Part shown: piece by piece, positions 1-64,000 of the stretch
Numbering within the stretch: the stretch's first letter is position 1
Layout of the letters: the number at the start of each line of letters is the position of its first letter
IMG/VR virus record: IMGVR_UViG_3300027967_000093
Reading direction: 5' to 3' (one strand)
DNA from: a virus
Length of the DNA stretch: 64,000 nt
The notes under the pieces: model-generated
Told to the model about the DNA's origin: nothing
Seen by the model: only the letters and a program-made list of their open reading frames with translations
The model's database searches: none
Made by a program: the position numbers and the translations under genes

Positions 1-2
1 AA

Positions 3-944
3 ATCGAAACCACTGCGTCTGTAGGTTCTTCTCCTTGGGGTATCGGTGAGATTGTTTCTGGTGACCTGACTCCACGTCAAATGATGGAGAAGGCAGGTTG
101 TGACTGGTCGGTAGAAAAGGTTCCTACCTATGCCGACTATAACGGTGACAAGATCCCTACTGGTATGGAAGCTCTTGTTCGTTCTTCGGACAATAAAGTT
201 CTCACCCAAGTTGGTGGTAACTGGGAACCTTGTCAGAACGAGACTGCGTTTGAGTTCTTCAATGAGTACTGCATGGAAGGTGGTATGCAGATGGACACTG
301 CGGGTTCTCTGAAAGGCGGTAAGATGGTCTGGGCACTTGCCAAGGTCAATGAGTCTTTTGATGTTCTCAAGGGTGACCAAGTTGATTCATACTTGTTGTT
401 CTCTAACCCACACGAATACGGTAAGTCAATCGACATCCGTTTCACCCCGATCCGTGTATCATGCATGAACACTCTTGCATATGCACTGAAGGGTCGTGCA
501 ATCAATGGTGCGAAAATTAACCACCGCCGTGCGTTTGATGCGAATCACGTTAAGACTACTCTTGGTCTTGCTCATGAGAAGTTCGAACAGTACAAAGAAC
601 TGTCGCAATTCCTTGCGGGTAAACAGTTCAAGATGGAAAACTTGATTCAGTACTACAATGAAGTATTCCCACGTACTTACCAAGGTAAGAATCCACCACA
701 GGTCAAAACGTATGCTGACTTGACCACTAATGGTCAGAAGGCATTTGATGTGTTGGAGACTCAGCCGGGTGCAGAGTTCGCACGTGGTTCATGGTGGCAG
801 GCACTTAACTCAGTGACCTACCTGACCGACCACGAGATGGGTCGTGAAGCAGATTCACGTATGACCTCTGCATGGTTTGGTGCGAACCAAAACCGTAAAC
901 AACTTGCGGTTTCTAAAGCAATTGAATTTGCGGAGGCACTATAA
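3..944 (+). CDS. DUF932-family (phage/plasmid-like) protein, 5'-truncated by window edge
   Basis: Frame open from nt 3 (IETTASVGSSPWG...DLTPRQMMEKAGCDW); motifs TAGSLKGGKMVWALAK, YLLFSNPH, FTPIRVSCMNTL, GSWWQALNSVT. Confidence 0.8.
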   Translation: METTASVGSSPWGIGEIVSGDLTPRQMMEKAGCDWSVEKVPTYADYNGDKIPTGMEALVRSSDNKVLTQVGGNWEPCQNETAFEFFNEYCMEGGMQMDTAGSLKGGKMVWALAKVNESFDVLKGDQVDSYLLFSNPHEYGKSIDIRFTPIRVSCMNTLAYALKGRAINGAKINHRRAFDANHVKTTLGLAHEKFEQYKELSQFLAGKQFKMENLIQYYNEVFPRTYQGKNPPQVKTYADLTTNGQKAFDVLETQPGAEFARGSWWQALNSVTYLTDHEMGREADSRMTSAWFGANQNRKQLAVSKAIEFAEAL

Positions 945-1342
945 TGAGTGATATATTAGTCAATGCATTATGGACACCAGATGGCACTCGACTTCAGAGT
1001 TACTCACGTCATGATTATAAAGAACATGTGGATTCGACCAATGGAAAAACCTATATGGTCGATGGTGGTCTAGATTACATTAGACGTTCTGTCAACGGTG
1101 ACGAAGTTGATGCTTCGGTTTTTCTTGATGATGAATATATGTTAGTACGTGAACAAGTCACTTGGGGAACTTATGGTAAGAATGGCGACCAGCCATTACG
1201 ATATGTACCAGTAAGTGAAATGAGTAATGACCATATTCAGGCAGTACTTGATACACAGACTCGTATCTATCCACAACTTCGTAAAGTGTTAATCATGGAA
1301 CTTGAGTATCGTATTGAGAACATGATTGAGGTGAGAGACTAA
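944..1342 (+). CDS. conserved phage hypothetical protein
   Basis: TAATG-coupled ORF; motif YMVDGGLDYIRR typical of T4-like phage proteins. Confidence 0.7.
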   Translation: MSDILVNALWTPDGTRLQSYSRHDYKEHVDSTNGKTYMVDGGLDYIRRSVNGDEVDASVFLDDEYMLVREQVTWGTYGKNGDQPLRYVPVSEMSNDHIQAVLDTQTRIYPQLRKVLIMELEYRIENMIEVRD

Positions 1343-1551
1343 TGATGGTAGTTGATAGCGTAAAAGAAGTAACACAATATAAAGTGTTCTTTTATCCAGA
1401 CGAACATCCTGATATATTTGACGCACCTCTATACAAAAGAAAGTCGATGTGTATGAAGATACTAGGAAAGGCGTTCGATTTGGTCGACCCTATCATTAAA
1501 GAAGAATCCTTGGGTGCTGATAAAATCAAACTCGTTGTTTACAGTTATTAG
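1342..1551 (+). CDS. hypothetical protein
   Basis: TAATG coupling, GAGG RBS. Confidence 0.55.
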   Translation: MMVVDSVKEVTQYKVFFYPDEHPDIFDAPLYKRKSMCMKILGKAFDLVDPIIKEESLGADKIKLVVYSY

Positions 1552-1560
1552 GAGAATATT

Positions 1561-1779
1561 ATGATACCTATTATAGATGCAATACTGATTGCACTAGTTG
1601 CATCCCTTGTTATAACGGTAGTGACTTACCCAAAAAGACGTGCAAGAATCGAGGCAACATGTCTCAAAGAAAGTAAACTAAAAACGTTCACTGATGAAAT
1701 GATTATAAACTTTATCTTGTCAATCTTGTTAGTATCTGTTATAATAATAACATATATTTTGACAGGAGTATTTGAGTAA
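1561..1779 (+). CDS. small membrane protein (2 hydrophobic segments)
   Basis: GGAG RBS; two hydrophobic stretches. Confidence 0.55.
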   Translation: MIPIIDAILIALVASLVITVVTYPKRRARIEATCLKESKLKTFTDEMIINFILSILLVSVIIITYILTGVFE

Positions 1780-2041
1780 CATGGAAGAGAAAGTTGATGA
1801 CAAGTGGTACGGTAAAAACTTTGACTGGTATGTCAAGTGGGCTGCAACTGTAATTATCTTGGTTTCGGTGACATTCCGTAATGCGGGTGTCGAGTTCCGA
1901 CATTTCGACCTGTCCTTCGGTTTACTCGGTACCTTGCTTTGGTTATGGGTATCGGTGATGTGGAAAGACCGTGCACTGATTATTTTGAATGCGGTAATGA
2001 CACTTTTATTAGGGTCAGCACTAATAAAGGAGTTTGTGTGA
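1772..2041 (+). CDS. small multi-pass membrane protein (DUF6552-like)
   Basis: DWYVKWAAT...WKDRALIILN; three hydrophobic helices; start may be ATG 1781. Confidence 0.6.
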   Translation: MSNMEEKVDDKWYGKNFDWYVKWAATVIILVSVTFRNAGVEFRHFDLSFGLLGTLLWLWVSVMWKDRALIILNAVMTLLLGSALIKEFV

Positions 2042-3636
2042 CATTGAGTCCTCTTGATATTCATGGGATTATTAACAATACCCCCGATACAGAATTAACG
2101 TTAACTATCAAAAAACCTAGTGGGAACTTCAAACAGTTAACCTGCTGGGTCAATGATGTTTTAGAAATAAGTCCGGAGACGACAACTATACCTTGCAAGG
2201 ATAAGTCGATAGTGACTTTTCTTAACTGTGTGTTACGTCTATCGGTAACTCTCCAGAATGCAGTAGGAGTCCCTACTTTCAAGATACCCATGGTTACCGA
2301 GGTTACTGACCTAGGTGATTCCATCGAGGTTGAACTGATACAATACCGTCTGTCTGGTTTTATGCCAGAAACCTTCACTGGTTCTCTTCAACATGCCATC
2401 TCGATATGTCACAAATCATTAACAACCGAACCTACTGATAATAACATCTTATCATTGATGTCACATATAGAGTCTAAGGTAATACCTGATATACGTATCA
2501 TGGTCGCATATTCAAATGCAACTGTTCCTGTAATCAAGGCTGCGGGAGAACGTGGAATACCCTTTGTATGTCTAGGTAAGGGTATCTACCAACTAGGTAC
2601 AGGAAGTTCTCAGAGACGTATTAAAGGCAGTATGTCCGACCGTGATTCTAGTATTGGTGTTGATATTGCAGGGGATAAGTTTGTTGCGTCAAGTACATTA
2701 CGGAACATGGGATTCCCTACACCCGAGCATTATATGGTGACTCGTCTAGAACATGCACTAGGGGTAGTAGAAGACTTGGGATACCCTGTGGTGGTCAAAC
2801 CTGTAGATGGTGACCGTGGGGAAGGTGTGACTATTAATGTGGACAATGATGCCATGTTACGTGGTGCAGTCCAGAAGGGTATGAATGCGTCTATCAGTAA
2901 AGTTCTGTTGATAGAAAAACCTGTCGAAGGTGTGTGTCATCGACTCTTTATCACCAATGGAAAAATGGTCTATGCGGTAAAACGTGACCCTATTTACGTG
3001 GTAGGTAATGGTGTCGATACTATATTATCCCTTAATGAGAAAGAAAAAACTCGTCAAGATAAACGTCCGGTCTGGAATCGCGAACCCTTTGCACACTTTG
3101 ACTATACTACCGAACTGCATCTACAACTCACGGGTATGGATGGTCAGACTGTACCTGCCGAGGGTGAAGTGGTTTATCTAAGAGCCATAGAGTCTACCCA
3201 AGATGGTGGTATAGATGAGGATATGACCAAGAAGATTCATCCTGACAATATTGATATGGCGATACGCGCAACCAAAGTTTTGGGTCTGGATATTGCGGGT
3301 GTGGATATCATCGGAAAAGATTTGTCGGTACCATGGCACAAATCGGATATGGTGATTACTGACATCAATCCATCTCCTACATTCTGTGCGGCTAGTATCT
3401 CTCGTAGTTACCTACCCGAGTTCATCGATACCTATTTTGAAGGTGACTGTTGTATACCTGTCATACAAGAAGATGAAGTACTGAAAAACGTGGAGGAAGG
3501 TATTCGTTATGCAGTTCTTTCCGGTGAAAAGGTTACATGGAGTGACGGTAAAGAGTGGTACCATAAAGGTACTCATCAAGAACAACTGAGAATGTTGTTA
3601 CTCGACCCAACGTTCGATGCGTTGTTTATTGTATAA
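2038..3636 (+). CDS. cyanophycin synthetase-like ATP-grasp ligase (N + ATP-grasp domains, no full Mur-ligase domain)
   Basis: GTG 2038 with AAGGAG RBS; AAGERGIP...YQLGTGSSQRRI, IAGDK, GYPVVVKPVDGDRGEGVT, HRLFI, GLDIAGVDII, DINPSP. Confidence 0.75.
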   Translation: MTLSPLDIHGIINNTPDTELTLTIKKPSGNFKQLTCWVNDVLEISPETTTIPCKDKSIVTFLNCVLRLSVTLQNAVGVPTFKIPMVTEVTDLGDSIEVELIQYRLSGFMPETFTGSLQHAISICHKSLTTEPTDNNILSLMSHIESKVIPDIRIMVAYSNATVPVIKAAGERGIPFVCLGKGIYQLGTGSSQRRIKGSMSDRDSSIGVDIAGDKFVASSTLRNMGFPTPEHYMVTRLEHALGVVEDLGYPVVVKPVDGDRGEGVTINVDNDAMLRGAVQKGMNASISKVLLIEKPVEGVCHRLFITNGKMVYAVKRDPIYVVGNGVDTILSLNEKEKTRQDKRPVWNREPFAHFDYTTELHLQLTGMDGQTVPAEGEVVYLRAIESTQDGGIDEDMTKKIHPDNIDMAIRATKVLGLDIAGVDIIGKDLSVPWHKSDMVITDINPSPTFCAASISRSYLPEFIDTYFEGDCCIPVIQEDEVLKNVEEGIRYAVLSGEKVTWSDGKEWYHKGTHQEQLRMLLLDPTFDALFIV

Positions 3637-3639
3637 ATA
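3632..3639 (+). promoter_or_regulatory. T4-type late promoter
   Basis: TATAAATA upstream of ORF 3673. Confidence 0.6.
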
Positions 3640-3672
3640 TGGGAAACTGCATTGTAATCACAGGTACCCGTA

Positions 3673-4278
3673 ATGGATGAGAAATTAATAGCAACTGAAA
3701 TACCCGAGAGTAGGGACAGAGAACGTTTTGTTCCGGAACACCCGATAGATGGAAAGATTGACATCCCTGGCGACTTCGGAACAGTTAAGGATTTTGCACA
3801 ATGGTGGTTCTATAATAATATGCCATTTGCACCCCCACTCGATACAGAGATTTATCGTTCGGACGATGCGACCTCGATGTGTATGTTTAGACATGGAAGG
3901 TATCAGGTAGAACTCTACATGATTTTTCCTACACCTAATTTACCTATACATGAACATCCTGGCGTAGAAGTTATCAAATATAGAATGCCATACTATCCAA
4001 GTCCTGAAGGTATGGAACCAATGATTACCAGTCATATATTGAAGGCGGGTGAGGCGCATGGTGCAGGAATCAACTTTAAGGAACGTGAAGGTCAGTTGAA
4101 TAAAGGGTTCCCTTTACTCGCGTTTGAAAGATGGGACGAAGATTTAGATATGACTACTGTTGCAACTCGATGGAAGGGTGAAACGGTAGGCCCAATGCAA
4201 GAAGATTTAATTAGAAGATTCTATCCGGATGCGTATGTCGTGGACGGATATGCTGACGTGACAAGGAAAATGAAATAA
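3673..4278 (+). CDS. hypothetical protein, possible cupin-like fold
   Basis: FRHGRYQVELY...PIHEHPGVE. Confidence 0.6.
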   Translation: MDEKLIATEIPESRDRERFVPEHPIDGKIDIPGDFGTVKDFAQWWFYNNMPFAPPLDTEIYRSDDATSMCMFRHGRYQVELYMIFPTPNLPIHEHPGVEVIKYRMPYYPSPEGMEPMITSHILKAGEAHGAGINFKEREGQLNKGFPLLAFERWDEDLDMTTVATRWKGETVGPMQEDLIRRFYPDAYVVDGYADVTRKMK

Positions 4279-4970
4279 TGTTTATATCTCACCAACATAA
4301 AATCGCATACTTTTCAGTACCAAGGGTAGGGTCTAACTCTGCCCAGTATGTGTTAGAAAACAGTCAACTCCCTACTCGAGATGATGATGTGATAACCAAC
4401 CTAGATGAAATAGAATCCTTGGAGATGAATGAGGATACTCTTTCAAGACGAGATAGTCTTGCGACCAGAACTCTCAATGAATATCACATGACGCCTACAC
4501 AGGCGATTGACCAAGGACTAATCACACTAGAAGAACTTCGTGAGTATACCAGTTTTGCATTTGTCCGAGACCCTCTGGAAAGATGGGTGTCTAGATTTAT
4601 GTTGGCAAAGTCATTCGGTTTGTGGGAAGGTGATAATATAGATACCATGACTCTTGCGATACGTCATGGATTGTTCAATGGTCGAACTGACCTTGCATTA
4701 GATTTCAAATGGAACTACCGTGATTATTTTTATCACAACGATGAACTCATACTAACTCCGTACAAACTAGAGTCTATGGATACGGTTCTATCTACCGTAG
4801 TGGGTAATGCGGGAGGTTTTGCGGAGACTGATGTACCTCAGATACAACTCGGTGACCCAACACCCGAGTATCTTAAACTACCAATAGCGACTTGGATGGC
4901 CGAAGATTGCATAGACCTTCTGCGTTCATACTATGCATCGGATATCGAGTTCTACGAGTCCATCGACTAA
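4278..4970 (+). CDS. sulfotransferase-like protein (Sulfotransfer_2 type)
   Basis: MFISHQHKIAYFSVPRVGSNS (5'-PSB-like), FAFVRDPLERWVS (3'-PB-like), YYASDIEFY. Confidence 0.6.
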   Translation: MFISHQHKIAYFSVPRVGSNSAQYVLENSQLPTRDDDVITNLDEIESLEMNEDTLSRRDSLATRTLNEYHMTPTQAIDQGLITLEELREYTSFAFVRDPLERWVSRFMLAKSFGLWEGDNIDTMTLAIRHGLFNGRTDLALDFKWNYRDYFYHNDELILTPYKLESMDTVLSTVVGNAGGFAETDVPQIQLGDPTPEYLKLPIATWMAEDCIDLLRSYYASDIEFYESID

Positions 4971-5007
4971 AACTCACATTTGGGTCACATTTTATCAATA
5001 AAAACAC

Positions 5008-5036
5008 TTGACTTCTTGTTATGATTATGAGATAAT
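5008..5036 (+). promoter_or_regulatory. early sigma70-type promoter (repeat family copy 1)
   Basis: TTGACT-N17-GATAAT; 29 nt identical to copy at 21797. Confidence 0.75.
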
Positions 5037-5086
5037 GACTGTACAAATTGAGTGATGAATTCCTAAACAAAAGAGAGAAATATATA

Positions 5087-5761
5087 ATGTTTGAACATGT
5101 TCCGGTCGAATTGACCGAGATGGAAGCAGTGACCACCGATAGTGGCCGCAAATACAAAACCCCCGAAGGTGTCAACCTTCCCTCTATCACTACAGTCCTT
5201 TCGATTCTGTCACGTGACAGTATTGCCAAGTGGCGTAAACGTGTAGGTGAGGAAGAGGCGAATCGTGTCTCTTATCGTGCATCTACTCGTGGTACCTCGG
5301 TTCACGAAATCTGTGAGAAGTATGTTAACAATGACCCCAACTTCAAAGAGGGTTACACACCTGACATTATTGGTTCTTTCCTTGATTTGAAACCAATACT
5401 TGATGAACGTTTGACTAAGGTCTTCGCACAAGAAGCCCCACTATACTCCAATCATTTGGGTGTTGCGGGTCGTGTGGATTGCGTGGGTATCTTTGATGGT
5501 AAACCGTCAATCATCGATTACAAAACTTCGATGAAACCTAAACGTCTTGACTGGATTAAGAACTACTTCATGCAAGAAGCTGCGTATGCAATCATGTGGG
5601 AAGAACGTACTGGTCAACCTATCACTCAGTTGGTTACCATAATCTCGGTTGATAACAATGAACCTCAAGTGTTTATCGAACATCGAGACAACTGGGTACG
5701 ACCCCTAATCGAAACTATTGCACAATATAATGAGGAAAATTCTACTTCCCTTTTTGTATAA
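5087..5761 (+). CDS. PD-(D/E)xK exonuclease (Cas4-like, conserved in T4-like phages)
   Basis: PSITTVL, RGTSVHEICE, AGRVDCV, IIDYKTS, YFMQEAAYA; ATG 5087 more likely than TTG 5048. Confidence 0.8.
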   Translation: MFEHVPVELTEMEAVTTDSGRKYKTPEGVNLPSITTVLSILSRDSIAKWRKRVGEEEANRVSYRASTRGTSVHEICEKYVNNDPNFKEGYTPDIIGSFLDLKPILDERLTKVFAQEAPLYSNHLGVAGRVDCVGIFDGKPSIIDYKTSMKPKRLDWIKNYFMQEAAYAIMWEERTGQPITQLVTIISVDNNEPQVFIEHRDNWVRPLIETIAQYNEENSTSLFV

Positions 5762-5764
5762 ATA
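5757..5764 (+). promoter_or_regulatory. T4-type late promoter
   Basis: TATAAATA before ORF 5804. Confidence 0.7.
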
Positions 5765-5803
5765 GTGGTATAATTCAGTTATAATCACTTTTAGGAAATA
5801 GGA

Positions 5804-7105
5804 ATGATAGGGTTCAAAACTTTTTTATCGGAGGCATCTTTGACCTTCGGAGAAATCACTCGTGAGGATAGACCTGACCGAATAGAATTATTTCTCCGAA
5901 AGTATAAAGGTAATGAACCCTTTGAGTTGGTCGGTGGTGACCAAGTAGTCTTTAAGTACAATGCAGAGATTGAGAAAGCTGTTAAATCAGGAAACTCTAA
6001 ACTCGCACAGTCAATTGGACTCGAAACCCTAGATGGAACTAAACTCGCATTCGGTAAGTTATCTAAGACTGCCGAGTTCGGGGGTGGTCGTGGTTCGGGT
6101 GGTGGTGCAGCCAACACTCGTGCAACTGAATCTGCACAATGTGTTTATCTACAAGCAATCTGGGATAACCGGACAACTAAATTCTCTGCGGATGATATAC
6201 GTAACGCATATCCCAAAACGCATACAGATGCGTCTCTAGATGAAGTTCTTCTGGCTGATGAAGGATGGATCTCCTCTTCCATTACTGCCGCAAAAATTCT
6301 ACATAAAGCTCTAGGTAAAAAACAATACAGTTTCCATCGTGGATCTGGTTGGGTTGAGATATTAGAGAAGAAGTTTAAAGAGTTGAATCGCATCGAGAAA
6401 GCATTCGGTAATGTCAACAAATGGTCTCCTGCGGACATCTACATGGTCGCAAAGGGTGCAGAGAACATGTATGATATAGAGGGTGCAAAGTCTCTGGAAT
6501 ACCTGAACAACGAATTGATGAAGGCATACACTGCACGTGATATCATTGGTGTGTCGTTGAAGAAGGTAATAGGTAACAAGGTCAGACTGTCTCAAGTTAA
6601 CTATAAGAAACCATTCAAAGGTGCGAAGTTCACCAAGTCATCTTATGGTAAGAAAGATTTCTTCAAGTCCAAAGATGGTTACCTGTTTGGTGCCGGTGGT
6701 ATTGAGATGCAGTTCCGAACCTTCCCTACCTTCCAGTGCGAGATTATCGGTAAAGCTGCTAAACATGGTAAGGTATCTCATGGTGGTATTGATGCGGCTC
6801 TATATGCAACAACTCGTGATAAGACCGAGAATCGTAAGGATCTTGAGTCGTCCATCAAGAAAGATAGGGATGCGTTCCTAGACAAATTCTATGGATTCTA
6901 TGATGGTGCAGTAGATAGTCCGGTAGACAAGGAAACTTTTAAAAAGAATCTGGAAGGTAAGACAACAGAATGGTTAGTCTCTAAGTACTATGTGACTTCT
7001 ATTTTCATAATGATACAAGGTCGCGAACAACAATTCATGGATTATTTATTCCGTGTAGCAAAGTCACAATCACCGCTATCTGCGGTACACTTAAAGGTAA
7101 GTTAA
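5804..7105 (+). CDS. putative internal head protein with restriction-endonuclease-like (PD-(D/E)xK) motifs
   Basis: N-term MIGFKTFLSEA; ESAQC...NKWSPADIYM...IIGVSLKK. Confidence 0.55.
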   Translation: MIGFKTFLSEASLTFGEITREDRPDRIELFLRKYKGNEPFELVGGDQVVFKYNAEIEKAVKSGNSKLAQSIGLETLDGTKLAFGKLSKTAEFGGGRGSGGGAANTRATESAQCVYLQAIWDNRTTKFSADDIRNAYPKTHTDASLDEVLLADEGWISSSITAAKILHKALGKKQYSFHRGSGWVEILEKKFKELNRIEKAFGNVNKWSPADIYMVAKGAENMYDIEGAKSLEYLNNELMKAYTARDIIGVSLKKVIGNKVRLSQVNYKKPFKGAKFTKSSYGKKDFFKSKDGYLFGAGGIEMQFRTFPTFQCEIIGKAAKHGKVSHGGIDAALYATTRDKTENRKDLESSIKKDRDAFLDKFYGFYDGAVDSPVDKETFKKNLEGKTTEWLVSKYYVTSIFIMIQGREQQFMDYLFRVAKSQSPLSAVHLKVS

Positions 7106-7106
7106 A

Positions 7107-8441
7107 ATGGCACAAATTAAAGGCGCGCAGGGAAAGTTTCATGAAACTACTGCACTAGTAAATAGACACGGCACGTTGGTAGATAGTGGCAATCCTTTAC
7201 CTATTGTTGGCACTACAGAAAACCCTTGGGGCAAACAAGTTCTTCTAGTCGATGACGATACTGTTCAACACACTTCTAAGAATAGACGTAAAGTTTCTAC
7301 ATATGAAGTGACAGACTTCAACACATTTACATACGGAAAAGACGTAGATATTTGGGACGAACTCGTTGTTGGTACAGGTTCTTCTACCCATGATCCGTAT
7401 CTCGGTATGGTTGAATTAGAGGTTGGTTCGGATTCTGGAGATTCGATCATTCGACAAACCGCACGTATCCAGAGATATTTACCAGGCCGTGCTAATGAAG
7501 TTTCTATGTCTGTAATTTTTGGATCTCAGACATCGGGTATTCGTAAAAGATTCGGTGTATTCGATGATGACAAAGGTGCATACTTTGAAGATGATGGTGA
7601 TGACCTTTATTGTGTATTGAGAAGAGATACTGCCGGTGGAGAAGACGAAGAACGTTATTCTCGTGCAAATTGGTCTGTTGATAAGTTGGATGGTACTGGG
7701 CCGAGTGGTATCACATTAGATCTTTCTAAAATTCAATTAATGGTAATTGAGTACGAGTGGTATGGTGCAGGACAGGTTGAGTGGAAGTTTGTTATTGACA
7801 ACAATGCAATTTCTATTCATAAGATAGATCACGCTAATACTCATGACCACACTTGGGCATCACGTGGTGCACTTCCAGTTCGCATAGAATTGACAAATGT
7901 TGATGGTATTGCGGGAACTCACTCCGTGTATCAGGGTTCTCATTCATTCCTTACTGAAGGAACAACTACTCTTCTCGGAAGACAAAAAAGTATTTCTTCG
8001 GCAATTACAGGAAAATCCCTCACATCTGCTAATACTTTTTATCCTATTGTTGCGATACGACTCAAGGCAGACGCACTAAACTCTGTCGTACTACCCGATG
8101 AATATTCTGGTGCTACATTAGATAACTCAAGTATGTTTATCAGAGCAATCGAAGATGCTACTGTTACTGGCGGCACTTGGGTTTCATACGACTCTGATTC
8201 TCCTATTGAATATAATATCACCGCTACTGGTTATACCAACGGTAATATTTTAGGAACAACATATGTTTCTAGTGGTAACATGGGACAGAAAGTTGAATTT
8301 CCTGAAAGGTCGATTACTCAACTTGCCAGAAAGACCACAACAACACTAGGTGATACTACAACCACGTTCCTGATTGCTGTTGCTTCAACGGGTTCAAACA
8401 AGACGGGTTGGGCAGATCTGGGTTGGATTGAGGTAAGATAA
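7107..8441 (+). CDS. putative virion structural protein (beta-rich)
   Basis: RYLPGR, RFGVFDDDKGAYFE, IEYEWYGAGQV, LPVRIE; T/S/G-rich. Confidence 0.55.
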   Translation: MAQIKGAQGKFHETTALVNRHGTLVDSGNPLPIVGTTENPWGKQVLLVDDDTVQHTSKNRRKVSTYEVTDFNTFTYGKDVDIWDELVVGTGSSTHDPYLGMVELEVGSDSGDSIIRQTARIQRYLPGRANEVSMSVIFGSQTSGIRKRFGVFDDDKGAYFEDDGDDLYCVLRRDTAGGEDEERYSRANWSVDKLDGTGPSGITLDLSKIQLMVIEYEWYGAGQVEWKFVIDNNAISIHKIDHANTHDHTWASRGALPVRIELTNVDGIAGTHSVYQGSHSFLTEGTTTLLGRQKSISSAITGKSLTSANTFYPIVAIRLKADALNSVVLPDEYSGATLDNSSMFIRAIEDATVTGGTWVSYDSDSPIEYNITATGYTNGNILGTTYVSSGNMGQKVEFPERSITQLARKTTTTLGDTTTTFLIAVASTGSNKTGWADLGWIEVR

Positions 8442-9661
8442 TGAAATTTAAAGAATTTATCACAGAACAAAAGAACACCCACATGACGCATATCGAAGAT
8501 AAAGTCATTTACGGGGGTGTGAATGGTACACGGCAAGCAATCCTTGCACTGCGAGAATTGCGTGATATGTTGTCCGGTAAACACAGCGGAAAAGTCTCGG
8601 TAAAATGGGATGGTGCGCCTGCAATCTTCTGTGGACAAGACCCACGGGACGGTGAGTTCTTTGTTGCGAAGAAAGGTATATTTAATAAGAACCCAAAGGT
8701 ATATAAAACTAATGCAGAAATTGAAGAAGACACTTCGGGAGACCTTGCGGACAAACTTAAAGACGCTCTTAAATATCTACCAAGTCTTGGTATTAAAGGT
8801 GTTATTCAGGGCGACTTTCTTTTTGGTCGAGGTGATGTACAGACTAAGACAATCGATGGACAAAAATATGTAACGTTCCATCCTAATACAATTGTGTATG
8901 CAGTACCGGAAGAACAGGCGCAATCAGTTAAGGCTGCAAAAATCGGTATAGTGTGGCACACTACATATACTGGTAGTTCTTTTGAGACGATGAAGGCATC
9001 CTATGGTGTTGATGTATCGAAACTTAAAAAGTCTACTACTGTATGGTCACAAGATGCAATGCTTCGTGATTTATCTAACGCAACAATGACAACTAAAGAA
9101 ACGGAGAAAGTGAATGAATATCTTTCGCAAGCTGGTAAACTTTTTAACCAAATTAGTGGGACGACCCTCAGAACCCTCGAAGGAAACCCCACCCTCGCCC
9201 AAACCATCGAAACCTACGGAAACACCAAAGTCCGCAAAGGCGAAGTCATCGGCAACTCGAAAACCCACGTCAAAGGTCTCATCAAATACATCAACGACAA
9301 GTACCAAAAAGAAATCGACAAGCGCAAAACCGAAAAGGGTAAGCAAGCCCAAGAAACCAAACGCGAAGAAATAATGTCGTTCTTTTCACCTGCAAATCGA
9401 GCATCTCTAGAAAAGATGTTCGAATTGCAAAAAATGATAGTTCTTGCAAAGTTAACTCTTATAAATAAACTTAACAGTTTAAAAGATATTGACACTTTTG
9501 TTAAAACCAAAACTGGTTATAAAGTAACTGGTGAAGAAGGTTATGTGGCAATAGATAAACTTGGTGGTGATGCGGTGAAACTTGTTGACCGTATGGAATT
9601 CTCATACAACAACTTTTCACCCGATATATTAAAAGGCTGGGACACACCTAGTCGTACTTAA
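8441..9661 (+). CDS. DUF6267-like protein with ATP-dependent ligase motifs; putative internal head protein
   Basis: MKFKEFITEQ; HMTHIED; KWDG (motif I), IQGDF (III), EGYV (IV), VKLV (V). Confidence 0.7.
   Translation: MKFKEFITEQKNTHMTHIEDKVIYGGVNGTRQAILALRELRDMLSGKHSGKVSVKWDGAPAIFCGQDPRDGEFFVAKKGIFNKNPKVYKTNAEIEEDTSGDLADKLKDALKYLPSLGIKGVIQGDFLFGRGDVQTKTIDGQKYVTFHPNTIVYAVPEEQAQSVKAAKIGIVWHTTYTGSSFETMKASYGVDVSKLKKSTTVWSQDAMLRDLSNATMTTKETEKVNEYLSQAGKLFNQISGTTLRTLEGNPTLAQTIETYGNTKVRKGEVIGNSKTHVKGLIKYINDKYQKEIDKRKTEKGKQAQETKREEIMSFFSPANRASLEKMFELQKMIVLAKLTLINKLNSLKDIDTFVKTKTGYKVTGEEGYVAIDKLGGDAVKLVDRMEFSYNNFSPDILKGWDTPSRT
9114..9374 (+). CDS. nested (+1 frame) small protein: amphipathic N-terminus plus P/S/T/K-rich basic tail
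   Basis: GGAG 9103-9106, ATG 9114; only 2 of 71 host-gene codons (9161-9373) end in T versus about 40% in a flanking sample. Confidence 0.7.
   Translation: MNIFRKLVNFLTKLVGRPSEPSKETPPSPKPSKPTETPKSAKAKSSATRKPTSKVSSNTSTTSTKKKSTSAKPKRVSKPKKPNAKK
9460..9467 (+). promoter_or_regulatory. internal T4-type late promoter
   Basis: TATAAATA about 220 nt upstream of ORF 9686. Confidence 0.5.
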
Positions 9662-9685
9662 TGGGATAAACCAGAGGAAATAGAA

Positions 9686-10081
9686 GTGGCAAAGAAACCG
9701 CTTAGATTCAAAGAATTCGACTCCGTTGATACCAACGAAGAAGTCGCGCAAGAGGCATTGACCGTACAACAACGTATGGCGAAGTCTCGTCAGATGAAGA
9801 AACTTGCACCCAAAATCGCAATCGGCCGCAAACGCGCTGCCCGTAAGATGGCGAATATGGATACCATCAAAAAACGTGCACGTAAAGCCGCACGTAATAT
9901 TATCCTAAAGAAACTAACTAAAGATATCCCCAAAGACGAGTTGTCAATGTCTCGCAGACAGGACATTGAGAAAAGACTAGATAAGATGAAACCTAAGATT
10001 GACAAACTCGCACAGAAAATGTTACCGAAGGTTCGTAAGAAAGAACTTGAACGTAAAAAAGGGGGCCCAAGTGCCGATTAA
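9686..10081 (+). CDS. conserved basic protein, putative internal head/DNA-binding protein
   Basis: GTG with GAGG RBS; LRFKEF...QEALTVQQRMAKSRQMKK; very K/R-rich. Confidence 0.7.
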   Translation: MAKKPLRFKEFDSVDTNEEVAQEALTVQQRMAKSRQMKKLAPKIAIGRKRAARKMANMDTIKKRARKAARNIILKKLTKDIPKDELSMSRRQDIEKRLDKMKPKIDKLAQKMLPKVRKKELERKKGGPSAD

Positions 10082-11891
10082 GAATTTTTCCCAATACCTC
10101 ATCGAAGAGGAAAGGGAGGTTTATTTTACCTTTGGTAGAATGAACCCACCTACTATTGGGCATGGGAAAGTGATGGATACTCTTGCAGCGAAGTCTGGTA
10201 AGAGTGATTATAAAGTATATCTGTCACACTCACAGAATCCCAAGAAAGACCCACTGTCCTATGTGGAGAAAGTGAAACACACTCGTAAAATGTTTCCAAA
10301 ACATGCACGTCAAGTAATGTTAGATAAGGATGTCAAGTCCGTATTTGATATTGCAGTAAAACTATATGACCAAGGTTATACTAAGATTAATATGGTTGTT
10401 GGTGCAGACCGTATACGTGAGTTCGATGTATTGTTGAATAAGTACAACGGTACAAAGGCACGTCATGGTTTCTACAATTTCAAAAAGATTAATGTCATAT
10501 CTGCGGGTGAACGTGACCCCGATGCAACTGGTGTCGAGGGTATGTCCGCGTCTAAACAACGTGCGAATGCAGAGAAAAATGATTTTGTTACCTTTGCACA
10601 GGGTGTACCAAAAGGTATGTCCAACAAAGATACACGTGCACTATTCAATGATGTACGTAAAGGTATGGGACTCAAGGAAGAAAGAGAATTTAAAAACCAC
10701 ATCGAACTAGAAACTGTTTCTGAAACAAGAGAACAGTACGTGTCAGGTGAACTGTACAATGTAGGTGATTTGGTAGTAATCAAAGAAAGTGACGAGGTTG
10801 GTACTGTATTAGTCCTTGGTGCTAACTATGTAATTGTAGAAACGGCCAACGGTAAGTTACGTAAATGGTTAGATGCTGTAGACCTACTAGAGAAACAAGA
10901 CTCAGATATCAAAGATCGTGAAGGTACACAACCTGCACGTTATCACTCTGGACTGAAGAAGTCCACCAAAGTTGCACGTGATGCACACTTCAAGAAACAC
11001 GGTAAGAAAGCAGACGATGATGCATCTGCATACAAACCTGCTCCTGGCGATGCAACTGCACAGACCAAACCTTCTAAGTACACCAAACAGTTCAAAGATA
11101 TGTACGAAGAAGTCTCTCAGAAACAACTCAATGACCTTGAGAAGTTTGGTGACAGACTCCTTGCAAAGTATGATATCGATATAGAATTCACACGTCACTT
11201 CGCTGACCGTATGAACGACTCTCGTAACAAACCTGAGATTAAGGTCACTGAACTACAGAAGTTGTTCAAAAAGATTGCAAAAGAAAAAGGTCGGAACATC
11301 AAAAAACATGGTGATTCAGAGGCAGTCCTGAAGGATATGCAGTCTGACCTTAACTTACCTGTAGTAATCAACTACAAGAACGGTGAGTTTGAAGTTATTA
11401 ACAAAACAATAATGCGCAAGAAAGACTTTAAGACTACTAGTCCTGAAGTTAAGTACGAGTCTGTCGAACAGATTGACGAGTTACTTGGAAGATATATCGA
11501 TAATCTCGAAGGCCCATTGGCGGGTCGTTTCTGGGATAAGATTATTAACGCAGATGTGTACAAGACAGTTATCGCAACCTTCAGAAAAGAACTTCAAAAA
11601 AGTTCTGCGGGTCAAAGAAACAAATTAGGATTTATGTCAGATATCGCACGTAGGTATGGCGCGAATGGTCGTAGTGCGGCAGAGATATTCCACAAGTTAA
11701 TCAAGAAAGGTGTTATTCCCGAGAAGGAAGCGTTCTATCCAAACTTCAGTATGAAGGAAGAACTTGATCCGGTTAAGACTGCACGTGATGCAATCGAACG
11801 TGAGAAAGAGTCTGATAAGAAGAAACACGATTCTATTCTAGACCGTGCAAGACTTGCACGTGCAAAACAAAAGAATAGGAAAACTAAATGA
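10071..11891 (+). CDS. cytidylyltransferase-like (HIGH superfamily) nucleotidyltransferase, multidomain polyprotein
   Basis: GTG 10071 (MPIKNFSQYLIEEE); FTFGRMNPPTIGH, VVGADR, SAGERDPD, MSASKQR; followed by several extra modules. Confidence 0.8.
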   Translation: MPIKNFSQYLIEEEREVYFTFGRMNPPTIGHGKVMDTLAAKSGKSDYKVYLSHSQNPKKDPLSYVEKVKHTRKMFPKHARQVMLDKDVKSVFDIAVKLYDQGYTKINMVVGADRIREFDVLLNKYNGTKARHGFYNFKKINVISAGERDPDATGVEGMSASKQRANAEKNDFVTFAQGVPKGMSNKDTRALFNDVRKGMGLKEEREFKNHIELETVSETREQYVSGELYNVGDLVVIKESDEVGTVLVLGANYVIVETANGKLRKWLDAVDLLEKQDSDIKDREGTQPARYHSGLKKSTKVARDAHFKKHGKKADDDASAYKPAPGDATAQTKPSKYTKQFKDMYEEVSQKQLNDLEKFGDRLLAKYDIDIEFTRHFADRMNDSRNKPEIKVTELQKLFKKIAKEKGRNIKKHGDSEAVLKDMQSDLNLPVVINYKNGEFEVINKTIMRKKDFKTTSPEVKYESVEQIDELLGRYIDNLEGPLAGRFWDKIINADVYKTVIATFRKELQKSSAGQRNKLGFMSDIARRYGANGRSAAEIFHKLIKKGVIPEKEAFYPNFSMKEELDPVKTARDAIEREKESDKKKHDSILDRARLARAKQKNRKTK

Positions 11892-12154
11892 TTAATTTCA
11901 AAAAATACCTTGCCGAAGCACGTTATTCAATGTATGATGTAATAGATGAAGAGGGTGAAGGACTTGCTGGTAAAGCGAAGAAGTCTGGTATCTCGGTAGA
12001 TACATTGAGAAAAGTTTATAACCGTGGTGTTGCGGCATGGAAGACGGGACACCGTCCAGGCACTACTCCACAGCAATGGGGATATGCGAGAGTAAACGCA
12101 TTCATCGTTAAAAAGAAAAAAGGCAATTTAAACCACGATAAGGATCTTGCATAA
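11888..12154 (+). CDS. DUF5824-like protein, putative internal head protein
   Basis: MINFKKYLAEA; LRKVYNRGVAAWKTGHRPGTTPQQWGYARVN. Confidence 0.7.
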   Translation: MINFKKYLAEARYSMYDVIDEEGEGLAGKAKKSGISVDTLRKVYNRGVAAWKTGHRPGTTPQQWGYARVNAFIVKKKKGNLNHDKDLA

Positions 12155-13297
12155 ATGAAGTCGTTTCAAGAATTACGTGAGAAGTCAGTCTCACAAGCCC
12201 AACAAAAGATGATGGGTATGGCACTCGCATACAAACGTGGTGAGATGGACGATGTGTCACCCGAAGTCAAGAAGATGGCGGACTCTATGTCTACCAAAGA
12301 CCTCGAAGACTTCGCAAAGACCAAACACAAAGGCCTGCCTGATCGAAAAGAATCAGTCGAACTTGACGAAGCAGTTAAAACGAGAGTTTATAAAAGTGGA
12401 AAGTATTGGCTTGTTGATGTATCAAGTTCTAAGATTGACTACACTGATTGGGGCCCTACTGGCAGAGGTTTTGCTAATGAAAAGGATGCTCAAGAATTTG
12501 CCAAACACATGCAAAAATCTGTAAAAGAATCTGTTTCAGAAGGTGCGATGTCTGACTTCCATCTGATGGTTAAAGAGAAGGTACCTGCTGCGAAGATTGC
12601 TAAGGAACTTGGACTTGACCTCAAGACCGTGAAGAAACTGATGAAAGATATGAAGGAATCAGTAGACCTCGAAGAAGGTAAACTACCTCCGCATCTAGCG
12701 AAGTTCTTTGATAAGAAAGGTGAATTAAAACCTGAAGTTCTTGACCGTCTAAAGAAAAGTAAAAAGGGTCATGAATTTCTGATGGGTAAAGATGTTGCAC
12801 CTAAAGGTTATGGTGTAAAAGAAGAAGTTGAACTTGACGAAGCAATGCGCGGTGGTAATGCTAAAACTTTCAAAACATTAGAAGATTGGTTAATGGCGGT
12901 TCTTGATATTAAAGGCACAACTGTATCTAAAATGGGTAATACATTAAGAGTTAACGGTTTAGGTCGTACACAATCTGCTACGTTTGAATTGAAGAAAGGT
13001 CGTGGTTCTTTACTAGAAGCACGTAAAGACTCATCTGCCGATTTGTATTTCAAGACTTACTCTGCCGCAGTACAACACGCAAAATCACAAGCAGAGAAGA
13101 AAGGTTTCGAAGTTGTCGAAGACGATTGGTTCAATCAAGTAACTACGGGTAAGGGTAAACCAGGCCGTGGTAAGACTACACGTCATACACTGAAGTTGAC
13201 TAAGAACGGTAAACCTGTACGTCAAGGTCTGTCGATTCAAGTCTACAACCGTGACACTGATACGAACCCATACGAACTTAACTTCTACGTGAGTTAA
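12155..13297 (+). CDS. modular polyprotein (DUF3008-like N-terminal module), putative internal head protein
   Basis: MKSFQELREK; SQAQQKMMGMAL...DLEDFAKTKHKGLP; repeated linkers KESVELDEA/KESVSEG/KESVDLEEG/KEEVELDEA. Confidence 0.7.
   Translation: MKSFQELREKSVSQAQQKMMGMALAYKRGEMDDVSPEVKKMADSMSTKDLEDFAKTKHKGLPDRKESVELDEAVKTRVYKSGKYWLVDVSSSKIDYTDWGPTGRGFANEKDAQEFAKHMQKSVKESVSEGAMSDFHLMVKEKVPAAKIAKELGLDLKTVKKLMKDMKESVDLEEGKLPPHLAKFFDKKGELKPEVLDRLKKSKKGHEFLMGKDVAPKGYGVKEEVELDEAMRGGNAKTFKTLEDWLMAVLDIKGTTVSKMGNTLRVNGLGRTQSATFELKKGRGSLLEARKDSSADLYFKTYSAAVQHAKSQAEKKGFEVVEDDWFNQVTTGKGKPGRGKTTRHTLKLTKNGKPVRQGLSIQVYNRDTDTNPYELNFYVS
12359..12844 (+). repeat. 15-nt direct repeat GAACTTGACGAAGCA encoding the ELDEA linker (12359-12373 and 12830-12844)
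   Basis: identical 15-mers flank internal modules. Confidence 0.7.
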
Positions 13298-13298
13298 T

Positions 13299-13649
13299 AT
13301 GAAAACTTTTAATCACTACAATGAGATAGACGAACATTGCGAATGTAATGATTTGTACGAAGACTTAGAATTAACAGAGTCCGAGTATCAAGGAAAGAAA
13401 GTCACGTTGAACAATCCCATTCGTACATCCGAGAACCCCAACAAGAAGTTCAAGGTGTACGTTAAGAATGAATCTGGTAAGGTTGTTGTGGTTAGGTTTG
13501 GTGACCCTAATATGGATATTAAGAGAGACGACCCCAATAGACGTAAGTCATTCCGAGCAAGGCACAACTGTGCGAATCCCGGCCCCAAATGGAAAGCAAG
13601 ATACTGGTCTTGTTACCAATGGCGCGCAGGTTCTAAAGTCGATAACTAA
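13299..13649 (+). CDS. conserved viral protein (DUF6321/DUF5754-like)
   Basis: KKFKVYVKN...VRFGDPNM...RRKSFRARHNC...ARYWSC. Confidence 0.7.
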   Translation: MKTFNHYNEIDEHCECNDLYEDLELTESEYQGKKVTLNNPIRTSENPNKKFKVYVKNESGKVVVVRFGDPNMDIKRDDPNRRKSFRARHNCANPGPKWKARYWSCYQWRAGSKVDN

Positions 13650-13657
13650 TATAAATA
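13650..13657 (+). promoter_or_regulatory. T4-type late promoter
   Basis: TATAAATA. Confidence 0.65.
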
Positions 13658-13670
13658 AATGGGGTAACTG

Positions 13671-13946
13671 ATGGCCAGCGATGACCACCGATTAGATAGA
13701 ATTGAAGAGAAGATAGATAAACTATCCGAAGCAATGGTATCTCTCGCAAGAACAGAGGAAAAGATATTATCTATGGAACAAAACCATAGAAATCATTATG
13801 AGAGAATGAATCGATTCTCTGAGAAACTCGATGCTATCGAGACTAAGGTTAATGAGAATGCACATACTGTGTCTATTATTAATCGTGTAACTGTAATAGG
13901 TGTTGCCGCAGTGATTGGCGCCATCATAAAAATGTTTTGGTTTTAA
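13671..13946 (+). CDS. coiled-coil protein with C-terminal TM helix
   Basis: RLDRIEEKIDKL heptads; VTVIGVAAVIGAII. Confidence 0.7.
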   Translation: MASDDHRLDRIEEKIDKLSEAMVSLARTEEKILSMEQNHRNHYERMNRFSEKLDAIETKVNENAHTVSIINRVTVIGVAAVIGAIIKMFWF

Positions 13947-13970
13947 CAATAACAACGGAGACTAGACAAT

Positions 13971-14750
13971 ATGTCTGATTTAAAGAAAACAGCGGAGGCA
14001 TATTTGCAAATGGTCTCTGAGAAAAAAGAAGTCGTATGTGAGAAGTGTGGTGAAGTCCACGAAGGTTCTTGCATGGACGAGAAGAAAGAACTCGACCCTG
14101 TAAATGATGCAGAGAACGATAAGAAGTTTAAAGACCGTAAAGACAAAGACATCGATAACGATGGAGATGTTGATTCTTCGGACGAGTTCCTGCACAAGAA
14201 ACGTGCCGCAACTGATGACGCGATTGACGGTGGTAAGAAACCTGCCAAGAACGTGAAGGAAGAGAAGGACGAAGAGGAAGAACCTAAGAAGAAAATGCCA
14301 CCCAAGAAAGATGGTGATGCAGACGAAGGTGAAACCGAAGCAGAAAAAGAAGACGATGACGCCGAAGCAGTTGAAGCAGACGGTGAAGGTGATGCAGAGA
14401 AACCTGTTAAGAAGAAAAAGAAGACTGATGAAAATCCTAAGACTTCTGACTCTACCGCAGAGATTTCTAAGATTGAATCTGTAAACGCCCGTGAAGCATT
14501 CATTGCGATGTGGTCTGAAATTGAAGAAGCTGTCAGGAGCAATCAGAAGAAAGGTGCAACTGAACCTGAGAAGATTGACTCTAAGGCATCTGGTAAAGAA
14601 AAAGAGTTTGTTGCAAAACATCCTGTTGACGCTAAAGACCACGATGAACTAGAAAAGGTTGAAGAACCTAAAGAACGCACAGTGAAGAAAGAGATGGCAG
14701 AGTTCGAAGTAATTCGTGCATTGTTGTCAGGAAAACCCACCGGAGAATAA
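13971..14750 (+). CDS. highly charged low-complexity protein (scaffold/internal-protein-like) with DxDxDG loop
   Basis: GGAG RBS; DIDNDGDVDSSDE; E/K/D-rich. Confidence 0.7.
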   Translation: MSDLKKTAEAYLQMVSEKKEVVCEKCGEVHEGSCMDEKKELDPVNDAENDKKFKDRKDKDIDNDGDVDSSDEFLHKKRAATDDAIDGGKKPAKNVKEEKDEEEEPKKKMPPKKDGDADEGETEAEKEDDDAEAVEADGEGDAEKPVKKKKKTDENPKTSDSTAEISKIESVNAREAFIAMWSEIEEAVRSNQKKGATEPEKIDSKASGKEKEFVAKHPVDAKDHDELEKVEEPKERTVKKEMAEFEVIRALLSGKPTGE

Positions 14751-14753
14751 ATT

Positions 14754-15068
14754 ATGATTAAAGCACCTAAGTGGTGTTCACAGGCAGTTCCTTCACCTCG
14801 TGGTTGGGTTGACCCAATCACAGGTGAGTTGTTTGTGTCCAAACGTTTTACCCCCGAACAGATCGAAGAGTTTAATGGGGAGACTACTGAAGTTCTGGAA
14901 CAAATGTATGCAGAACCGGAAGTTGTTCCTCCTATGTTGCATGAAGCTCCTGTACACACGTCCCTAGAAGACATGACTAAGGTACAACTTATTGCACTCG
15001 CAGAACAACTGGGAGTTGATGTTAAGAAGAGTTCTACGAAGGCAGTATTAATAGAACAACTTTCTTAA
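14754..15068 (+). CDS. protein with C-terminal Rho-N/HeH-like domain
   Basis: LEDMTKVQLIALAEQLGVDVKKSSTKAVLIEQL. Confidence 0.65.
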   Translation: MIKAPKWCSQAVPSPRGWVDPITGELFVSKRFTPEQIEEFNGETTEVLEQMYAEPEVVPPMLHEAPVHTSLEDMTKVQLIALAEQLGVDVKKSSTKAVLIEQLS

Positions 15069-15085
15069 TATAATTTCGGTATATT

Positions 15086-16009
15086 ATGAAATTTTATGTT
15101 TTAGTCTCGAGTTCTATTCAAGGACTCTATAGAAATTGTGTATCACTTCCAAGAAAAGATACGGTAGTTGTCATCAATACGATTGATGATAATTACCGCA
15201 ACTTGGCAGAAACCTACTGTAAAAAATTCAATATAGAATACTATATCACCGAGTCTGATGGTACCGCAGCCACAGGTAAGAATTCGGTCATAGACCTATT
15301 CCTTGCAAGTGACAATGAGTACATGGTACAGGTAGACGGTGATGACCTTATTACCCCCCATGGTATCAAGGTGTATACAGAACTCTCTAAGGTAGAAAGT
15401 CCCCCTGATATGGTGATACTATACCGACAACCTCAAATATCACTCAACCTCAACAACTTTGAATGGTTGTATAATGAATGGGATGGTAAGTTACAGTCAT
15501 TGTCTGATGCATGGGAGTTGAAATACCCATTCGACAAATCAGACCCCACTTATCTTCAACACACGAAATCGGTTCTATATCACTACTTCATAACTAAATG
15601 TACTCCAGATGAAGACCTCGCAAGACAGTGGGCGATAGATAGATTTGAGTTCAACGAACGGATGAACACATACGGTGAAGTGCGAGAGTATATGTGTAGG
15701 ATGGTATTCTACTCTAGGAAGGCAGCAGAACATGTTAGATTCAACAACAACTTAATGGTTGGAGAGGATACTATACAGTTCTTAAAAATGAAGAAACTTG
15801 CACTAGAGGGTAAACTCACTATCCTACGAAGGAAAGAGAGGGAGATACCCACATACCTATATACTAACGACCCGACACAGTTAACACAACGTTTCTATAA
15901 GAGTGGAAAAGACTGGTCGTGGATTAGGCCTTTTCTTATTGAGTTTGATAAGATAAAAGACGAATTAATTAAACACAAAAGTTTACCGGAATTCAAAGAC
16001 CCTGTATGA
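15086..16009 (+). CDS. GT-A-like glycosyltransferase-related protein
   Basis: VVVINT, TESDGTAATGKNS, YMVQVDGDD, GED. Confidence 0.55.
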   Translation: MKFYVLVSSSIQGLYRNCVSLPRKDTVVVINTIDDNYRNLAETYCKKFNIEYYITESDGTAATGKNSVIDLFLASDNEYMVQVDGDDLITPHGIKVYTELSKVESPPDMVILYRQPQISLNLNNFEWLYNEWDGKLQSLSDAWELKYPFDKSDPTYLQHTKSVLYHYFITKCTPDEDLARQWAIDRFEFNERMNTYGEVREYMCRMVFYSRKAAEHVRFNNNLMVGEDTIQFLKMKKLALEGKLTILRRKEREIPTYLYTNDPTQLTQRFYKSGKDWSWIRPFLIEFDKIKDELIKHKSLPEFKDPV

Positions 16010-16371
16010 GTGATATCGAACTGAACCACAAAACCCTTTTACTGTTTGCAGCGAAGAACTATTATAATCCTACCTGCATAGACAGCGAAGAGTTTTTCAC
16101 TGACATGAAGAGGTTCAAGTATGTCAAGAGACTACTGAATCGTTATCGTGACACCGGAGAACTATCCGAAAGACTAATATTGAACCACTTGATTGTCATA
16201 TTCAATTGTTGGGGGTTCGAGTCAGGTATCGAGATGTTGGCACTCAAGATAGAACCTGAACTATGGTCTGCACTAAAACCGTTCCTTATATTCCTAAAAG
16301 CTATCCATCCAGATGAACTTACAGGTATAGAAATGGATAAATATGTAATAAACACACTGAGAGAAATTTGA
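16006..16371 (+). CDS. conserved T4-like phage protein
   Basis: KNYYNP..EEF..DMKRFKYVKRLL...ERLILNHLI. Confidence 0.75.
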   Translation: MSDIELNHKTLLLFAAKNYYNPTCIDSEEFFTDMKRFKYVKRLLNRYRDTGELSERLILNHLIVIFNCWGFESGIEMLALKIEPELWSALKPFLIFLKAIHPDELTGIEMDKYVINTLREI

Positions 16372-16970
16372 TGGGTATTTTAAAATCAGCAGCAGACCTC
16401 GTATATACGATACGATTTCTGAAACTACTCGTAACACCTTTTGATAAGACAGAGGCGTTCAAGGCGGGTATCATCGATGAAGATGGACAAAGGAATAAAG
16501 AGTTCGACCGTAATAGTGCGGACGACCGTGAAGCATATCGTTCACACTACACACCATTCCACCGTCTTGTTTTCAATATAAAACGTCTTATGGCGAAAGT
16601 TCCTGGCGGTCAATCTGTGGTTGCAAGATATGGTGCGGCTCTTGCACTAATCAAAGAACACGGTGAACTGTCAGATAAGAACCTAATGAAGATTCACGCC
16701 GAGACTGGTATCGATATCCTAGACTGTCTTGCAGAACAATCTCAGTGGTTCATGTTAGAAGGTAATCAATTGTCGCCAGGCGTGTACCGTATGCGCAATG
16801 AATCCATCACTACAGAGTGTGACGAGGTTATCTTTAAAGGTGACCAGATACGTATCACCGAAGAAAATTCTCTTCCCCGTGATGAAGTTTTAGGTCTAAG
16901 TGTGTACGAAGCAGTACATATTAAGACTCAAAAAAGACTATATATTACTACAGCTGAAATAACTAAATGA
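16371..16970 (+). CDS. conserved T4-like phage protein
   Basis: DLVYTIRFLKLLVTPF..T.AFKAGIIDEDG...FHRLVFNIKRL. Confidence 0.75.
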   Translation: MGILKSAADLVYTIRFLKLLVTPFDKTEAFKAGIIDEDGQRNKEFDRNSADDREAYRSHYTPFHRLVFNIKRLMAKVPGGQSVVARYGAALALIKEHGELSDKNLMKIHAETGIDILDCLAEQSQWFMLEGNQLSPGVYRMRNESITTECDEVIFKGDQIRITEENSLPRDEVLGLSVYEAVHIKTQKRLYITTAEITK

Positions 16971-17551
16971 GTTTAGAACAGGAATATAAGACACTATTTC
17001 CAAATTTCAAACGAGGAATAGAAGGTCATTGTCTACTCACTGATGTTACCATTGAGTACGCAAAAGATATTCAAAGTATAGTCCAACCAAAGAACATGTT
17101 GGAAATTGGGTTTAATGCAGGTCACAGTGCATTTATGTGGTTGTCTCTATTTCCCGAGTTGAATTTCCATTCGGTCGATATATGTGAACACCCATATACC
17201 CTAGACCATATGAAAAAGTTAAAAGAAGTTTTTGGTGATAGATTTACGTATGGTAAAGGTGACTCCAAGAAACTAAACCGAGACTTTGTTAGTCAGTTTG
17301 ACTTGGTGTTTATTGACGGAGACCATACTAGAGAGGGTGTCACCAGTGACTATGAGTTGTGTCGTAGTGCAGGAACACCTTGGATTCTCATAGATGATTA
17401 TAATAATTTACGAGTACCAAGGAATTTATGTAACCACATAAGTTCTTCGGAAAACCATCCCTACACAGAAATAGGGAAATTCAAATACGATGACGCTACT
17501 CTAAAGACCGTAGCAGTACTGTTTAAAAGGAACGACAATGAAACCGTTTAA
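16967..17551 (+). CDS. class I SAM-dependent methyltransferase (Methyltransf_24-like)
   Basis: LEIGFNAGHSA, SVDI, GDS, FDLVFIDGDH, ILIDD. Confidence 0.8.
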   Translation: MSLEQEYKTLFPNFKRGIEGHCLLTDVTIEYAKDIQSIVQPKNMLEIGFNAGHSAFMWLSLFPELNFHSVDICEHPYTLDHMKKLKEVFGDRFTYGKGDSKKLNRDFVSQFDLVFIDGDHTREGVTSDYELCRSAGTPWILIDDYNNLRVPRNLCNHISSSENHPYTEIGKFKYDDATLKTVAVLFKRNDNETV

Positions 17552-17711
17552 GAAGTTTGTTGATGAAATGACAGGAACCTCTGCGGTTGCAGGTGCAGGC
17601 GATGACTCTGAGACAGTCGTGATGCGCAAGAAATACGACAAGAAGAACAAACGTAAAGACCAAATTGATGTACTCAAAAGAATAATGGGTAATCCCTCCA
17701 AAAAGTCTTGA
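17538..17711 (+). CDS. 57-aa protein not in ORF track (MKPFKKFVDEMTGTSAVAGAGDD...), putative internal head protein
   Basis: AAGG RBS; capsid-targeting-like N-terminus; basic C-terminus. Confidence 0.65.
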   Translation: MKPFKKFVDEMTGTSAVAGAGDDSETVVMRKKYDKKNKRKDQIDVLKRIMGNPSKKS

Positions 17712-17736
17712 CATTCGTCATGCACTTTGTTATACT
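17708..17736 (+). promoter_or_regulatory. sigma70-type promoter upstream of nrd operon
   Basis: TTGACA-N17-TATACT. Confidence 0.65.
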
Positions 17737-17762
17737 TTCACTCTATTAAATAAGGACTCCAT

Positions 17763-18134
17763 ATGGACGTTTATCGCCATAGGGGATTACTTGTCTTTGT
17801 AATTCACGATGAAGAAGACATCCCCGAAGTTATTGAAACACAAGACTCAGTTGGACTGGCTGGTCTCGAAAAAAATAAAATTTTATATGTGTGTATGGAG
17901 GGGACGGATGATAAATACCTTCACCCCGAAAGGTTCTTGATTAAGAACCACGATGCGTCTCTGGTAAACCACTTCATGTGGGAAGGTCTGTTTACCCAAG
18001 ACCAACAAGATGAACGCATGTGGGAGATGATTAACCAGTTTATAGATACGGGTAAACAGTTTGTTATTGAGAACTACAAGTTTACAAAAGATGAACCATT
18101 TTACGATTACAGCGGTGGACGAGAAGACCTATAA
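17763..18134 (+). CDS. hypothetical protein
   Basis: AAGGA RBS; coupled to nrdA. Confidence 0.65.
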   Translation: MDVYRHRGLLVFVIHDEEDIPEVIETQDSVGLAGLEKNKILYVCMEGTDDKYLHPERFLIKNHDASLVNHFMWEGLFTQDQQDERMWEMINQFIDTGKQFVIENYKFTKDEPFYDYSGGREDL

Positions 18135-20101
18135 TGAAGATTGATAAAAAACTAGATAAATTATTAGAAGATTATGCGGTAGGAATGTTGAAAGACTTCT
18201 ACCTCACCAAAGAAGAAAAGTCACCCCAAGAAGGTTATGCACGTGCCGCAAAGGCATGGTCTGGCGGTGATGAAGAGTTAGCACAAAGACTGTATGATTA
18301 TGTCTCGAAGAAGTGGTTTATGTTTGCATCTCCGGTTCTGTCAAACGCACCAGATGATAATGGAAAAGGAAAGGGGATGCCTATCTCTTGTTTCCTTACC
18401 TATGTACCTGATACCCTAGAAGGACTAATAGAACACTCGTCAGAGTTACGTTGGTTGTCTGTAATGGGTGGTGGTGTAGGTGGTCACTGGTCAGACGTTC
18501 GTACAGTATCGGACATTGCTCCTGGCCCGATGCCTTTCATCCATACTGTGGATGCGGATATGATTGCATACCGTCAGGGTAAGACTCGCAAGGGTTCTTA
18601 TGCTGCATACCTCGATGTGTCTCATCCAGACATTATTGAGTTCTTGAATATGCGTATCCCTACAGGTGATGTACAACGCAAGGCATTGAACTTACACAAT
18701 GCAATTAATATCAGTGATGAGTTTATGTTGGCAGTGACCAACAACACTGACTTTGACCTACGTGACCCCAAGGATAACGCAGTCAAGGAAACTATCAATG
18801 CACGTAAACTATGGGAACGTATCATCGAGACTCGTTTCCGTACAGGTGAACCATACCTGAACTTCATTGATACTGCGAACCGTGACCTACCAGAACCACT
18901 GAAGAACTTGGGTCTGAAGATTCACGGATCAAACCTTTGTAATGAAATACACTTACCTACTAGTGCAGACCGTACTGCGGTATGTTGTTTGTCTTCTTTG
19001 AACTTGGAGTATTATGATGAATGGAAAGAAACTAATATCGTGCGTGACATTGTTCGGATGCTTGACAATGTGTTGGATTATTTTATCGAACATGCCCCCG
19101 ACTCTATCTCCCGTGCACGATATAGTGCTGAGCGAGAACGTTCGATTGGTCTAGGTGCGATGGGTTTCCACTCACTCCTACAGAAACATGGAGTCGCATG
19201 GGAATCGGATAAAGCACGTGAAATTAATGATGTTGTATTCAAACATATCAATGCAGAGGCAGTCGCAGAGACACAGTTCCTCGCACGGGTGCGCGGGTGT
19301 TACCCTGATGGTGAAGGGTATGGACGCAGGAATGCCCACCTGATTGCGATTGCACCTAATGCATCGTCTGGTGTTATTTTGAGTACAAGTCCTTCTATCG
19401 AACCATTGAAGGCAAATGCATATACACACCGTACACGTGCTGGTTCTTTCTTAGTGAAGAACAAATACCTCAACCAACTCCTTACCGAGAAGGGAGAGAA
19501 CAACGAGTCCAACTGGACTTCTATTATCACCAACAAAGGTTCGGTTCAACATCTACCGTTCCTTAGTGAAGGTGAGAAGTCTGTATTTAAGACTGCACAA
19601 GAGTTAGACCAAACTTGGGTAGTCCAACACGCGGCCGACCGTCAGAAGTATATCTGTCAAGGTCAGTCGGTGAACGTATTCTTCCCTGCTGGTGCACCTA
19701 AATCCTACGTGAACAAGGTTCATGTTAAGGCATGGAAGGAAGGTTTGAAAGGTCTGTACTATCTACGTACAGAAGCAAAACAACGTGCAGAGAATGTCTC
19801 TGAGAAAGTGGAACGTGTTGCACTTCAAGAAGATAATCGCACGATTGTATATGGTATACCAAACTGTCCGTTCTGTCAGTTAGCAAAAGACGAATTGACA
19901 CTACGTGGTGTACCGTTTGATTATATTGATTTGAAAGAGATTGGTAAGACTGCTGCAGAAGTGACTGGACGTAAGGTCAAGACTGTACCGCAGATTTATA
20001 TGCAAGGAAATTATGTAGGTGGTTATGAGGAACTTATGGCGTTCCTAGATAAGACCATTATAGAAACCGAAGATAACGAATGTCGAGCTTGTGAGGGATA
20101 A
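18134..20101 (+). CDS. nrdA: class Ia ribonucleotide reductase alpha subunit with fused glutaredoxin domain
   Basis: ISCF, SNLCNEI, VCCLSS, APNASS, GLYYLR; Grx CPFC...TVPQIY..GGY; C-terminal CRACEG; no ATP cone. Confidence 0.95.
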   Translation: MKIDKKLDKLLEDYAVGMLKDFYLTKEEKSPQEGYARAAKAWSGGDEELAQRLYDYVSKKWFMFASPVLSNAPDDNGKGKGMPISCFLTYVPDTLEGLIEHSSELRWLSVMGGGVGGHWSDVRTVSDIAPGPMPFIHTVDADMIAYRQGKTRKGSYAAYLDVSHPDIIEFLNMRIPTGDVQRKALNLHNAINISDEFMLAVTNNTDFDLRDPKDNAVKETINARKLWERIIETRFRTGEPYLNFIDTANRDLPEPLKNLGLKIHGSNLCNEIHLPTSADRTAVCCLSSLNLEYYDEWKETNIVRDIVRMLDNVLDYFIEHAPDSISRARYSAERERSIGLGAMGFHSLLQKHGVAWESDKAREINDVVFKHINAEAVAETQFLARVRGCYPDGEGYGRRNAHLIAIAPNASSGVILSTSPSIEPLKANAYTHRTRAGSFLVKNKYLNQLLTEKGENNESNWTSIITNKGSVQHLPFLSEGEKSVFKTAQELDQTWVVQHAADRQKYICQGQSVNVFFPAGAPKSYVNKVHVKAWKEGLKGLYYLRTEAKQRAENVSEKVERVALQEDNRTIVYGIPNCPFCQLAKDELTLRGVPFDYIDLKEIGKTAAEVTGRKVKTVPQIYMQGNYVGGYEELMAFLDKTIIETEDNECRACEG

Positions 20102-21103
20102 ATGTCAGGACTACTAGAATTTAGCAAAACGTATAAACCGTTCCTCTACCCATGGGCGGTAGAACTAACAAAGAAACACGAAGAGGTTCACTGGGTCGAA
20201 GATGAAGCGGAATTGTCCGAAGACATCCAAGACTGGAAGACCAAACTAAGTGGAGAAGAAAAAGAGTTCATCACTCAGGTACTTCGACTGTTCACTCAGT
20301 CGGACGTACAGGTGGGAGAGAACTATCACGAACTATTGATACCTAAGTTCAAGAACAACGAGATACGTAATATGTTATCTTCGTTCGCGAACCGTGAAGG
20401 TGTACACCAACGTGCTTATGCATTGTTGAATGATACTCTGGGTCTACCAGACGAAGAACACCATGCGTTCCTTGAGTACAAGGAGATGGCAGACAAGATT
20501 GACTTTATGAAAGAGGGTAACATCAACTCTCACACAGGTCTTGCACTTGTACTTGCACAGTCTGTATTTAACGAAGGTATGTCATTGTTTGCGTCATTCG
20601 TGATGTTGTTGAACTTCCAACGTTTCGGTAAGATGAAAGGTATGGGTACCATTGTTGAGTGGTCTATTCGTGACGAGACTATACACGTACAGGGTAATGC
20701 GAAACTATTTCGTGAGTTCTGTGAAGAACATCCCCGTATCATAAACGATGAGTTGAAGTCTAAGATATATGAGATGGCCAAGAATGCGGTCAAACTCGAA
20801 GACCGATTCATCAAACTTGCGTACAAGTCTGGTGAGATTGAAGGTCTATCCGAAGAGGACGTGAAACAATACATCCGTCATATCGCAGACCGTAGACTAT
20901 TGCAGTTGGGTATGAAACCTAAGTTCGGTGTTAAGGATAATCCACTACCATGGTTGGACTGGGTATTGAATGGTGCATCACATGATAACTTCTTCGAGAA
21001 ACGTGTTACCGAGTACTCTGTAAATGGTATGGAAGGTGACTGGGGTTGGGACGATGAAGAACCACAGGTCTGTGGACTAGACGGTGTGGGGTGTGCTGCT
21101 TAA
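20102..21103 (+). CDS. nrdB: class I ribonucleotide reductase beta subunit
   Basis: FTQSDVQV, EGVHQRAY, EGMSLFASF, RDETIH, NFFEKRVTEY. Confidence 0.95.
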   Translation: MSGLLEFSKTYKPFLYPWAVELTKKHEEVHWVEDEAELSEDIQDWKTKLSGEEKEFITQVLRLFTQSDVQVGENYHELLIPKFKNNEIRNMLSSFANREGVHQRAYALLNDTLGLPDEEHHAFLEYKEMADKIDFMKEGNINSHTGLALVLAQSVFNEGMSLFASFVMLLNFQRFGKMKGMGTIVEWSIRDETIHVQGNAKLFREFCEEHPRIINDELKSKIYEMAKNAVKLEDRFIKLAYKSGEIEGLSEEDVKQYIRHIADRRLLQLGMKPKFGVKDNPLPWLDWVLNGASHDNFFEKRVTEYSVNGMEGDWGWDDEEPQVCGLDGVGCAA

Positions 21104-21249
21104 TGAATTCATACTATCACATTGAATGTCCTATCTGTGACATAATAACGACAGTACATGTACATTATGAAGAAGAAGAACCTCGTCATTGTCCTATGTG
21201 TGGTGAGGACATTGAGGCAGAGAGTCTTGAGGATGACGAAGAGGATTAG
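21103..21249 (+). CDS. 48-aa zinc-ribbon protein (CPIC...CPMC, acidic tail)
   Basis: TAATG coupling to nrdB; two CxxC motifs. Confidence 0.7.
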   Translation: MNSYYHIECPICDIITTVHVHYEEEEPRHCPMCGEDIEAESLEDDEED

Positions 21250-21303
21250 GTATTTGTATTATATATAAGTCATTAGACCCCTTAATGGCAGTTATATAAT
21301 ACA

Positions 21304-21759
21304 ATGTGGCATTATCAAAACGAAGAATACAATCCTCCCGAAGACGAACTCAGCGAATATGTTGGGTTCGTCTATCTTATTACAGAACGTGATACCGGAA
21401 AGAAATATGTCGGTAAGAAGTTCTTCTGGTCTGTACGCAGACTACCCCCACTGAAAGGTCAGAAACGGAAACGCAAGGTTACCAAACAATCTGACTGGAT
21501 GGACTACTATGGGTCATCCGAAGAACTCAAACTACTGGTAGAGAAGAAAGGTGGTGAAGCATACTACCGAGAGATACTACACCTCTGCAAAACCAAAGGT
21601 GAGTGTTCCTACCTTGAAGCCAAAGAACAATTCAACCGTGACGTTCTGTTACGGGACGACTACTACAATGCATTCATTGGATGTAAGATTCACGCAAAAC
21701 ACCTCCCCGAGACATTGAAACCAATCCGTGGGCCTGAACCATGGTACAATAGACCATAG
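21304..21759 (+). CDS. GIY-YIG-family endonuclease-like protein
   Basis: GFVYLIT...KKYVGKK...YYGSS...REIL...E...YYN. Confidence 0.75.
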   Translation: MWHYQNEEYNPPEDELSEYVGFVYLITERDTGKKYVGKKFFWSVRRLPPLKGQKRKRKVTKQSDWMDYYGSSEELKLLVEKKGGEAYYREILHLCKTKGECSYLEAKEQFNRDVLLRDDYYNAFIGCKIHAKHLPETLKPIRGPEPWYNRP

Positions 21760-21796
21760 TTATACCCACTATTCATGAAATAAATGTAAATAAGTG

Positions 21797-21825
21797 TTGA
21801 CTTCTTGTTATGATTATGAGATAAT
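21797..21825 (+). promoter_or_regulatory. early promoter (repeat family copy 2)
   Basis: TTGACT-N17-GATAAT. Confidence 0.75.
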
Positions 21826-21858
21826 ACTTGTACAAATTGAGTTGAGAGAGAATATATT

Positions 21859-22065
21859 ATGTGTGGTGGATATACTGGTGAGTTTGGCGAGTTAGATGAG
21901 ATTAACATGATTGCGGAACAAGAAGAACGCGAGAACGAACTCGCCATCCTTTGGAATGACCTCGCTATGTTGATTGATGCTGAGGAGTGTTACAACGAGA
22001 CGTACTACAATTCAGAGTACAAGAGAATGGTTAATCGTATAAATGAAATCAGAGGTGCAATATAA
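21859..22065 (+). CDS. early hypothetical protein
   Basis: follows early promoter, GAGAGAG RBS. Confidence 0.6.
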   Translation: MCGGYTGEFGELDEINMIAEQEERENELAILWNDLAMLIDAEECYNETYYNSEYKRMVNRINEIRGAI

Positions 22066-22358
22066 TGTTGAAATTTGAGAATGTAGCAAATGTTGGTGAC
22101 GTGATTAAAGCGTTTGATTTCCAACCAATGGAAGGTCGTGATGATATGTACATTATCGGTCGTGTCATCGAGAAAGGCCCAATGTATGCAGATATGGATG
22201 GTCGTCAGATATACGTCTGTGAGGGTTATAAGGTCTTCGTTAAAGACTCTCGTAGTGGTTCGGAGAGTTACGATATGGACAGAATTGGGACAGAGATGAT
22301 GGTTCCATTCGAGATGAGTATAACCGAGTTTGATAATCGAGTTGAGGTGATTGTATAA
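22065..22358 (+). CDS. early hypothetical protein (SH3-like beta barrel possible)
   Basis: ANVGDVIKAFDF; GAGG RBS. Confidence 0.65.
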   Translation: MLKFENVANVGDVIKAFDFQPMEGRDDMYIIGRVIEKGPMYADMDGRQIYVCEGYKVFVKDSRSGSESYDMDRIGTEMMVPFEMSITEFDNRVEVIV

Positions 22359-22582
22359 TGTTGACTACCCAAGAAGATATATTACGAGCGTTGGTGGTTG
22401 GATTGTTTGGAGCGATAGTTCTGGTTGTCGCGGTTAGTTGTGTAGATAGTGTTCTGGATCAACCAGACGTGCACTTCAGTAATTCTACTGGCGAGTGCGT
22501 TAAGGTTCTGAACTACGCAGAGGGTGACCTATACTCCTGTGACGATATGCCAAAACGTTATAACCACGTGTGGGTTCAATAA
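22358..22582 (+). CDS. small membrane-anchored protein
   Basis: N-terminal TM; STGECVKV...YNHVWV. Confidence 0.65.
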   Translation: MLTTQEDILRALVVGLFGAIVLVVAVSCVDSVLDQPDVHFSNSTGECVKVLNYAEGDLYSCDDMPKRYNHVWVQ

Positions 22583-22613
22583 CAAAATGTTCTAAAAAAA
22601 GTTAAAAAAAGTG

Positions 22614-22642
22614 TTGCATTATTGTTTTGGTTATGAGATAAT
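22614..22642 (+). promoter_or_regulatory. early promoter (repeat family copy 3)
   Basis: TTGCAT-N17-GATAAT with A-rich UP element. Confidence 0.7.
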
Positions 22643-22696
22643 ACTTGTGTTGGTTGGGGAGAGTCCCCGTTGTTTTTACTTTGAAGAGACTATATT

Positions 22697-23254
22697 ATGA
22701 AAAATGAAATGATTGAATTGTTTGCGAAACACGACCTTATTCTTACAATTGACGAAGAACGTTTGATTGCCAAGTGTGACCGTGTTGCTCCTCGTGCTCG
22801 TCTTGGTTTCAAGAATGAGTACCACGTTCGTTACCGTACTATTGAACGTATGTACGAAGCGCAACAAGAGTTCATTGATGACCGTCTTGCCACTATCGAA
22901 TTTCGTGCCAAAGCGAAAGAAGGACGCAAAGTGAGAGCGGCAGAACTTGCCAACAACGTTAAGGTCGGTGACTTGTTCGTTGACTCTTGGGGTTGGGAAC
23001 AGACTCAAGTTGATTGTTACCAAGTTGTTGCGAAACCTACAGCGAAAACTGTAATTGTCCGTGAGATTGCCACCGAAACTGTTGAAGGTAGTGAAGGAAT
23101 GATGTGTCAAAATGTTCGTGCGGTTCCTAACGCTTTCATCGGTGAAGAGATGAAGAAACGAATCGACAACTACGGTGGGTTCAAGACTTCTTCTTTCTCT
23201 AGTGCTCGTCCTACTACTGCTGAGAAAGAACACTACAACAGCTGGTACTACTAA
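22697..23254 (+). CDS. early hypothetical protein
   Basis: VKVGDLFVDSWGWEQTQVDCYQVV; strongly biased codon use. Confidence 0.75.
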   Translation: MKNEMIELFAKHDLILTIDEERLIAKCDRVAPRARLGFKNEYHVRYRTIERMYEAQQEFIDDRLATIEFRAKAKEGRKVRAAELANNVKVGDLFVDSWGWEQTQVDCYQVVAKPTAKTVIVREIATETVEGSEGMMCQNVRAVPNAFIGEEMKKRIDNYGGFKTSSFSSARPTTAEKEHYNSWYY

Positions 23255-23263
23255 GGAGATATT

Positions 23264-23404
23264 ATGAGCGACTATGTTTACTACTTGGAAGAAGACGGAG
23301 AGTTTCTTCCTGAAATGATCTTTGAGACTGAAGAAGAAGCCATAGAGTTTGCAGAAGCAACGGCGATGAAGAACTACAAAGTTATTGAGTGGGACGTTGA
23401 TTGA
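23264..23404 (+). CDS. 46-aa acidic protein (MSDYVYYLEEDG...FETEEEAIEFA)
   Basis: AAGGAG RBS; not in ORF track. Confidence 0.65.
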   Translation: MSDYVYYLEEDGEFLPEMIFETEEEAIEFAEATAMKNYKVIEWDVD

Positions 23405-23448
23405 CGTAAATTGGTAATGATTCCTGTGGCAATACGTCCCACATTTGT

Positions 23449-23473
23449 CCCCCAAGAAATTGGGGGTTTTTTT
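23449..23473 (+). terminator. Rho-independent terminator
   Basis: CCCCCAA-GAAA-TTGGGGG plus T7. Confidence 0.85.
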
Positions 23474-23528
23474 ACATATACATATTAGTAGAAATCCTAA
23501 AATCCCTATATACTAATAGAAAGGCGAA

Positions 23529-23969
23529 ATGAATATGGCATACACTATTACTAAACAAATTCACGAAATTCTCAAAGAGTTTGAGAGTCAGACGACTAGG
23601 TCAACTAGAAAGGAAGTACTTCTGAAGTACAAAGACGTTCCTGCCCTTCTCGATGTACTACGTGGTACATTCGATGAATCTCTACGATTCACCCTCCCAG
23701 AGGGTACACCCCCTTATACTCCAAATAAAGAAGAATCCGTTCCGAGTTCTCTGTTGAAGAAGAACCGTGATTTTGGGTACTTTGTAAAAGGTGGGCCAGG
23801 CGATAGACTCCCTAATTATAAGGTCGAGTCGATGTTCATCAAACTTCTGGAATCTATTCATGCCGAAGATGCAAAAATAGTTTTATCCATGGTGGCTAAA
23901 AAGTCACCCGTCAAAAACCTAACCAAAAAACTAGTACAGGAGGCCTTCCCCAATCTAATTAAAACCTAA
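23529..23969 (+). CDS. conserved T4-like phage protein (DUF6433-like)
   Basis: FDESLRFTLPEGTPPY...ESMFIKLLESIHAEDA...LVQEAFP. Confidence 0.75.
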   Translation: MNMAYTITKQIHEILKEFESQTTRSTRKEVLLKYKDVPALLDVLRGTFDESLRFTLPEGTPPYTPNKEESVPSSLLKKNRDFGYFVKGGPGDRLPNYKVESMFIKLLESIHAEDAKIVLSMVAKKSPVKNLTKKLVQEAFPNLIKT

Positions 23970-23996
23970 CTTCCATTTTAAAGTAAAGGAGAGTTG

Positions 23997-24155
23997 ATGT
24001 CAGAAAAACAAATACAACGATTGAAGAAAGACCGTAATGAACTTGGATATTATATCCAACGATTACAAAAGAAAGGGAGGAGTGAACTTGCTTATAAACT
24101 CGCGAAAAAGCAGGCATTCCTAAACCAAACAATCGAAGAACAAATGACTCAATAA
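23997..24155 (+). CDS. 52-aa basic helical protein (MSEKQIQRLKKDRNEL...)
   Basis: AAGGAG RBS; not in ORF track. Confidence 0.65.
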   Translation: MSEKQIQRLKKDRNELGYYIQRLQKKGRSELAYKLAKKQAFLNQTIEEQMTQ

Positions 24156-24199
24156 GGAAGGTGATCTCTATCTCGTGCGGGGGGAGTTATCCCCCCGTA
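24153..24199 (+). other. extended Shine-Dalgarno-like element followed by GC-rich hairpin without U-tract
   Basis: TAAGGAAGGTGATC, then TGCGGGGGGA-GTTA-TCCCCCCGTA. Confidence 0.5.
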
Positions 24200-24227
24200 T
24201 CGTTAGACCCTTGGGAATGAAAAACTT

Positions 24228-24464
24228 ATGCCAATATATGAATTTAAAAATAATGAAACCGATGAAGTAGTAGATATCAAATTAAGCATATCCGAGTATG
24301 ACCAATTCTTGGTCGACAATCCTCATCTCACACGGTACTATTCCTCTAGTCCTGGCCTTGTTTCCGGAACAAAATCTGCACTTACGACCGCAGGTTCTGG
24401 ATGGCAAGAATTAATTGGTCGGGTTAAGAAAAGTTCCGGTAAGGACAACACGATAAAAACATGA
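24228..24464 (+). CDS. FmdB-like small protein (Cys-less variant)
   Basis: MPIYEFKNNET...SISEYDQFLVDNPHL. Confidence 0.65.
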   Translation: MPIYEFKNNETDEVVDIKLSISEYDQFLVDNPHLTRYYSSSPGLVSGTKSALTTAGSGWQELIGRVKKSSGKDNTIKT

Positions 24465-25165
24465 AAAAACAAACTCCTACAAAACCATCTGTGTTAAAGA
24501 TTGACCATCTCTGCACAATAGATCCTATGACTACAAGTCAGGAAACCGTCTTTCGTGCGTGGAAAGAAGGTAACCATATTGTAATGTCGGGTTCAGCAGG
24601 TTCAGGTAAGACCTTTGTCGGTATGTATCTTGCGTTACAAGATGTACTCGACAAGGGGAGTGAATACGAGAAACTGGTTGTCTGTAGGTCTATCGTACCC
24701 ACAAGGGAAATTGGTTTCCTGCCGGGAACACTAGAAGAAAAGATGGATGCGTATACTGGCCCCTATCGTCAGATATGTACCGAACTATTCGAGGATAGAG
24801 AATCCTATGATAAACTGGTTAAGGCAGGTTCGTTGGAGTTTGTGTCTACCTCACATATACGAGGTACCACATACAACGATGCAATCATCGTAGTTGATGA
24901 AATGCAGAACTTGACATTCCACGAGTTAGATAGTATAATTACTCGAGTGGGTAAAAATTGTAAGGTAATCTTCTGTGGAGATTATTACCAGTCCGACTTT
25001 ACTCGGGCAGGTGATAAGAAAGGAATCATCGATTTCTTGCATATTCTAGAACAGATGAATAGATTCACAATAACAGAATTTACATGGGCAGATATAGTAC
25101 GTTCGGACTTCGTGCGTGACTATATAATGACTAAAGAACTTATTTTAAAGGAGAACCCCCAGTGA
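24461..25165 (+). CDS. phoH: PhoH-family ATPase
   Basis: GSAGSGKT, IGFLPGTLEEK, RGTT, VDEMQN, GDYYQSD, DIVRS. Confidence 0.92.
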   Translation: MKKQTPTKPSVLKIDHLCTIDPMTTSQETVFRAWKEGNHIVMSGSAGSGKTFVGMYLALQDVLDKGSEYEKLVVCRSIVPTREIGFLPGTLEEKMDAYTGPYRQICTELFEDRESYDKLVKAGSLEFVSTSHIRGTTYNDAIIVVDEMQNLTFHELDSIITRVGKNCKVIFCGDYYQSDFTRAGDKKGIIDFLHILEQMNRFTITEFTWADIVRSDFVRDYIMTKELILKENPQ

Positions 25166-25611
25166 ACAGAGAAGCAGTATTTGAACAACTAAAGATAGAC
25201 GAAGGAGTTGTCTATGAGATCTATAATGACCATCTTGGATACGCTACATTTGGCGTTGGGCACTTGGTATTGGAATCTGACCCTGAGTTTGGTCAGGACA
25301 TTGGTACCCCCGTCTCCGAGGAACGAGTCCGAGAGTGTTTCGAAAAAGACCTTGACACCTCAATATCAGAGTGTCACGCTCTATACGGAGAAGGGACATT
25401 TGGAGACTTCCCAGACGAAGTCCAGCAGATATTGGTCAACATGATGTTCAACATGGGTCGTACCCGTCTGAGCAAGTTTAAGAATTTTACAGCCGCTCTT
25501 GAAGAGGGTGACTGGAAAAGGGCGGCGGTAGAGGGACGAGATAGTCTCTGGTATCGTCAAGTAACTAACCGTGCAGAACGGTTGATGGAAAAAATGGAGA
25601 ACGTAAGTTAA
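25162..25611 (+). CDS. e: T4-type lysozyme (GH24) endolysin
   Basis: LKIDEG...YNDHLGYATFGVGHL, NMMFNMG, DSLWYRQVTNRAERL. Confidence 0.88.
   Translation: MNREAVFEQLKIDEGVVYEIYNDHLGYATFGVGHLVLESDPEFGQDIGTPVSEERVRECFEKDLDTSISECHALYGEGTFGDFPDEVQQILVNMMFNMGRTRLSKFKNFTAALEEGDWKRAAVEGRDSLWYRQVTNRAERLMEKMENVS
25214..25444 (+). CDS. possible nested (+1 frame) membrane protein inside lysozyme gene
   Basis: AAGGAG 25202-25207, ATG 25214; hydrophobic N-terminus, S/T/P tail; local drop in T-ending codons. Confidence 0.35.
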   Translation: MRSIMTILDTLHLALGTWYWNLTLSLVRTLVPPSPRNESESVSKKTLTPQYQSVTLYTEKGHLETSQTKSSRYWST

Positions 25612-25623
25612 TACGTAAGACTC

Positions 25624-25770
25624 ATGGCAAAGTACACTCGTCACGATAGTAGAAACAAGAAACGCAATAAACATAAACAGATGGCCTTGAATGGAAAATC
25701 TGATACACGAAAAGTGAGAAGTAATGAGAAACGCGATTTTTCAATATATGATTGTCAACGACAAAGTTGA
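25624..25770 (+). CDS. 48-aa basic protein (MAKYTRHDSRNKKRNKHK...)
   Basis: fills the gap between lysozyme and GT; not in ORF track. Confidence 0.55.
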   Translation: MAKYTRHDSRNKKRNKHKQMALNGKSDTRKVRSNEKRDFSIYDCQRQS

Positions 25771-26542
25771 TGAACGTGGTGAAATAGAAGGTAGAAAAAG
25801 AAGTCAGGTCTATCAAGAATGTGCAGATATATCTCGTAACTCTTTTGCACAGTATGCAGACCACGTAGATGCGGATTATCACTATTCTGATGAAGCGGTA
25901 TACTGTAAGGATGACAACTCTACTGCAATACTATTTGAATGTTTGCGTGTAATCTACGATCCGATGTTCGACCAGTACGACAAGGTGCTCTTTGCCGATA
26001 CCGACATAGTAGTAAACACCGATGAAAACATCTTCGACCTCTGTGAAGACGGAGATGTTTTCGGTGTACTTGAGAGTGATATTGTCACTGCCAGTGGTGG
26101 TGGATATAACTCTTGGGATTATAAAAAAAGTACCTACATGGAATTTGTGAAGAAGTTCCAGATGCACGATGTTCCTATCGTACCATCACTACCCCCTAGT
26201 AGACCATCCAAGTTGACTATACTAAACACTGGTGTGGTCGTATGGACACGCGAGGCACGTCTACGTGCGCGTGAGTTGTTCATGCCTTGGAAGGAATGGT
26301 TCTACGCGAAACCCGAATTCCACATGTCTATAATGAATGACCAACCTTTCATCTCTGGACAGTTGATGAAACACGACTTCGATTTGGTCACCATAGACCA
26401 GACATGGAATGATTCCCCCCACTACGCTACCGAAGAAGAGTTCTTTGAAAAGGCGAAGATGTGTCACTATACTGGTGGAGGATGGAAAATCCTCATGCTA
26501 GACCACTATCACTCAAATAAATTCCGACTATTACCGAAATAA
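25724..26542 (+). CDS. GT-A glycosyltransferase (GT8/nucleotide-diphospho-sugar transferase-like)
   Basis: YDKVLFADTD, LNTGVV, NDQ, WN, HYTG. Confidence 0.75.
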   Translation: MRNAIFQYMIVNDKVDERGEIEGRKRSQVYQECADISRNSFAQYADHVDADYHYSDEAVYCKDDNSTAILFECLRVIYDPMFDQYDKVLFADTDIVVNTDENIFDLCEDGDVFGVLESDIVTASGGGYNSWDYKKSTYMEFVKKFQMHDVPIVPSLPPSRPSKLTILNTGVVVWTREARLRARELFMPWKEWFYAKPEFHMSIMNDQPFISGQLMKHDFDLVTIDQTWNDSPHYATEEEFFEKAKMCHYTGGGWKILMLDHYHSNKFRLLPK

Positions 26543-26555
26543 ATGTAGAAAACAC

Positions 26556-26584
26556 TTGACTTCTTGTTATGATAATGAGATAAT
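26556..26584 (+). promoter_or_regulatory. early promoter (repeat family copy 4)
   Basis: TTGACT-N17-GATAAT. Confidence 0.75.
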
Positions 26585-26614
26585 GGGTACCTAATTGAGA
26601 GAGAGGTGTTTATT

Positions 26615-26794
26615 ATGACTTATTATGAAACTGTCGCAAAGATGATTGAACTGATTCGTAAGGATAACGATAATCCACATTATGCAATTGGTTACCTTGA
26701 AAGTATGATGGGAGCTCTATGTAGGAGATATCCCGAAGTTCTTGAAGAAGTTATTAGTACTATTGATTATTTTGAAAGTAAGGAAGTAGAGTGA
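26615..26794 (+). CDS. early hypothetical protein
   Basis: YAIGYLESM; GAGG RBS. Confidence 0.6.
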   Translation: MTYYETVAKMIELIRKDNDNPHYAIGYLESMMGALCRRYPEVLEEVISTIDYFESKEVE

Positions 26795-27372
26795 ATAAAG
26801 AAAATGTAATATTGACAGACATCGATGGTGTAGTTCTTAACTGGTTCTACGCATTCGATATCTGGATGAACGAACACGGTCACAAGTTAGCTGACCCAAC
26901 AAACCTAGTCTATGATGTCAGTGAAGCCTATGGTATTGACAAGGCGACAGGTAAGATGTTAGTCCGTATGTTTAACGAGAGTGCCCATGTCGGGTTCCTT
27001 CCCCCACTACGTGATGCAATGCATTACATGAAGAAGTTGCACGAAGAACATGGTTATGTGTTCCATGCGATTACTAGTCTGAGTGATAACCCCAACGCAC
27101 AGAAGTTGCGTATCCTAAACCTTCAGAAGTTGTTCGGTGAGACTTTGTTTGAGAAGTTCATTATCCTTGGTTGTGGTGATGACAAAGACGAAGCGTTAGA
27201 ACCTTACCGTGACACCGAATGTCTATGGGTAGAAGATAAACCTGAGAATGCCGAACTAGGTGTTGAACTTGGTCTGGAGAGTGTGTTGATGGAACATGGT
27301 TTCAACATGAACCACCCAACTATCCCTTGCATGAAAAACTGGAAAGAGATCTACGAAAAACTGGTTGGTTAA
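26791..27372 (+). CDS. HAD-family phosphatase (T4 gp30.2-like / 5'(3')-deoxyribonucleotidase-like)
   Basis: LTDIDGV, HAITSL, WVEDKPEN, HGFN. Confidence 0.8.
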   Translation: MNKENVILTDIDGVVLNWFYAFDIWMNEHGHKLADPTNLVYDVSEAYGIDKATGKMLVRMFNESAHVGFLPPLRDAMHYMKKLHEEHGYVFHAITSLSDNPNAQKLRILNLQKLFGETLFEKFIILGCGDDKDEALEPYRDTECLWVEDKPENAELGVELGLESVLMEHGFNMNHPTIPCMKNWKEIYEKLVG

Positions 27373-27418
27373 TCATATGATATATAACCTCGAGATTAAA
27401 TTTAATTGAGAGGTTATA

Positions 27419-28918
27419 ATGCGCTTTACTGGATTCAGTGAGTATTATCATGATGCAGCACTGACTGTAATTAACGAAGATGGTGTGGTGGAGTTTGCTT
27501 CCCATGCCGAACGTTATTCTAAAAAGAAAAACGACCCCATTATACCAGATTCTCTCTGGGAAGAAAATGTTCTTGATGACGACCACCTGTCATTCTACGA
27601 GAACATCGACAGTAAAAAAACCTACCGAAAAAACATGGCCGGAAAAGATGGTAAACATTTTCAAGGACGGTCGGTCACTACACAATCCGAAATACCTGTA
27701 TATGAGTCCCTTGCATATGATGTTTGTTATGACCACCATGTATCACATTGTGCGACAGCATTCTACACTAGACCATGGGAGTCTACCGAAGATACCGTAA
27801 TGGTCTCTATCGATGGTGTGGGTGAGTATCAGACCGCAGTCATCCTAGATAGTCAATTCAACTTAATCGAAGAGTGGCACTATCCCAAGTCTATTGGACT
27901 AGTCTACACAACTGCCACTAAAGTGTTGGGCTTGCGTCCACTTGAGGATGAGTATGTCGTTATGGGATTATCCTCATACGGTACCGCACCTAAAGAGATG
28001 GTTGACTGGTTGATTGACTGGTGGGAGAACACCCCTAATATCGCACCAGAAATCGCTCTAAAACAAGTCATTGATATAAAGGGTAGTGAGAGTTGGGGTC
28101 GTGGTGCAGACATGCGCAGTAAACTCAAAGATTGGGGTAACAAGTACGAAGACAAAGACTTTGCGGCTGGTATCCAGAAATTTGCAGAGTATGGAATTAT
28201 GCAAATAATGCATATTGCACGACAACACGGTTCTAAGTTGGTCTATGGTGGAGGATGTGCACAGAATGTTGTTATCAATTCAATGATACATGAACTGTTT
28301 GATGACATGCATATATCGGTATCACCTACTGATGCAGGTTCTTCTCTGGGTGCAGCTGCACTGTCATGGTCAAAGGAAACGGGTAAGGATAGACTTGAGT
28401 GGACACCTTATCTTGGTTACAACATTGACAGAGAGATAGACCCCAAGGAAGTAGTCGATCACCTCTTAGAACACGGTGTGTGTGGTCTGGCGAACGGTAG
28501 GGCGGAGTTTGGCCCCCGTGCACTGGGTAACAGGTCTCTTATTGCAGACGTTAGATATGACGTTAAGGATACGGTCAACACAATCAAACGTAGACAGAAG
28601 TATCGTCCGTTCGCACCTGCAATCCTTGCTGAACATGCACATGACTATTTCGAAGGGCCTATGAACGAGTACATGCAGTACACGTCTATAGCAAAACATC
28701 CATACGAGTCAGTGACTCACGTTGATGGGACTGCACGAGTGCAATTAGTACAACCTGACTGTCCAAGTATCTTCCGTAAGATAATTGAAGAGTACTATGC
28801 GCGTACAGGTATCCCTATGTTACTCAACACTTCATTGAATATCAGGGGAAGACCTATGGTGAACGATGAACATGATGCTGAATTGTGGGAACAAAAGTAC
28901 GGGGTAAAAGTGTTTTAA
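27419..28918 (+). CDS. carbamoyltransferase (NodU/CmcH family)
   Basis: HDAA, HHVSH, IDGVGE, EFGPRALGNRS, RPFAP, THVDGTARVQ, LLNTSLN. Confidence 0.9.
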   Translation: MRFTGFSEYYHDAALTVINEDGVVEFASHAERYSKKKNDPIIPDSLWEENVLDDDHLSFYENIDSKKTYRKNMAGKDGKHFQGRSVTTQSEIPVYESLAYDVCYDHHVSHCATAFYTRPWESTEDTVMVSIDGVGEYQTAVILDSQFNLIEEWHYPKSIGLVYTTATKVLGLRPLEDEYVVMGLSSYGTAPKEMVDWLIDWWENTPNIAPEIALKQVIDIKGSESWGRGADMRSKLKDWGNKYEDKDFAAGIQKFAEYGIMQIMHIARQHGSKLVYGGGCAQNVVINSMIHELFDDMHISVSPTDAGSSLGAAALSWSKETGKDRLEWTPYLGYNIDREIDPKEVVDHLLEHGVCGLANGRAEFGPRALGNRSLIADVRYDVKDTVNTIKRRQKYRPFAPAILAEHAHDYFEGPMNEYMQYTSIAKHPYESVTHVDGTARVQLVQPDCPSIFRKIIEEYYARTGIPMLLNTSLNIRGRPMVNDEHDAELWEQKYGVKVF

Positions 28919-28926
28919 TATAAATA
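28919..28926 (+). promoter_or_regulatory. T4-type late promoter
   Basis: TATAAATA heading the 28963-36415 cluster. Confidence 0.65.
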
Positions 28927-28962
28927 CCATTACTAATAACTACAATAATAAGGGTATAAGTA

Positions 28963-29307
28963 ATGGTAGATAAAACGCAGATTACAGTAGACAGCGATGG
29001 TTCACTGGCTGGTGCAGATCTAGATGGAGATGGACACATCACCGAACAGGAACTCAAGATGCACCTTGAGTTTAAACGTAAAGAGTTAGAGGATGCGGAC
29101 GCAATGCGTGATGCACAAAGGAACATGGCTTGGTTCGCATTGACTGGTATGTTACTATACCCGTTTGCAGTAGTCCTTGCATCCGTGATTGGATTGGACA
29201 GTGCAGCGAAAATCCTTGGTGATATGGCCGCGACCTACTTTGTTTCTGTTGCCGCAATCGTAATGGGGTTCTATGGTAAAGAGGCTCTCGCAAATAAAGG
29301 TAAATGA
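28963..29307 (+). CDS. two-TM membrane protein with EF-hand-like loop (holin candidate)
   Basis: DLDGDGHITEQE; two hydrophobic helices. Confidence 0.65.
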   Translation: MVDKTQITVDSDGSLAGADLDGDGHITEQELKMHLEFKRKELEDADAMRDAQRNMAWFALTGMLLYPFAVVLASVIGLDSAAKILGDMAATYFVSVAAIVMGFYGKEALANKGK

Positions 29308-30167
29308 TGGAATTAATAACTTGGCGTGGTACGCCAGGAGTAGGTGACTTTATGTGGGCGCTTAATTGCGCCCACAATTATTGTTATCATAATAACATAA
29401 AGGTCAACCTAGAATTTCATTGGGAACATGATGAGAAACACTTACATCATTTCGAAGACCCCGAGACAATAATCGAACGTCTCGAATATCTACACAACTT
29501 CTATCATCGCAAAGATGATGTCACAGTAACACACGTATTCAATTCTGACGGACGATACACGGACTGGAGTTACAACGATGACTTGGTTCCGGAAGATGAT
29601 GGTAGTATCCGTATCGCAGCCATACGTAGACCTAATAAGTCACGGTTCTGGTTTCAGAGTGGCGCATACTCGGACAAAGAAGGTTCGGGTGCACCTGACC
29701 CCAACTGGATATTCCGAGAAGACGCATTCCGAGAGATAGACAAAAATAAGATTGTTATATGGAGACCTACGTTTAATGCAGAGGTTCCTAGGACTTGGAA
29801 AAGACAGTTGACAAATGATGATTGGGATGATATAATAAGCTTACTGCGTCAGGGAGGATTATATGTAGTAGAATTGACTTACAGAACACCAGTAAGTGAA
29901 GCATTACATCACATCTCTACGTGCAGAATGATACTGTCTTATGATGGTATGTGGCATTACATAGCACGTAATCTATGTAGACCTATGGTAGTGGTCAGTA
30001 CTGAAGGAATCACTAAATACCATACTCCGAACTGTGTACGTGCGAGTCCGGATAAGAATCAAGACACCAATATATTCTGGTGGATGAATAATATTCGAGA
30101 CATGTTAGGCCACAGTAAGAAGAAAGCAATAGAATTTGAACAAATAATGAGAGAATATCATGGGTGA
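29304..30167 (+). CDS. GT-B (GT9-like) glycosyltransferase
   Basis: PGVGDF near N-terminus; ISTCRMILSYDGMWHYIARNLCRPMVV. Confidence 0.55.
   Translation: MMELITWRGTPGVGDFMWALNCAHNYCYHNNIKVNLEFHWEHDEKHLHHFEDPETIIERLEYLHNFYHRKDDVTVTHVFNSDGRYTDWSYNDDLVPEDDGSIRIAAIRRPNKSRFWFQSGAYSDKEGSGAPDPNWIFREDAFREIDKNKIVIWRPTFNAEVPRTWKRQLTNDDWDDIISLLRQGGLYVVELTYRTPVSEALHHISTCRMILSYDGMWHYIARNLCRPMVVVSTEGITKYHTPNCVRASPDKNQDTNIFWWMNNIRDMLGHSKKKAIEFEQIMREYHG
29808..29836 (+). promoter_or_regulatory. perfect-consensus sigma70 promoter inside CDS 29304
   Basis: TTGACA-N17-TATAAT with TGn extended -10. Confidence 0.6.
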
Positions 30168-31137
30168 AATAAATATAGACAGAGCGGTAATTGAAGTACA
30201 GGGCGGCTGTAATTTTGATTGTACAATGTGTCCTCAAGATAAACGTACCGGAGGTAGACACAAAGGTTTCCTAACCAAGATGTCACTGATAGAGTTTGAA
30301 GATAATGTGAGAGACTGTGCACAACATGGACTGAATGTTGTCAACCTAGATGGTTCGGGTGAAGCAACCATGAATCGCAACCTACCCGAATACATTAAGA
30401 TAGTTAAGAGATACGGTGCGCAAGCAGTCATCTTCTCTAATGGTTTTCGTATGCACGGTCAATTCATGAAGGATTGTGTGGACGCAGGATTGGACTTCTT
30501 CCGATTCTCTTTCGTTGGGTCTACTCCTGAGAAGTATGATGAGTGGATGCATAACACACGTGGTAGTAACTATCATCTGATTAAAAAGAATATAACAGAA
30601 ATGATTGATTACGTAAAAGCAACCGAATCTGATTGCGTGGTAGAGACGTACCATCTCATCACCGATAATAATAATATTGAAGAAGAACTAGAACAGTACA
30701 AAGAACTAGTAGAAGAACTTGGTTGCAAGACTGAGATATGGAAAATGCATAACTGGAGTGGCGCATATGATATTGGAGATAATGCAAGAACCGGAGACAT
30801 CAAAACTTGTGGTCGCCCTTTTTCTCCTGACGTTGTTATCCGTGCTGGTGGGTTGGATGGCCATCGTGGTGCAGTTCATCCGTGCTGCCAAGTACTTGGT
30901 CGAGATGAAGAAGCAGTCCTTGGACACACCTCAGTCAATACCATCGAAGAAATAATCCGAGGAGAAGAGTACTCTGCGTTACGAGAGTCTCATAGAACCG
31001 GAGAGTATACCAACTACTGTAAAGGTTGTGATTTTTTACTTGACACTCCGGAGACATTGGTGTATACTAATAATTCTAGAGCTGAAATGAAGATGATTGG
31101 TACTAGTTTTGACCTTAATGATTATAGGAATGTTTAG
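30160..31137 (+). CDS. radical SAM / SPASM-domain protein
   Basis: CNFDCTMC; GSGE; SNG; CGRPF...VHPCC...CKGC. Confidence 0.85.
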   Translation: MGEINIDRAVIEVQGGCNFDCTMCPQDKRTGGRHKGFLTKMSLIEFEDNVRDCAQHGLNVVNLDGSGEATMNRNLPEYIKIVKRYGAQAVIFSNGFRMHGQFMKDCVDAGLDFFRFSFVGSTPEKYDEWMHNTRGSNYHLIKKNITEMIDYVKATESDCVVETYHLITDNNNIEEELEQYKELVEELGCKTEIWKMHNWSGAYDIGDNARTGDIKTCGRPFSPDVVIRAGGLDGHRGAVHPCCQVLGRDEEAVLGHTSVNTIEEIIRGEEYSALRESHRTGEYTNYCKGCDFLLDTPETLVYTNNSRAEMKMIGTSFDLNDYRNV

Positions 31138-31931
31138 TGAAAAGATTAATATATCAGGTTTGTCTGGGACGACAGACCGATTCTAAGTTGTACAAGACGT
31201 GTATCGATAGTGTTGCAGAGTACGCAGAACGTCATGGTATCGAACATCGTGTTCAACGTACACCTATTCTCAAGATAAAACCAGACCCTTTCACCAGTAA
31301 TCGAAGTACTGATAGTTGGCAGAAACATGGTGGGTTCTTACCTATCTATGAGAAAGAGAATGCGTTTGACTTACTTGATGAGTATGACCAGATTGCAATC
31401 ATCGATGCAGACATTTATATTCGTGAAGACGCACCAAACATCTTTGATGAAATGGAAGATGATAAAGCATGGGGTTCAGTTGTAGAACGTGAGATGCCTA
31501 TCACTGAGAAGTACAAACAGAAGATTACTAATTACTCACATATGCAGTATCAAACACTTCATACTATAACAAGTTTTAAACCGAACAATCTTGGTTATGA
31601 ATTCTTTAACATGGGTATGATTGTACTGAACTGTAAGAACTTTAAACCATATCTGAATGGCGATGATGCTAAGACGTTTATTAATCGTATGGAGTTTAAG
31701 TCATTTGTTGATGGTAGAGGTGCATGGAAGTGGTCGACAGACCAGACACTTCTAAACTACTTCTTGAAAAGGTATGAAGTACCTGTACAACACTTATCGC
31801 ACGTATGGAATGGATTGTACGGTGCAAACACTAAGATTGAAGAATGTCACTTCGTACACTTCTTTCTAAAAGACTTACTACCCGACAAGGGCGAGAACGT
31901 AACACAATTAATGAAGGACATTAAAGCATAA
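31137..31931 (+). CDS. GT-A glycosyltransferase (GT8-like)
   Basis: YDQIAIIDADI, FNMGM, TDQTLLN, WN, FVHFF. Confidence 0.75.
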   Translation: MKRLIYQVCLGRQTDSKLYKTCIDSVAEYAERHGIEHRVQRTPILKIKPDPFTSNRSTDSWQKHGGFLPIYEKENAFDLLDEYDQIAIIDADIYIREDAPNIFDEMEDDKAWGSVVEREMPITEKYKQKITNYSHMQYQTLHTITSFKPNNLGYEFFNMGMIVLNCKNFKPYLNGDDAKTFINRMEFKSFVDGRGAWKWSTDQTLLNYFLKRYEVPVQHLSHVWNGLYGANTKIEECHFVHFFLKDLLPDKGENVTQLMKDIKA

Positions 31932-32656
31932 TGATTGACGCATATATTATTAGGATTGACAACAACGGCAAACAAACGGAAGGGGCCGCCAGTTGTCTTG
32001 CAAGTATTCGTAAGACAGATTCGCAAGTCAGTCCAATATTCTTTGGTGCGACAGTACCAGATACAATTGATAAACACTTAAAGAATGAATTTAATTATTA
32101 TGATTCGACTAAGTGGAAGTGGTCATGGCCAACTGACCCAAGTCAGAATGGTCTTGATTTGAAAACAGGATTGTATAAGTTCTGCTACGAAGCGGCAGAC
32201 CAACAAAAGAAACTTGCATGTACTTTATCTCATATGAGACTATGGGATAAGTGTGTTACTGATAACAAACCTATTCTTATTCTTGAAGCAGATGCACTAT
32301 TCACACGTCAGTTCAATCTTGACGAGGTAAGGGGTACAGTCATTTGTGGATTGAATGACCCTCATAAAGCAACAAGACGTGCAAAGATATTTCATTCCAA
32401 AGCAAGAGAGAAACATGGCATTCAATCAGTACCGACAGTGAATGGTATCGGTGAACCTCCAGTACCTCAAGGTATCGCAGGGAACAGTGCATACTATATA
32501 ACACCAGAGGGAGCGAAAGCATTACTTGACTTTGTTTCAATTCACGGTGCATGGCCAAATGATGCATTAATGTGTAAAGAGATGTTCCCACAATTACGAA
32601 TAGTTTATCCTTACTTCACAAGAGTGCAGGGTACAGAATCAACAACAACGAGGTAG
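31931..32656 (+). CDS. GT25-like glycosyltransferase
   Basis: ACTLSHMRLW, PILILEADA, SAYYITPEGAKALL, PND. Confidence 0.75.
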   Translation: MIDAYIIRIDNNGKQTEGAASCLASIRKTDSQVSPIFFGATVPDTIDKHLKNEFNYYDSTKWKWSWPTDPSQNGLDLKTGLYKFCYEAADQQKKLACTLSHMRLWDKCVTDNKPILILEADALFTRQFNLDEVRGTVICGLNDPHKATRRAKIFHSKAREKHGIQSVPTVNGIGEPPVPQGIAGNSAYYITPEGAKALLDFVSIHGAWPNDALMCKEMFPQLRIVYPYFTRVQGTESTTTR

Positions 32657-32659
32657 ATA

Positions 32660-32917
32660 ATGAAAGTATTGCATGATTATGTCCTAGTGACCGAAGACAG
32701 TAAAAAAGAAAAGACGACCGAGTTTGGATTAATCCTATCGTCTGATATTGAGACCGGAATGAAACCCGCAGTGGTAATTGCATTTGGTGACCAAGTAGAA
32801 GGTCTTTCTCCCGAGAACAAAGTATACTTGGATTGGAAAGAAGCAATGCCTGTCGAACTAGATGGATTGAAGTGCGGTGTCATTAAGTTCGAACATATTA
32901 AATTAATCGTGGACTAA
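32660..32917 (+). CDS. groES: GroES-like co-chaperonin
   Basis: MKVLHDYVLV...TTEFGLIL...AVVIAFG. Confidence 0.7.
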   Translation: MKVLHDYVLVTEDSKKEKTTEFGLILSSDIETGMKPAVVIAFGDQVEGLSPENKVYLDWKEAMPVELDGLKCGVIKFEHIKLIVD

Positions 32918-32918
32918 T

Positions 32919-33572
32919 ATGAAATCTTTTGTTATTACGATTGAAGACAATCACCTATCCCAACAAGCTGCGGATAGGTGTATTGCAAGTGCCAAACGAT
33001 ACGGTATCAAGGTAGAGAAGTTTCCGGCAATCACTCCTAGACATCCAGACTTCGAGTCTATGGTCAAGGATGCGGGTCTTCAAGTTCATATGTTTCAGGG
33101 TGGTTATTCTAAGACCGAGAATGCACTTGCGTGTTTCCTTTCACATATGTCACTATGGAAGTATTCAGTCGAGACCAAACAAGATGTGATGATATTAGAA
33201 CACGATGCAATATTCACTGGTCGTGTTCCGGTATTGTTTGGATTCCATAAGTGTGTTACAATTGGACAACCTAGTTACGGTAAGTTTAAGACACCGATGA
33301 CACTAGGTACGTCTCCGTTAGTACAGGCAGATTACTTTAAGGGTGCACACTCTTATATCGTCAGACCTTCTGGTGCAGAAGAGTTTCTGGAAAAGGTCTC
33401 TGACTATTCCCGACCCACCGATATCTATCTTAATCTAATGAACTTCCCTTGGTTAGAAGAGTATTACCCATGGCCTGTAGTGGTAGATGATTCGTTCAGT
33501 ACTATTCAGAATCAGCAAGGGTGTCTCGCAAAACACAACTATGGAAAAGGGATACACTTGGTAGAAGCATGA
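32919..33572 (+). CDS. GT25-like glycosyltransferase
   Basis: KFPAI, ACFLSHMSLW, ILEHDA, GAHSYIVRPSGA, PTD. Confidence 0.75.
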   Translation: MKSFVITIEDNHLSQQAADRCIASAKRYGIKVEKFPAITPRHPDFESMVKDAGLQVHMFQGGYSKTENALACFLSHMSLWKYSVETKQDVMILEHDAIFTGRVPVLFGFHKCVTIGQPSYGKFKTPMTLGTSPLVQADYFKGAHSYIVRPSGAEEFLEKVSDYSRPTDIYLNLMNFPWLEEYYPWPVVVDDSFSTIQNQQGCLAKHNYGKGIHLVEA

Positions 33573-34282
33573 TTAACTTAATTACTGTATGTACAGATCA
33601 ATACCCCATGGAGTATGCCCGTAAGTTGATTACTCGATTCAAAGAGTTAACCAACTATGAAGTAACTTCGTGGTGTATTACCGACCGACCAGATGAGATT
33701 TCGGATATTGCGAATACCATCGAACCACCGTTTGGTTCAGGTAAAGGTTGGTGGAACAAGATGAAAGCATACGATTCATTCTACGAAGGGTATGCTGTCT
33801 ACCTTGATATCGACACTGTTCTAATCAAGAACTTCGATGATGAGATACGAGAGGCAATCCTTGCACTAGAGAGTGAGGTTGTTAAGGTCGCATGTGTGTC
33901 TGATGCGATTGGATGGAAGAACAATAAATACAGTTCTTCTATGATGGTTCTGAAGAGTGGTAAGATGCAGGAAGTATTCGACCTATTCTCGTTAGAAAGT
34001 TGGAAACTGTTTAACTATGATGGTGGTGACCAAGTATGGACGGGTCGTCTACTTAACGAGTGGAAGGCAGGTGGTTACTCCGAGATTTATTACATGGACG
34101 AAGAGTTCAACCAAAACCTTAAGCTCAATCTTAAATTCCATCTGGGGAGTAAGGTATTGGGTAATTGGATATTCCCTAAGTATATCCCAAGTGGATGTAA
34201 AATTGTAGATTGTGGAGGTAGACCTAAACCACATGATTTGGAATACTTACCGTATATAAAAAAGGCGTGGCACGATGTTTAG
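33569..34282 (+). CDS. GT-A glycosyltransferase-like protein
   Basis: CITD, GWWNKM, VYLDIDT, SSSMM, GGDQ, GRPKPH. Confidence 0.7.
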   Translation: MINLITVCTDQYPMEYARKLITRFKELTNYEVTSWCITDRPDEISDIANTIEPPFGSGKGWWNKMKAYDSFYEGYAVYLDIDTVLIKNFDDEIREAILALESEVVKVACVSDAIGWKNNKYSSSMMVLKSGKMQEVFDLFSLESWKLFNYDGGDQVWTGRLLNEWKAGGYSEIYYMDEEFNQNLKLNLKFHLGSKVLGNWIFPKYIPSGCKIVDCGGRPKPHDLEYLPYIKKAWHDV

Positions 34283-34670
34283 TAAAATATTATTAGGAGT
34301 GGTACTTTGTATGGGTATCACTTTTGCAGGATTCTATCAGTTAATACACAAACCTTTGTTGGGTCAAGTTGCACAACAACAGGTACTTCTTGCGGCACAA
34401 GAGTTGCGTGAACAGGAACAAGTAAAGACGATAGAAGCGTTACAGAATAACCTACAGAAGACTTCCGAAGCATTGAATGCGATGTCCTCTCGTAATGCAG
34501 AGATTGAGGCAGAGTCTAAACGATACCTTGCAATCTTTGCACGACATAACCTATCACGACTTGCAGCTGCAAAACCGACTCTGATAGAAACAAGAATCAA
34601 CCGAGGAACTAAAGATGTATTCGACAGTATCGAAAACGACACTGCTGTTATTGATAACACTGATAAGTAG
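34275..34670 (+). CDS. putative inner-membrane spanin (Rz-like)
   Basis: N-terminal TM plus coiled coil; LAAAKPTLIETRINRGT; overlaps lipoprotein gene. Confidence 0.6.
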   Translation: MFSKILLGVVLCMGITFAGFYQLIHKPLLGQVAQQQVLLAAQELREQEQVKTIEALQNNLQKTSEALNAMSSRNAEIEAESKRYLAIFARHNLSRLAAAKPTLIETRINRGTKDVFDSIENDTAVIDNTDK

Positions 34671-35031
34671 TGGTTGTACAACACTAGGTAACTGGGGTAA
34701 AGTACCAGAACCTATACCAGTAGAGATTAAGACAGTAGAGATAAAGGTTCCTATTATCCATCCTGCAATGCCTAGACAGATTGACCTCAAAGACCCTCAG
34801 TGGTATGTGGTCAGTGACAAGAACATTGACACTTTTCTAGAGGATATTGCGAAACGACACGAAGGTCAGTTGGTCTTTATTGCAATGTCGGTAGGTGATT
34901 ATGAGTTGATGTCATATAACATGCAGGAAATAAAACGATATATAAATCAACTAAAAGAAGTTGTGATATACTATCGCACTATGAATACAGATGAACCAGA
35001 GGTTGTAGAGAATGAGAAAACAGATAATTGA
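34615..35031 (+). CDS. putative outer-membrane spanin lipoprotein (Rz1-like)
   Basis: lipobox LISSGC; Pro-rich linker; YELMSYNMQEIKRYI. Confidence 0.6.
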   Translation: MYSTVSKTTLLLLITLISSGCTTLGNWGKVPEPIPVEIKTVEIKVPIIHPAMPRQIDLKDPQWYVVSDKNIDTFLEDIAKRHEGQLVFIAMSVGDYELMSYNMQEIKRYINQLKEVVIYYRTMNTDEPEVVENEKTDN

Positions 35032-35209
35032 GTCGTTGACATCCCATGCGGTGGGTAAAATCAACAAACATAAAATGAACGTTGAAGTTTACTTGACCAA
35101 TCCTGCGGGTATTGGTGAACATCCTGATGTGATGGAAGCTATAGAACACGAGTTGAAGATTATTGCAGACTACCATGAACAGTTAGAGATTTTGGAGAGG
35201 TATTTTTAA
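35012..35209 (+). CDS. conserved T4-like phage protein
   Basis: HKMNVEVYLTNPAGIGEHPDV. Confidence 0.75.
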   Translation: MRKQIIESLTSHAVGKINKHKMNVEVYLTNPAGIGEHPDVMEAIEHELKIIADYHEQLEILERYF

Positions 35210-35637
35210 TGTATGAATATTCTTGCAAAATCATTAGAGTTGTTGATGGTGATACTGTGGATGTCGATATTGATCTTGGTTTCGGTATCATTTATGCTAA
35301 TCAGCGTATTCGCCTATACGGTATTGATACTCCCGAGTCTCGTACTCGCGACCTTACAGAGAAAAAGTTTGGTAAACTCGCCTCCAGATTCCTTGCGGAC
35401 TCACTGGGAGAAACATGTGTCCTCCGTACAAGACTCGACAGTAAAGGAAAGTACGGACGCATCCTCGGAGAGTTCCTCGTCTATGACGCAGAAACCGACC
35501 GACAAATGACTGTCAATCAGATTATGATTCGTGAACATCTTGCGGTTGCATACCACGGTCAGTCCAAGGATGATGTTGAAGAAGAACATTTACGTAATCG
35601 CGAATTATTATTGAGTGAAGGTAAGTACGAAATATGA
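35209..35637 (+). CDS. thermonuclease (SNase-like)
   Basis: RVVDGDT, RIRLYGIDTPESRT, GKYGRILG. Confidence 0.88.
   Translation: MYEYSCKIIRVVDGDTVDVDIDLGFGIIYANQRIRLYGIDTPESRTRDLTEKKFGKLASRFLADSLGETCVLRTRLDSKGKYGRILGEFLVYDAETDRQMTVNQIMIREHLAVAYHGQSKDDVEEEHLRNRELLLSEGKYEI
35213..35509 (+). CDS. possible nested (+1 frame) membrane protein inside thermonuclease gene
   Basis: about 45-aa hydrophobic N-terminus then S/T-rich tail; host third positions switch from T-rich to T-poor until the nested stop. Confidence 0.3.
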   Translation: MNILAKSLELLMVILWMSILILVSVSFMLISVFAYTVLILPSLVLATLQRKSLVNSPPDSLRTHWEKHVSSVQDSTVKESTDASSESSSSMTQKPTDK

Positions 35638-36266
35638 GATGGAATGTCTTAGGTAATGGTGACCACGCACATATGTTTAAACGTGGTACCGCAGGTAAGT
35701 TACTAATATGTAATATGCCTCCATTCGAGGTACCGAACAATGAAGTGTTTGCTACCTGTATGGTTGATTATAAAATGATGATGGCACTTGCCCAAGGTCA
35801 AATCAAACTAGACATGTATGATTGGATTCTTGGTACCCGCCCCCGTCACTGGATGGAGATGAATCCTACGTTCTATCTGAAGTACGCACCTAAGATAAAG
35901 GCGATGCATACCCACATACCCCAATACGCACAACTCCCTGGCCATAATGCAGCGCAAGCAGCAACCAACTACTCGTGTGGTCATATGGCAGTGGATTATG
36001 CGTGTCGTGTACAGAAGGCGACTGAAGTCCACATCTACGGATTCGACTCGATGTTTGATACCAGTCTCCGTAGTTATACCGACCTGTTATTAGAGTCTGA
36101 CCGTAGTTCACAGAACACACATCGTCTCGCAAACAACTGGAGACCAATCTGGACTAAGATGTTCGAAGAGTTTGCCAACACCAAGTTTTTCCTGTATCAT
36201 AGTCATGATAAAGTCAAGTTTCCTATTGGAGACAATGTTAATATAATTGTAACGGAGAAGAAATAA
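35634..36266 (+). CDS. Maf/DUF115/GT29-like Rossmann-fold protein
   Basis: VLGNG, ICN, MVD, YSCGHMAVDYA...EVHIYGFDS. Confidence 0.5.
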   Translation: MRWNVLGNGDHAHMFKRGTAGKLLICNMPPFEVPNNEVFATCMVDYKMMMALAQGQIKLDMYDWILGTRPRHWMEMNPTFYLKYAPKIKAMHTHIPQYAQLPGHNAAQAATNYSCGHMAVDYACRVQKATEVHIYGFDSMFDTSLRSYTDLLLESDRSSQNTHRLANNWRPIWTKMFEEFANTKFFLYHSHDKVKFPIGDNVNIIVTEKK

Positions 36267-36415
36267 TGCCTACTTTAGATGATGTAAAAGTTGTATTGGA
36301 AAAGTTTGGTGGATTTATAAGTGACACTGCATACGATTTTAAACAATGCTGGTCAGTATATCCTAATGTATTAATTTGGTGTGGTGTCGCAATCTTAATT
36401 GCTTATTTTGTATAA
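36266..36415 (+). CDS. 49-aa protein with C-terminal TM
   Basis: GGAG RBS, TAATG coupling; PNVLIWCGVAILIAYFV. Confidence 0.55.
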   Translation: MPTLDDVKVVLEKFGGFISDTAYDFKQCWSVYPNVLIWCGVAILIAYFV

Positions 36416-36418
36416 ATA
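36411..36418 (+). promoter_or_regulatory. T4-type late promoter
   Basis: TATAAATA. Confidence 0.7.
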
Positions 36419-36450
36419 GACTTATACAACAATTATTCAGGAATTATCAC

Positions 36451-37323
36451 ATGCAGTCATTCAACTCATTCTTAAAAGAAGAGGCATTCCTCGCAGAAGA
36501 GTCGAGTATACTTTTAGAGAAACTCATTACATTTGGTGGTGAGGCATATCCAAAGTTCGGTAACATTGTTATCATGGCCGGTGGTGCGGGTTCTGGTAAA
36601 GGGTTCATTCTGAGTAATCTGGTTGGTATCGAAGGAAAGACTTTCGATGTGGATGTACTGAAGACTCTTGCATCTAAGACTCCTGCTATTCAGAAACGAG
36701 TCAAGGATGAACTCGGTGTAGATATTCTTAAATTGTCACAGAACCTAAAAGACCCCGAGAACGTTGGTAAACTTCATGACATCATTGGTAACTACCTAAA
36801 GACTGATAAGAACAAAGAGAAGTTATTCTATCGTTCTGTATTGACCGCACCTGCTGACCGCAAACCAAACATCATCTTCGACATGACCTTCAAGGAATTG
36901 TCTAAGTTGGAGAAGGTTGCGAATGATGCGTCTAAGTTGGGTTACGACAAGAAGAACATCCATATCGTATGGGTTGTGAATGATATCGAAGTTGCGAAGG
37001 CACAGAACTTAAAACGTGCACGTGTTGTACCTACCGAGATTCTTGTTAACACTCACCGTGGTGCGGCTAATACTATGGGTGACATCATCAACATGGGTAA
37101 CAAACTCAAGAAGTATATGGATGGGGACATCGTGTTCGCATTCAACAAAGTTGGTGTAGATGCGAGTCTAGCTAAGTCTGGTAAGGGTGGTTCATACGTC
37201 AAAGACGCAAACTACTTCTATGTCAAGAGAGCAGGTAAGTCACCTACTCCCGTTGACAAACTAGATAAAGAGATTCGTTCTAAGATTGCAGGTTACGTAC
37301 CTAAGAACGTAGACTGGAATTAA
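36451..37323 (+). CDS. P-loop kinase (zeta-toxin/Pnk-like), putative internal head protein
   Basis: MQSFNSFLKEE; MAGGAGSGKG; IIFDMT; NLKRARVVP. Confidence 0.7.
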   Translation: MQSFNSFLKEEAFLAEESSILLEKLITFGGEAYPKFGNIVIMAGGAGSGKGFILSNLVGIEGKTFDVDVLKTLASKTPAIQKRVKDELGVDILKLSQNLKDPENVGKLHDIIGNYLKTDKNKEKLFYRSVLTAPADRKPNIIFDMTFKELSKLEKVANDASKLGYDKKNIHIVWVVNDIEVAKAQNLKRARVVPTEILVNTHRGAANTMGDIINMGNKLKKYMDGDIVFAFNKVGVDASLAKSGKGGSYVKDANYFYVKRAGKSPTPVDKLDKEIRSKIAGYVPKNVDWN

Positions 37324-38198
37324 GTCTTATATGAACTTATCGTGCCATCCAATATTGCATATTCGGTGGCACGGTCTTCATCTCCACTCTCTCTGAACTT
37401 ATCATCCCAAATACTTCTGGTAACAAACACTTCATTAAGATGTTCTTCGTTACTCTGTACGGCACCCTGAATATACTTGGATGCGTCTGGGTCTTGATAA
37501 CATAAGTCGATAAACTCAAAGTCTTTCGTGCAGTACGGTGCAAACACCGACTTCACATGGTGTAAAGAAAAGGACGTGTCTTCGGTCTCTTTGGGTACAC
37601 CCGCAAAGACAACTGCATCGTACTTGGTATCAGTCGGGATATCTATATCGATAGACCTACCATGTTTGTACTGTTGACTGCACGGAACCAAGTCTATCTC
37701 ATATCTCTTATAGATTGCATTCATCAACTTACGGTGACGAGACTCTGGTGGTACTAGGGTGTGCATTTCAAAGTTTGTGTATCCGTATGCCATACGTACA
37801 ATAGGAAGAAACTGCAACCATACATTGGGGTCTACCATGGTAGTCTTCAAAGAATGGTATGACGGGGTAGGATAGATGTTCCGGTCAGACTTTCTGTCCA
37901 TGACCCAACTCTTCTGACCTGAGTTGTAGTGACCCACGAATAGGATTTTCTTGTATCCTTTCAAAGACAGATAATTAAGAACCATAGGACAATAGTTAAA
38001 GACATCATTAACGGTGTGACAATGTTGGTCTTTCCAACGTAAGTCAATCTCGTTCTTCTTTATCTCACCAGTCATTAGGTAGTTAAGTTTACCCCACTGG
38101 TTCTTCTTGTGTTCCTTATGGACATAGGTTCCGGTTGAACTGTTATTATCGTCCCTAGGAGTTTTTATTGTCAGTTCATTTACTGGTCTGTAGAACAT
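37320..38198 (-). CDS. hypothetical protein
   Basis: 292-aa ORF, convergent with 36451. Confidence 0.7.
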   Translation of the reverse strand: MFYRPVNELTIKTPRDDNNSSTGTYVHKEHKKNQWGKLNYLMTGEIKKNEIDLRWKDQHCHTVNDVFNYCPMVLNYLSLKGYKKILFVGHYNSGQKSWVMDRKSDRNIYPTPSYHSLKTTMVDPNVWLQFLPIVRMAYGYTNFEMHTLVPPESRHRKLMNAIYKRYEIDLVPCSQQYKHGRSIDIDIPTDTKYDAVVFAGVPKETEDTSFSLHHVKSVFAPYCTKDFEFIDLCYQDPDASKYIQGAVQSNEEHLNEVFVTRSIWDDKFRESGDEDRATEYAILDGTISSYKT

Positions 38199-38201
38199 GG
38201 G

Positions 38202-38465
38202 TTACCCTTTATAAATTTTTTGGATGTGACTCTCGAACTGTTCAATCTTCGCCAGTCGGTTAGGCCACAGAATGTATTCCTTCTCAGGATTCTGTTTCAG
38301 ATTATTCAGTAGAGGTTGAATCGCATTATACAGAGAGTCCAATTGTTTCTGGACTTCGGTAGATGTAGTCGATACCTCGTTCGCAACCTGTTGCGCTTCC
38401 TGTACTGCTTCAAGTTCATTCTCGTCTACGAGGGTAAACCCGAAATCGAATAGTTCGTCACTCAT
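38202..38465 (-). CDS. conserved T4-like phage protein
   Basis: MSDELFDFGFT...PLLNNLKQNPEKEYILWPNR. Confidence 0.75.
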   Translation of the reverse strand: MSDELFDFGFTLVDENELEAVQEAQQVANEVSTTSTEVQKQLDSLYNAIQPLLNNLKQNPEKEYILWPNRLAKIEQFESHIQKIYKG

Positions 38466-38493
38466 ATTTATACCTATCATTTGTATTTTTCTT

Positions 38494-38501
38494 TATTTAT
38501 A
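38494..38501 (-). promoter_or_regulatory. T4-type late promoter (minus strand)
   Basis: TATTTATA on plus strand. Confidence 0.6.
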
Positions 38502-38503
38502 TG

Positions 38504-38532
38504 TTGCCAACTCCCTAGATATGAGGTACAAT
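38504..38532 (+). promoter_or_regulatory. sigma70-type promoter, divergent from late promoter
   Basis: TTGCCA-N17-TACAAT. Confidence 0.6.
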
Positions 38533-38556
38533 GTTTACATAACTGAGGAGAATATC

Positions 38557-38745
38557 ATGTCTGCAATAGGTACTTTAATATTAGAAGTTCAAGAGTTCGT
38601 AGACCCGTTGGTCTACATGGGTGCAACAAACGAAACTATTATGCAACAGTTCGATGAATTGTATTCTGGTCATCCACACTACCAGTATATGCGAAACATC
38701 ATCGAAACCCAAATAACAAGTCGACAATTTCTTAGGGAAGGTTAA
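38557..38745 (+). CDS. hypothetical protein
   Basis: GAGGAG RBS; MSAIGTLILEVQE. Confidence 0.65.
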   Translation: MSAIGTLILEVQEFVDPLVYMGATNETIMQQFDELYSGHPHYQYMRNIIETQITSRQFLREG

Positions 38746-38746
38746 C

Positions 38747-38962
38747 ATGACAATTAACTATGAGAGACGAAATGCGGTGAATCGTACTCGTGAATTTTTG
38801 GTAGATTTAATGAATCCTAAGAAGACCCCCCGAGTACCTAAAGAAATAAGACAAGAAGCATATCGATGCTTGAAACATTATCCACGCGAGTACGATATCG
38901 AACGAGCGGCAGAACAGGCACCTGAAATATTTGGTGATTTTGAGTGGTATAAAGATGAGTAA
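38747..38962 (+). CDS. conserved phage protein
   Basis: ERRNAVNRTREFL..L.NPKKTPRVPKEIR..A..CLKHYP. Confidence 0.75.
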   Translation: MTINYERRNAVNRTREFLVDLMNPKKTPRVPKEIRQEAYRCLKHYPREYDIERAAEQAPEIFGDFEWYKDE

Positions 38963-39134
38963 GTGGTGGAGGATATGGGCAAAGAGTTTAGGTGAAAAGG
39001 TCGGTGAGACTGATAAACAAGCCAATACTGTTGCCGGTATCAGGACTGTCTGGTGGATTACTCATATGGCGACTTGTATATTCATTATCCTTAATGCGAT
39101 AGCGAATCACGGTTGGGGTCTCATTGGATTATAG
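38955..39134 (+). CDS. small membrane protein
   Basis: WWRIWAKSLGEKVG..DKQAN.VAGIRT. Confidence 0.7.
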   Translation: MSKWWRIWAKSLGEKVGETDKQANTVAGIRTVWWITHMATCIFIILNAIANHGWGLIGL

Positions 39135-39711
39135 TACCAAGGGTTGGGTTCACCTACCCAATATGGTACCCCAATCTCAGATAGACCGGATACGAGAAAT
39201 AGGTATTGGTCTGAGATTGAACGCTCGCAAATACTCTGATTGGGATGGCATACCATGTGCGTCCAGATTCTCAAAAGAATTGTACGATTTTTACATCTCC
39301 GATACAATGTACACAGTATCCCAAAAGTATTTGGGTAACACCGTATATCTTTTCAACGACCAGATAGTTGTCAAGTTACCCCATGACACTATGGAGTTCG
39401 AACCTCATTATGACAACCAGTATGGCCCGGACAGTAACAGAGAAAAACACACAATTAATGTAAGTGTTATCCTAGACGATTTCACCGATGATAATGGCAC
39501 CCTGTCACTGAAGAACCTAGATGATGGTCAATGGGTCACCATATACCCCAAGAAGGGTGATCTGGTGGTCATTGGAGGTAACACCTACCATAAGTCAGGC
39601 ATGAACCTGACCGACTCCCCAAGGGGTTTGTATGCGTGTGTATACACCGACACCCCCATTATCATGGAAAATTATTATCGTTCCATATTCGAAAAAGTTA
39701 TAAACATATAA
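39124..39711 (+). CDS. 2OG-Fe(II) oxygenase (PhyH-like)
   Basis: PHYD, VILDD..DNGTL, GDLVV...TYHKSG.N....R. Confidence 0.8.
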   Translation: MDYSTKGWVHLPNMVPQSQIDRIREIGIGLRLNARKYSDWDGIPCASRFSKELYDFYISDTMYTVSQKYLGNTVYLFNDQIVVKLPHDTMEFEPHYDNQYGPDSNREKHTINVSVILDDFTDDNGTLSLKNLDDGQWVTIYPKKGDLVVIGGNTYHKSGMNLTDSPRGLYACVYTDTPIIMENYYRSIFEKVINI

Positions 39712-39742
39712 CAAATTGTTCTAAAAATAAGTGAAATAGTTG

Positions 39743-39770
39743 TTGACGAGAACTGAAAATGTGTTATAAT
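39743..39770 (+). promoter_or_regulatory. early promoter (repeat family copy 5)
   Basis: TTGACG-N16-TATAAT with shared upstream box AACAAATTGTTCTAAAAATAAGTGAAATA. Confidence 0.7.
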
Positions 39771-39797
39771 AGTACCTCATTAGACAGAGAGACAATT

Positions 39798-39959
39798 ATG
39801 AAATACGAAATCGGTCAAGAAGTTTGGGTCAAGTGTGTCGGTACTGATGATTGGGTTGCCGGTGTTGTCACTGGTTTGACTCCCAAACGTGTTCGAGTCT
39901 TCAACGAAGTTCGTGGTCTCGAAGGTCTTTACGCTCCCCAGAATGTCGAGGTGAAATAA
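39798..39959 (+). CDS. early small protein (SH3-like)
   Basis: MKYEIGQEVWV. Confidence 0.6.
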   Translation: MKYEIGQEVWVKCVGTDDWVAGVVTGLTPKRVRVFNEVRGLEGLYAPQNVEVK

Positions 39960-40144
39960 TGAAAGTTCAAGTAGGTGACAAAGTTTATTGTAATTGGGGT
40001 GCCATGCATCCTACCGAAGAACGCACTATCTTAAAGATTGAAGATGGTCGTATATGGTGTGACGGAGGTTTGACGATGCCAATCTCTCACTTGCGTGATA
40101 TGAATGAGAAGTACCTAAGTCCTATCGGTGTTTATCTGTTATAA
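39959..40144 (+). CDS. early small protein (SH3-like)
   Basis: MKVQVGDKVYCNWGAMHP; GAGG RBS. Confidence 0.6.
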   Translation: MKVQVGDKVYCNWGAMHPTEERTILKIEDGRIWCDGGLTMPISHLRDMNEKYLSPIGVYLL

Positions 40145-40193
40145 GGAGACATGTTCTTAGAACAAAATGTTCTAAAAATAAGTGAAATAAGTG

Positions 40194-40222
40194 TTGCATT
40201 CTTGTTCTAATAATGAGATAAT
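40194..40222 (+). promoter_or_regulatory. early promoter (repeat family copy 6)
   Basis: TTGCAT-N17-GATAAT; upstream palindrome TAGAACA-AAA-TGTTCTA. Confidence 0.7.
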
Positions 40223-40254
40223 AGTACCCTATTGAGATGAGAGAGAAGATGATT

Positions 40255-40419
40255 ATGGAATTTGAAGTTGTAGATATTAACGAAGTGACTCATATGCGTC
40301 CAGGCTGGGATTTGGTCGAGTACGAAGACGGTACAGATCCTTTAGATGGGTTTGTCCTGTATGGATTTGATGAAGTTGGTCAGTTCTGTCGTGAACCCAA
40401 GTACGCCTTTATTAAATAA
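40255..40419 (+). CDS. early hypothetical protein
   Basis: follows promoter; start 40249 or 40255. Confidence 0.55.
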   Translation: MEFEVVDINEVTHMRPGWDLVEYEDGTDPLDGFVLYGFDEVGQFCREPKYAFIK

Positions 40420-40431
40420 GAGAGGTTGATT

Positions 40432-40599
40432 ATGGAATTGTTAACTAATATACTAACTTGGTTGTTGGTAGTTATTTTTGCGGTGTTTGTGGTCAGTGGT
40501 TCTCTGGCTGCGATGTATGAAAGAGACGAAATTCGAAAAGGTATGCGTGAAGGTAAAAACGACTACTACGGTAATAAAATTGAAGAGGAAAATGAATAA
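40432..40599 (+). CDS. 55-aa membrane protein (…GKNDYYGNKI)
   Basis: GAGG RBS; N-terminal TM; not in ORF track. Confidence 0.6.
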   Translation: MELLTNILTWLLVVIFAVFVVSGSLAAMYERDEIRKGMREGKNDYYGNKIEEENE

Positions 40600-41060
40600 T
40601 GTTTGGTAATCGCACTGTTAATGTTGTATATGGTTCTACTGGCGAACGTTCTATGTTCATGGGAATGGACTTGACCTGTGATATGAAAGTCTCTCACGCA
40701 CTTGGTGAACGCCCTGTCATTGACAAAGAAATCGCCCATGAAAAAAAGGTATATCAAGTGTCGGAACTTCTTCGGGAGGTTTCAAAACCATCTAAACCAA
40801 AACTCAAGAAAGACCCAACGTGTTATGATATATCACGTTACGAAGAACAACTCGAAAAGTATACGGATAACATCAGGTTGTATTCTGACTCTGGTAAATA
40901 TAACTTGATTCTTCGAATGATGATGAATGACAATATCATCAAACATACCACCAAAGTCAAGGTTGGTTCGAACGGTCGTCTTCGTGAAGTCTATCTTGTG
41001 AAAGAAAAACAAGCGTACCGCATCTGGGGTAAGACTTACTATGGGTTGTATACACAATGA
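40599..41060 (+). CDS. hypothetical protein
   Basis: TAATG coupling. Confidence 0.6.
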   Translation: MFGNRTVNVVYGSTGERSMFMGMDLTCDMKVSHALGERPVIDKEIAHEKKVYQVSELLREVSKPSKPKLKKDPTCYDISRYEEQLEKYTDNIRLYSDSGKYNLILRMMMNDNIIKHTTKVKVGSNGRLREVYLVKEKQAYRIWGKTYYGLYTQ

Positions 41061-41135
41061 TGTTTGCTGATATAATTTCTCTTGCCATATTCGGTGCACT
41101 TATGGTAATATGGTGGGAGATAAAGGGGAAAGGAG

Positions 41136-41327
41136 ATGACGAATAAAAAGAAACTTGGTTTAGGTAAGACTAATCCGGTCGCTAAGTTCCAACGGAAATA
41201 CAATAAGGCCGTGGTTCATCAAGACCGCAAAAAAGAATTGAAAAAGACTGGAAATGATAAGGGTCGCCGTTATTGTGTTGATGAAGACTTCTATGATTCC
41301 GCAGGAGGAGATTATGAACATTTTTAA
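41136..41327 (+). CDS. small basic protein
   Basis: NPVAKFQRKYNKAVVHQDRKKE. Confidence 0.65.
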   Translation: MTNKKKLGLGKTNPVAKFQRKYNKAVVHQDRKKELKKTGNDKGRRYCVDEDFYDSAGGDYEHF

Positions 41328-41817
41328 ACTTGATGAGAGTCCGATACTCTCTGCTCAGTTTCAATGCGATAAACACGTGGTTAAGATGCCACTAGAGTCT
41401 GCACAGATGTTGTGTACTGTTCACCGTCTACTTGATGGTGACGAGGGTAACGAAGAACTGTACAAAGTTGCGCATCCCAAACATCCGTCTACTCTGTGGA
41501 CGATGGAAACTATTGCAAACTATCATTGGCACTACACCCACTGGGTTGCGCTGTGTAAGGAGTACACCCATAGGTATGGTAAGGTGCACCTATCGTTTCA
41601 AAAGTTCGGAGAACGACTCAAGGAACATCCTAAGAACATTCCTATGGGTACCCTGACACCTTTCCGTCTTGCAATGGGTTCTAATCCTGAGTGTATGTTC
41701 CCTGAGAATCCGGTCAAGTCCTACCGTGCATACTACAAAACAAAACAAGAACGTTTTGATATGAAGTGGACTAAACGAAATATTCCAAATTGGTTCTTGA
41801 CAAATGAGGCGGCATGA
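41314..41817 (+). CDS. pyrimidine-dimer DNA glycosylase (DenV)-related protein
   Basis: MNIFKLD...CDKHVVKMPLESAQML...HPKHPS..W...EYTHRYGKVH. Confidence 0.7.
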   Translation: MNIFKLDESPILSAQFQCDKHVVKMPLESAQMLCTVHRLLDGDEGNEELYKVAHPKHPSTLWTMETIANYHWHYTHWVALCKEYTHRYGKVHLSFQKFGERLKEHPKNIPMGTLTPFRLAMGSNPECMFPENPVKSYRAYYKTKQERFDMKWTKRNIPNWFLTNEAA

Positions 41818-41825
41818 TATATAAT
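41797..41825 (+). promoter_or_regulatory. consensus sigma70 promoter
   Basis: TTGACA-N17-TATAAT. Confidence 0.65.
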
Positions 41826-41994
41826 GAATAAACGATTGAGGTACCAGATGATTCGAAGTGCACAACAAAGAATTCAAAGTCAACGTAGAATGCACCGCAT
41901 TAATACCTTGTTTGAAAAAGAAGTAGATAACATTAACGGAGGAGTAGACCCATTATGTACACAGAAAAAGAATTCAAAGAACACGTTGAAGTAG
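41824..41994 (+). CDS. possible small basic protein
   Basis: 56-aa ORF; start overlaps the -10 box, true start uncertain. Confidence 0.3.
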   Translation: MNKRLRYQMIRSAQQRIQSQRRMHRINTLFEKEVDNINGGVDPLCTQKKNSKNTLK

Positions 41995-42272
41995 CCAAAC
42001 GTGTATTGAAAGACACGTATGTGAGTAATATCATTTACGTACAGGAACGCATCAAAGATGGTGCGGATGAAGCGGAAATCAAAAACATCGAAGAGTTAAT
42101 CATTGCAAATGAACGCATGATTGTTTATTTCGATGAGGGTGATGACTGGGTGAAAGAATTACATGAACAAGCAAAGGGGAATAGTGATGGAACAAGTGAT
42201 GACGGAAGTAACGAATGGTCAGGAGATGACGAAGCAGCAGTTACTCGAATCGAAGAAGCAAGGAATAGTTGA
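41955..42272 (+). CDS. hypothetical acidic protein
   Basis: GGAGGAG RBS. Confidence 0.65.
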   Translation: MYTEKEFKEHVEVAKRVLKDTYVSNIIYVQERIKDGADEAEIKNIEELIIANERMIVYFDEGDDWVKELHEQAKGNSDGTSDDGSNEWSGDDEAAVTRIEEARNS

Positions 42273-42501
42273 GGCCTTAAAGGAAGGTAAGGTTCATCTT
42301 CAATTCAAAAAAGTGAATGGTGACTTGCGTAATATGGTCGCGACATTAAATGTTGACTATATACCAGAGAGTGACATTCCCGAGAAAGGTAAGGAACGAG
42401 TTTCCAACGAAGAGATTGTAGTACTCTACGACCTCGAAGTAAAAGGTTGGCGTTCATTCCGTACCGAAAACCTTATTGAATATCGGTGTGACAAATGGTA
42501 G
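42187..42501 (+). CDS. SH3/WYL-like beta-barrel protein (DUF2693-like)
   Basis: FKKVNGDLRNMVATLN...YDLEVKGWRSFR. Confidence 0.75.
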   Translation: MEQVMTEVTNGQEMTKQQLLESKKQGIVEALKEGKVHLQFKKVNGDLRNMVATLNVDYIPESDIPEKGKERVSNEEIVVLYDLEVKGWRSFRTENLIEYRCDKW

Positions 42502-43064
42502 CAAAACGTAAACGTAAACCAATGTCAGAGGAACAACGTGCTGCTGCGGTCGAAAGACTCGCAAAGGCACGTGAAGCCCGAGGACACGATGGTTCCGCTT
42601 CGGTTCATCCAGATCTATTAAACATGGATGAAGATCATCCTGTCCATTGGAAGAAAGTTCGACAGTGGGTAAAGGAAGTCGGAGAAGAACTCCGTGCGAA
42701 AAAGAATCAACGTCTGTCTAAGGACTCTAAGGAAAGACAAGAGTACCAGATATTGGAAGTTTACCTAGGCAACATGAAACGATATCTTGATAGTAGTATT
42801 TGGTTAGACCACCGATATGGTCGTCATCGTGAGGGTTTAACTAAAACCGTGGTCACTAGTATCGCATACTATCCAAATGGTCGTCCTAAGAGAGTTGTAG
42901 GAAATTACTATAAAGATATCGGTGAATATACAATGGAGATGAAAGAATATGACGACAGAGTTTACGGTACCGACACAAACGCCCGAAGAGTCGACAGAGA
43001 CATTCATGAACAAGAAACGGTTCTCGAAGATGGTGGAGAGAACAGTGAGGAGTTCGGGTCTTAA
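42495..43064 (+). CDS. conserved T4-like phage protein
   Basis: RKPMSEEQRAAAVERLAKAREAR; WLDHRYG. Confidence 0.7.
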   Translation: MVAKRKRKPMSEEQRAAAVERLAKAREARGHDGSASVHPDLLNMDEDHPVHWKKVRQWVKEVGEELRAKKNQRLSKDSKERQEYQILEVYLGNMKRYLDSSIWLDHRYGRHREGLTKTVVTSIAYYPNGRPKRVVGNYYKDIGEYTMEMKEYDDRVYGTDTNARRVDRDIHEQETVLEDGGENSEEFGS

Positions 43065-43215
43065 CTACATGGATTCAATTGTGCATCTATGTGAAAAGAA
43101 TAATATGGAAGTTGAAGATGTCAAGAAGTATTTGACAAATTCGATTATAGATTGTTTAGAATCTGAAGCAATGAATCTGAACTTTCTAGTCAAGGGTAAC
43201 ACATTGGATGTGTAA
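42949..43215 (+). CDS. 33: late promoter transcription coactivator gp33
   Basis: FSKMVE...YMDSIVHLCEKNNMEVEDVKK...EAMNLNFL; upstream of gp32. Confidence 0.8.
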   Translation: MTTEFTVPTQTPEESTETFMNKKRFSKMVERTVRSSGLNYMDSIVHLCEKNNMEVEDVKKYLTNSIIDCLESEAMNLNFLVKGNTLDV

Positions 43216-43222
43216 TTACCAC

Positions 43223-43251
43223 TTGACAAATGTTATAAATAGTGTTACTAT
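43223..43251 (+). promoter_or_regulatory. overlapping sigma70 (TTGACA-N17-TACTAT) and late (TATAAATA 43234-43241) promoters for gp32
   Basis: both motifs visible in the intergenic region. Confidence 0.6.
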
Positions 43252-43316
43252 ATAATGGTATTCTTGAAATACAATTGTTAATAAACTGCATACGCTGAAC
43301 ATACTGGAGAAAACAT

Positions 43317-44237
43317 ATGTCTTTTGCAAATCTAAAAAGTCGCTCTGCCGACATCTCAAAACTTGTATCTGCCGCTCAAGAAGCATCTGGTGCAACTACC
43401 AAAACCAACAAATACGATGACGAACGTAAATGGAAACCTACTGTTGATGATAACGGTAATGGTTATGCCATCATTCGTTTCCTTCCTGCGACCGAAGGTA
43501 TGGACATGCCTTGGGCACGTTATTGGGATCACGGATTCAAAGGCCCTCAAGGTCAATGGTACATCGAGAAATCTTTGACTACCATCGGTCAGAAAGATCC
43601 TGTGTCCGAACTGAACTCACGTCTGTGGAACTCAGGTATCGAAGACGACAAAGAGACTGCACGTAAACAGAAACGCCGTTTACACTATGTGTCGAATATC
43701 TTGGTTGTTAACGACCCAGCTAACCCTTCGAATAATGGTAAAGTATTCTACTACGAATACGGTAAGAAAATCTTTGACAAAATCATGGATTTGATGCAAC
43801 CACAATTCCCAGGCGAAGAACCTGTCAATCCATTTGATTTCTGGAAGGGTGCTGACTTTGAACTGAAGATTCGTAATGTTGCGGGTTATCGTAACTATGA
43901 TAAGTCGGAGTTCAAGTCCGTTTCTGCATTATATGAAGCGGATGAGACTCGTCTCGAAGCAACATACAATCAGATGCACGACCTCAATGAGTTCGTTGAC
44001 CCTGCTAACTTCAAGTCATACGAAGAGTTAGAAGGTCGTCTACAACTAGTATTGGGTACTGCGGTAGGTCATAACGTCACTCAACGTAATGAGGCACTCA
44101 CACAGACTGCTGAATCAAACGTTGGACGTTCTGCTCCTGAACCTGAGATTGTCTCTGCACCTGCACCTAGTGTTGGTGCTGCGGATGAAGAGGATGACAC
44201 CCTGTCCTACTTTGCCAAGATGGCTCAAGAAGACTAA
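43317..44237 (+). CDS. 32: single-stranded DNA-binding protein gp32
   Basis: DERKWKP..D..GNGYAIIRFLP, GKKIFDK, NYDKSEF, acidic tail LSYFAKMA. Confidence 0.95.
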   Translation: MSFANLKSRSADISKLVSAAQEASGATTKTNKYDDERKWKPTVDDNGNGYAIIRFLPATEGMDMPWARYWDHGFKGPQGQWYIEKSLTTIGQKDPVSELNSRLWNSGIEDDKETARKQKRRLHYVSNILVVNDPANPSNNGKVFYYEYGKKIFDKIMDLMQPQFPGEEPVNPFDFWKGADFELKIRNVAGYRNYDKSEFKSVSALYEADETRLEATYNQMHDLNEFVDPANFKSYEELEGRLQLVLGTAVGHNVTQRNEALTQTAESNVGRSAPEPEIVSAPAPSVGAADEEDDTLSYFAKMAQED

Positions 44238-44242
44238 TCAAG

Positions 44243-44266
44243 AAGGGGACGCAAGTCCCCTTTTTT
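44243..44266 (+). terminator. Rho-independent terminator between convergent genes
   Basis: AAGGGGAC-GCAA-GTCCCCTT plus T run. Confidence 0.85.
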
Positions 44267-44269
44267 ATG

Positions 44270-46417
44270 TTACATTGCGTAGTGATAAGTTCTATCGTTG
44301 TTATCAACAGTCGGTAGGTTACTGTCTATAATCGCAGCAGTCGACTGACTATTGTTAGTGACGTTTGATTGAGACGGTGCACTAATAACAACCGGAGAAC
44401 CACCCTTCGCAAGGTTCTTAGACATTTCATCTAATTCAGCACCACGATTTGATTTATCAGTACCAATACCTTCTCTCTTACGGAAGTCTTCTAACATCCT
44501 TTCGTTGATTCCTAACAGAAATCTTGCACCGTCTTCTTCTAACGAGGAGTGACCTGATTCTTCTAGTGCTGAAAGTTCTGATTTTGAGTCAGCGACACGT
44601 TGAAGAAGTTCGGCCTCGGTATACTTTCTACCCAACAACTCTTCATCTGATTCAAGAGCGGACTGTTTTCCTTTTACCTGACCATTATCGGTTTCCTTCG
44701 TCTTGCTATCGATCGCACCATCAATCTCGTTGTCGATGTCACCGGCAGTCTCTTTCTTAACTTCTTTGGGAGGAGGAACAGGTGCATCCACAAACTCATA
44801 CAGTGCATTTGGTACAACTTTTGCTAATATACTATCGGGGTCTGGTAGTAGAGACCGGACAAAATCTTTCATTTTCTGTGCAGCCATAGACGCAAAGTCA
44901 CCGAGACCACTAAACATGTCACCAATGTCAAAACCTTCTAGTAAAGACATCAAACCATCCATCGCCTTTGCAGGTAGTGTCTTGACCCAATCGATAACCT
45001 TGTTCATCTCGTCCGAGAAACTAAAACTCTCGAGAGACTTCTGCATATCAGTGGCACCGAATAACCCCAGTAATCCACTGAGTCCAGTCTTCATTAAGTC
45101 AAGGAATCCTGCATATAGTTTTAATGGAATAGTGTAAACAAACTCTATCAATCCACCAAAACTAAATCCACCTTCGAAAGGTTTCATGATGTTAGCAAAG
45201 ATGTTCTTGAGGTTGTAGACGATACCATCGGTAAACCCTACAAAGAAGTCTGATATACCATCACCAATCTTTTGGATGATTCCAGAAAAACTAAACGAGT
45301 CAAGAGCCTTAGAGAAGTTCTCGAATCCGAGTTTACCTGCAATCCACGAAATCAAATCTTTGATTAGGTCGAGTGGCATACCTATAAGTCCCTTCACAAC
45401 ACCTGTGAAGATACCTACGAAACCACCAACCAGTTTATTAAAGAAACCTTCCTGACGTTTCGCACCTGCAAACATACCCTTGATACCATCGATGAGACCC
45501 ATGATGATAGTAAGAGGGAATGCAACAAAACGACCGATGAATTTAAACGCACCGAAGAACTTACCTAAAGCTTTACCTAACTTAGATGTAGATTCCCCAA
45601 CACCACGGATACCCCTCATGAAGTTCTGGAATGGTTTAATTAACTTTTCACTGAATAAGTTTTTAAGTCCTTTGAATGCATCCATTTCTTTAAATGAAAC
45701 GAAGTTTACCGCAATTGATTGGACAACCTTAAATGCCTTAACTATACTAGAGACACCTTGACCAACTGTTCGGAAAAGTTTTTCAAAACCATTCAGTGAA
45801 CGAAATGTACCATTCACAGACCTAGACAATCCCTTAACACCGTTCATACCAGCCTTAAACGAATTTGTTAGGTTGGTGAATATACGGGTGACATTCTTAT
45901 TGAATTTAGTAAAGGTATCTTTTATAAAGGTTGACACCTTTCCGGCAACTCCTTCTAGAGGAGAGAAGATATTCTTCAGTCCTTTGATTGCCTTAGAATT
46001 CATCAACTTTTTAACTTGACTATTAATCACAGAACGTAGACTAGCAGTGGCAAACTTAATCATGTTGCCGATACCCGCTGCGATACCAACCACAAAACCT
46101 GCAAGTGACGCACCTATACCAGCAACTATCTGAAGGATACCTTTTAGTTCAAAACCATCATCCTTCTCTGGACTTTCTGGTTTTGTTTTATCGGGGGCAG
46201 AAGCACCAGACTTACCGGATTCTCTACGTTGTTCTTCGGCATCTTTAACGCCGTCAGAACGCATACCTCGGAATTCTTCCAGAAGTTGACCCACAGTCTT
46301 TGTAAGTTCCTGTGAGTTCTTTGTCTGTGTCTTTTGCTCATCGAAATTCGCGCTATGATACTGTGAGTTTTCATACCGCAATCTTTCTATCGCATCGAAT
46401 AGTTGTACTTCTGCCAT
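44270..46417 (-). CDS. tail tape-measure / baseplate hub protein (gp29-like)
   Basis: long G/F/I-rich amphipathic helical repeats; position after gp26/gp51. Confidence 0.7.
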   Translation of the reverse strand: MAEVQLFDAIERLRYENSQYHSANFDEQKTQTKNSQELTKTVGQLLEEFRGMRSDGVKDAEEQRRESGKSGASAPDKTKPESPEKDDGFELKGILQIVAGIGASLAGFVVGIAAGIGNMIKFATASLRSVINSQVKKLMNSKAIKGLKNIFSPLEGVAGKVSTFIKDTFTKFNKNVTRIFTNLTNSFKAGMNGVKGLSRSVNGTFRSLNGFEKLFRTVGQGVSSIVKAFKVVQSIAVNFVSFKEMDAFKGLKNLFSEKLIKPFQNFMRGIRGVGESTSKLGKALGKFFGAFKFIGRFVAFPLTIIMGLIDGIKGMFAGAKRQEGFFNKLVGGFVGIFTGVVKGLIGMPLDLIKDLISWIAGKLGFENFSKALDSFSFSGIIQKIGDGISDFFVGFTDGIVYNLKNIFANIMKPFEGGFSFGGLIEFVYTIPLKLYAGFLDLMKTGLSGLLGLFGATDMQKSLESFSFSDEMNKVIDWVKTLPAKAMDGLMSLLEGFDIGDMFSGLGDFASMAAQKMKDFVRSLLPDPDSILAKVVPNALYEFVDAPVPPPKEVKKETAGDIDNEIDGAIDSKTKETDNGQVKGKQSALESDEELLGRKYTEAELLQRVADSKSELSALEESGHSSLEEDGARFLLGINERMLEDFRKREGIGTDKSNRGAELDEMSKNLAKGGSPVVISAPSQSNVTNNSQSTAAIIDSNLPTVDNNDRTYHYAM

Positions 46418-46423
46418 TTTAGT

Positions 46424-46618
46424 TTATCCGTGATTCATTTGTTCTTGTTTTATACGGTCGTTTTCTTCCTTCACATAATCAATTAACATACTAACGTAAA
46501 TCTCCCTTTCCCACGGCATCATCATGTCTAGTTCTGTCAGACTGTAATGATGATGTTGCATTAACGAAAAATTGGTCTTATAATGATTGACCAAATTATC
46601 GTGAGAAAGGTTTATGAT
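46424..46618 (-). CDS. gp51-like ORF, probably expressed as a -1 frameshift extension of gp26
   Basis: ...LSHDNLVNHYKTNFSLMQHHHYSLTELDMMMPWEREIY; no RBS before ATG 46561; frame open back to slippery site. Confidence 0.7.
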   Translation of the reverse strand: MINLSHDNLVNHYKTNFSLMQHHHYSLTELDMMMPWEREIYVSMLIDYVKEENDRIKQEQMNHG

Positions 46619-47316
46619 AAAAAATCGCTAATCCCTTTCAAGGTTGTTGAGTTCGGGTGATTACACTTCTCGCAGTCAAACTCCACATCTTTATTCAGTG
46701 AAGGCATGTCCTGCAAGAACTCTGACACCTTTTTAAACTGGTCGGTCGTCATCTGTTCGATGAAGTCCATAAGTTCTTCTTTCTTAACATCCCGTGTGTC
46801 GATACGTTCATCTTCAGTAAGGATGGCTGCAATTGATTGACCTAACATTTCAAAACCAAGTTCGGTTTCATTACCTTCTAAGTCCATACCAATAACTGTT
46901 GCGTATGTCGGGTACTTCATCTCCACACTAATACTCGGAGTCAATTCAATGATGTTAGAGACCTCCGGAATATCAACGTGAATCTCTGATAGTACGATGT
47001 CATTCTCGTTCTTGTGTCCGCACCCACTGCATGGGATAAGAATAGTTGCGACTTCACCTACTGACTTCGAACGTACCTGAGTGAATAGGAACTCGATATC
47101 AAAGGTACTAAATTCTTTAATGTTGATATCTTCGGTGATACATGCCTGTAGGGTATCTACAATCGCACCCAGTGCTGCCTTTTGGTCACCTGTTTCAAAC
47201 GCAATCATCAACACCTTTTCTTCTTTCACCAAGTACGGACGGTAGGTGACTGTTTCACCTGTCGAAGGTACTTTGGTACTATAACTCGGTGCTGAATTTA
47301 ACTTAGGTAATGCCAT
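46612..47316 (-). CDS. 26: baseplate hub assembly protein gp26-like
   Basis: MALPKL...YRPYLVKEEK...FDIEFLF..RSKSVGE..CSGC...CEKC...GISDFL; GGAG RBS. Confidence 0.85.
   Translation of the reverse strand: MALPKLNSAPSYSTKVPSTGETVTYRPYLVKEEKVLMIAFETGDQKAALGAIVDTLQACITEDINIKEFSTFDIEFLFTQVRSKSVGEVATILIPCSGCGHKNENDIVLSEIHVDIPEVSNIIELTPSISVEMKYPTYATVIGMDLEGNETELGFEMLGQSIAAILTEDERIDTRDVKKEELMDFIEQMTTDQFKKVSEFLQDMPSLNKDVEFDCEKCNHPNSTTLKGISDFLS
46618..46624 (-). other. -1 ribosomal frameshift slippery heptamer U-UUU-UUA
   Basis: GAT TTT TTA TCA TAA on minus strand; -1 frame continues into gp51-like coding. Confidence 0.65.
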
Positions 47317-47331
47317 GATATTCTCCAATAA

Positions 47332-48069
47332 TTAACTTAATAAATTTCCAAGTAATCCTGCACCCGTTCCAAGAATAGAACGAGCGGTGGATTCATTTTG
47401 GTTTGTAAACTTCCCAACTTCACTTTCCCAATCGGTGAATGATAATTGTACTGTCAACTCCATCAAACCTTCTTGTGCATTACCCAACGCTTGGTCATTC
47501 AATGTGGTCGGATAACACTCTTGTAATCTACAAGTAAAGGTTTTCTGTTTGTCGATTTGTCCACCGAAGTCTATCTCACCTTGAGATAAATCCACCGGCC
47601 CCAAATCTGGGAGTCTGTTCTTAATAAAACTCGGAACTTTGTCCAAGAATTTTAGTTGTTTCTTATATACCCCAAATCTAATTCCACGTTCTACTGTGGA
47701 GATTGTTACAGGATATGTATACTCATCGAAATAACCGACTTCTTTGGTGACAGGGTTATGCGCCTCTGCTTGCCATGCTTCGAAGTACTGACGAACTATG
47801 TGGTTATTTGCGACTAAGAAAGTGAGAGATATGTCAGTAGTCGCAAAACCACTCGCAATCTTACGCATGGTCGTTCCTATCTGATAGTCCTGAGACATTA
47901 TCTGTCGGCCAGGAAGTGCAGCAGTAGTACACATTAGGTTCAACTCATTTGCATCTACCTGATATGTTCTTAACTGGGGCAACTGAATCATAAACTGATT
48001 CGCCATTGCCATACCACCTGACTGCGATAACTGAGACTTTAAGTCTTCTATTCCGAACCCTGCACTCAT
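47332..48069 (-). CDS. tail tube initiator / gp19-gp54-family protein
   Basis: GGMAMANQF, AALPGR, YFEAWQ, VGYFDEY, ECYPT, LTVQLSF. Confidence 0.65.
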   Translation of the reverse strand: MSAGFGIEDLKSQLSQSGGMAMANQFMIQLPQLRTYQVDANELNLMCTTAALPGRQIMSQDYQIGTTMRKIASGFATTDISLTFLVANNHIVRQYFEAWQAEAHNPVTKEVGYFDEYTYPVTISTVERGIRFGVYKKQLKFLDKVPSFIKNRLPDLGPVDLSQGEIDFGGQIDKQKTFTCRLQECYPTTLNDQALGNAQEGLMELTVQLSFTDWESEVGKFTNQNESTARSILGTGAGLLGNLLS

Positions 48070-48650
48070 CGTATCATGTTCCTACTGTCGTAATAAACTT
48101 TATAATTGTTTGCCTTGCGGAACTGTGCGGTTGGTAGGAATACTGCAATCTCCCACTCGGGTGCTGGCACTTCTGCAAAACTACTTTGTACCTGACTAGA
48201 GAGGTAGTGTTTGATACATGGTTTAAAGTATCGTAACTTTGAACTCTTCTGCAACATACGATACGTCAGAGCAAACTTCGCATCTTCGGTCATCTTACTA
48301 CCCTGTATATCCATCAAGTTTGAGAAGAATTGTAATCTCAATCTAGGAGGTAGGTAGTGTAGATTCAATCCTAAGAATCCACCCTTCGCAGGGCCAATCA
48401 CAATAACCAAAGGAAACGCATCGTAGTACGGTAGTTTGTCTTTATGTTTCGGGTCGTAAGAGAACATGTACATACCACCAATAACCTGTGTCTTCCGATT
48501 CTTGATGGGGTCTTCTTTCATTAGTTTATCGCGGTCAATCGAACGCATGTTCTTTGCTTTCGCTTGGAACCATTTACGTGACTCTTCGGTGCGTGGTGTA
48601 ATACCCGCACGGAATGCCTGTCGTTCTAACCTGTTAAAGATGTCTGACAT
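48066..48650 (-). CDS. 2: DNA end protector protein gp2
   Basis: YDPKHKDKLPYYDAFPL...GFLGLNLHYLP...KPCIKHYL...LPTAQF. Confidence 0.9.
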   Translation of the reverse strand: MSDIFNRLERQAFRAGITPRTEESRKWFQAKAKNMRSIDRDKLMKEDPIKNRKTQVIGGMYMFSYDPKHKDKLPYYDAFPLVIVIGPAKGGFLGLNLHYLPPRLRLQFFSNLMDIQGSKMTEDAKFALTYRMLQKSSKLRYFKPCIKHYLSSQVQSSFAEVPAPEWEIAVFLPTAQFRKANNYKVYYDSRNMIR

Positions 48651-48675
48651 CTACCTTCCTCTAATTCTCTTCCTT

Positions 48676-48683
48676 TATTTATA
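48676..48683 (-). promoter_or_regulatory. T4-type late promoter (minus strand)
   Basis: TATTTATA upstream of gp2. Confidence 0.65.
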
Positions 48684-49260
48684 ATGTTTTTCCAACGTGT
48701 CCCCAATGTTTTTCGTTGAGGAAAAAGTCGGGTTTAAGGAAGTTGATGAAGGTTTCAATCGAATCCTTTTCAATATCATACTGTAGGAATTTATCGTTGT
48801 TTTTAAAATAACTTAATACATTACTATGGTGTTCGTCTCGGTCTTTCTCGAACCAATCTATCATTTCATCATCGTTCAGACCCCAGTATTGTTTGCACCG
48901 TTCAATATATGCGCCTTTCTTATGTCTTTTCTTACTCAATAACCAGTCATACATGTTTCTTGTTTGTAAAATAAAATATGCATCTGGATACTCTTGGTGA
49001 AGTTCACGGTAGAACTTGACACCATCAATCCACATATTCTCTCGGTGCCAGAACATATCACTGTATGCATGTGCATCGTCCATCTTGTGGAGTATGGGGT
49101 AGAAGTTATTGACATTCTCTAACATTTGGTCTGCAAGTATTACTGCCCGTCCATCCCATGCACAACTGTAGTGATGAGAGACATAACCAGACTTCTTGAA
49201 CAACTGGTGAAATGATTTGGTGGCACACCTGTTCATACCGATAAAAAAGACTTTCTTCAC
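48679..49260 (-). CDS. sulfotransferase-family protein (Sulfotransfer_4-like)
   Basis: KVFFIGMNRCATKS; YPDAYFILQTR...WLLS. Confidence 0.7.
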   Translation of the reverse strand: MKKVFFIGMNRCATKSFHQLFKKSGYVSHHYSCAWDGRAVILADQMLENVNNFYPILHKMDDAHAYSDMFWHRENMWIDGVKFYRELHQEYPDAYFILQTRNMYDWLLSKKRHKKGAYIERCKQYWGLNDDEMIDWFEKDRDEHHSNVLSYFKNNDKFLQYDIEKDSIETFINFLKPDFFLNEKHWGHVGKTL

Positions 49261-49766
49261 TTCTTAGGTTTCCTGTAGGGTTTCATTTTCTTCAAGGGTT
49301 TAAATTGTTTTTTACCGAGTGGCTTCGGAAGTATTCCTAGACTTCTTAATTCTTTTTCTGTCCATATCTCGAAGTGCCATCCTCGGTCTGCAACATACTT
49401 CTCGGTTGCATTCCATTTACTCATGTTCTTTATATAGGTCATTGTTTCGGTAAGTACTTGTCGTCTCGGTCTACCAACACCGGACTTAGGTTTTACCGTT
49501 TCTTTGTGTGGTTTGACCTCAATCAATACAGTACGGCCGTCTTTGTACTTGACCATAAAATCCATAAAGTATCTGTGTGGTCTTTTGTCTGTCTCGCATA
49601 TATAAGGTATAACAATCTCTTCACTAACCCAACCAACAACATTAGGGTTGTCGTCTAAGTATATACAGACCGACCTTTCCCACCCCGAACGATATACAAC
49701 ATTCTTGGGGTCACCAAGATACTTGGATTCATTCCTAACTTTGTATTTTCCTTTGTAAGTTTTCAT
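49257..49766 (-). CDS. 4: head completion nuclease gp4
   Basis: MKTYKGKY..N..KYLGDP..VVYRSGWE...SEE..IPY...HRYFMDF...IEVKP...TEKEL. Confidence 0.9.
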   Translation of the reverse strand: MKTYKGKYKVRNESKYLGDPKNVVYRSGWERSVCIYLDDNPNVVGWVSEEIVIPYICETDKRPHRYFMDFMVKYKDGRTVLIEVKPHKETVKPKSGVGRPRRQVLTETMTYIKNMSKWNATEKYVADRGWHFEIWTEKELRSLGILPKPLGKKQFKPLKKMKPYRKPKK

Positions 49767-49800
49767 ATAAATAGTTCTAAAGAATTTACACCTATTTATG
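49766..49800. promoter_or_regulatory. divergent late promoters (TATAAATA + 49766-49773; CATAAATA - 49793-49800)
   Basis: between divergent gp4 and gp48. Confidence 0.6.
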
Positions 49801-49811
49801 GACTTAGTTAA

Positions 49812-50834
49812 ATGGCAGAACAAAAGAAAGAACCCGTACAGTTTCGATACCCTATAGACAACAGCGAATATAGAGCATGTGTCGTTTTCTCTCTGTTTAC
49901 CCAAGAACCAACGGACGATGCTACCCAAGAAAATTATGGTGCACGTGTCGCAAGTGGTGAGAAGGATGTCGAAGCACTGAGGAAACAATACAATCAGTTG
50001 TTAGCTGACATTAGGGCATCGGGTAAGTCCGAGTCTGAATTCAAAGAAAAGAGAGATGCGCTTATTGCACAGATTCGGGAACTTGAGAACAGTATTACTG
50101 TATGGAAGGGTCTTGACGCATCTAGTGCAAAGGGTAAGTCCATTAACATCTCTGGAAATAGTGTAAGATTGTATATGCCTCTTGGTCTCGCATTCCGTGA
50201 TAACGTAACCTACGAGAACTTTGACCTTGGTGCAACTGGTGCTGCGATGGAAGCAGGTTCCAGTTTTGCACAGTCCATGGTGAAAGGGGTAGGTTCTTTT
50301 GTTCAGGGTATTACTGGTTCGTCTGGTGCAGATGTTGCAAAACTTGCAGGTATTCAAGTTGCGTCTAAGTTTGGTAGTTTCGCAGATGAAGCAGTTGCTG
50401 CACAAAAGATTGTTGGGGGTGTGACACTTAATCCTAACTCACGTACTCTTTTCAAACAACCTAATATACGTGACTTCTCTTTCTCGTTCAAGATGATTGC
50501 AAAGTCCCCCGAAGAGGCCGCGATGATAAATGATATCGTTAAGTTTCTTCGTACCGAACTGTATCCAGATGAAATTAGTGTGGAAGTGGGTGGTACATCA
50601 CTATCACTAGGTTACAGGTTCCCCAACAAATTTAATATCGAATTTGATTATAAGGGTGACCCAATTAAGGGGTTGGCAAAAATACAACCGTGTTATTTGC
50701 GTGAAGTATCCACCACCTATAATGCCACTAATATGGCAATGCACTCTGACGGTAACTTCATGGAGGTAGACATGAACCTGTCATTCCAAGAAACCAGAGC
50801 GCTTACCCGCAAGAAAATTGAGGAAGGTTTTTAA
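49812..50834 (+). CDS. 48: baseplate tail-tube cap gp48-like
   Basis: RYP, LYMP, NPNSRTLFKQPNIRDFSFSFKM..KS.EEA, LSFQE. Confidence 0.8.
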   Translation: MAEQKKEPVQFRYPIDNSEYRACVVFSLFTQEPTDDATQENYGARVASGEKDVEALRKQYNQLLADIRASGKSESEFKEKRDALIAQIRELENSITVWKGLDASSAKGKSINISGNSVRLYMPLGLAFRDNVTYENFDLGATGAAMEAGSSFAQSMVKGVGSFVQGITGSSGADVAKLAGIQVASKFGSFADEAVAAQKIVGGVTLNPNSRTLFKQPNIRDFSFSFKMIAKSPEEAAMINDIVKFLRTELYPDEISVEVGGTSLSLGYRFPNKFNIEFDYKGDPIKGLAKIQPCYLREVSTTYNATNMAMHSDGNFMEVDMNLSFQETRALTRKKIEEGF

Positions 50835-51898
50835 TGTCGTACTTTAAGAATTTCAATCCTGCACTGTATAAGTTTGGTAACGAGACATCATACTCGTTAA
50901 CTACCAACCTGACACAGTACGTAGACCTGATTGACGAAATCAAATCGCAGTCCTTGTTTCTGGATGACTACACGATACCTGTCAACGAACGACCAGACCA
51001 GACATCATTTCGTTTATACGGTACGACCGATTACTACTGGACATTCTTCTTAGTCAATGACCATATCCGAGAGAACGGATGGCCACTGACACTTAACGAA
51101 GTAGATACTGCGGCACGTAAAAGATATCCTCATCGTATGGTCACCGTCCAACTACAACAGGCAGATGTAATTGATTATTATGATGATGACAATCTTCCTA
51201 TCTTTCGTACTAAGATTGTAGGTACTGCACCTGACCAGTTTGCTGTAGGTACTACCGTGACAGGTAACGTCTCTGGTACACGTGGTATCATAATCAAACG
51301 TGACCTATCACTAGGCACTTTTGTTATCGACACTGAAAATGTAGTAACTAGGTCTGAGGTCACCGACCAAGTTGTGGTACCTAACTCTAATGGCATACTT
51401 GAACTTACACGTACAGATATACTAGAGGCAGAGACATTTACCAGTCCTTTGTTGTGGACATTAATTAAAGATGGACAATCAATCAATGGGTACACTGTAG
51501 AGGTCGACTCATTCGGTAGAACCGCAACAATATCTAACATACCATTTGACCCCAATTCGACTTATGCATTGACATACTTTATTAACACTAAGAACTTGAC
51601 TGACGGTACATTCACCGCAGGAGAAGAGTTATCATATACCAATCCTGCCGGTACATCTACCTCTATGGTTGTGTACGGAGAGATGCCTCAGTACTTGGGT
51701 ACCCATCACTACGAGGATTCTGATGGTAACTGGATTGACATTAATCCTTTATCTCAGGTCAAACCTTCTGGTGCTGTTGAAGTTACCATGAAAGATTACC
51801 TCAATACGAAGAATGAGTTACTAAGACAAATCAAGTTAATTAAACCTAGTGCAATTAAAGGTATAGTCAACGATTTCGCTGAATTAATGAGAGAGTAA
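50834..51898 (+). CDS. 53: baseplate wedge gp53-like (with insertion)
   Basis: MSYFKNF, ERPDQTSFRLYGTTDYYWTFFLVN, WPL, HHYED, NELLRQIKLIKP. Confidence 0.8.
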   Translation: MSYFKNFNPALYKFGNETSYSLTTNLTQYVDLIDEIKSQSLFLDDYTIPVNERPDQTSFRLYGTTDYYWTFFLVNDHIRENGWPLTLNEVDTAARKRYPHRMVTVQLQQADVIDYYDDDNLPIFRTKIVGTAPDQFAVGTTVTGNVSGTRGIIIKRDLSLGTFVIDTENVVTRSEVTDQVVVPNSNGILELTRTDILEAETFTSPLLWTLIKDGQSINGYTVEVDSFGRTATISNIPFDPNSTYALTYFINTKNLTDGTFTAGEELSYTNPAGTSTSMVVYGEMPQYLGTHHYEDSDGNWIDINPLSQVKPSGAVEVTMKDYLNTKNELLRQIKLIKPSAIKGIVNDFAELMRE

Positions 51899-53253
51899 TG
51901 CAAAGACAACAACAGTTTAAATACCAAGTTGCGAACATCACATCGGACAGGTCTGACCTTATTACAGACATCCGGTCGTTGATTATCGAACTTGTATTCT
52001 TTGAGTCACTGGACAAACCGTATGTGACGGGTCAGATTGCTATCTCTGATGACCAAGCCGTATTTGACTCTATGGGATTCTCGGGTACCGAACGACTCCA
52101 TATCAAAATGTTAACTGAGTTGGGTTCTTCCGAAGCAGAGCAGGTCGTGATGGATAGGTCGTTTTTGTTAACAGGTATCGAGACAATTATTAAATCCTCT
52201 AACTCCGGTGGTTCGTCTATCTATGTATTCTCGTTCATGGATGAACATGCACTTGTTTCTAAAACGAAGTCTATCTCACGTGCGATACGTGACAATATTA
52301 GTACTGAGATTTTAAAACTATGTCAGAACGAAGTAGGTAAGTCAGTAGACCTATCCTATGCAAATGATTCTATCCAGAATAACTTCAAGGGTGTCATACC
52401 TTATATGCGTCCTCTCGAGGCTGCATCGTGGTTAACCCAAAAGGCAACTACCGAATTAGGTATGCCATTTTTCTTGTATGCATCTATCCATGACCAGAAC
52501 CTAAGACTAGGTAGTTTAGATAAGATGTTACAACAACCTGCATGGAACAGAGAGATTCCTTTCTTATTCTCTCCTGCAAATACACAGAAACAAGAAGAAG
52601 ACGGTGACCCGACTGCACAGTACTTCCAAGTACAGTCAATGAAGTCAACCAAACTACAGAACACTATGCAACAATTGATGTCGGGTGGTATTGGTTCTTT
52701 ATATACGGTCACTGATATTGCAAGTGGTCGAACAACTGCACAACACTTCAGTCTTGATAACCTGTTAGAAAAGGCAGACGATAACGGTGCGATTAATAAG
52801 TCTAAACAAAACATATATGATGATGCATACCGAACACCTGATTACGAAGAAGTGAATATTAGTGGGAACCATCTTCATGATACAAATGCAGAGGTATTCC
52901 ACACCATAGTATCGCGTGGGGTATATGGTGACCGTAAGAGTATTAGCGAAGAAACCACTCCATCGATGTATCTCAAGAAGATTGAGAATCTTGCACTTAG
53001 AAATGCGGTGTTCAAAAACATGATTGATGTGACAGTGCCTGGGCCAGGATTCATTAAGTCCGGTGGTACCGTAGGTGATAAGATTCGTATCAATGTTCTG
53101 TCTGACGACAATGACCCTGATACTGACAACAATCTTGACAAACTTAGAAGTGGTGACTTCCTTGTTTATAATACAAGACATACATTTAAAGACACTCGTC
53201 ATGATGTTGCAATGACTGTATTCAAATTAGAGAGAGGGCCGAACGTTGATTAA
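51898..53253 (+). CDS. baseplate hub protein (gp27-like position)
   Basis: FESLDKPYVTG.I...GTERL; VPG; SGDFLV...RHTF. Confidence 0.55.
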   Translation: MQRQQQFKYQVANITSDRSDLITDIRSLIIELVFFESLDKPYVTGQIAISDDQAVFDSMGFSGTERLHIKMLTELGSSEAEQVVMDRSFLLTGIETIIKSSNSGGSSIYVFSFMDEHALVSKTKSISRAIRDNISTEILKLCQNEVGKSVDLSYANDSIQNNFKGVIPYMRPLEAASWLTQKATTELGMPFFLYASIHDQNLRLGSLDKMLQQPAWNREIPFLFSPANTQKQEEDGDPTAQYFQVQSMKSTKLQNTMQQLMSGGIGSLYTVTDIASGRTTAQHFSLDNLLEKADDNGAINKSKQNIYDDAYRTPDYEEVNISGNHLHDTNAEVFHTIVSRGVYGDRKSISEETTPSMYLKKIENLALRNAVFKNMIDVTVPGPGFIKSGGTVGDKIRINVLSDDNDPDTDNNLDKLRSGDFLVYNTRHTFKDTRHDVAMTVFKLERGPNVD

Positions 53254-54115
53254 GTATTACGGTGATAATGTTCGTTGGTTTGTCGCAGATGTTATTGATG
53301 CGTCCCCTCCGTTCGGACTAGAAGGTCGGGTACGTGTGCGCGTACACGGGGTACACAATCCCTCTACCAGACAGATAAGACAGAATGACCTACCATGGGC
53401 ACAGGTAGTATTACCATCGACCGAAGGTGGTGTATCTGGTATAGGTTCTACACCAAATTTAGAAGCGGGTGCACTGGTATTTGGTTTCTTCATGGACGGA
53501 AAAGAATCTCAGGTTCCTTTGGTGTTGGGTTCATTACCTCGTACCGAGTATCCGACTCCGGTTCAACAGTCCCTTGCATACAACGACTTGATAGAACGAG
53601 TAAATCCTGACGTAGAGTTCTACAACCAGTCGATAGGTTCTATCGATGAAAAAGATATTGCACTACAAAACGAATTGCGTGATACCGTTCCGTCTGGTGC
53701 GACTACCTTATATCGAAAAGATATTGCAGTTAAGTTCTTTCTATCCAACGGATATACAATTAAACAGGCATGTGCGATTGTTGGGTGTATAACACGAACT
53801 AACCATACACTAGAGACTTCTCGTGAGAATAATGGTGGTACTGGTCTGGTTGGTTGGAGTGGTATTAGATTCACTCGACTTAAACAGTTCAATAGTAACT
53901 GGTGGCACTTCTCGGTACAACTTGCGTTTATTATGTTTGAACTAAATACTACTCATGTTGATGCGAACATACGTATCCTTAACTCTGATGTTGTCGACCC
54001 TGCAAAGGGTAAGGCACTAGGTGATATCCTCGGACGATATTATGCACCTGTCCAAGACGATTACAACGGTGAGGTAAAGAGAATTTACGAACTGTACGCA
54101 AATAAAAAGGTTTAG
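53246..54115 (+). CDS. gp5 N-terminal OB-fold protein fused to a degenerate phage-tail-lysozyme domain
   Basis: GRVRVRVHGVH..DLPWAQV..VFGFFMDG..Q.P.VLGS; GYTIKQACAIVG..GLVGW..R..QLAFIMFEL. Confidence 0.75.
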   Translation: MIKYYGDNVRWFVADVIDASPPFGLEGRVRVRVHGVHNPSTRQIRQNDLPWAQVVLPSTEGGVSGIGSTPNLEAGALVFGFFMDGKESQVPLVLGSLPRTEYPTPVQQSLAYNDLIERVNPDVEFYNQSIGSIDEKDIALQNELRDTVPSGATTLYRKDIAVKFFLSNGYTIKQACAIVGCITRTNHTLETSRENNGGTGLVGWSGIRFTRLKQFNSNWWHFSVQLAFIMFELNTTHVDANIRILNSDVVDPAKGKALGDILGRYYAPVQDDYNGEVKRIYELYANKKV

Positions 54116-54117
54116 AG

Positions 54118-56088
54118 ATGTCACAAGATATTAACACATTAAATTCTTACTTGAAAGCAAAGACATCTGATGGTGATGCAAAGTCTGTTGTATCGGTAAC
54201 TGCGAAACAAGCAAATGACGGATTCATTGCTGACGTATCTACCCTTATGGGCGCGAATACCATTGGTGGTTACATAAACGGATATCAAAGTCTTGCAAAC
54301 AATGACATAATGACTGCGAGTGGAGGAGTAAACGCTGCGGGTGTTCCGGTATTATTGTCTAATGCTGCATTCGATATGCCAAGTTCTAATCCAAATCTAT
54401 TCTTTGTTGATGTGTCTGCGGGAACCTTTACGGTCATTGACTCTGCCGGTGCAATCCAAATACTAGTGAATGATAGTGCGGGAGCACCAATAGAAGACAG
54501 TGCGGGTAATCCTATCACTGTACCATCATTCGAAGTTCCTTCACTCAATGTTACTTCGATTGGTACTGATGCAGTTGCAACACTCAACGAAACAATTGGT
54601 TCACTTACAGGTATCACTCCTCCGACCGAAGCAATCACTATTGTGTCGTTGGGTGGTGGTGCAGTGAGTCAATTGACAGGTGCAATCAAAGAGGCAACCG
54701 AACGAAAGTCATCTCTCCTATCATCAATCAAAGAGACTGCGGCCGCCACTTCTGTTGAGGGTTTGGGTGAATCTGTTACGTCTGGAATAGATGACGTGAA
54801 AGGTCAGATGGACGAGGTTGTAAACTCATCAACACTTACCCAAGACGTGATGAATTCGGTATCTGCGGTAGAAGGTTTGGCAGGTGATGTTGCTGCCGAG
54901 ATTGCAACTGCAACAGACTCTCTGGTCGGTGCATTAGAATCAACTATCGGTGAAGTAACTTCTGCGATTGAAGATGGATTCAATGATGTTATTGGGAATG
55001 TTACGGGTGCGGTAGGTGACCTTGTGGGTGGTATTATTCCTGACATCCAAACGGATTTCGGTTTCGCACAAAATCTATTCGAAGACTTGACAGGTGCGGT
55101 AGGTTCTACTCTACAGGGTATATTCGGTTCGACCACCACACTTGACAAAAGATTTCTTTCTGGTATACTGAATGATGTGTTGCAAGGAGGTGATATAAAT
55201 CTCACCAAGGCAGCGAAGGCATTATCACTAAGAGACACTACTCTCAGTCCTGCGATGCGTGAAGTGATTCAAACCACTGACGCAGAATCTATTCAGGATT
55301 TTGATAAGACTGTTGCGTCTCGTGCGGCTGCGCGGGGAGTACCTCAGGCAGAGATTGATAAATTTAAGTCAAAGACCGCTGAGATTGAGACTGCGTTAAG
55401 TAAGGTAGATACAACTATCTCTGGTACCATCGTATCCGAGGTTGGTGAATTCTATGTGGAAGACAAAGACCTTGCTGAACTGGTTAAGAGATACCTTGGC
55501 GCAGAAACCGAAGACTTCGAGTTTGTTGATTCCAAGGAAGAACTTGGACTAGAGTTCCGTAAAATAACTCGTTCCGTCAGTGAAGTTATTGTACATGCGA
55601 CCGAGACTTACACTAATGCAAACATTGGTTCCGAAGAGATTCACCTCAGACATAACGAGGCAGGTCATGACGGTATCCAATATCATTATGTCATTAGACG
55701 TGACGGTAGACTACAACGTGGTATGCCAATCGATAATATCAGTGATGCGTCTCAGATATTGGGTCACAATATAAATTGTATTGATGTTGCACTAGTGGGT
55801 GGGGTGAACGTACCGAGTGATGCAGATAACCCTCTGTTGAACCTCTCGTCAAGTTCATTCACTCAGACACAGATGAAGACTCTAGAAGCACTATTGGAAG
55901 TGTTCTATCGCAGCCAACCAGGCGGTCAAGTACTTGGACATAATGCAATTGACATTAACTCTCAAGACCCATACTTCGATGTTATCACTTTTGTTGAGAA
56001 CAAGTTTGGTAAGAAGAGTGTGTACAAAGACCCATTGACCGAACAATCCATATCCGCGAAAGACTTGATTAGTAAGAGACCAGTATGA
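54118..56088 (+). CDS. virion protein with C-terminal N-acetylmuramoyl-L-alanine amidase (Amidase_2)
   Basis: VIVHATET, GIQYHYVIRRDG, VLGHN, DPYFDV. Confidence 0.8.
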   Translation: MSQDINTLNSYLKAKTSDGDAKSVVSVTAKQANDGFIADVSTLMGANTIGGYINGYQSLANNDIMTASGGVNAAGVPVLLSNAAFDMPSSNPNLFFVDVSAGTFTVIDSAGAIQILVNDSAGAPIEDSAGNPITVPSFEVPSLNVTSIGTDAVATLNETIGSLTGITPPTEAITIVSLGGGAVSQLTGAIKEATERKSSLLSSIKETAAATSVEGLGESVTSGIDDVKGQMDEVVNSSTLTQDVMNSVSAVEGLAGDVAAEIATATDSLVGALESTIGEVTSAIEDGFNDVIGNVTGAVGDLVGGIIPDIQTDFGFAQNLFEDLTGAVGSTLQGIFGSTTTLDKRFLSGILNDVLQGGDINLTKAAKALSLRDTTLSPAMREVIQTTDAESIQDFDKTVASRAAARGVPQAEIDKFKSKTAEIETALSKVDTTISGTIVSEVGEFYVEDKDLAELVKRYLGAETEDFEFVDSKEELGLEFRKITRSVSEVIVHATETYTNANIGSEEIHLRHNEAGHDGIQYHYVIRRDGRLQRGMPIDNISDASQILGHNINCIDVALVGGVNVPSDADNPLLNLSSSSFTQTQMKTLEALLEVFYRSQPGGQVLGHNAIDINSQDPYFDVITFVENKFGKKSVYKDPLTEQSISAKDLISKRPV

Positions 56089-57521
56089 CAACAACGACTA
56101 AAAAGACCGAATTAGGAAGTAATCCGGCAGTAGAGAATACCGAAGGTGTACCTATTGATGGATTCCAAGACCCGACTGGCGAGTATCCTAAACGGGAGTA
56201 TCATTACGGTTCTTCTATAAACAAGTCTGCACGTGGATTGAAGGTAGAGAATCTTTATCTTGGGGGCGGTACACTCGATGTATCACTTGACCTCGAAGAC
56301 CAAGAACCTTCTAGATTCCCGTTCAACCAAGTAAAAGAAACTGCATCTGGACATATCATCTCATACGATGACACGCCTGGTGGTGAACGTATTCTTATCA
56401 AACATCGAAAGGGTGCGGGCGTAGAAGTACGTGCGGACGGGTCAGTTATCATATCTGCATTGAATAATAAGGTAGAAGTAACTGGAGGTGACCAAACACT
56501 TATCGTTGAAGGTAACGGTAAAATGGTGTATAATGGTAATCTCAATCTACAAGTATCTGGTGACTTCAATGTTGATGTTGGAGGAGACTATAACGTCAAT
56601 GTCAATGGTGACACCAACACCGAGATACGTAAAAACAATAACACTACTGTTGGTTTAAATACAAACTATACGACCAAGGGTACCGCTGCATACAAGACAG
56701 TCGAACACGAGGCACGAGTCATACTCGGTAACGAAGACCATATCGTCAAAGGTTACTGGAAGAATAATGTGGGTTCACAGATTGAGATGTTCACTGCAAA
56801 CCGTTTCCAAGTATCTGCGGAAGAAGAGTTTGCACTATCTGCACTACAAGGTAACATCTCTGCGACCGAAATCTCTGTACTTGGTATGAAAGGTGTAATT
56901 GGTGGTGAACAAGTCGAGATGACTTCTCCGGTTTACATGGGGCCAAAAGGTGCAGTTCCGTTTACCTCTGGTGCTGCGTTCTATGGTTCATTCCACGGAC
57001 AAGCACTTGAAGCAATCAAATCCAAGTATGCATATAAAGCAGAAAATGCGAAGACTTCCCAACTCGCATCTAAGGAGAAGGGAGGACAACCATCCGGAGG
57101 TGCACCTGATGTACCTAAGAACATGGAAAGTCCCACCCCCAAAAAACCTGTACCTAAGACTGATGCAGTTGCAGGTATTCTGTCTGACGGACACTTGTCA
57201 ATTAAAGCAATTGTCATCGATGGTCAAGACGAACTGCGCAACTCAATACTATTGCGTGATGACTATGCAGGTCTATATGAGAAAGAACCTACTATCAACG
57301 AGATACGTTCTTCTCTAAGAGATCCCGCGAATCGTTCTATTGCTAATGATGAGGGGACTAAGTTTGTCGATATCCTTATTCAACGAGAGATGTTGAATCC
57401 CGAGTGGAATAATCCCGCACCTCCGAAGGTTGGACGTATTGCGAAGAAATCTGTATCACCTCGTTTTGGTTATACCGCACTTGGTAACTCAGTGAATAAT
57501 AGAGGTAAGAGATTCAAATGA
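56085..57521 (+). CDS. gp5 C-terminal beta-helix spike protein
   Basis: DPTGEYP, PFNQVKETASGH..YDDTPGGERI..H; VxG repeats. Confidence 0.8.
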   Translation: MTTTTKKTELGSNPAVENTEGVPIDGFQDPTGEYPKREYHYGSSINKSARGLKVENLYLGGGTLDVSLDLEDQEPSRFPFNQVKETASGHIISYDDTPGGERILIKHRKGAGVEVRADGSVIISALNNKVEVTGGDQTLIVEGNGKMVYNGNLNLQVSGDFNVDVGGDYNVNVNGDTNTEIRKNNNTTVGLNTNYTTKGTAAYKTVEHEARVILGNEDHIVKGYWKNNVGSQIEMFTANRFQVSAEEEFALSALQGNISATEISVLGMKGVIGGEQVEMTSPVYMGPKGAVPFTSGAAFYGSFHGQALEAIKSKYAYKAENAKTSQLASKEKGGQPSGGAPDVPKNMESPTPKKPVPKTDAVAGILSDGHLSIKAIVIDGQDELRNSILLRDDYAGLYEKEPTINEIRSSLRDPANRSIANDEGTKFVDILIQREMLNPEWNNPAPPKVGRIAKKSVSPRFGYTALGNSVNNRGKRFK

Positions 57522-58123
57522 TTATAATTCCAGACCAGAAATATAACCCTAACTTTGCAGACACTATCACGACTGCGACTAAACTGTCGCCTGGCGTATC
57601 ACTTGCAAAGTTCTTTGGTACTAAGGGTAACCCATGTAGTATGACCACAGTCGAGAAGTATCGAACTGACCAAACTGCAAGGAAACAACTTGCACGTAAT
57701 CTATATCTCCATGCAGAATTGTTTCGTAGTATCAACGGAAACATTGACTTCTTCAAGGATGTTAGATTGGTTGTGGTTGAAGGTATCTACCGTGGTGGCC
57801 CACTCGAGACTGTATCAGGTGATAACCAGAAGAAACAAGATGGTCAACTGGTGGTCTATAGAGTAGTAGACGAAGAAGGTAAGGTTGACTACGAAAGAAC
57901 ATTTGATCTCGCAGAGTACTGGAAAGACTATGCAAACTACAACAAATTGACTTTGGAGTATGATGTATGGAACCCTACCGGAGAACTCAATGCACAGATT
58001 GCGGTAGAGATGCCTGTTGTTCCCGAGAACTTTGATATCTCGTTTGATATGAACATCGAGACTTTGTATAATGGACAACTTTTCAGTAAGAATGAACTGA
58101 TAGAAGTTCTCGTAGACGTATAA
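57518..58123 (+). CDS. baseplate-region protein, possible degenerate peptidase M15 fold
   Basis: KLSPGVSLAKF...VVEGIYR...YNKLTLEYD; lacks His/Asp Zn ligands. Confidence 0.5.
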   Translation: MIIIPDQKYNPNFADTITTATKLSPGVSLAKFFGTKGNPCSMTTVEKYRTDQTARKQLARNLYLHAELFRSINGNIDFFKDVRLVVVEGIYRGGPLETVSGDNQKKQDGQLVVYRVVDEEGKVDYERTFDLAEYWKDYANYNKLTLEYDVWNPTGELNAQIAVEMPVVPENFDISFDMNIETLYNGQLFSKNELIEVLVDV

Positions 58124-58126
58124 ATA
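58119..58126 (+). promoter_or_regulatory. T4-type late promoter
   Basis: TATAAATA. Confidence 0.7.
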
Positions 58127-58153
58127 GAATTATAATAATTTTAGGAAACACTA

Positions 58154-58603
58154 ATGTCACGCGCATTTTCCATAGAGGACGGTGGACTTGCCCAGACTTC
58201 TACAGTCAAGGCAACTCGAAACCGAGAATATATCGATATAGACCTTTCGTTTGCAGCGAAGGGTTCCGGTGACGTTTACAAGAAAAATGCAGTTGCATCT
58301 GTAAAACAAGCCCTCAAGAGTTTGTTGATGACTAACCGTACTGAGAAACCATTCGCACCTTACTTTGGTGCAAATCTGCAAGAAATACTTTTTGAACTTG
58401 CTGACCAAAACAGTTCGAGAGAAATACAGTTTGCAATCATAGAAAACATCAAGGCATTTGAACCAAGGATTAATCCTTCGAGTGTAAGAGTTTTCCCTGA
58501 TGTCGACCCAGACAATAACACACTTAACATCACAATAATTTTTAACGTGGTGAACTCAAGCGAAACTATTGAATTCACAACAAGACTGAACAGGTTACGA
58601 TAA
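58154..58603 (+). CDS. 25: baseplate wedge gp25
   Basis: DIDLSF..SVKQALKSLLMT...EKPF.P.FG..L...LFE...FEPRI. Confidence 0.88.
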   Translation: MSRAFSIEDGGLAQTSTVKATRNREYIDIDLSFAAKGSGDVYKKNAVASVKQALKSLLMTNRTEKPFAPYFGANLQEILFELADQNSSREIQFAIIENIKAFEPRINPSSVRVFPDVDPDNNTLNITIIFNVVNSSETIEFTTRLNRLR

Positions 58604-60453
58604 TGGCAACGACTATCAATTCTTCATCATTAGATTTTCAGGCGATTAAAAACAACCTGAAGACCTATCTAAAACAACAGTCAGAGTTTAAGGACTATGA
58701 CTTCGAAGCGTCTGGTCTTTCTAACCTGTTAGACGTTCTTGCATATAACACGCACATGAATGGTCTAACCGCAAACTTTGCACTGAACGAGAGTTTCCTT
58801 AATACCGCACAATTGCGTTCATCGGTAGTTTCTCATGCAGAGACTTTAGGTTATATTCCATCTTCCAAGACTGCCGCACAAGCAACAATCAATATGTCAT
58901 TTAATATTGGTATTGGCCAAGCAGACGTACCCGAGAAACTACAGATTGCATCTGGATATAAATTCACGGGTGATGTTGATGATGCAGCATACACATTCCA
59001 AACTCAGGAGTTGGTTGAAGCGGTCAATGATGGTAACAACTTCTTCCAGTTCCAGACACTAGAGGGAAGTACCAACATCCCTATTTACGAAGGTATTGCA
59101 AAGACCAAGACCTTCTATGCAGGTGAGGACGGTGAGTCGGTATTGTACATCATACCTGACCCTAACCTTGACCGTGCAACTGCGGTAGTTCGTATCTATG
59201 AAAGTGCGACCTCTTCGGATTTCACGACTTATGTGAATCTAGAGACCGCGACCAACATTACAACTACCACCCCCGCATATGTCCTGAAGGAAGCTCCGAA
59301 CGGATTCTACGAACTGACCTTTGGTAATGGTTCAACACTCGGTGCAGTTCCTCAAGCAGGTTCTAAGATTACTGTCGAGTATCTTGCGGTAGATGGTGCG
59401 AATGCAAACGGTGCACGTACTTTCGAACCACTGAATACTGTGGAGATTACTGAACCTACAAGTGGTATCGGTCTACAGAGACTTCCTGTTGTTTCTACAA
59501 CAAGTAGGTCTGCCGGTGGTGCTGACAAAGAAACACTAGATTCAATCCGAAGAAATGCACCGTTCCGATATGCATCTCAGAATCGAATGGTTACCCACGT
59601 AGATTACTCTAACCTAATCTTACGTAACTATGGTACCCTGATTCGTGATATCATTGCATGGGGTGGAGAGGACAATATCTCACCTGAGTTCGGTGTAACG
59701 TTCCTTTCGATTGAATTTAATGGAGATGTGACTGCTGCACTTCAGAGTCAGACCAAAGACAATATCCGACTTCTGGTCGACCAGTTATCAATCGCATCGT
59801 TTGATTTGAAGTTTACTGACCCAGTCAAAACGTTTGTTGAGACTAATGTATTCTTCCAGTATAACCCAGATTACACCAACTTGTCAATCAATGCATTGCA
59901 AGAACAAGTACGTAATGTGATGACCAACTACTTCTCCTCTAATACAGGTAAGTTCGGTCAGGCATTCCGTAGGTCTAACCTGTTGGCACTGGTGGATGAC
60001 GTGAGTCCTGCAATCCTTTCGTCAAGAATGGATAATAAGATGCAACAAAGATTCACTCCTTCGGCTGGTGTTGAACAAAACTTCACGTTTAGTTATCCTG
60101 TTCCAATCTCTGTTCCGGATGATGTTGAAACTATCGTAGAATCATCTACATTTAAACTGACCGTGTCCGGTGTTCAATATCTGTCATGTAAAGTAATAAA
60201 CTTACTCACTAGTACCAAACTTCAAATCATTGATGTGGGTAGTGGTGATGTTGTAGTTGACAATGTTGGTTCTTATGACCCGTCTGCGGGTACGATAAGT
60301 CTGGTTGGATTTAAGACTGACGAAGCAAAACTACTTAAATTAAGTTGTACACCCGCAAATGCAAGTGCAATCGTACCAGAGAGAGAATACATCCTTGACT
60401 ACGATAACACTAGATTAAGTGCGAAAGGTATCCGTACTACGGCGAGTAACTAA
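58603..60453 (+). CDS. 6: baseplate wedge gp6
   Basis: LDFQAIKNNLK..DYDFEASGL..LLDVLAYNTH..ESFL.TAQLRSSVVSHA..LGY; QNRMVT..DY; WGGED. Confidence 0.92.
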   Translation: MATTINSSSLDFQAIKNNLKTYLKQQSEFKDYDFEASGLSNLLDVLAYNTHMNGLTANFALNESFLNTAQLRSSVVSHAETLGYIPSSKTAAQATINMSFNIGIGQADVPEKLQIASGYKFTGDVDDAAYTFQTQELVEAVNDGNNFFQFQTLEGSTNIPIYEGIAKTKTFYAGEDGESVLYIIPDPNLDRATAVVRIYESATSSDFTTYVNLETATNITTTTPAYVLKEAPNGFYELTFGNGSTLGAVPQAGSKITVEYLAVDGANANGARTFEPLNTVEITEPTSGIGLQRLPVVSTTSRSAGGADKETLDSIRRNAPFRYASQNRMVTHVDYSNLILRNYGTLIRDIIAWGGEDNISPEFGVTFLSIEFNGDVTAALQSQTKDNIRLLVDQLSIASFDLKFTDPVKTFVETNVFFQYNPDYTNLSINALQEQVRNVMTNYFSSNTGKFGQAFRRSNLLALVDDVSPAILSSRMDNKMQQRFTPSAGVEQNFTFSYPVPISVPDDVETIVESSTFKLTVSGVQYLSCKVINLLTSTKLQIIDVGSGDVVVDNVGSYDPSAGTISLVGFKTDEAKLLKLSCTPANASAIVPEREYILDYDNTRLSAKGIRTTASN

Positions 60454-61538
60454 TGTCAATATTCGATAAAACATTAAAAGATACAAATAGACGGGATATT
60501 AACCTGAGAGAGCCTCAGGTTGATTCTCTGTTACCTTCGTATATTCAAACTGAATATCCTAAGTTTGTATCGTTCCTCAAGGACTACTTTGACTTTGAAG
60601 AACAAAATACTTCGACTACCAGATTCCTAAATAACATTTTCGAAACAAGAGATGTCACCCAAACAGATATTGATTTGTTGACATTCTTCGAAGATGAGTA
60701 TCTGTTGGGTCAAAACTATTTCCAAGGGTTCACAGATAAAAGAACCGCAGTAAAATACTCAAGTTATCTGTATCGTGCAAAAGGTACTCGTTATAGTATA
60801 CAACAGTTCTTCAAGACATTCTTTGATATTGAACCAGATGTTGTTTACACGAAACAATACATATTCACACTAAATGATTCAAAGATTGGTGCGGAATCTG
60901 CGCGATATCTAACAGATAACAAATTATATCAGACCTATGCACTACAGATTAGGTCAGAACTTTCGGTTGCACAGTGGCGTGATGCATACAAACTATTGGT
61001 ACATCCTGCGGGAATGTATCTTGGTGGTCTTACTCAGATTGTTGGTACTGCGTCATTAGACCAACTACAGTATGACCCAGGCGAAGCCATCAAACCACCA
61101 ATTGTATTGGAAGGTATTGGAGGACTTACTCCACTTGGTTTCGCACAAAATACTGCACTGTTCGACTTTGGTATCAGAGATGCGGATGATGATATAGTGA
61201 AATACAGAACAAACATGGGTAGTTCAGGTGACTACCCAAGTCCAGGCGGTAACGATATCAATGACGTAGGTGACTTGACAATCGATAACCTCGATAGACT
61301 ATACTCAAGTATGGCAGAGTATCTAACTCCAGACTCACCGACACTTGATGAAGACAGTGATGGAACAACTCAGTATGCAGGTTTCGATATCTCAAGTACA
61401 GAGACAATCGACCAAGAGATATTCACGTGGAACCCAACGGTTTCTCGTGTAGACTCTGATAACCTTGCGTTCCAGACTCCGGTTGGTGATTCAGATGGAG
61501 AAATTTCTCTCCGTGAAGTAATAGATGGTAATTATTAG
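60453..61538 (+). CDS. baseplate wedge gp7-like (short)
   Basis: YPKFVSFLKDY, YRAKGT..SI..FF, LVHPAG. Confidence 0.7.
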   Translation: MSIFDKTLKDTNRRDINLREPQVDSLLPSYIQTEYPKFVSFLKDYFDFEEQNTSTTRFLNNIFETRDVTQTDIDLLTFFEDEYLLGQNYFQGFTDKRTAVKYSSYLYRAKGTRYSIQQFFKTFFDIEPDVVYTKQYIFTLNDSKIGAESARYLTDNKLYQTYALQIRSELSVAQWRDAYKLLVHPAGMYLGGLTQIVGTASLDQLQYDPGEAIKPPIVLEGIGGLTPLGFAQNTALFDFGIRDADDDIVKYRTNMGSSGDYPSPGGNDINDVGDLTIDNLDRLYSSMAEYLTPDSPTLDEDSDGTTQYAGFDISSTETIDQEIFTWNPTVSRVDSDNLAFQTPVGDSDGEISLREVIDGNY

Positions 61539-61546
61539 TATAAATA
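61539..61546 (+). promoter_or_regulatory. T4-type late promoter
   Basis: TATAAATA. Confidence 0.7.
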
Positions 61547-61574
61547 GATGTAATAATCTTTAGGTAAAAAGAGA

Positions 61575-62570
61575 ATGACTAGACAAGTATTAAACAGAGG
61601 CACAATCGCGAACGATGGTACGGGTGATACACTTCGTACTGCATCGTTGAAGATTGAACAGAACTTCCAAGAGTTGTATGATAAACTTGGGGATGGTTCT
61701 GCACTAATGCCATTAATCGATTTCGATTCCGCTGCTGTTGTATTCGGTACTACCGCAAACAACTTCAAGAGTCGAGTTCGAGTAGACACATTGTCTGCTA
61801 ATCGTAGTGTGCGTATTCCTAACTATGGCGGAAGTCTGGTTATGGATTCTGCAACTCAGACCTTGTCTAATAAGACTTTGTTGAGTCCAGTCATTACTAC
61901 ACCTCAGATTAATGACACAAGTTCTGACCACCAATATATTGTTGCGGTTAATGAACTGAGTGCAGATAGAACAATCACCCTTCCGTTATTGGGTGCGTCT
62001 GATACATTCGTATTCAATAGTCACACTGCAACATTATCTAATAAGACTCTTCTGAGTCCTACTATCAACAATCCGATTATTGGTTCTCAGATTTTGGATA
62101 GTGCGGGTAACGAATTAATTCAGTTCCAAGATTCTGGTTCTGCGGTTAACTTCATTCGAGTTGCGAATGCGACTACCGGACTACCTGCCGTGGTTCAGGC
62201 TGCGGGTGAAGCAAACTCTTCCTTATCTTTGAAAGGTACAGGAAATGGTGGTATTAAATTAGACTCTAAAATGATTCTGAAAACTCAGGGTCTTAATAGT
62301 GCAGGAACAATAAACTCAAACAATCCGATAACATTATTTAATAATGCATCTACTGCAAGTCATACATTGGCTAGTGGTACCACAGGTCAGAATGGTGAGA
62401 TAAAACATCTCGTCAATAAAGGTGCGGGAACACAGACAGTAAATGAAACGTCAAACAACGTTGCGGCATATGCAAGTTTCACTATGCCTCAAAACTCTGC
62501 AATTACGTTGGCGTGGTTTTCCTCTCAGTGGTTCGTTATAAATAATCTCGGTGCAACATTAAACGCGTAG
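61575..62570 (+). CDS. gp9/gp10-like baseplate/fibre connector
   Basis: ANDGTGDTLR..KIEQNFQELY; internal repeat TLSNKTLLSP.I..P.I (x2). Confidence 0.75.
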   Translation: MTRQVLNRGTIANDGTGDTLRTASLKIEQNFQELYDKLGDGSALMPLIDFDSAAVVFGTTANNFKSRVRVDTLSANRSVRIPNYGGSLVMDSATQTLSNKTLLSPVITTPQINDTSSDHQYIVAVNELSADRTITLPLLGASDTFVFNSHTATLSNKTLLSPTINNPIIGSQILDSAGNELIQFQDSGSAVNFIRVANATTGLPAVVQAAGEANSSLSLKGTGNGGIKLDSKMILKTQGLNSAGTINSNNPITLFNNASTASHTLASGTTGQNGEIKHLVNKGAGTQTVNETSNNVAAYASFTMPQNSAITLAWFSSQWFVINNLGATLNA

Positions 62571-62579
62571 GACATATAA

Positions 62580-63962
62580 ATGCCAGTAATTACCGATCAA
62601 TTTAAAAAGCAGGTTCTAGACGACCTACTCACTGACTTCAGAGATTCTGATAACAGTGTACGATATTATGCAGCAATTGGTAGATCCGAAGATTGGAATG
62701 ATTCTGATGTTCCTACTGTTCCTACCAATGACCTTGCGTCAGCCAGAGAATCTCGAGGTTCGTTACAGTCAATTAAATTGATTGAAGACGCATCTTATGT
62801 TATTCCTCGTAGGGTTTGGGTTGCAAACTTAATCTACTCTCCGTATGACGACAATGATGTTGGGTTTCCCGAGAATCCTTTCTATGTTATCAACTCGAAT
62901 AACGAAGTCTACATCTGCCTAGAACAAGGTAAGAGACAGGACGGTACTTCTCAGTTGTCGACTGTGCAACCTACTGGTAACACCACCGGCACGGCATTCC
63001 GTACTTCGGATGGTTACACTTGGAAGTTCTTGTATACTATCGGTGCACTTCGTGCAGATAAGTTCTTGTCTTCTGGTTATATGCCAGTTCAATTCGTTGC
63101 AACGACTGACTCGGATAGTCCGGCAGAAGATTTGCAACAAGAGATGGTACAGAACAATGCAGTCAAGGGACAGATTTTAGGTTATCGTATTATCAACGGT
63201 GGTTCTGGTTATACATCTAACCCAACTGTTAGTGTTATTGGTAATGGTACTGGCGCAAGTGCGTATGCAGTACGTGCTGGCGAGACTATCGTTGACATCA
63301 AAGTTAAAGAAGATTCCTCGGGTAATGCCGGTTCATCTTACTTTGGTACCGGATACAACTATGCGAATATAGTTGTGACTGGAGGTGGTGGTGACTCTTG
63401 TACTGTTCGTCCTATTATAGGTCAACCTAATGGCATGGGTTCTAATCCTGTCATCGACCTTAAAGCGAACGGTATGATGTTCAACTCTAAACCTGATGGT
63501 GTAGAGAATGATGACTTCATTACTGGTGATGAGATTTTCCGTCAAGTAATGTTGTTGCGTAACCCTAGAGTAGATAGTTCAGAAGGTACTTTACTTACAT
63601 CTACTTCCGCCCTTGCACTAGATAAGATTATACACGATGGAAGTGGATTTGTCAAGTCTACTGTGCAAAAATCTCAAATACAAGGTGTGACCTCTGGTGC
63701 AGTAGCCATCATTGATGACACCAACGATTCAGATACAATTTGGTATCACCAAAATGCAGAGACCGGATTTATTCCGTTCCAAAGTTCACCACCAGAAGAA
63801 ATACAAGTGGTTGGTAATACTGGTATCAACGGAACTATTACAAGTTTGGTAGAAGGTGAGTTTAATCCATACACTGGAGACTTACTATATATTGATAACC
63901 GTTCTGCTGTTACTCGTTCAAACGACCAAACCGAAGACTTGAAAATCGTAATTACTCTCTAG
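62580..63962 (+). CDS. 8: baseplate wedge gp8
   Basis: IGRSEDW, FYVINS..VYICL, DGYTWKFLY, GDLLYIDNR...EDLKIVI. Confidence 0.88.
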   Translation: MPVITDQFKKQVLDDLLTDFRDSDNSVRYYAAIGRSEDWNDSDVPTVPTNDLASARESRGSLQSIKLIEDASYVIPRRVWVANLIYSPYDDNDVGFPENPFYVINSNNEVYICLEQGKRQDGTSQLSTVQPTGNTTGTAFRTSDGYTWKFLYTIGALRADKFLSSGYMPVQFVATTDSDSPAEDLQQEMVQNNAVKGQILGYRIINGGSGYTSNPTVSVIGNGTGASAYAVRAGETIVDIKVKEDSSGNAGSSYFGTGYNYANIVVTGGGGDSCTVRPIIGQPNGMGSNPVIDLKANGMMFNSKPDGVENDDFITGDEIFRQVMLLRNPRVDSSEGTLLTSTSALALDKIIHDGSGFVKSTVQKSQIQGVTSGAVAIIDDTNDSDTIWYHQNAETGFIPFQSSPPEEIQVVGNTGINGTITSLVEGEFNPYTGDLLYIDNRSAVTRSNDQTEDLKIVITL

Positions 63963-63971
63963 GATTAAGAA

Positions 63972-64000
63972 ATGCCAAACACGTTTACAGAACAAACATT
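63972..64000 (+). CDS. start of next structural gene (truncated by window)
   Basis: AGGA RBS, ATG 63972 (MPNTFTEQT...). Confidence 0.5.

Follow-up and report, generated by a model that had tools for sequence, protein, structure and literature searches.

The window analysed here is a 64-kb (64,000-nt) stretch of DNA from a marine Kyanoviridae-like myovirus. A near-identity DNA search of phage records returned a 200-bp match only, hence no cultured phage is closely related to the window. Most of the leader-bearing genes are grouped in one apparently late operon, with an exonuclease gene on one side and the nrd genes on the other, and encode otherwise unrelated proteins that begin with a similar leader (written with a hyphen before the residue that follows it); all are on the + strand. 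The gene at 5804..7105 encodes a 433-aa basic protein (pI 9.3) starting MIGFKTFLSE-A, and is followed at 7107..8441 by that for a 444-aa acidic protein without a leader, which matches phrog_1645, 'virion structural protein' (2e-110). At 8441..9661 is a DUF6267 RNA-ligase-like covalent nucleotidyltransferase (pI 9.3; MKFKEFITE-Q), and at 9686..10081 a 131-aa very basic protein (pI 10.7; GTG start; phrog_23027) with the degenerate leader ..PLRFKEFDSVD, in which both aromatics (F..F) are retained and [LIV]xE is missing. A 606-aa predicted nucleotidyltransferase with DUF5824 (10071..11891; pI 9.5; GTG start; MPIKNFSQYLIE-E) precedes an 88-aa basic DUF5824 protein (11888..12154; MINFKKYLAE-A), a 380-aa basic protein with an N-terminal DUF3008 (12155..13297; short leader MKSFQELRE-K) and a 116-aa basic Cys-rich protein with a weak DUF5754 match (13299..13649; degenerate leader MKTFNHYNE). 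The 259-aa acidic protein at 13971..14750 (pI 4.8) is a doubtful member. Further carriers are a 57-aa basic protein at 17538..17711 (pI 9.9; MKPFKKFVDE-M) and a 290-aa basic P-loop kinase-like protein (Zeta_toxin/AAA_33) at 36451..37323 (MQSFNSFLKE-E). An alignment of 17538 with T4 gp61.1 involved the leader alone (E = 22), and homology between the two was rejected.

The strict form of the leader was defined at ORF starts as ^M.{0,5}[FY]..[FYL][LIV].E, i.e. M-x(0-5)-[FY]-x-x-[FYL]-[LIV]-x-E. Six of the ORFs called in the window begin with it (5804, 8441, 10071, 11888, 36451 and 38521, the last being doubtful), where its frequency within proteins predicts 0.07; 17538 also matches, and falls outside this count because the ORF caller took the antisense frame there. 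The N-terminal pattern that the initial annotation described on unrelated ORFs is therefore real, and each leader it quoted was found where it had been placed. Of the looser variants it included, 9686 and 13299 can be retained; 13971, which has only a distal AYLQMVSE (residues 10-17), is doubtful. The leaders of 12155 and 13299 are shorter or degenerate forms, and the full motif is seen in several orthologues of each (for 13299, MKKFKQYIDE and MKKFRDFINE). The terminal [LIV]-x-E, the cleavage consensus of gp21, ends the leaders of 5804, 8441, 10071, 11888, 12155, 17538 and 36451, and occurs three residues further on in 13299.

Attributing the likeness to chance or to N-terminal compositional bias can be regarded as a negligible prospect. 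Looser patterns do match often in any genome, and one giving 12 matches in T4 and 7 in S-PM2 was dropped as too noisy, but this does not account for the excess of six to seven strict matches, nor for the complete relative C48C1, in which all 6 true strict matches fall within the syntenic cluster. The strict motif is also conserved in 76/76 orthologues of 10071, in 32/41 of 11888, and in 57/80 and 14/21 orthologues of two further leader genes. Orthologues of control genes never carry it (0/26, 0/41, 0/33, 0/33 and 0/16). Homologues of 5804 keep the leader, and among 120 homologues of 36451 it has F in 110 and L at the first aromatic position in the other 10. Applied to the 274 ORFs of T4, the same pattern retrieves IPII, IPIII and gp61.1 only; the N-terminus of IPI is MKTFKEF...ITE. 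The trait is patchy, a point against a T4-type targeting role, as no strict match other than the portal protein was found in S-PM2. An impression from that phage that cyanophages lack the leader was rejected, since Syn9 gp184, SSZBM1_140 and S-SCSM1 ORF91 carry it.

The T4-type late promoter box TATAAATA is present at all four positions for which late promoters had been proposed. On the + strand, it occurs at 5757..5764 (40 nt before the 5804 start), at 9460..9467 (inside the 3' end of the ligase-like gene, 226 nt before 9686), at 13650..13657 (before 13671) and at 36411..36418 (33 nt before the 36451 start). In all, the window has 14 such boxes where 3.6 would be expected, a number that 100 shuffles never attained. 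As judged from these boxes, the leader appears to sit on genes expressed from late promoters.

The leader is modular and under protein-level selection. Across 80 metagenomic orthologues, F is encoded by TTT or TTC, I by ATA, ATC or ATT and E by GAA or GAG, while the x positions vary freely; this combination of synonymous codon change and conserved amino acids implies selection on the protein, and the same analysis led to the rejection of a signal residing in the nucleotides, for instance a translational operator. A Sec/Tat signal peptide was likewise rejected, the leader being charged and without a hydrophobic core. Of 150 representatives of DUF6267 clusters, 43 carry the strict leader, whereas in 34 the protein begins with the domain itself; the linker is of 3-10 residues. 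Some homologues of 5804 have a spacer, as does T4 IPI. Pfam and PHROG profiles begin downstream of the leader, DUF6267 at residue 12 of 8441 and phrog_5268 at residue 20 of 36451. In the AF2 models of 5804 and 8441, otherwise confident (pLDDT 90 and 94), residues 1-9 score below 50, i.e. are disordered.

These observations bear on whether the N-terminus might be unrelated to the capsid, serving instead as a docking site for another late complex, as a stability or degradation signal or as an aid to translation start. Codons rich in A and T, as those for Lys, Phe, Asn and Ile are, occur frequently just after start codons, and T4 gp61.1 bears the motif although it is encoded among replication genes and, to our knowledge, is not packaged, which also counts against a capsid-targeting reading. 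However, the codon variation argues against a signal in the nucleotides, the motif closes with the consensus at which gp21 cleaves, and the pattern singles out the T4 internal proteins. This explanation, which would treat virion detection as carry-over, is considered improbable.

The initial annotation had assigned nuclease, ligase, nucleotidyltransferase and kinase folds to the carriers, of which the last three are supported. The match of 8441 to Pfam DUF6267 is strong (1e-106), and the motifs of the ATP-dependent RNA/DNA ligase superfamily are conserved in it (I, KxDG, whose lysine is the one adenylated in that superfamily; IV, EG; V, K), with K55, D57, E366, G367 and K380 invariant and G58 nearly so (>=90%) in 77 sequences of 37-64% identity. 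By VIA-align, its model aligns with REL1 (Z 8.0, 189 residues), Trl1 (Z 7.7, 202 residues), NgrRnl (Z 7.5), T4 Rnl2 (Z 7.0) and T4 Rnl1 (Z 6.9), the RNA-ligase alignments spanning 170-200 residues; in Foldseek, ligases rank top, but only at an E-value of 0.2. The 10071 protein is best described as a putative HIGH-motif nucleotidyltransferase (TIGH at residue 28) of the NMNAT/cytidylyltransferase-like type, an assignment supported by CTP_transf_like PF01467 (21.5 bits, cut-off 21) and the PHROG 'cytidyltransferase' (1e-69). A kinase fold for 36451 is indicated by Pfam PF06414 (2e-7; 31 bits, cut-off 22.3) and a P-loop, its Walker A loop GGAGSGKG having G in place of the usual S or T. By contrast, the nuclease is not supported: 5804 has no Pfam or NCBIfam match, and its confident model gave no fold match by Foldseek or VIA-align (best Z 3.8; MspI only Z 3.1), so the PD-(D/E)xK reading was dropped. 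PDB sequence searches with 5804, 8441, 10071 and 36451 returned nothing useful, nor did NCBIfam.

The head module lies outside the window, and head genes were therefore read in relatives (G001-G003 and C48C1) that share 72-75% identity with the window in their DUF6267 protein. All encode a gp21-type prohead protease (Peptidase_S77, PF03420; 1e-38 to 1e-42) together with gp20, gp67, gp22 and gp23, and where T4 gp23 is cut, their gp23 reads GF[LM]TE. A small basic ORF with the short type of leader seen on 12155 (MKTFEQIRE or MRTFKELRE) separates gp67 from gp21, and is preceded in C48C1 by a TATAAATA box. In the T4 IPIII leader, residues 4 and 7 act in targeting and residues 8 and 10 in processing (PMC9026906). 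The leaders described here agree at these four functional positions, which bears out the likeness to the T4 capsid targeting sequence (CTS) that had been claimed.

It is likely that the shared N-terminus is a T4-type CTS and that the basic cargo stays with the DNA inside the head. The virus particle would then probably carry about nine unrelated basic proteins, including the ligase-like protein, the NMNAT-like nucleotidyltransferase, the kinase-like protein, the 433-aa protein and several small, very basic proteins. This is close to the ten or so originally proposed as head cargo, and homologues of four cluster genes are known from virions; 13971 is left out, its leader being unconvincing. The aromatic pair [FY]-x-x-[FYL] would dock each freshly synthesised late protein to the prohead scaffolding core, [LIV]-x-E would be the site at which a gp21-type protease removes the leader during head maturation, and the basic mature proteins would remain with the DNA, to be ejected with it and act early in infection, perhaps in the anti-defence or host take-over role proposed for its first minutes. 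A feature that counts against a T4-type CTS is that the residue after the leader Glu varies (A, Q, E, K or M), and in T4 the residue after the cleavage Glu is usually A.

Targeting to the prohead could also serve the head itself, the proteins condensing DNA or neutralising charge, forming accessory parts of the scaffold core or acting on packaged DNA, rather than being injected effectors. All nine leader proteins are strongly basic (pI >=9.0, range 9.0-10.7), against 12/84 other ORFs (Fisher p = 3e-7), a contrast that fits a T4-type CTS as well; several are small and rich in lysine and arginine, 9686 among them, and in relatives a leader-bearing ORF occupies a prohead-core position. Yet T4 internal proteins are likewise basic, and are ejected and active in the host (PMC12373910), while the conserved catalytic motifs (ligase, HIGH nucleotidyltransferase and P-loop) fit a purely structural role poorly. 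A role confined to the head is possible but doubtful.

Published mass spectrometry provides support for the capsid targeting reading, in that homologues of four cluster genes are found in purified cyanophage virions, two of the proteins being leader-bearing nucleotidyltransferases. Virion proteins of S-SCSM1 include ORF91, ORF90 and ORF93 (PMC9602691, PMC9146016): ORF91 is a 10071 homologue (41% identical) starting MKSFLQFLKE-A, and ORF90 and ORF93, both annotated as virion proteins, are homologues of 5804 and, with DUF3008 only, of 12155. A further S-SCSM1 virion protein, ORF92, has weak local similarity to 13971. As ORF90, ORF92 and ORF93 have no clear leader, it is not necessary for virion association in S-SCSM1. 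In S-SZBM1 virions, _140 and _190 were detected by LC-MS (PMC9602691, PMC9146016), the former a 10071 homologue with the leader MRFRQFIIE-A and the latter a homologue of 7107. Carry-over, as supposed by those explanations in which the N-terminus is unrelated to the capsid, gains some credit from the S-SCSM1 authors, who allow that CsCl purification may fail to remove abundant proteins with no structural role (PMC9602691, PMC9146016). Against it, that literature places NMNAT-like homologues in the virions of three independent cyanophages, S-SCSM1, S-SZBM1 and S-CBWM1, and reports the leader-bearing protein of S-SZBM1 while making no mention of its leaderless DUF6267 neighbour, _141 (PMC9602691, PMC9146016).

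If the leader does act as a capsid address, ten residues of pattern would be enough to list the proteins that a very abundant group of ocean phages packages and probably injects; thousands of metagenomic relatives are known of the ligase-like protein by itself. The same premise would account for the recurrence of NMNAT-like enzymes in cyanophage virion proteomes, a matter that the original studies left open, would bring whole enzymes into a concept of T4 internal proteins now confined to small inhibitors of restriction, and would make natural tags available for packing foreign proteins into the heads of marine phages. A further suggestion, rather unlikely, is that abundant marine T4-like phages deliver the ligase-like, NMNAT-like and kinase-like enzymes ready-made with their DNA, and that these repair cleaved RNA or restore NAD+ ahead of phage gene expression, as a pre-emptive counter to abortive-infection defences such as anticodon nucleases or NAD+-depleting systems. 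The leader would in that case be a simple sequence key by which injected effectors of uncultured phages could be listed.

Searches of the literature for the CTS in conjunction with cyanophages, for DUF6267 and for C48C1 found nothing relevant, and the closest known system is that of T4, in which the CTS of IPI, IPII and IPIII is removed by gp21 (Mullaney and Black 1996, via PMC9026906). Common to both are a leader of about ten residues, M-K-x-[FY]-x-x-F-[LIV]-x-E, conserved at positions 4, 7, 8 and 10, its presence on otherwise unrelated basic products of genes that, in the window, appear to be late, long-spacer variants resembling IPI and, in relatives of the window, the protease family. The differences are that the present phage is not a Tequatrovirus, that about nine carriers are found in 64 kb where T4 has three, that several are enzymes of 290-606 aa whereas those of T4 are GmrSD inhibitors of 8-21 kDa, and that most are in one apparently late operon; cleavage and ejection are here what we infer. 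Another precedent for enzyme-sized head cargo, as described, is T4 Alt, a large ADP-ribosyltransferase whose propeptides gp21 cuts and which travels in the head to be delivered with the DNA (PMC9026906); the cargo here belongs to other enzyme families. Giant phages of the SPN3US type are similar, in the accounts available, in having a prohead protease that cuts many head proteins and a large load of ejection proteins. The NMNAT-like virion proteins of S-SCSM1, S-SZBM1 and S-CBWM1 are 34-41% identical to 10071, and share its syntenic locus and its leader. The 10071 protein differs from them in being longer (606 aa), with DUF5824-type modules added, and the papers on these phages, in their accessible text, report detection in virions and mention neither an N-terminal leader nor a link to the T4 CTS (PMC9602691, PMC9146016).

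The window belongs to a T4-like myovirus of marine origin, carrying homologues of gp32, gp2, gp48/54, gp26 and gp29 alongside baseplate genes, and also encoding nrdA/B and a carbamoyltransferase. A near-identity DNA search of phage records found no close cultured relative, and the proteins of cyanomyophages are 25-45% identical to those of the window. Among isolates, phage C48C1 (Kyanoviridae, 156 kb) is the nearest, with a DUF6267 protein 72% identical to that of the window; metagenomic relatives are very numerous, on contigs of approximately 145-150 kb. A 565-aa ORF (1939-3636, +) has only a weak PHROG match, to a RimK-type glutaminyl transferase.

Each of the leaders quoted in the initial annotation, N-termini resembling the capsid targeting sequence (CTS) of T4 internal proteins, was found at its coordinate. 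The strict pattern refined here (^M.{0,5}[FY]..[FYL][LIV].E at the ORF start) begins six called ORFs, at 5804, 8441, 10071 (GTG start), 11888, 36451 and 38521, where 0.07 would be expected from how often this core occurs within proteins. A further strict match, 17538, is absent from the called ORFs because the caller picked the antisense frame; a Methyltransf_24-family methyltransferase (16967-17551, +; 2e-13) lies immediately upstream of this gene and overlaps it. Short or degenerate forms begin 12155 (MKSFQELRE) and 13299 (MKTFNHYNE), while 9686 keeps both aromatic residues without [LIV]xE. The proposed membership of 13971 is doubtful, as only a distal AYLQMVSE is present. The ORF at 38521-38745 (+; 74 aa, pI 4.6, starting MRYNVYITEE) fits the strict pattern and may be a chance match, being acidic unlike the other, basic carriers; neither an obvious ribosome-binding site nor a late box was seen for it on its strand. 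In the complete C48C1 genome, all six true strict matches fall inside the syntenic cluster, and one spurious match elsewhere is an internal GTG start.

The T4-type late promoter box TATAAATA occurs 14 times in the window against 3.6 expected, with copies at 5757, 9460, 13650 and 36411, and others preceding baseplate genes. The leader-bearing proteins are also distinguished by charge: all nine have a pI of at least 9.0, compared with 12 of the 84 other ORFs (Fisher p = 3e-7), and proteins of the same operon that lack a leader are acidic.

Three of the four enzyme classes initially assigned to these proteins are upheld. The DUF6267 protein, 8441, has the KxDG, EG and K motifs of ligases, which are kept family-wide (G58 in 90% or more of the sequences, the other residues in all), and its best structural alignments are to RNA ligases (Z 7-8 over 170-200 residues), a moderate level of structural support. 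The nucleotidyltransferase, 10071, has a HIGH motif, and the kinase-like P-loop protein, 36451, is of the Zeta-toxin/AAA_33 type and has an unusual GKG loop. The 'nuclease' label of 5804 is unsupported, because a confident model gives no fold match. Small basic proteins are encoded at 9686, 11888, 13299 and 17538. In the 380-aa product of 12155-13297 (+), acidic linkers recur between small modules (VELDEA twice, DLEEG, LLEA), and the ten [LIV]xE sites are not clearly above the approximately six roughly estimated from composition alone. In some phages, DUF6267 ligase-like and cytidylyltransferase-like domains are fused in a 764-aa protein, phrog_455 (PHROG 455; S-PM2 d138, L086 7992-9767), which suggests that enzymes of the 8441 and 10071 types (8441-11891, +) may act together.

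Several observations point to the leader being a separate module under selection. Among orthologues in 80 IMG/VR relatives, the strict motif is kept in 76 of 76 for 10071, 57 of 80 for 8441, 32 of 41 for 11888 and 14 of 21 for 5804, and is never present in orthologues of neighbouring control genes. The conserved positions show synonymous codon variation (TTT/TTC, ATA/ATC/ATT, GAA/GAG), and selection therefore acts on the peptide. Close homologues of the 36451 kinase have a leader with F in 110 of 120 cases and L at the first aromatic position in the other 10. Across 150 DUF6267 cluster representatives (37-70% identity), 43 have a strict leader, and in 34 the protein begins with the domain itself (MxKNxHLxHLED); 3 to 10 residues separate the leader Glu from the domain. 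Pfam and PHROG profiles start downstream of the leader, and residues 1-9 have a pLDDT below 50 in the AlphaFold models of 8441 (pLDDT 94) and 5804 (pLDDT 90).

The head module is absent from the 64-kb window. C48C1 and three near-complete relatives have a gene for a Peptidase_S77 protease (gp21, the putative cutter of the leader) in the gene order gp20, gp67-like, small ORF, gp21, gp22, gp23, and their gp23 has GF[LM]TE at the T4 gp23 cut position. The small ORF (14434-14631 of L087 in C48C1; 10175-10393, -, of L084 in the relative G001) has a GTG or TTG start, and its basic product begins MKTFEQIRE or MRTFKELRE, the short leader form found on 12155. In C48C1 it is preceded by a TATAAATA box, and its leader is hidden because the record annotation begins at a downstream ATG. 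For the C48C1 cytidyltransferase, too, the annotated start (MNPPTIGH) is internal.

Homologues of four cluster genes have been reported in cyanophage virions. Mass spectrometry of S-SCSM1 virions identified 45 proteins, one an NMNAT (PMC9602691), and the genome record annotates ORF89, 90, 91 (the NMNAT), 92, 93 and 97 as 'virion protein'. These form the syntenic block, flanked by mazG on one side and by the primase and nrdA genes on the other. ORF91 starts MKSFLQFLKE-A and shares 41% identity with 10071; ORF90 is the 5804 homologue, and ORF93 a DUF3008 protein resembling the N-terminus of 12155. Some S-SCSM1 virion proteins have no clear leader, and its authors note that abundant proteins may be carried through purification (PMC9602691). 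Table 1 of the S-SZBM1 report lists as virion proteins _140, a cytidylyltransferase, and _190 (PMC9146016); the former is a 10071 homologue starting MRFRQFIIE-A and the latter a 7107 homologue. The adjoining SSZBM1_141, a leaderless DUF6267 protein, is mentioned nowhere in that paper (PMC9146016). Syn9 gp184 starts MKKFSAFLSE-A, and in S-PM2 the sole strict match is the portal protein. The repeated virion detection of NMNAT-like proteins has been remarked on, with no leader mentioned in the available parts of either report (PMC9602691, PMC9146016); no literature linking the CTS to cyanophages was found.

When the strict pattern was run on all 274 called T4 ORFs, it matched only IPII and IPIII (both MKTYQEFIAE-A) and gp61.1. 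The last is a 54-aa protein (NC_000866 18966-19130, -) that adjoins primase gene 61 and starts MKTFKEFIKE; as a caveat to the CTS reading, it is not known to be packaged, despite the motif. The IPI N-terminus is MKTFKEFTSTTTPVSTITE-A, and some 5804 homologues, like IPI, have a spacer, here between MKSFKSF and L-x-E. In the T4 IPIII leader, residues 4 and 7 serve targeting and residues 8 and 10 processing, with Asp at position 10 blocking cleavage while leaving targeting intact (reviewed in PMC9026906). These are exactly the four positions conserved in the window leaders, between which residues vary freely. The shared leader is probably a capsid-targeting label, a reading well supported by evidence that is indirect and drawn from homologues. 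Cleavage, packaging and ejection are putative for the window phage, and the labelled proteins could hypothetically constitute an injected arsenal active in the first minutes of infection. The CTS, and the finding of T-even internal proteins through this signal, are already established (PMC12373910); what looks new is the spread of the same label over a group of enzymes carried by marine Kyanoviridae-like phages, its occurrence on some members of one enzyme family and not on others, and its ability to account for published virion detections.

Follow-up and report, generated by a model that had tools for sequence, protein, structure and literature searches.

The window, the whole 64,000-nt stretch of DNA that was analysed, is a portion of the genome of a T4-like marine myovirus. 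A tightly packed block of genes is opened by the gene at 5804 (open reading frames 5804-7105, 7107-8441 and 8441-9661), and the stop codon of the structural gene at 7107 overlaps the ATG of a ligase-like gene at 8441. The features discussed below are as follows.

5757 to 5764, plus strand: T4-type late-promoter motif TATAAATA, 40 nt upstream of the 5804 gene
5804 to 7105, plus strand: 433-aa protein, function unassigned (phrog_1462), with capsid-targeting-like leader MIGFKTFLSE/A
7107 to 8441, plus strand: virion structural protein, head and packaging (phrog_1645, E 2.3e-110)
8441 to 9661, plus strand: DUF6267 ligase-like protein, 406 aa (PF19782, E 1.1e-106)
8441 to 8467, plus strand: its leader MKFKEFITE, outside the folded domain
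8603 to 8614, plus strand: motif I, KWDG, residues 55-58; K55 is the predicted AMP-accepting lysine
8804 to 8818, plus strand: motif III, IQGDF, residues 122-126
9092 to 9475, plus strand: all-helical insert of ~130 residues (218-345), after the motif IIIa region and before motif IV
9460 to 9467, plus strand: second TATAAATA motif, within the ligase-like gene and 226 nt 5' of the basic-protein gene
9536 to 9547, plus strand: motif IV, EGYV, residues 366-369
9575 to 9586, plus strand: motif V, VKLV, residues 379-382
9686 to 10081, plus strand: highly basic protein, 131 aa (phrog_23027), between the ligase-like and adenylyltransferase genes
10071 to 11891, plus strand: multidomain adenylyltransferase, 606 aa, GTG start (9999-11891 in the ORF list)
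10071 to 10106, plus strand: its N-terminal leader MPIKNFSQYLIE
10110 to 10679, plus strand: its HIGH-signature core, residues 14-203
10152 to 10163, plus strand: its HIGH motif TIGH, T28-H31
10539 to 10562, plus strand: its second signature GMSASKQR, residues 157-164 (pattern G-M-S-A-S-K-x-R)
11888 to 12154, plus strand: 88-aa protein, second half of DUF5824, leader MINFKKYLAE/A
36411 to 36418, plus strand: TATAAATA late-promoter motif, 33 nt 5' of the kinase gene
36451 to 37323, plus strand: P-loop kinase, 290 aa, Zeta-toxin/AAA_33 type, leader MQSFNSFLKE/E
36580 to 36600, plus strand: its P-loop, GGAGSGK

Just upstream of the block, positions 1939-5761 encode an ATP-grasp enzyme, a sulfotransferase and a PD-(D/E)XK nuclease. 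Over the whole window the late-promoter motif was observed 14 times against 3.6 expected, a count reached by none of 100 shuffled windows, and further copies lie directly 5' of the baseplate genes at 49766, 58119, 61539 and 62537.

The initial annotation had described four ordered nucleotidyltransferase motifs in the 8441 protein, and all of them are found where it placed them. When 98 homologues (37-64% identity) were aligned, columns H17, K55, D57, G58, G65, K78, D125, N149, Y153, G169, H173, E366, G367, K380, F387 and N391 proved invariant, indicating that the motifs are not chance strings. Motif V retains one of the two lysines usual in ligases (K-L-V), with a near-invariant R384 close by. 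The Pfam domain begins at residue 12, and residues 1-8 of the model have pLDDT values below 50. The helical insert is largely absent from the S-CREM2 homologue gp87 (295 aa), where the profile match is confined to positions 14-130 and 331-400. Neither Pfam nor PDB sequence and profile searches gave a sequence-level match between DUF6267 and known ligase families, and hhalign profile comparison with a T4 Rnl2 alignment returned nothing. Since the comparison with the Rnl2 family was empty, the DUF6267 protein, with its helical insert, looks like a separate clade.

The AF2 model of the 8441 protein (pLDDT 94.4, pTM 0.91) has a predicted nucleotidyltransferase fold. Its best VIA-align match was the Naegleria RNA ligase Rnl5 (Z 8.3, 184 aligned residues, rmsd 3.8 A), followed among RNA ligases by REL1 (7.8), T4 Rnl1 (7.5), T4 Rnl2 (7.3) and Trl1 (7.3), whereas DNA ligases scored 5.8-6.5 (DNA ligase I, 6.5); a Z of ~8 lies in the middling range of the tool's own scale. 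By entry title, ~45 of the best 50 matches were ligases, ATP-dependent, aligning over 170-207 residues and covering almost the whole model (residues 8-393). Structure comparison had been suggested as a check on the ligase assignment; VIA-align placed RNA ligases on top, and Foldseek gave no match below E 0.1. The motif IV Glu and the motif V Lys are 14 residues apart, and the Naegleria mutant names E312/K326 suggest equal spacing there. No OB domain follows motif V in the model, and the protein stops 26 residues beyond it. On the predicted structure, we conclude that the 8441 protein, filed as DUF6267, belongs to the lysine-nucleotidyltransferase (polynucleotide ligase) superfamily, of which it is a highly divergent member, as the initial annotation had supposed for the ligase assignment. 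Because RNA ligases rank above DNA ligases among the structural matches, there is a hint that RNA may be its substrate.

A HIGH-type nucleotidyltransferase had also been proposed to follow after one basic gene. Its core is confirmed, and from the sequence its start is likely GTG 10071 rather than 9999; this GTG lies five bases past an AGGGGG Shine-Dalgarno sequence and overlaps the stop of the basic gene. Across 53 homologues, residues T28, G30, H31, S159, K162 and R164 do not vary. We take GMSASKxR to be the ISSTxxR-type second signature of the PPAT/NadD/NMNAT group and not the KMSKS of aminoacyl-tRNA synthetases. The protein scores 21.4 bits against PF01467 (cut-off 21) and matches phrog_3041/395 'cytidyltransferase' at E 1e-69. 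Its AF2 model has a pLDDT of 76.6 overall and above 90 in the core, for which Foldseek returned NadD, PPAT and NMNAT with probability 1.0, and VIA gave Z scores of 13.7 for PPAT (152/159 residues, 2.8 A), 12.9 for NadD and 12.6 for NMNAT; the NadD equivalog model reached 13 bits against a cut-off of 167. Beyond the core lie a small beta-barrel (~residues 234-272), the first half of DUF5824 and helical modules. The model thus identifies an adenylyltransferase of PPAT/NadD/NMNAT fold with extra modules. The suggestion that it is an NMN adenylyltransferase stands as to fold only, since the three structural scores are effectively tied in these models and single out none as its identity.

The distant kinase, announced with its GGAGSGK motif and the same type of leader, is present at 36451. 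It scores 30.8 bits against Pfam Zeta_toxin (cut-off 22.3), and among proteins of solved structure the nearest to it in sequence are adenylate kinases and zeta toxin (E ~0.02-0.04), not polynucleotide kinase.

Co-occurrence of the genes across phages had been named beforehand as a test by which the proposed module could be refuted, and the genes do occur together. The adenylyltransferase follows DUF6267 in 72 of 80 IMG/VR loci, the other 8 having less than ~1.5 kb of sequence downstream of DUF6267. Of 134 loci overall, 105 contain both genes, and ~22 have a kinase no more than 6 kb away. The enzymes are also fused, in the order DUF6267 to adenylyltransferase (P0124, P0265 and S-PM2d138 of phage S-PM2), adenylyltransferase to DUF6267 (P0217, P0168, P0422, P0466) or kinase to DUF6267 (P0121, P0395 from a cluster of 344 sequences, and ORF L032:4951-7200). 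Adenylyltransferase and kinase share one open frame in L040, L044, L057 and L062, the L040 and L044 kinases being 56-57% identical to the 36451 kinase. These arrangements bear out the idea that the kinase belongs with both enzymes. DUF6267 proteins of 712-2030 aa make up at least 277 clusters. At 51 of 80 related loci the basic protein separates the two enzymes; the basic module is also internal to polyproteins of 1314-1334 aa that open with DUF6267. DUF5824 is, in relatives, part of one polypeptide with DUF6267 and the adenylyltransferase, as in P0124, where DUF6267, CTP_transf_like and DUF5824 form a single 854-aa protein; in P0408 and P0410 a single leader precedes DUF6267, the basic module, DUF5824 and a 13299-type module. 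In P0158, a module resembling the 5804 protein is fused ahead of DUF6267, a likeness judged by eye, as was the GVSLK-type motif common to the 5804 protein and the N-terminal 480 residues of P0158, and one that BLAST did not confirm. DUF6267 and the adenylyltransferase are therefore a conserved functional pair, neighbours or fused in either order, which a small P-loop kinase joins in many relatives.

Of 1386 candidate starts on the two strands, 7 match the leader pattern M-x(0-4)-[FYW]-x-x-[FYLIW]-[LIVM]-x-E, and six of these are real gene starts (5804, 8441, 10071, 11888, 17538 and 36451). Among 47 long plus-strand genes, 5 carry it where ~0.1 would be expected, a ~50-fold enrichment. The leaders agree with MKTYQEFIAE of T4 IPII/IPIII at positions 4, 7, 8 and 10, the targeting and processing determinants of the T4 leader (PMC9026906), and retain the layout of the T4 propeptide for capsid targeting: an aromatic residue, a second aromatic, Leu/Ile, and Glu at the cleavage position. 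A gp21-type protease was found in 4/4 related genomes; the 64,000-nt window itself holds no prohead protease gene. Adenylyltransferase homologues were detected by mass spectrometry of cyanophage virions in S-SM1 (25 peptide counts; PMC3037559 Table S8), S-SCSM1 and S-CBWM1 (PMC9602691) and S-CREM2 (gp154; PMC10665884), the N-terminus of gp154 reading MKNFSSFLTE. DUF6267 is absent from the published virion protein lists of S-SM1, S-PM2 and Syn9 and from the S-CREM2 virion ORFs in table excerpts (PMC10665884). Its leader is lacking in the three cyanophages checked, S-PM2, S-CAM9 and S-CREM2, suggesting that the enzyme pair also works if made inside the cell. Given the T4-like leaders, the upstream late-promoter motifs and the adenylyltransferase homologues in cyanophage virions, capsid delivery is plausible in the present lineage; the disordered leader outside the domain and the overlap of the 8441 gene with a virion structural gene were also counted in its support.

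Our preferred reading, held tentatively and at somewhat short of even chances, is that a capsid-carried kit of ligase-like enzyme, adenylyltransferase and kinase repairs nuclease-cut nucleic acid before phage gene expression. The three enzymes and several neighbours would be made late from T4-type late promoters; the leader-bearing proteins would be carried into the prohead core, trimmed after Glu by a gp21-type prohead protease and ejected with the DNA into the next host, steps that the T4-type leaders and late promoters make most likely. There Lys55 of the ligase-like enzyme would accept AMP, which the enzyme would pass to a 5'-phosphate end provided by the kinase before sealing that end to a 3'-OH, so that nucleic acid cut by host nucleases is mended ahead of any phage gene expression. 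Kinase-ligase RNA repair needs an end-healing phosphoesterase for 2',3'-cyclic phosphate ends, and no such partner was seen in the fusion proteins. The adenylyltransferase, whose role is the least clear, would transfer AMP to a phosphomonoester and may serve to produce or renew the adenylyl donor of the ligase, or to pre-adenylylate ends; no HIGH-type transferase is known to act on polynucleotides.

Alternatively, DUF6267 could be the DNA ligase that is 'missing' from cyanomyovirus-type T4-like phages, replacing T4 gp30 in the cell at Okazaki fragments and nicks, with capsid loading in the present lineage a secondary add-on or nonexistent. Cyanomyoviruses have no recognisable gp30 homologue, distant homologues being left possible (PMC2984593), and PF01068 and PF09414 are missing from the two complete close relatives C48C1 and G001 and from S-CREM2, all three of which carry DUF6267. 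The family is widespread (452 phage records, mostly cyanophages), its leaderless members adjoin uvsX, gp41, mazG and nrd genes in S-PM2 and S-CAM9, and the K-x-D-G form of motif I is typical of DNA ligases. However, the structural scores are lower for DNA ligases than for RNA ligases, an OB domain is missing, G002 has DUF6267 alongside a canonical DNA ligase and an RNA ligase, and the obligatory adenylyltransferase and kinase partners go unexplained. We consider this explanation unlikely.

Rather unlikely, too, is a role in cofactor or nucleotide metabolism, in which the adenylyltransferase would make NAD+ or dephospho-CoA, the kinase would make its phosphorylated substrate and DUF6267 would use the product, for instance as an NAD+-dependent ligase, or adenylylate a small molecule, early delivery countering NAD+-depleting defences. 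NadR combines an NMNAT with a ribosylnicotinamide kinase, an arrangement that the adenylyltransferase-kinase fusions resemble; the 10071 fold matches NadD, NMNAT, NadM and PPAT, and the kinase is closest to nucleotide kinases. Virion-proteome authors name the protein NMNAT and propose NAD+ tuning on entry (PMC9602691, PMC10665884), and phages are known to counter defence systems by rebuilding NAD+ (Osterman et al. 2024, cited in PMC12801897). Against this stand the low NadD equivalog score, the equal or better structural match to PPAT together with the PPAT-like T-x-G-H form of the motif, the lack of Nampt or any other NAD+ pathway gene beside the pair, and the absence of NAD+-dependent ligase adenylation domains from the top structural matches of the 8441 model.

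P-loop kinases act on DNA bases in phage thymidine hypermodification, and the ATP-grasp, sulfotransferase and nuclease genes at 1939-5761 would also suit a DNA hypermodification pathway, in which the kinase activates a base substituent for nucleotidyl or adenylyl transfer and virion presence reflects stickiness to DNA. The S-CREM2 authors caution that non-structural proteins present in abundance may be purified along with the virions (PMC10665884). We regard this as very unlikely, as the present analysis gave no sign of modified DNA, the lysine-adenylylating ligase fold has no known base-modification role, and the specific leaders, single-leader polyproteins and late promoters speak for deliberate loading into the capsid rather than carry-over. 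That DUF6267 has lost catalysis and is a structural or internal head protein keeping a ligase-like shape is hardly credible: the overlap with a virion structural gene, the lack of detectable sequence likeness to active ligases and the lost motif V lysine would fit, but exactly the residues that carry out ligase chemistry are invariant (>2500 representative clusters) and persist even in the stripped-down S-CREM2 form.

In the structural model, DUF6267 appears as a previously unrecognised RNA-ligase-shaped enzyme of T4-like marine phages. The leader-tagged enzymes of the present phage probably enter the host together with the DNA, as a repair or cofactor kit that is ready for use.

The protein encoded at 8441-9661 is a full-length member of the Pfam family DUF6267 (E 1e-106), and we found no paper in the literature searched that mentions this family. 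The genes considered together with it are as follows.

8441-9661, DUF6267 protein, 406 aa
9686-10081, basic protein, 131 aa, between the two enzyme genes
10071-11891, adenylyltransferase with a HIGH signature, 606 aa
36451-37323, P-loop kinase, 290 aa

A HMMER search of 1.8 billion representative proteins placed DUF6267 members in 2584 clusters at 50% identity. Relatives of the 8441 protein were found in 452 phage records, nearly all of them Synechococcus or Prochlorococcus myoviruses, the remainder being Pelagibacter phage HTVC008M, the Melnitz methylophages, Stenotrophomonas phage DLP6 and Phage C48C1 (Kyanoviridae). The last is the closest relative among phage records (72% identity) and shares the gene order around the DUF6267-adenylyltransferase block with the window, which is itself a portion of a T4-like myovirus, with T4-type baseplate genes (tube cap, wedge subunits, hub/lysozyme) in its 3' third. 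When prokaryotes were scanned with one genome for each species, 54 DUF6267 matches appeared, almost all on metagenome-bin contigs, several of 90-190 kb, which we read as phage DNA binned with cells. The same scan revealed no cellular operon context for the family, so that no argument can be drawn from neighbouring genes in bacterial repair operons. In NCBIfam, neither DUF6267 nor the basic protein nor the 5804 protein had a match, and the ESM Atlas returned only unnamed viral clusters.

Other genes of the window were noted in passing. The region 1939-5761, just upstream of the block, has genes for an ATP-grasp protein (1939-3636), a sulfotransferase-like protein (4278-4970) and a PD-(D/E)XK nuclease (5048-5761), which could point to nucleic-acid or small-molecule modification. 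The large subunit of ribonucleotide reductase (18134-20101) carries a glutaredoxin domain at its C-terminus (residues 571-628).

The initial annotation had described ordered ligase motifs in the 8441 protein, a HIGH-type nucleotidyltransferase encoded after one basic gene and a distant P-loop kinase with the same type of leader, and all of these features were confirmed in the sequence. In an alignment of 98 full-length DUF6267 members (37-64% identity), sixteen columns are invariant, including K55-x-D57-G58 (motif I, KWDG), D125 (motif III, IQGDF), E366-G367 (motif IV, EGYV) and K380 (motif V, VKLV); N149 and Y153 are likewise invariant. Since the motif residues are invariant in all 98 members, the motifs represent the selected core of the family and not chance strings. 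They follow one another in ligase order, except that motif V reads K-L-V-D-R and is missing the second lysine, for which the nearly invariant R384 might be a stand-in. Motif I is also kept in S-PM2d138 and in the minimal gp87 of phage S-CREM2. This 295-aa protein (L089:2391-3278) has lost most of an internal helical insert but retains K-I-D-G, Q-G-D-F, E-G-F-V and K-L-V-D-R; it has no leader and is encoded at a distance from that phage's adenylyltransferase, gp154. In one complete 146.6-kb viral genome, the DUF6267 match (G001:C1:38583-39803, locus L088) contains a single in-frame TAG, which may reflect an error in sequencing, recoding or the loss of function of a pseudogene.

Placed next to each other, the DUF6267 and T4 Rnl2 family consensus sequences look alike:

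Consensus strings of three motifs in DUF6267 and in the T4 Rnl2 family
Motif III: DUF6267, QGDxMF; T4 Rnl2 family, FGEFAG
Motif IV: DUF6267, PEGFVA; T4 Rnl2 family, AEGYVLK
Motif V: DUF6267, AVKLVDRLEFS; T4 Rnl2 family, AIKCKNSKFS

Comparison of DUF6267 by hhalign with T4 Rnl2, and with a 38-sequence Rnl2 alignment, gave no signal (probability 0.1), and Pfam gave no match of the 8441 protein to PF09414 (Rnl2-type) or PF01068. Searches of solved-structure sequences, whether with the single sequence or with the 98-sequence profile, returned nothing beyond low-complexity matches of the Lys/Glu-rich insert to a ribosomal protein.

An AlphaFold2 model of the 8441 protein, built from the 98-sequence alignment, was highly confident (pLDDT 94.4, pTM 0.91), with disorder limited to the first eight residues. 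The initial annotation had proposed structure prediction and Foldseek as a check on the ligase assignment. Foldseek alone was not significant, as no PDB entry fell below E 0.1 and DNA ligases appeared only at probability 0.2-0.5 amid carbonic-anhydrase noise. When the model was aligned exhaustively with 48,161 chains, RNA ligases came out at the top over 170-200 residues, namely those of Naegleria (Z 8.1), fungal Trl1 (7.9), trypanosome REL1 (7.7), T4 Rnl2 (7.4) and T4 Rnl1 (6.8). DNA ligases scored 5.8-6.4. When VIA-align was run on Foldseek's top 1000 chains, Naegleria Rnl scored Z 8.3 over 184 residues at 3.8 A, and about 45 of the top 50 rows were ligases as counted from entry titles. The ligase alignments cover residues 8-393, nearly the whole model, with 170-207 residues aligned, so that much of an all-helical insert of about 130 residues (218-345) is evidently skipped. 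This insert is the sole extra module; the model ends 26 residues past K380 in one helix, with no C-terminal OB-fold after motif V.

The likeness to ATP-dependent RNA ligases (Naegleria/Deinococcus Rnl5, T4 Rnl1 and Rnl2, REL1, Trl1) thus comprises the nucleotidyltransferase fold (170-207 residues, Z 7.2-8.3), a matching order of motifs I, III, IIIa, IV and V, the lysine of K-x-D-G, the acidic residue of motif III, the E-G of motif IV and one lysine of motif V. In contrast to those enzymes, DUF6267 has no profile-level sequence similarity to them, its second motif V lysine is replaced, its helical insert lies within the domain and takes the place of the substrate-binding domain that RNA ligases have appended at the N- or C-terminus, it possesses an additional invariant N-terminal H-x-x-H-x-E-D segment, and its constant partner is a HIGH-type adenylyltransferase. 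The T4 DNA ligase gp30 belongs to the same superfamily and has the same K-x-D-G form of motif I, but DUF6267 lacks the OB domain and a PF01068 match, and it resembles DNA ligases less closely in structure than it does RNA ligases. With motif residues invariant and a ligase-type nucleotidyltransferase fold in the model at moderate Z (8.3 at best), the earlier reading of a ligase-motif protein holds. We conclude from the model that DUF6267 forms a clade of its own, and a very divergent one, within the lysine-nucleotidyltransferase superfamily, its predicted shape nearer to RNA ligases, at moderate Z scores and with one motif V lysine. In the structural ranking, RNA appears somewhat more likely than DNA as the substrate.

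The helical insert (window 9092-9475) gave structural matches to YqeY (1ng6, 8xjg and 8xje, Z 6.2-6.9), which we take to be related to the tRNA-binding tail of GatB. For helical bundles these Z scores are below the level that the tool treats as meaningful, so that the modelled likeness is suggestive beside a tRNA-repair idea and only a lead.

The second enzyme of the block was reassigned in its start codon. The ORF list gave TTG at 9999, which we rejected in favor of GTG at 10071, since the latter is preceded by the Shine-Dalgarno sequence AGGGGG, overlaps the stop of the basic gene, begins with the conserved leader and has equivalent starts in homologues. Among 53 homologues, conservation is complete or almost complete along G-R-x-N-P-P-T-x-G-H and G-M-S-A-S-K-x-R, with T28, G30, H31, S159, K162 and R164 strictly invariant. 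We considered whether 'MSASK' is the KMSKS motif of a synthetase and rejected this; the string belongs to the second, ISSTxxR-type signature of the PPAT/NadD/NMNAT group. The match to Pfam CTP_transf_like (PF01467) is just above threshold (21.4 bits, cut-off 21), and the protein also hits two 'cytidyltransferase' families of PHROG (E about 1e-69). In the model of the 606-residue protein the core (residues 14-203) is confident, and it aligns with PPAT at Z 13.7 (152 of 159 residues, 2.8 A), tied with NadD (12.9), archaeal NMNAT (12.6) and NadM (12.6), at Foldseek probability 1.0. The HIGH-type nucleotidyltransferase recognized in the initial annotation is therefore borne out by both signatures and fold. 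Since PPAT, NadD and NMNAT lie within 1 Z unit, the substrate cannot be called; an outright NMNAT name was rejected, PPAT being an equal structural match, and the curated NadD equivalog model NF000842 fails on the protein (13.3 bits, cut-off 167). The safe statement, resting on the modeled core, is that the 10071 protein would be an adenylyltransferase placing AMP on a phosphomonoester. Homologues are labelled NMNAT or cytidylyltransferase in published virion proteome papers (PMC9602691, PMC10665884), and the NMNAT name of the cyanophage literature is not established.

The protein shares with PPAT (CoaD), NadD/NMNAT, NadM and NadR the Rossmann-type fold and the (T/H)xGH and ISSTxxR-type signatures. 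Unlike them, it carries a capsid-targeting-like leader, and C-terminal to its core lies a small beta-barrel together with helical modules and part of DUF5824. This last domain is split: its first half is in the 10071 protein, its second in the 88-aa product of the gene at 11888.

The initial annotation had named co-occurrence across phages as bearing on a joint module, and the two genes are indeed found together. Among 80 IMG/VR loci sampled for DUF6267 only, irrespective of neighbours, 72 have the adenylyltransferase downstream, and in the eight others less than about 1.5 kb of sequence remains downstream of DUF6267. Both were present in 105 of 134 loci. The two are also joined in single polypeptides, in either order: DUF6267 precedes the adenylyltransferase in the homologues P0124 and P0265, in locus L137 and in the corrected S-PM2 gene S-PM2d138 (591 aa), while the reverse arrangement occurs in P0217, P0168 and the 761-813-aa forms P0422 and P0466. 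At least 277 clusters contain DUF6267 proteins longer than 711 residues. In P0408 and P0410 (1314-1334 aa), a single leader precedes DUF6267, a basic-protein-like module, DUF5824 and a DUF5754-like module of the 13299 type; what is a block of separate genes here (8441-13649) is thus one polyprotein elsewhere.

A P-loop kinase is linked to both enzymes. It is found N-terminal to DUF6267 in P0121, in P0395 (a cluster of 344 sequences) and in a 749-aa ORF (L032:4951-7200), and it shares one open frame with the adenylyltransferase at L040, L044, L057 and L062, the first two having kinases 56-57% identical to that of the window. These fusions to either enzyme in relatives bear out the proposal of the initial annotation that the distant kinase belongs with the two enzymes. 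Where an architecture recurs, fusions were checked at the locus level (L032, L040, L044, L057, L062, L137 and the S-PM2 record). The window kinase has the Walker A sequence GGAGSGK and matches Pfam Zeta_toxin (PF06414; 30.8 bits, cut-off 22.3), and the kinase fused to DUF6267 in P0121 matches AAA_33 (E 9e-10) as well as Zeta_toxin. In PDB sequence searching with kinases of this kind, adenylate kinases and zeta toxin were the best matches (E 0.02-0.04), and the window's own kinase gave none.

Several fused forms call for comment on annotation. S-PM2 has two records (AJ630128 and LN828717; loci L144 and L146). The original one splits the fused DUF6267-adenylyltransferase gene into p138 and p139 'Cytitidyltransferase', probably owing to a frameshifted sequence; the corrected one calls the 591-aa fusion hypothetical and attaches 'possible cytitidyltransferase' to an unrelated 92-codon ORF, S-PM2d141. 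By eye, residues ~430-840 of P0265 form a module with a GRGE...D...EIK pattern, PD-(D/E)xK nuclease-like, and residues 1-480 of P0158 resemble the 5804 protein; BLAST against the window proteins confirmed neither likeness.

Products of the block and the kinase begin with a stretch resembling the capsid-targeting sequence of T4 internal proteins. The T4 ipII and ipIII products both start MKTYQEFIAE, then A; the first ten IPIII residues suffice for capsid targeting, with positions 4 and 7 serving targeting and positions 8 and 10 serving cleavage, after Glu, by the prohead protease gp21 (PMC9026906).

Leaders in the window and their register
5804, MIGFKTFLSE, register exact
11888, MINFKKYLAE, register exact
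36451 (kinase), MQSFNSFLKE, register exact
17538 (57-aa ORF, 17538-17711), MKPFKKFVDE, register exact
8441 (DUF6267), MKFKEFITE, offset -1, one residue short
10071 (adenylyltransferase), MPIKNFSQYLIE, offset +2, two residues long

The pattern is ~50 times commoner at gene starts than within proteins and lies outside folded domains. It is kept in 43 of the 53 adenylyltransferase homologues and in a large part, not all, of the DUF6267 homologues. A looser version, MKSFQELRE, starts a 380-aa DUF3008-containing protein (12155-13297), and this protein and the 57-aa ORF at 17538 may, from their leaders, be further capsid cargo.

The T4 late-promoter motif TATAAATA has 14 copies in the window against 3.6 expected, including copies 40 nt upstream of the 5804 gene, 33 nt upstream of the kinase gene and upstream of baseplate genes. 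A virion structural gene ends in a stop that overlaps the start codon of DUF6267. No gp21-type prohead protease gene was detected within the 64-kb window; the protease (PF03420) was present in all four related genomes searched. The set therefore resembles T4 IPI-III and Alt in a leader of ~10 residues with aromatics at 4 and 7, Leu/Ile/Val at 8 and Glu at 10, and resembles the T4 internal head protein system in its T4-type late promoters, a gp21-type protease (here, in relatives) and a small, very basic protein in the block. It differs in its predicted cargo, which consists of ATP-using enzymes, and of multi-module polyproteins in relatives, where T4 has small basic proteins, a restriction inhibitor and an ADP-ribosyltransferase.

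For the adenylyltransferase, virion association is on record. As T4-GC190, a cyanophage core gene, it is recorded at 25 peptide counts in the virions of S-SM1 (PMC3037559 Table S8), homologues were found in S-SCSM1 and S-CBWM1 virions (PMC9602691), and the homologue gp154, which starts MKNFSSFLTE, in S-CREM2 virions (PMC10665884). Entry of this protein into the host with the DNA has already been suggested by those authors. DUF6267 is absent from the S-SM1/S-PM2/Syn9 virion protein table (PMC3037559 Table S8) and is not among the S-CREM2 virion ORFs in the available part of PMC10665884; the supplement of the S-SCSM1 paper contains no virion protein list. The DUF6267 proteins of S-PM2, S-CAM9 and S-CREM2 start at a conserved K-N-x-H-x-x-H-x-E-D segment and have no leader, and this contrast fits the leader being a loading signal. 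Leaderless variants also indicate that the enzyme pair functions when made intracellularly. Virion delivery of the ligase-like enzyme is thus a prediction, drawn from its leader, for the lineage of the window, and not a general property.

As to function, three readings were weighed. In the one that we tentatively rank highest, by a small margin, the kinase would make a 5'-phosphate and the ligase-like enzyme would seal the broken nucleic acid. This ranking reflects the fact that every fused partner but the adenylyltransferase would be used in a known role. A P-loop kinase linked, sometimes fused, to a ligase-fold enzyme is also what is seen in T4 Pnkp plus Rnl1 acting against PrrC, in Trl1 (ligase-kinase-CPD) and in Pnkp/Hen1. 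The set departs from such systems in that no 2',3'-phosphoesterase is among the modules identified, the kinase shows no greater detectable similarity to polynucleotide kinase than to nucleotide kinases, and the third partner is a PPAT/NMNAT-fold adenylyltransferase, a HIGH-type enzyme without a known place in healing and sealing; we know of no repair system that uses one. Moreover, the T4 repair enzymes are made after infection and are not packaged.

Alternatively, DUF6267 remains a candidate for the missing DNA ligase of cyanomyovirus-type phages, which have no gp30 homologue (PMC2984593): C48C1, S-CREM2 and the related genome G001 lack PF01068 and PF09414 and all encode DUF6267, but another related genome, G002, has all three together. 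Cofactor chemistry on NAD+ or CoA also remains a candidate, as the kinase-adenylyltransferase fusions recall NadR.

A bolder scheme we consider rather unlikely as a whole. DUF6267 would be a new polynucleotide-ligase clade, the long-suspected and so far unrecognised ligase of cyanomyovirus-type T4-like phages, and its obligate partner, the PPAT/NMNAT-fold adenylyltransferase, would make or recycle its adenylyl donor. These two enzymes and the kinase would, in some lineages, enter the capsid either each with its own leader or joined in a single polyprotein, and after injection they would mend nucleic acids damaged by the host ahead of any phage gene expression.

Capsid-targeting leaders, ligase folds and virion-associated 'NMNAT-like' proteins were each already known singly. 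New here is that a very common phage DUF is given, from a predicted structure, the fold and active site of a ligase-type enzyme, that it stands in fixed association with, and is fused to, an adenylyltransferase and a kinase, and that one lineage tags the entire set with T4-type leaders. DUF6267 is among the commonest unexplained genes of marine T4-like phages; its predicted fold and active site open a concrete and cheap biochemical test and bear on the remark in the cyanophage literature that these phages have no recognisable DNA ligase. To our knowledge, no ligase system described so far is tied in this way to a PPAT/NMNAT-like adenylyltransferase, and that adenylyltransferase has repeatedly been found in virion proteomes and never explained. 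Natural leader-bearing and leaderless variants provide a ready comparison for the capsid-loading idea. If the leaders work as in T4, this lineage would inject a set of ATP-using enzymes, and phage-delivered counter-defence cargo would be wider than inhibitors and ADP-ribosyltransferases.

Follow-up and report, generated by a model that had tools for sequence, protein, structure and literature searches.

A probable overprinted gene encoding a helix and a polycationic tail, nested in the DUF6267 gene of marine T4-like phages

Our analysis indicates that the gene of a ligase-like phage protein very probably contains a second gene, at 9114-9374, which is read in another frame and would use internal initiation to make a protein composed of a short helix and a polycationic tail (Table 1). 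The window, i.e., the whole stretch of 64,000 nucleotides that was analysed (IMG/VR record IMGVR_UViG_3300027967_000093), comes from an uncultured marine T4-like myovirus. A sequence-only reading had claimed that a real, normally unannotated gene is nested at this place, and the comparison with homologous loci supports the claim. At the level of the sequences, this comparison shows that selection maintains the start site, the open +1 frame and the class of the encoded residues, i.e., a C or an A as the second letter of the nested codons. Overprinting is already known, but the family of the host gene and that of the nested protein are both new for this phenomenon. We found no description of the nested gene in the literature on overprinting and on overlapping genes of T4-like phages, and no mention of DUF6267, the family of the host gene, in the literature searched.

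Table 1. Features of the nested locus and its surroundings, in coordinates of the window
Feature	Coordinates	Strand	Remarks
T4-type late-promoter motif, TATAAATA	5757..5764	+	Heads the co-directional block containing the host gene
Host gene, 406-aa DUF6267 protein	8441..9661	+	KxDG motif; putative ligase-like nucleotidyltransferase
Shine-Dalgarno-like GGAG	9103..9106	+	7 nt before the nested ATG; formed by host codons ACG GAG
Nested-frame TGA	9111..9113	+	Directly precedes the ATG
Nested overprinted gene (probable), 86 aa and TAA	9114..9374	+	Frame +1 of the host gene, wholly inside it; ATG 9114-9116, TAA 9372-9374
N-terminal amphipathic helix (predicted), residues 3-15	9120..9158	+	AlphaFold2, hydrophobic moment, alignment
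Polycationic disordered tail (predicted), P/S/T/A/K-rich, residues 17-86	9162..9371	+	Host third positions biased to C/A here

The third positions of the host codons have a very skewed composition in the overlap. The 71 codons of 9161-9373 end in C (39), A (24), G (6) or T (2), and 36 codons of the same gene taken from 8879 end in T (15), A (11), G (8) or C (2), which reproduces exactly the numbers of T-ending codons, 2/71 and 15/36, given in the sequence-only reading. The most T-poor stretch of 213 nt in the window starts at 9158 (8.5% of T, for a mean of 27.4% and a standard deviation of 3.9). All ORFs of at least 150 aa together give 3030 windows of 50 codons, with a mean T3 of 0.35 (standard deviation of 0.08). 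The one at 9161-9310 is the most extreme (T3 of 0.02, C3 of 0.64), and the next lowest T3 outside the host gene is 0.10. The residues P, S, T, A and K make up 92% of the best 50-aa window of the nested tail, a content that is unique among all six frames of the window, and no other P/S/T/K-rich ORF was found in any of these frames. Frame +2 is likewise open in this region, for 61 codons, and shuffles made with the region's own codon usage are expected to have 0 stops in frame +1. Since the depletion of T is by itself enough to remove stop codons, the open +1 frame of a single sequence is not independent of the bias. The independent evidence for the nested gene is that of the homologs.

The host protein matches DUF6267 in Pfam over residues 12-393 (357.8 bits for a cut-off of 27, E 1.1e-106) and phrog_455 in PHROGs. 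Its K-W-D-G motif is invariant, and its N-terminus is polar. The AlphaFold2 model has an alpha/beta core and a helical domain, and the overlap corresponds to host residues ~218-312 of the latter, where the pLDDT of blocks is mostly 79-93, with one at 64. Searches with this model gave T4 Rnl1 as the top row of Foldseek, a weak match (E 0.17) among helical-bundle noise, and a tRNA ligase in VIA-align, with a Z of 5.4 over model residues 50-208 that is below the noise level for the search; a sequence search of the PDB with the host protein returned nothing. The nearest relative of the host gene in GenBank is that of phage C48C1 (Kyanoviridae), with 72% of protein identity, and remoter ones are found in Stenotrophomonas phage DLP6, Methylophilales phage Melnitz, pelagiphage HTVC008M and hundreds of cyanophages. 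The host gene lies between an upstream gene for a virion structural protein (phrog_1645) and a downstream gene for a cytidylyltransferase. The late-promoter motif TATAAATA occurs in 14 copies in the 64-kb window, for 3.6 expected, and we infer from the copy at 5757 that host and nested frames would both be transcribed late.

The comparison set included the best 80 of ~600 relatives in IMG/VR, whose host proteins are 71-85% identical, and seven GenBank phage regions. The host genes were aligned codon by codon, and 83 homologous loci entered the count of ORFs. A +1 ORF of 55-102 aa, which starts at the aligned ATG or at an ATG 2-3 codons upstream, was found in 51 of the 83. The homologs that bear it form 21 clusters differing at 40% or more of the fourfold sites outside the overlap, which makes them largely independent in their synonymous sites. 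We distinguished four groups of loci. Group A has nested ORFs of 80-102 aa with a P/S/T/K-rich tail, and its host codons have 32-42 C3 in the 71 codons of the overlap. Group B, a single clade, has nested ORFs of 87 aa with intermediate bias (C3 of 24-27), 0 stops in frame +1 and 4-7 in frame +2. The nested ORFs of group C (67-83 aa) have an unbiased tail, with no enrichment in C3, and group D (31 distinct sequences) has neither nested ORF nor C3 enrichment. Among the loci compared, the ORF is found only in the clade with at least 71% identity in the host protein, and it is absent from the homologs of DLP6, Melnitz, HTVC008M, P-HM2, S-WAM1 and S-PM2, cyanophages and pelagiphage included. Its absence in these remote homologs indicates that the nested gene arose within the clade of the window's phage. 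Neither the ORF nor the bias is present in the gene of C48C1, the nearest GenBank phage. A nested gene is annotated in none of the seven regions from GenBank phages, none of which carries the ORF.

The start site is conserved in the homologs that bear the ORF. The sequence-only reading had placed the 86-aa ORF, and its own GGAG 7 nt upstream, at ATG 9114, and these coordinates are right: a nested-frame TGA adjoins this ATG, which is therefore the first possible start. The GGAG is unpaired in the minimum-energy fold, and the region of the start is weakly structured. Every ORF using the aligned start has AAT followed by G at this position, while AAC accounts for 44% of the Asn codons elsewhere in the gene. 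Similarly, the ORF-bearing homologs conserve ACG GAG, when ACG and GAG account for only 9% of the Thr and 24% of the Glu codons elsewhere in the gene. The exception is the clade of L008, L024, L028 and L029, which reads ACA GGA G instead and keeps AGGAG at the price of a Glu-to-Gly change in the host protein. In L021, L019 and L048 the aligned ATG was lost, and the ORF starts at an ATG 2-3 codons upstream. A nested-frame stop (TGA or TAA) directly precedes the ATG in most homologs. The ORF-less homologs have no GGAG at the site, although two have a partial GAGG from GAG GAA, and they often read AAC or another residue at the aligned start. The conservation of the +1 ATG, the ribosome-binding site and the open frame in related phages, which had been proposed as a check of the nested gene, is therefore what we observe.

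The homologs also avoid +1 stops. When the host protein is recoded synonymously according to the codon usage of its gene, 2.5-6.6 such stops are expected in host codons 224-311. The ORFs spanning these codons have none, and the shorter ones have only their own terminator(s), a depletion with a P of 0.001-0.05 in nearly all sequences tested. In the ORF-less homologs, stops are as numerous as expected. In strongly biased lineages, shuffles with the codon usage of the region show that the open +1 frame follows from codon usage itself. The weakly biased lineages (groups C and B, L076 and L083) still have 0 stops in frame +1, for 1.7-3.4 expected from the codon usage of the region (P of 0.002-0.06 for most), and their frame +2 is not depleted.

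Synonymous variation in the host gene is lower where the two frames overlap. In group A, the pairwise difference at fourfold sites is 0.35 inside the overlap versus 0.54 outside, while divergence of the host residues goes the other way (0.35 inside, 0.22 outside). The sliding windows of this group drop from ~0.5 to 0.10-0.3, with 0.10-0.14 at host codons 270-300, and the 87-codon window of lowest variability starts at codons 215-219, the position of the GGAG and the ATG. In group D, the difference at fourfold sites is 0.64 inside and 0.63 outside, and the sliding windows remain at 0.5-0.67, without any dip. The reduction of synonymous variation, another check suggested in the sequence-only reading, was thus found in the overlap only, and only in the ORF-bearing lineages with P/S/T/K-rich tails. 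The tail of group C is neither biased nor synonymously constrained; the gene may be in decay in this group, or its helix may be all that matters. Two other measures do not speak for the nested gene. The presence of the ORF makes no difference to the ratio of divergence between nested first and nested third positions. In the nested tail, conservation by position does not go beyond composition and shared ancestry: its identity is 0.51 versus 0.44 in codon shuffles, but control +1 frames elsewhere in the gene exceed their shuffles equally.

The most informative lineages are those that differ in the position of the nested stop. When this stop is at host codon 320-323, codons 311-321 have a T3 of 0.02 and a C3 of 0.56, and when it is at codon 310-311 the same codons have a T3 of 0.32 and a C3 of 0.16. 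Past codon 323, and ahead of the GGAG, neither set is unusual. The bias had been said to end at the nested TAA, and this holds across lineages, since it runs for 10-12 codons further where the stop lies downstream. There is no reason why a nucleotide-level signal should shift together with a +1 stop, and we regard this tracking as the strongest single result of our analysis. The pattern that had been named as contrary to the nested gene, i.e., bias in the absence of the ORF or of the ribosome-binding site, was not seen in any of the 47 ORF-less homologs. A phylogenetically paired comparison of ORF and bias has ~2 informative pairs, too few for significance.

The predicted product has two parts. 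AlphaFold2, run on an alignment of 36 nested proteins, gives a helix at residues 3-15 (pLDDT of ~78) followed by coil, and the hydrophobic moment of the helix is 0.77. The tail of the window's protein has a net charge of +18, with 30% of K and R, 60% of S, T, P and A, and 3% of hydrophobic residues; the charge is +11 to +22 in the other lineages of group A. Predicted structure, hydrophobic moment and charge thus fit the amphipathic N-terminal helix and the basic disordered tail previously proposed from the letters of the window. The best-conserved segment of the nested protein is the helix, of consensus MNIFRKLVNxLTK, which is encoded outside the T-poor stretch. The divergence of the host residues over this segment is 0.18-0.23 in ORF-bearing homologs versus 0.44 in the ORF-less ones, and this lower divergence indicates double constraint. 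The nested protein has no match in Pfam or PHROGs, and a search of a collection of 5.8 billion proteins revealed no homolog at E 0.01 or better. Such missing homologs count against the gene, although they are to be expected of embedded ORFs, which gene callers discard. We found no free-standing paralog in four long IMG/VR contigs and C48C1, the sole match being the nested locus in the L046 contig.

The nested gene seems to have a high turnover. On the tree of the host gene, computed without the columns of the overlap, the state of the ORF changes at least 10 times and that of the bias 5 times. So many changes of the ORF imply that the gene is dispensable or often replaced. Forms of the P/S/T/K type are among the deepest branches, which suggests, on a tree that is weakly rooted, that this form might be old and was lost repeatedly.

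Several processes might produce an open and biased +1 frame without there being a gene that is translated from its own start. The stretch rich in A and C and poor in T might be a nucleotide-level element, either an unstructured mRNA segment with more C than G, such as a Rho-loading or enhancer-like site, or a DNA signal, and the ORF a by-product of T depletion. The region has indeed some of the traits expected from such an element: the depletion opens both alternative frames and leaves no +1 stop to be expected under the region's codon usage, the RNA has little structure (-26.9 kcal/mol over 213 nt, z of +0.43, no sign of a structured element), C exceeds G (GC skew of -0.2 to -0.3), and the nested tail is not conserved by position beyond its composition. 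Yet, the end of the bias coincides with the +1 stop and shifts with it from lineage to lineage, the weakly biased lineages avoid stops in frame +1 but not in frame +2, and the most conserved part of the product, the helix, is encoded outside the T-poor stretch. An element of this kind would also leave unexplained why ATG and GGAG are kept by the use of rare codons, by a change in a host residue and by compensating upstream starts. We therefore regard it as very improbable. The same start site argues against programmed +1 frameshifting stimulated by the internal GGAG, which would fuse the N-terminal half of the nucleotidyltransferase-like protein to the basic tail. Internal Shine-Dalgarno-like sequences stimulate frameshifting in prfB and dnaX, and a basic tail would make functional sense on a ligase-like domain. 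However, the +1 stop directly before the ATG in most homologs would restrict the shift to the ATG or to positions after it, which have neither a slippery nor a rare-codon shift motif. Frameshifting requires neither an ATG kept against codon preference nor its replacement by other ATGs, and the spacing of 7 nt between GGAG and ATG is typical of initiation. Such a fusion is thus extremely improbable.

It might also be argued that the ORF is a non-functional accident, either a patch recombined from a relative with a different codon usage or a proto-gene drifting without selection. The repeated loss or truncation of the ORF on the tree (at least 10 times) and the lack of ORF and bias in C48C1, the closest phage in GenBank, go in this direction. 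But ORF, start and bias have persisted in ~21 lineages that differ at 40% or more of the synonymous sites outside the overlap, and synonymous variability is reduced only in the overlap and only in the lineages that bear the ORF, which leaves this explanation with hardly any probability. As for a recombination patch of high GC content, we rejected it because the donor would raise both G3 and C3, as in DLP6, and here C and A are increased and G is not.

We thus favor the explanation by an overprinted gene, whose expression and evolution can be sketched as follows. Ribosomes would initiate on the mRNA of the host gene at the internal GGAG-N7-ATG and make a product of 86 residues, in which a short amphipathic anchor helix precedes a 70-residue polycationic tail nearly devoid of hydrophobic residues. 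Selection on the tail would act on the class of the residues, not on their exact sequence. As the nested second position is the host third position, C in this place would give S, P, T or A, A would give K, N, E or Q, and T, which gives hydrophobic residues, would be excluded. Holding C and A and excluding T at these positions results in the observed C/A bias, and we adopt in this respect the earlier view, now backed by the homologs, that the bias is the outcome of selection for a P/S/T/A/K-rich nested protein. Nested codons with a central C are fourfold degenerate, which leaves the next host first position free and makes the conflict with the host protein small. The high divergence of the host protein in the overlap fits with first positions having been freed in this way. 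The gene would have arisen within the phage clade and been lost or truncated there several times.

We judge what the protein may do from its composition and predicted structure. We tentatively propose, at a little less than even odds, that the helix serves as an anchor to a membrane or a partner protein, and that late in infection the tail, which is similar to those of H1, binds a polyanion such as DNA or RNA or condenses it. The gene may also be real and have a different product, either a membrane-active late protein accessory to lysis or exclusion, or a polycation internal to the capsid and loaded via the helix, a possibility that we deem less likely but a serious alternative. Embedded +1 genes of phages are often lysis genes, such as Rz1 in Rz and E in D of phiX174. 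The product has an amphipathic cationic helix, and the gene is in a block behind a late-promoter motif that includes the virion structural protein phrog_1645. On the other hand, there is no transmembrane segment, the protein of the window lacks cysteine and its helix has only ~13 residues. A lipobox-like Cys, near position 10, is present in only a few nested homologs, and no conserved cleavage motif follows the helix.

A broader and more speculative interpretation, which we consider unlikely as a whole, is that the locus is a natural series of de novo gene birth in an enzyme gene of large dsDNA phages, of which the mature product is a linker-histone-like polycation. The members of this series would share start and helix, and their tails would range from unbiased (67-83 aa), through intermediate, to polycationic and H1-like (86-102 aa), with the codon bias following the shifts of the stop. 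Late in infection, and possibly in the capsid, the product would compact or neutralise DNA or RNA, and it would act in trans with the gene block of the ligase-like protein and the nucleotidyltransferase in which its gene is embedded.

These results have some methodological and biological implications. Gene callers discard embedded ORFs, and the nested protein is missing from every record examined. The locus is an unusually clean case for comparative analysis, as the ORF is present in many lineages and absent from many others, its start and stop have moved, and the bias is on or off with the nested frame. It is therefore suited to test methods by which overlapping genes are detected and to study the maturation of a disordered protein that is constrained by a second frame. 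If the product is a polycation binding DNA or RNA, it would be an unrecognised component of the late programme in a widespread group of marine phages.

The composition of the tail is reminiscent of proteins that bind nucleic acids in cells. The C-terminal domain of linker histone H1, the proteins Hc1 and Hc2 of Chlamydia, and AlgP of Pseudomonas are rich in K, S, T, P and A, disordered and strongly cationic, and have motifs of the S/T-P-K type. The nested tail resembles that of H1 and of the bacterial H1-like proteins in composition only: there is no detectable homology and no globular winged-helix domain, and the sole folded element is the 13-residue amphipathic helix. The internal proteins of T4 that have a capsid targeting sequence are small, basic, late and endowed with an N-terminal amphipathic leader. 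The nested protein is also small and basic with a predicted N-terminal amphipathic helix, but the latter is not followed by a conserved (L/I)-x-E cleavage site.

The architecture of the locus has its closest parallel in lambda, where Rz1, a short proline-rich protein, is encoded wholly inside Rz, on the same strand, in frame +1 and with its own start (PMC5295617, PMC6139136). In both cases a short protein with its own start is embedded in a larger phage gene. The similarity does not extend to the products. The lipoprotein Rz1 bears both a signal sequence and a lipobox Cys, and the gene in which it lies encodes its membrane partner, the i-spanin Rz. The nested protein of the window has neither Cys, signal sequence nor transmembrane segment, its tail is strongly basic, and its DUF6267 host is a soluble nucleotidyltransferase-like protein. 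An o-spanin of the Rz1 type was therefore rejected, as there is no lipobox and the host gene, with the polar N-terminus of its product, is not an i-spanin.

More generally, overprinted viral proteins such as E and K of phiX174 tend to have a narrow range, to be disordered and enriched in S, P, T and A, and to reduce the synonymous variation of the older frame (PMC8227390, PMC6195259, PMC3494269). The nested gene shares these traits: its range is narrower than that of the host gene, its product is predicted to be disordered and made of residues with degenerate codons, and the synonymous variation of the host gene is reduced. It differs from them in being carried by a large dsDNA phage (~150 kb if it resembles its relatives), in which genome compression is no obvious driver. 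If the gene is real, as we think very likely, large T4-like phages under no obvious pressure for compression also create and keep genes by overprinting.

The aligned start codon of the nested gene (the 86-aa +1-frame ORF inside the DUF6267 ligase-like host gene) has been lost in three of the homologous IMG/VR loci, L021 (1576-1881), L019 and L048, which use instead a new ATG located 2-3 codons upstream and preceded by a purine-rich stretch. The N-terminus read from this shifted start (MMLIKFLQKL...) differs in sequence, but its amphipathic character is kept.

The host gene also shows a second, smaller drop in synonymous variability, at about codons 160-190, with values of 0.32-0.38 in lineages carrying the P/S/T/K-type nested gene (with a biased, polycationic tail) against 0.56-0.61 in ORF-less homologs. 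The dip is limited to the former lineages, and the DNA underlying the host motif AKIGIVWHTTY is almost invariant. No conserved alternative-frame ORF was found in this interval.

Features in and around the host gene
Feature	Position	Remark
T4-type late-promoter motif TATAAATA	5757, 9460, 13650, 36411 and 10 other sites	14 copies in the window (3.6 expected)
Gene immediately upstream of host gene	7107-8441	'virion structural protein', phrog_1645, E 2e-110
DUF6267 host gene	8441-9661	first half of phrog_455
Second synonymous-variability dip	8921-9010	
Basic 131-aa gene	9686-10081	
630-aa ORF (mechanical call)	9999-11891	start TTG 9999
Cytidylyltransferase gene	10071-11891	second half of phrog_455

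Given the profile match of the upstream neighbour, the block of genes around the host gene may encode virion-associated proteins. The late-promoter motif copy at 9460 falls inside the host gene, towards its 3' end, and precedes the basic 131-aa gene, which the 630-aa ORF, as called, overlaps by 83 nt.

The 764 positions of the phrog_455 profile are split between the host gene and the cytidylyltransferase gene, two genes downstream. Judging from this split match and from the annotated homolog in cyanophage S-PM2, which is longer, in keeping with a two-part match, the two genes appear to be fused in some phages.
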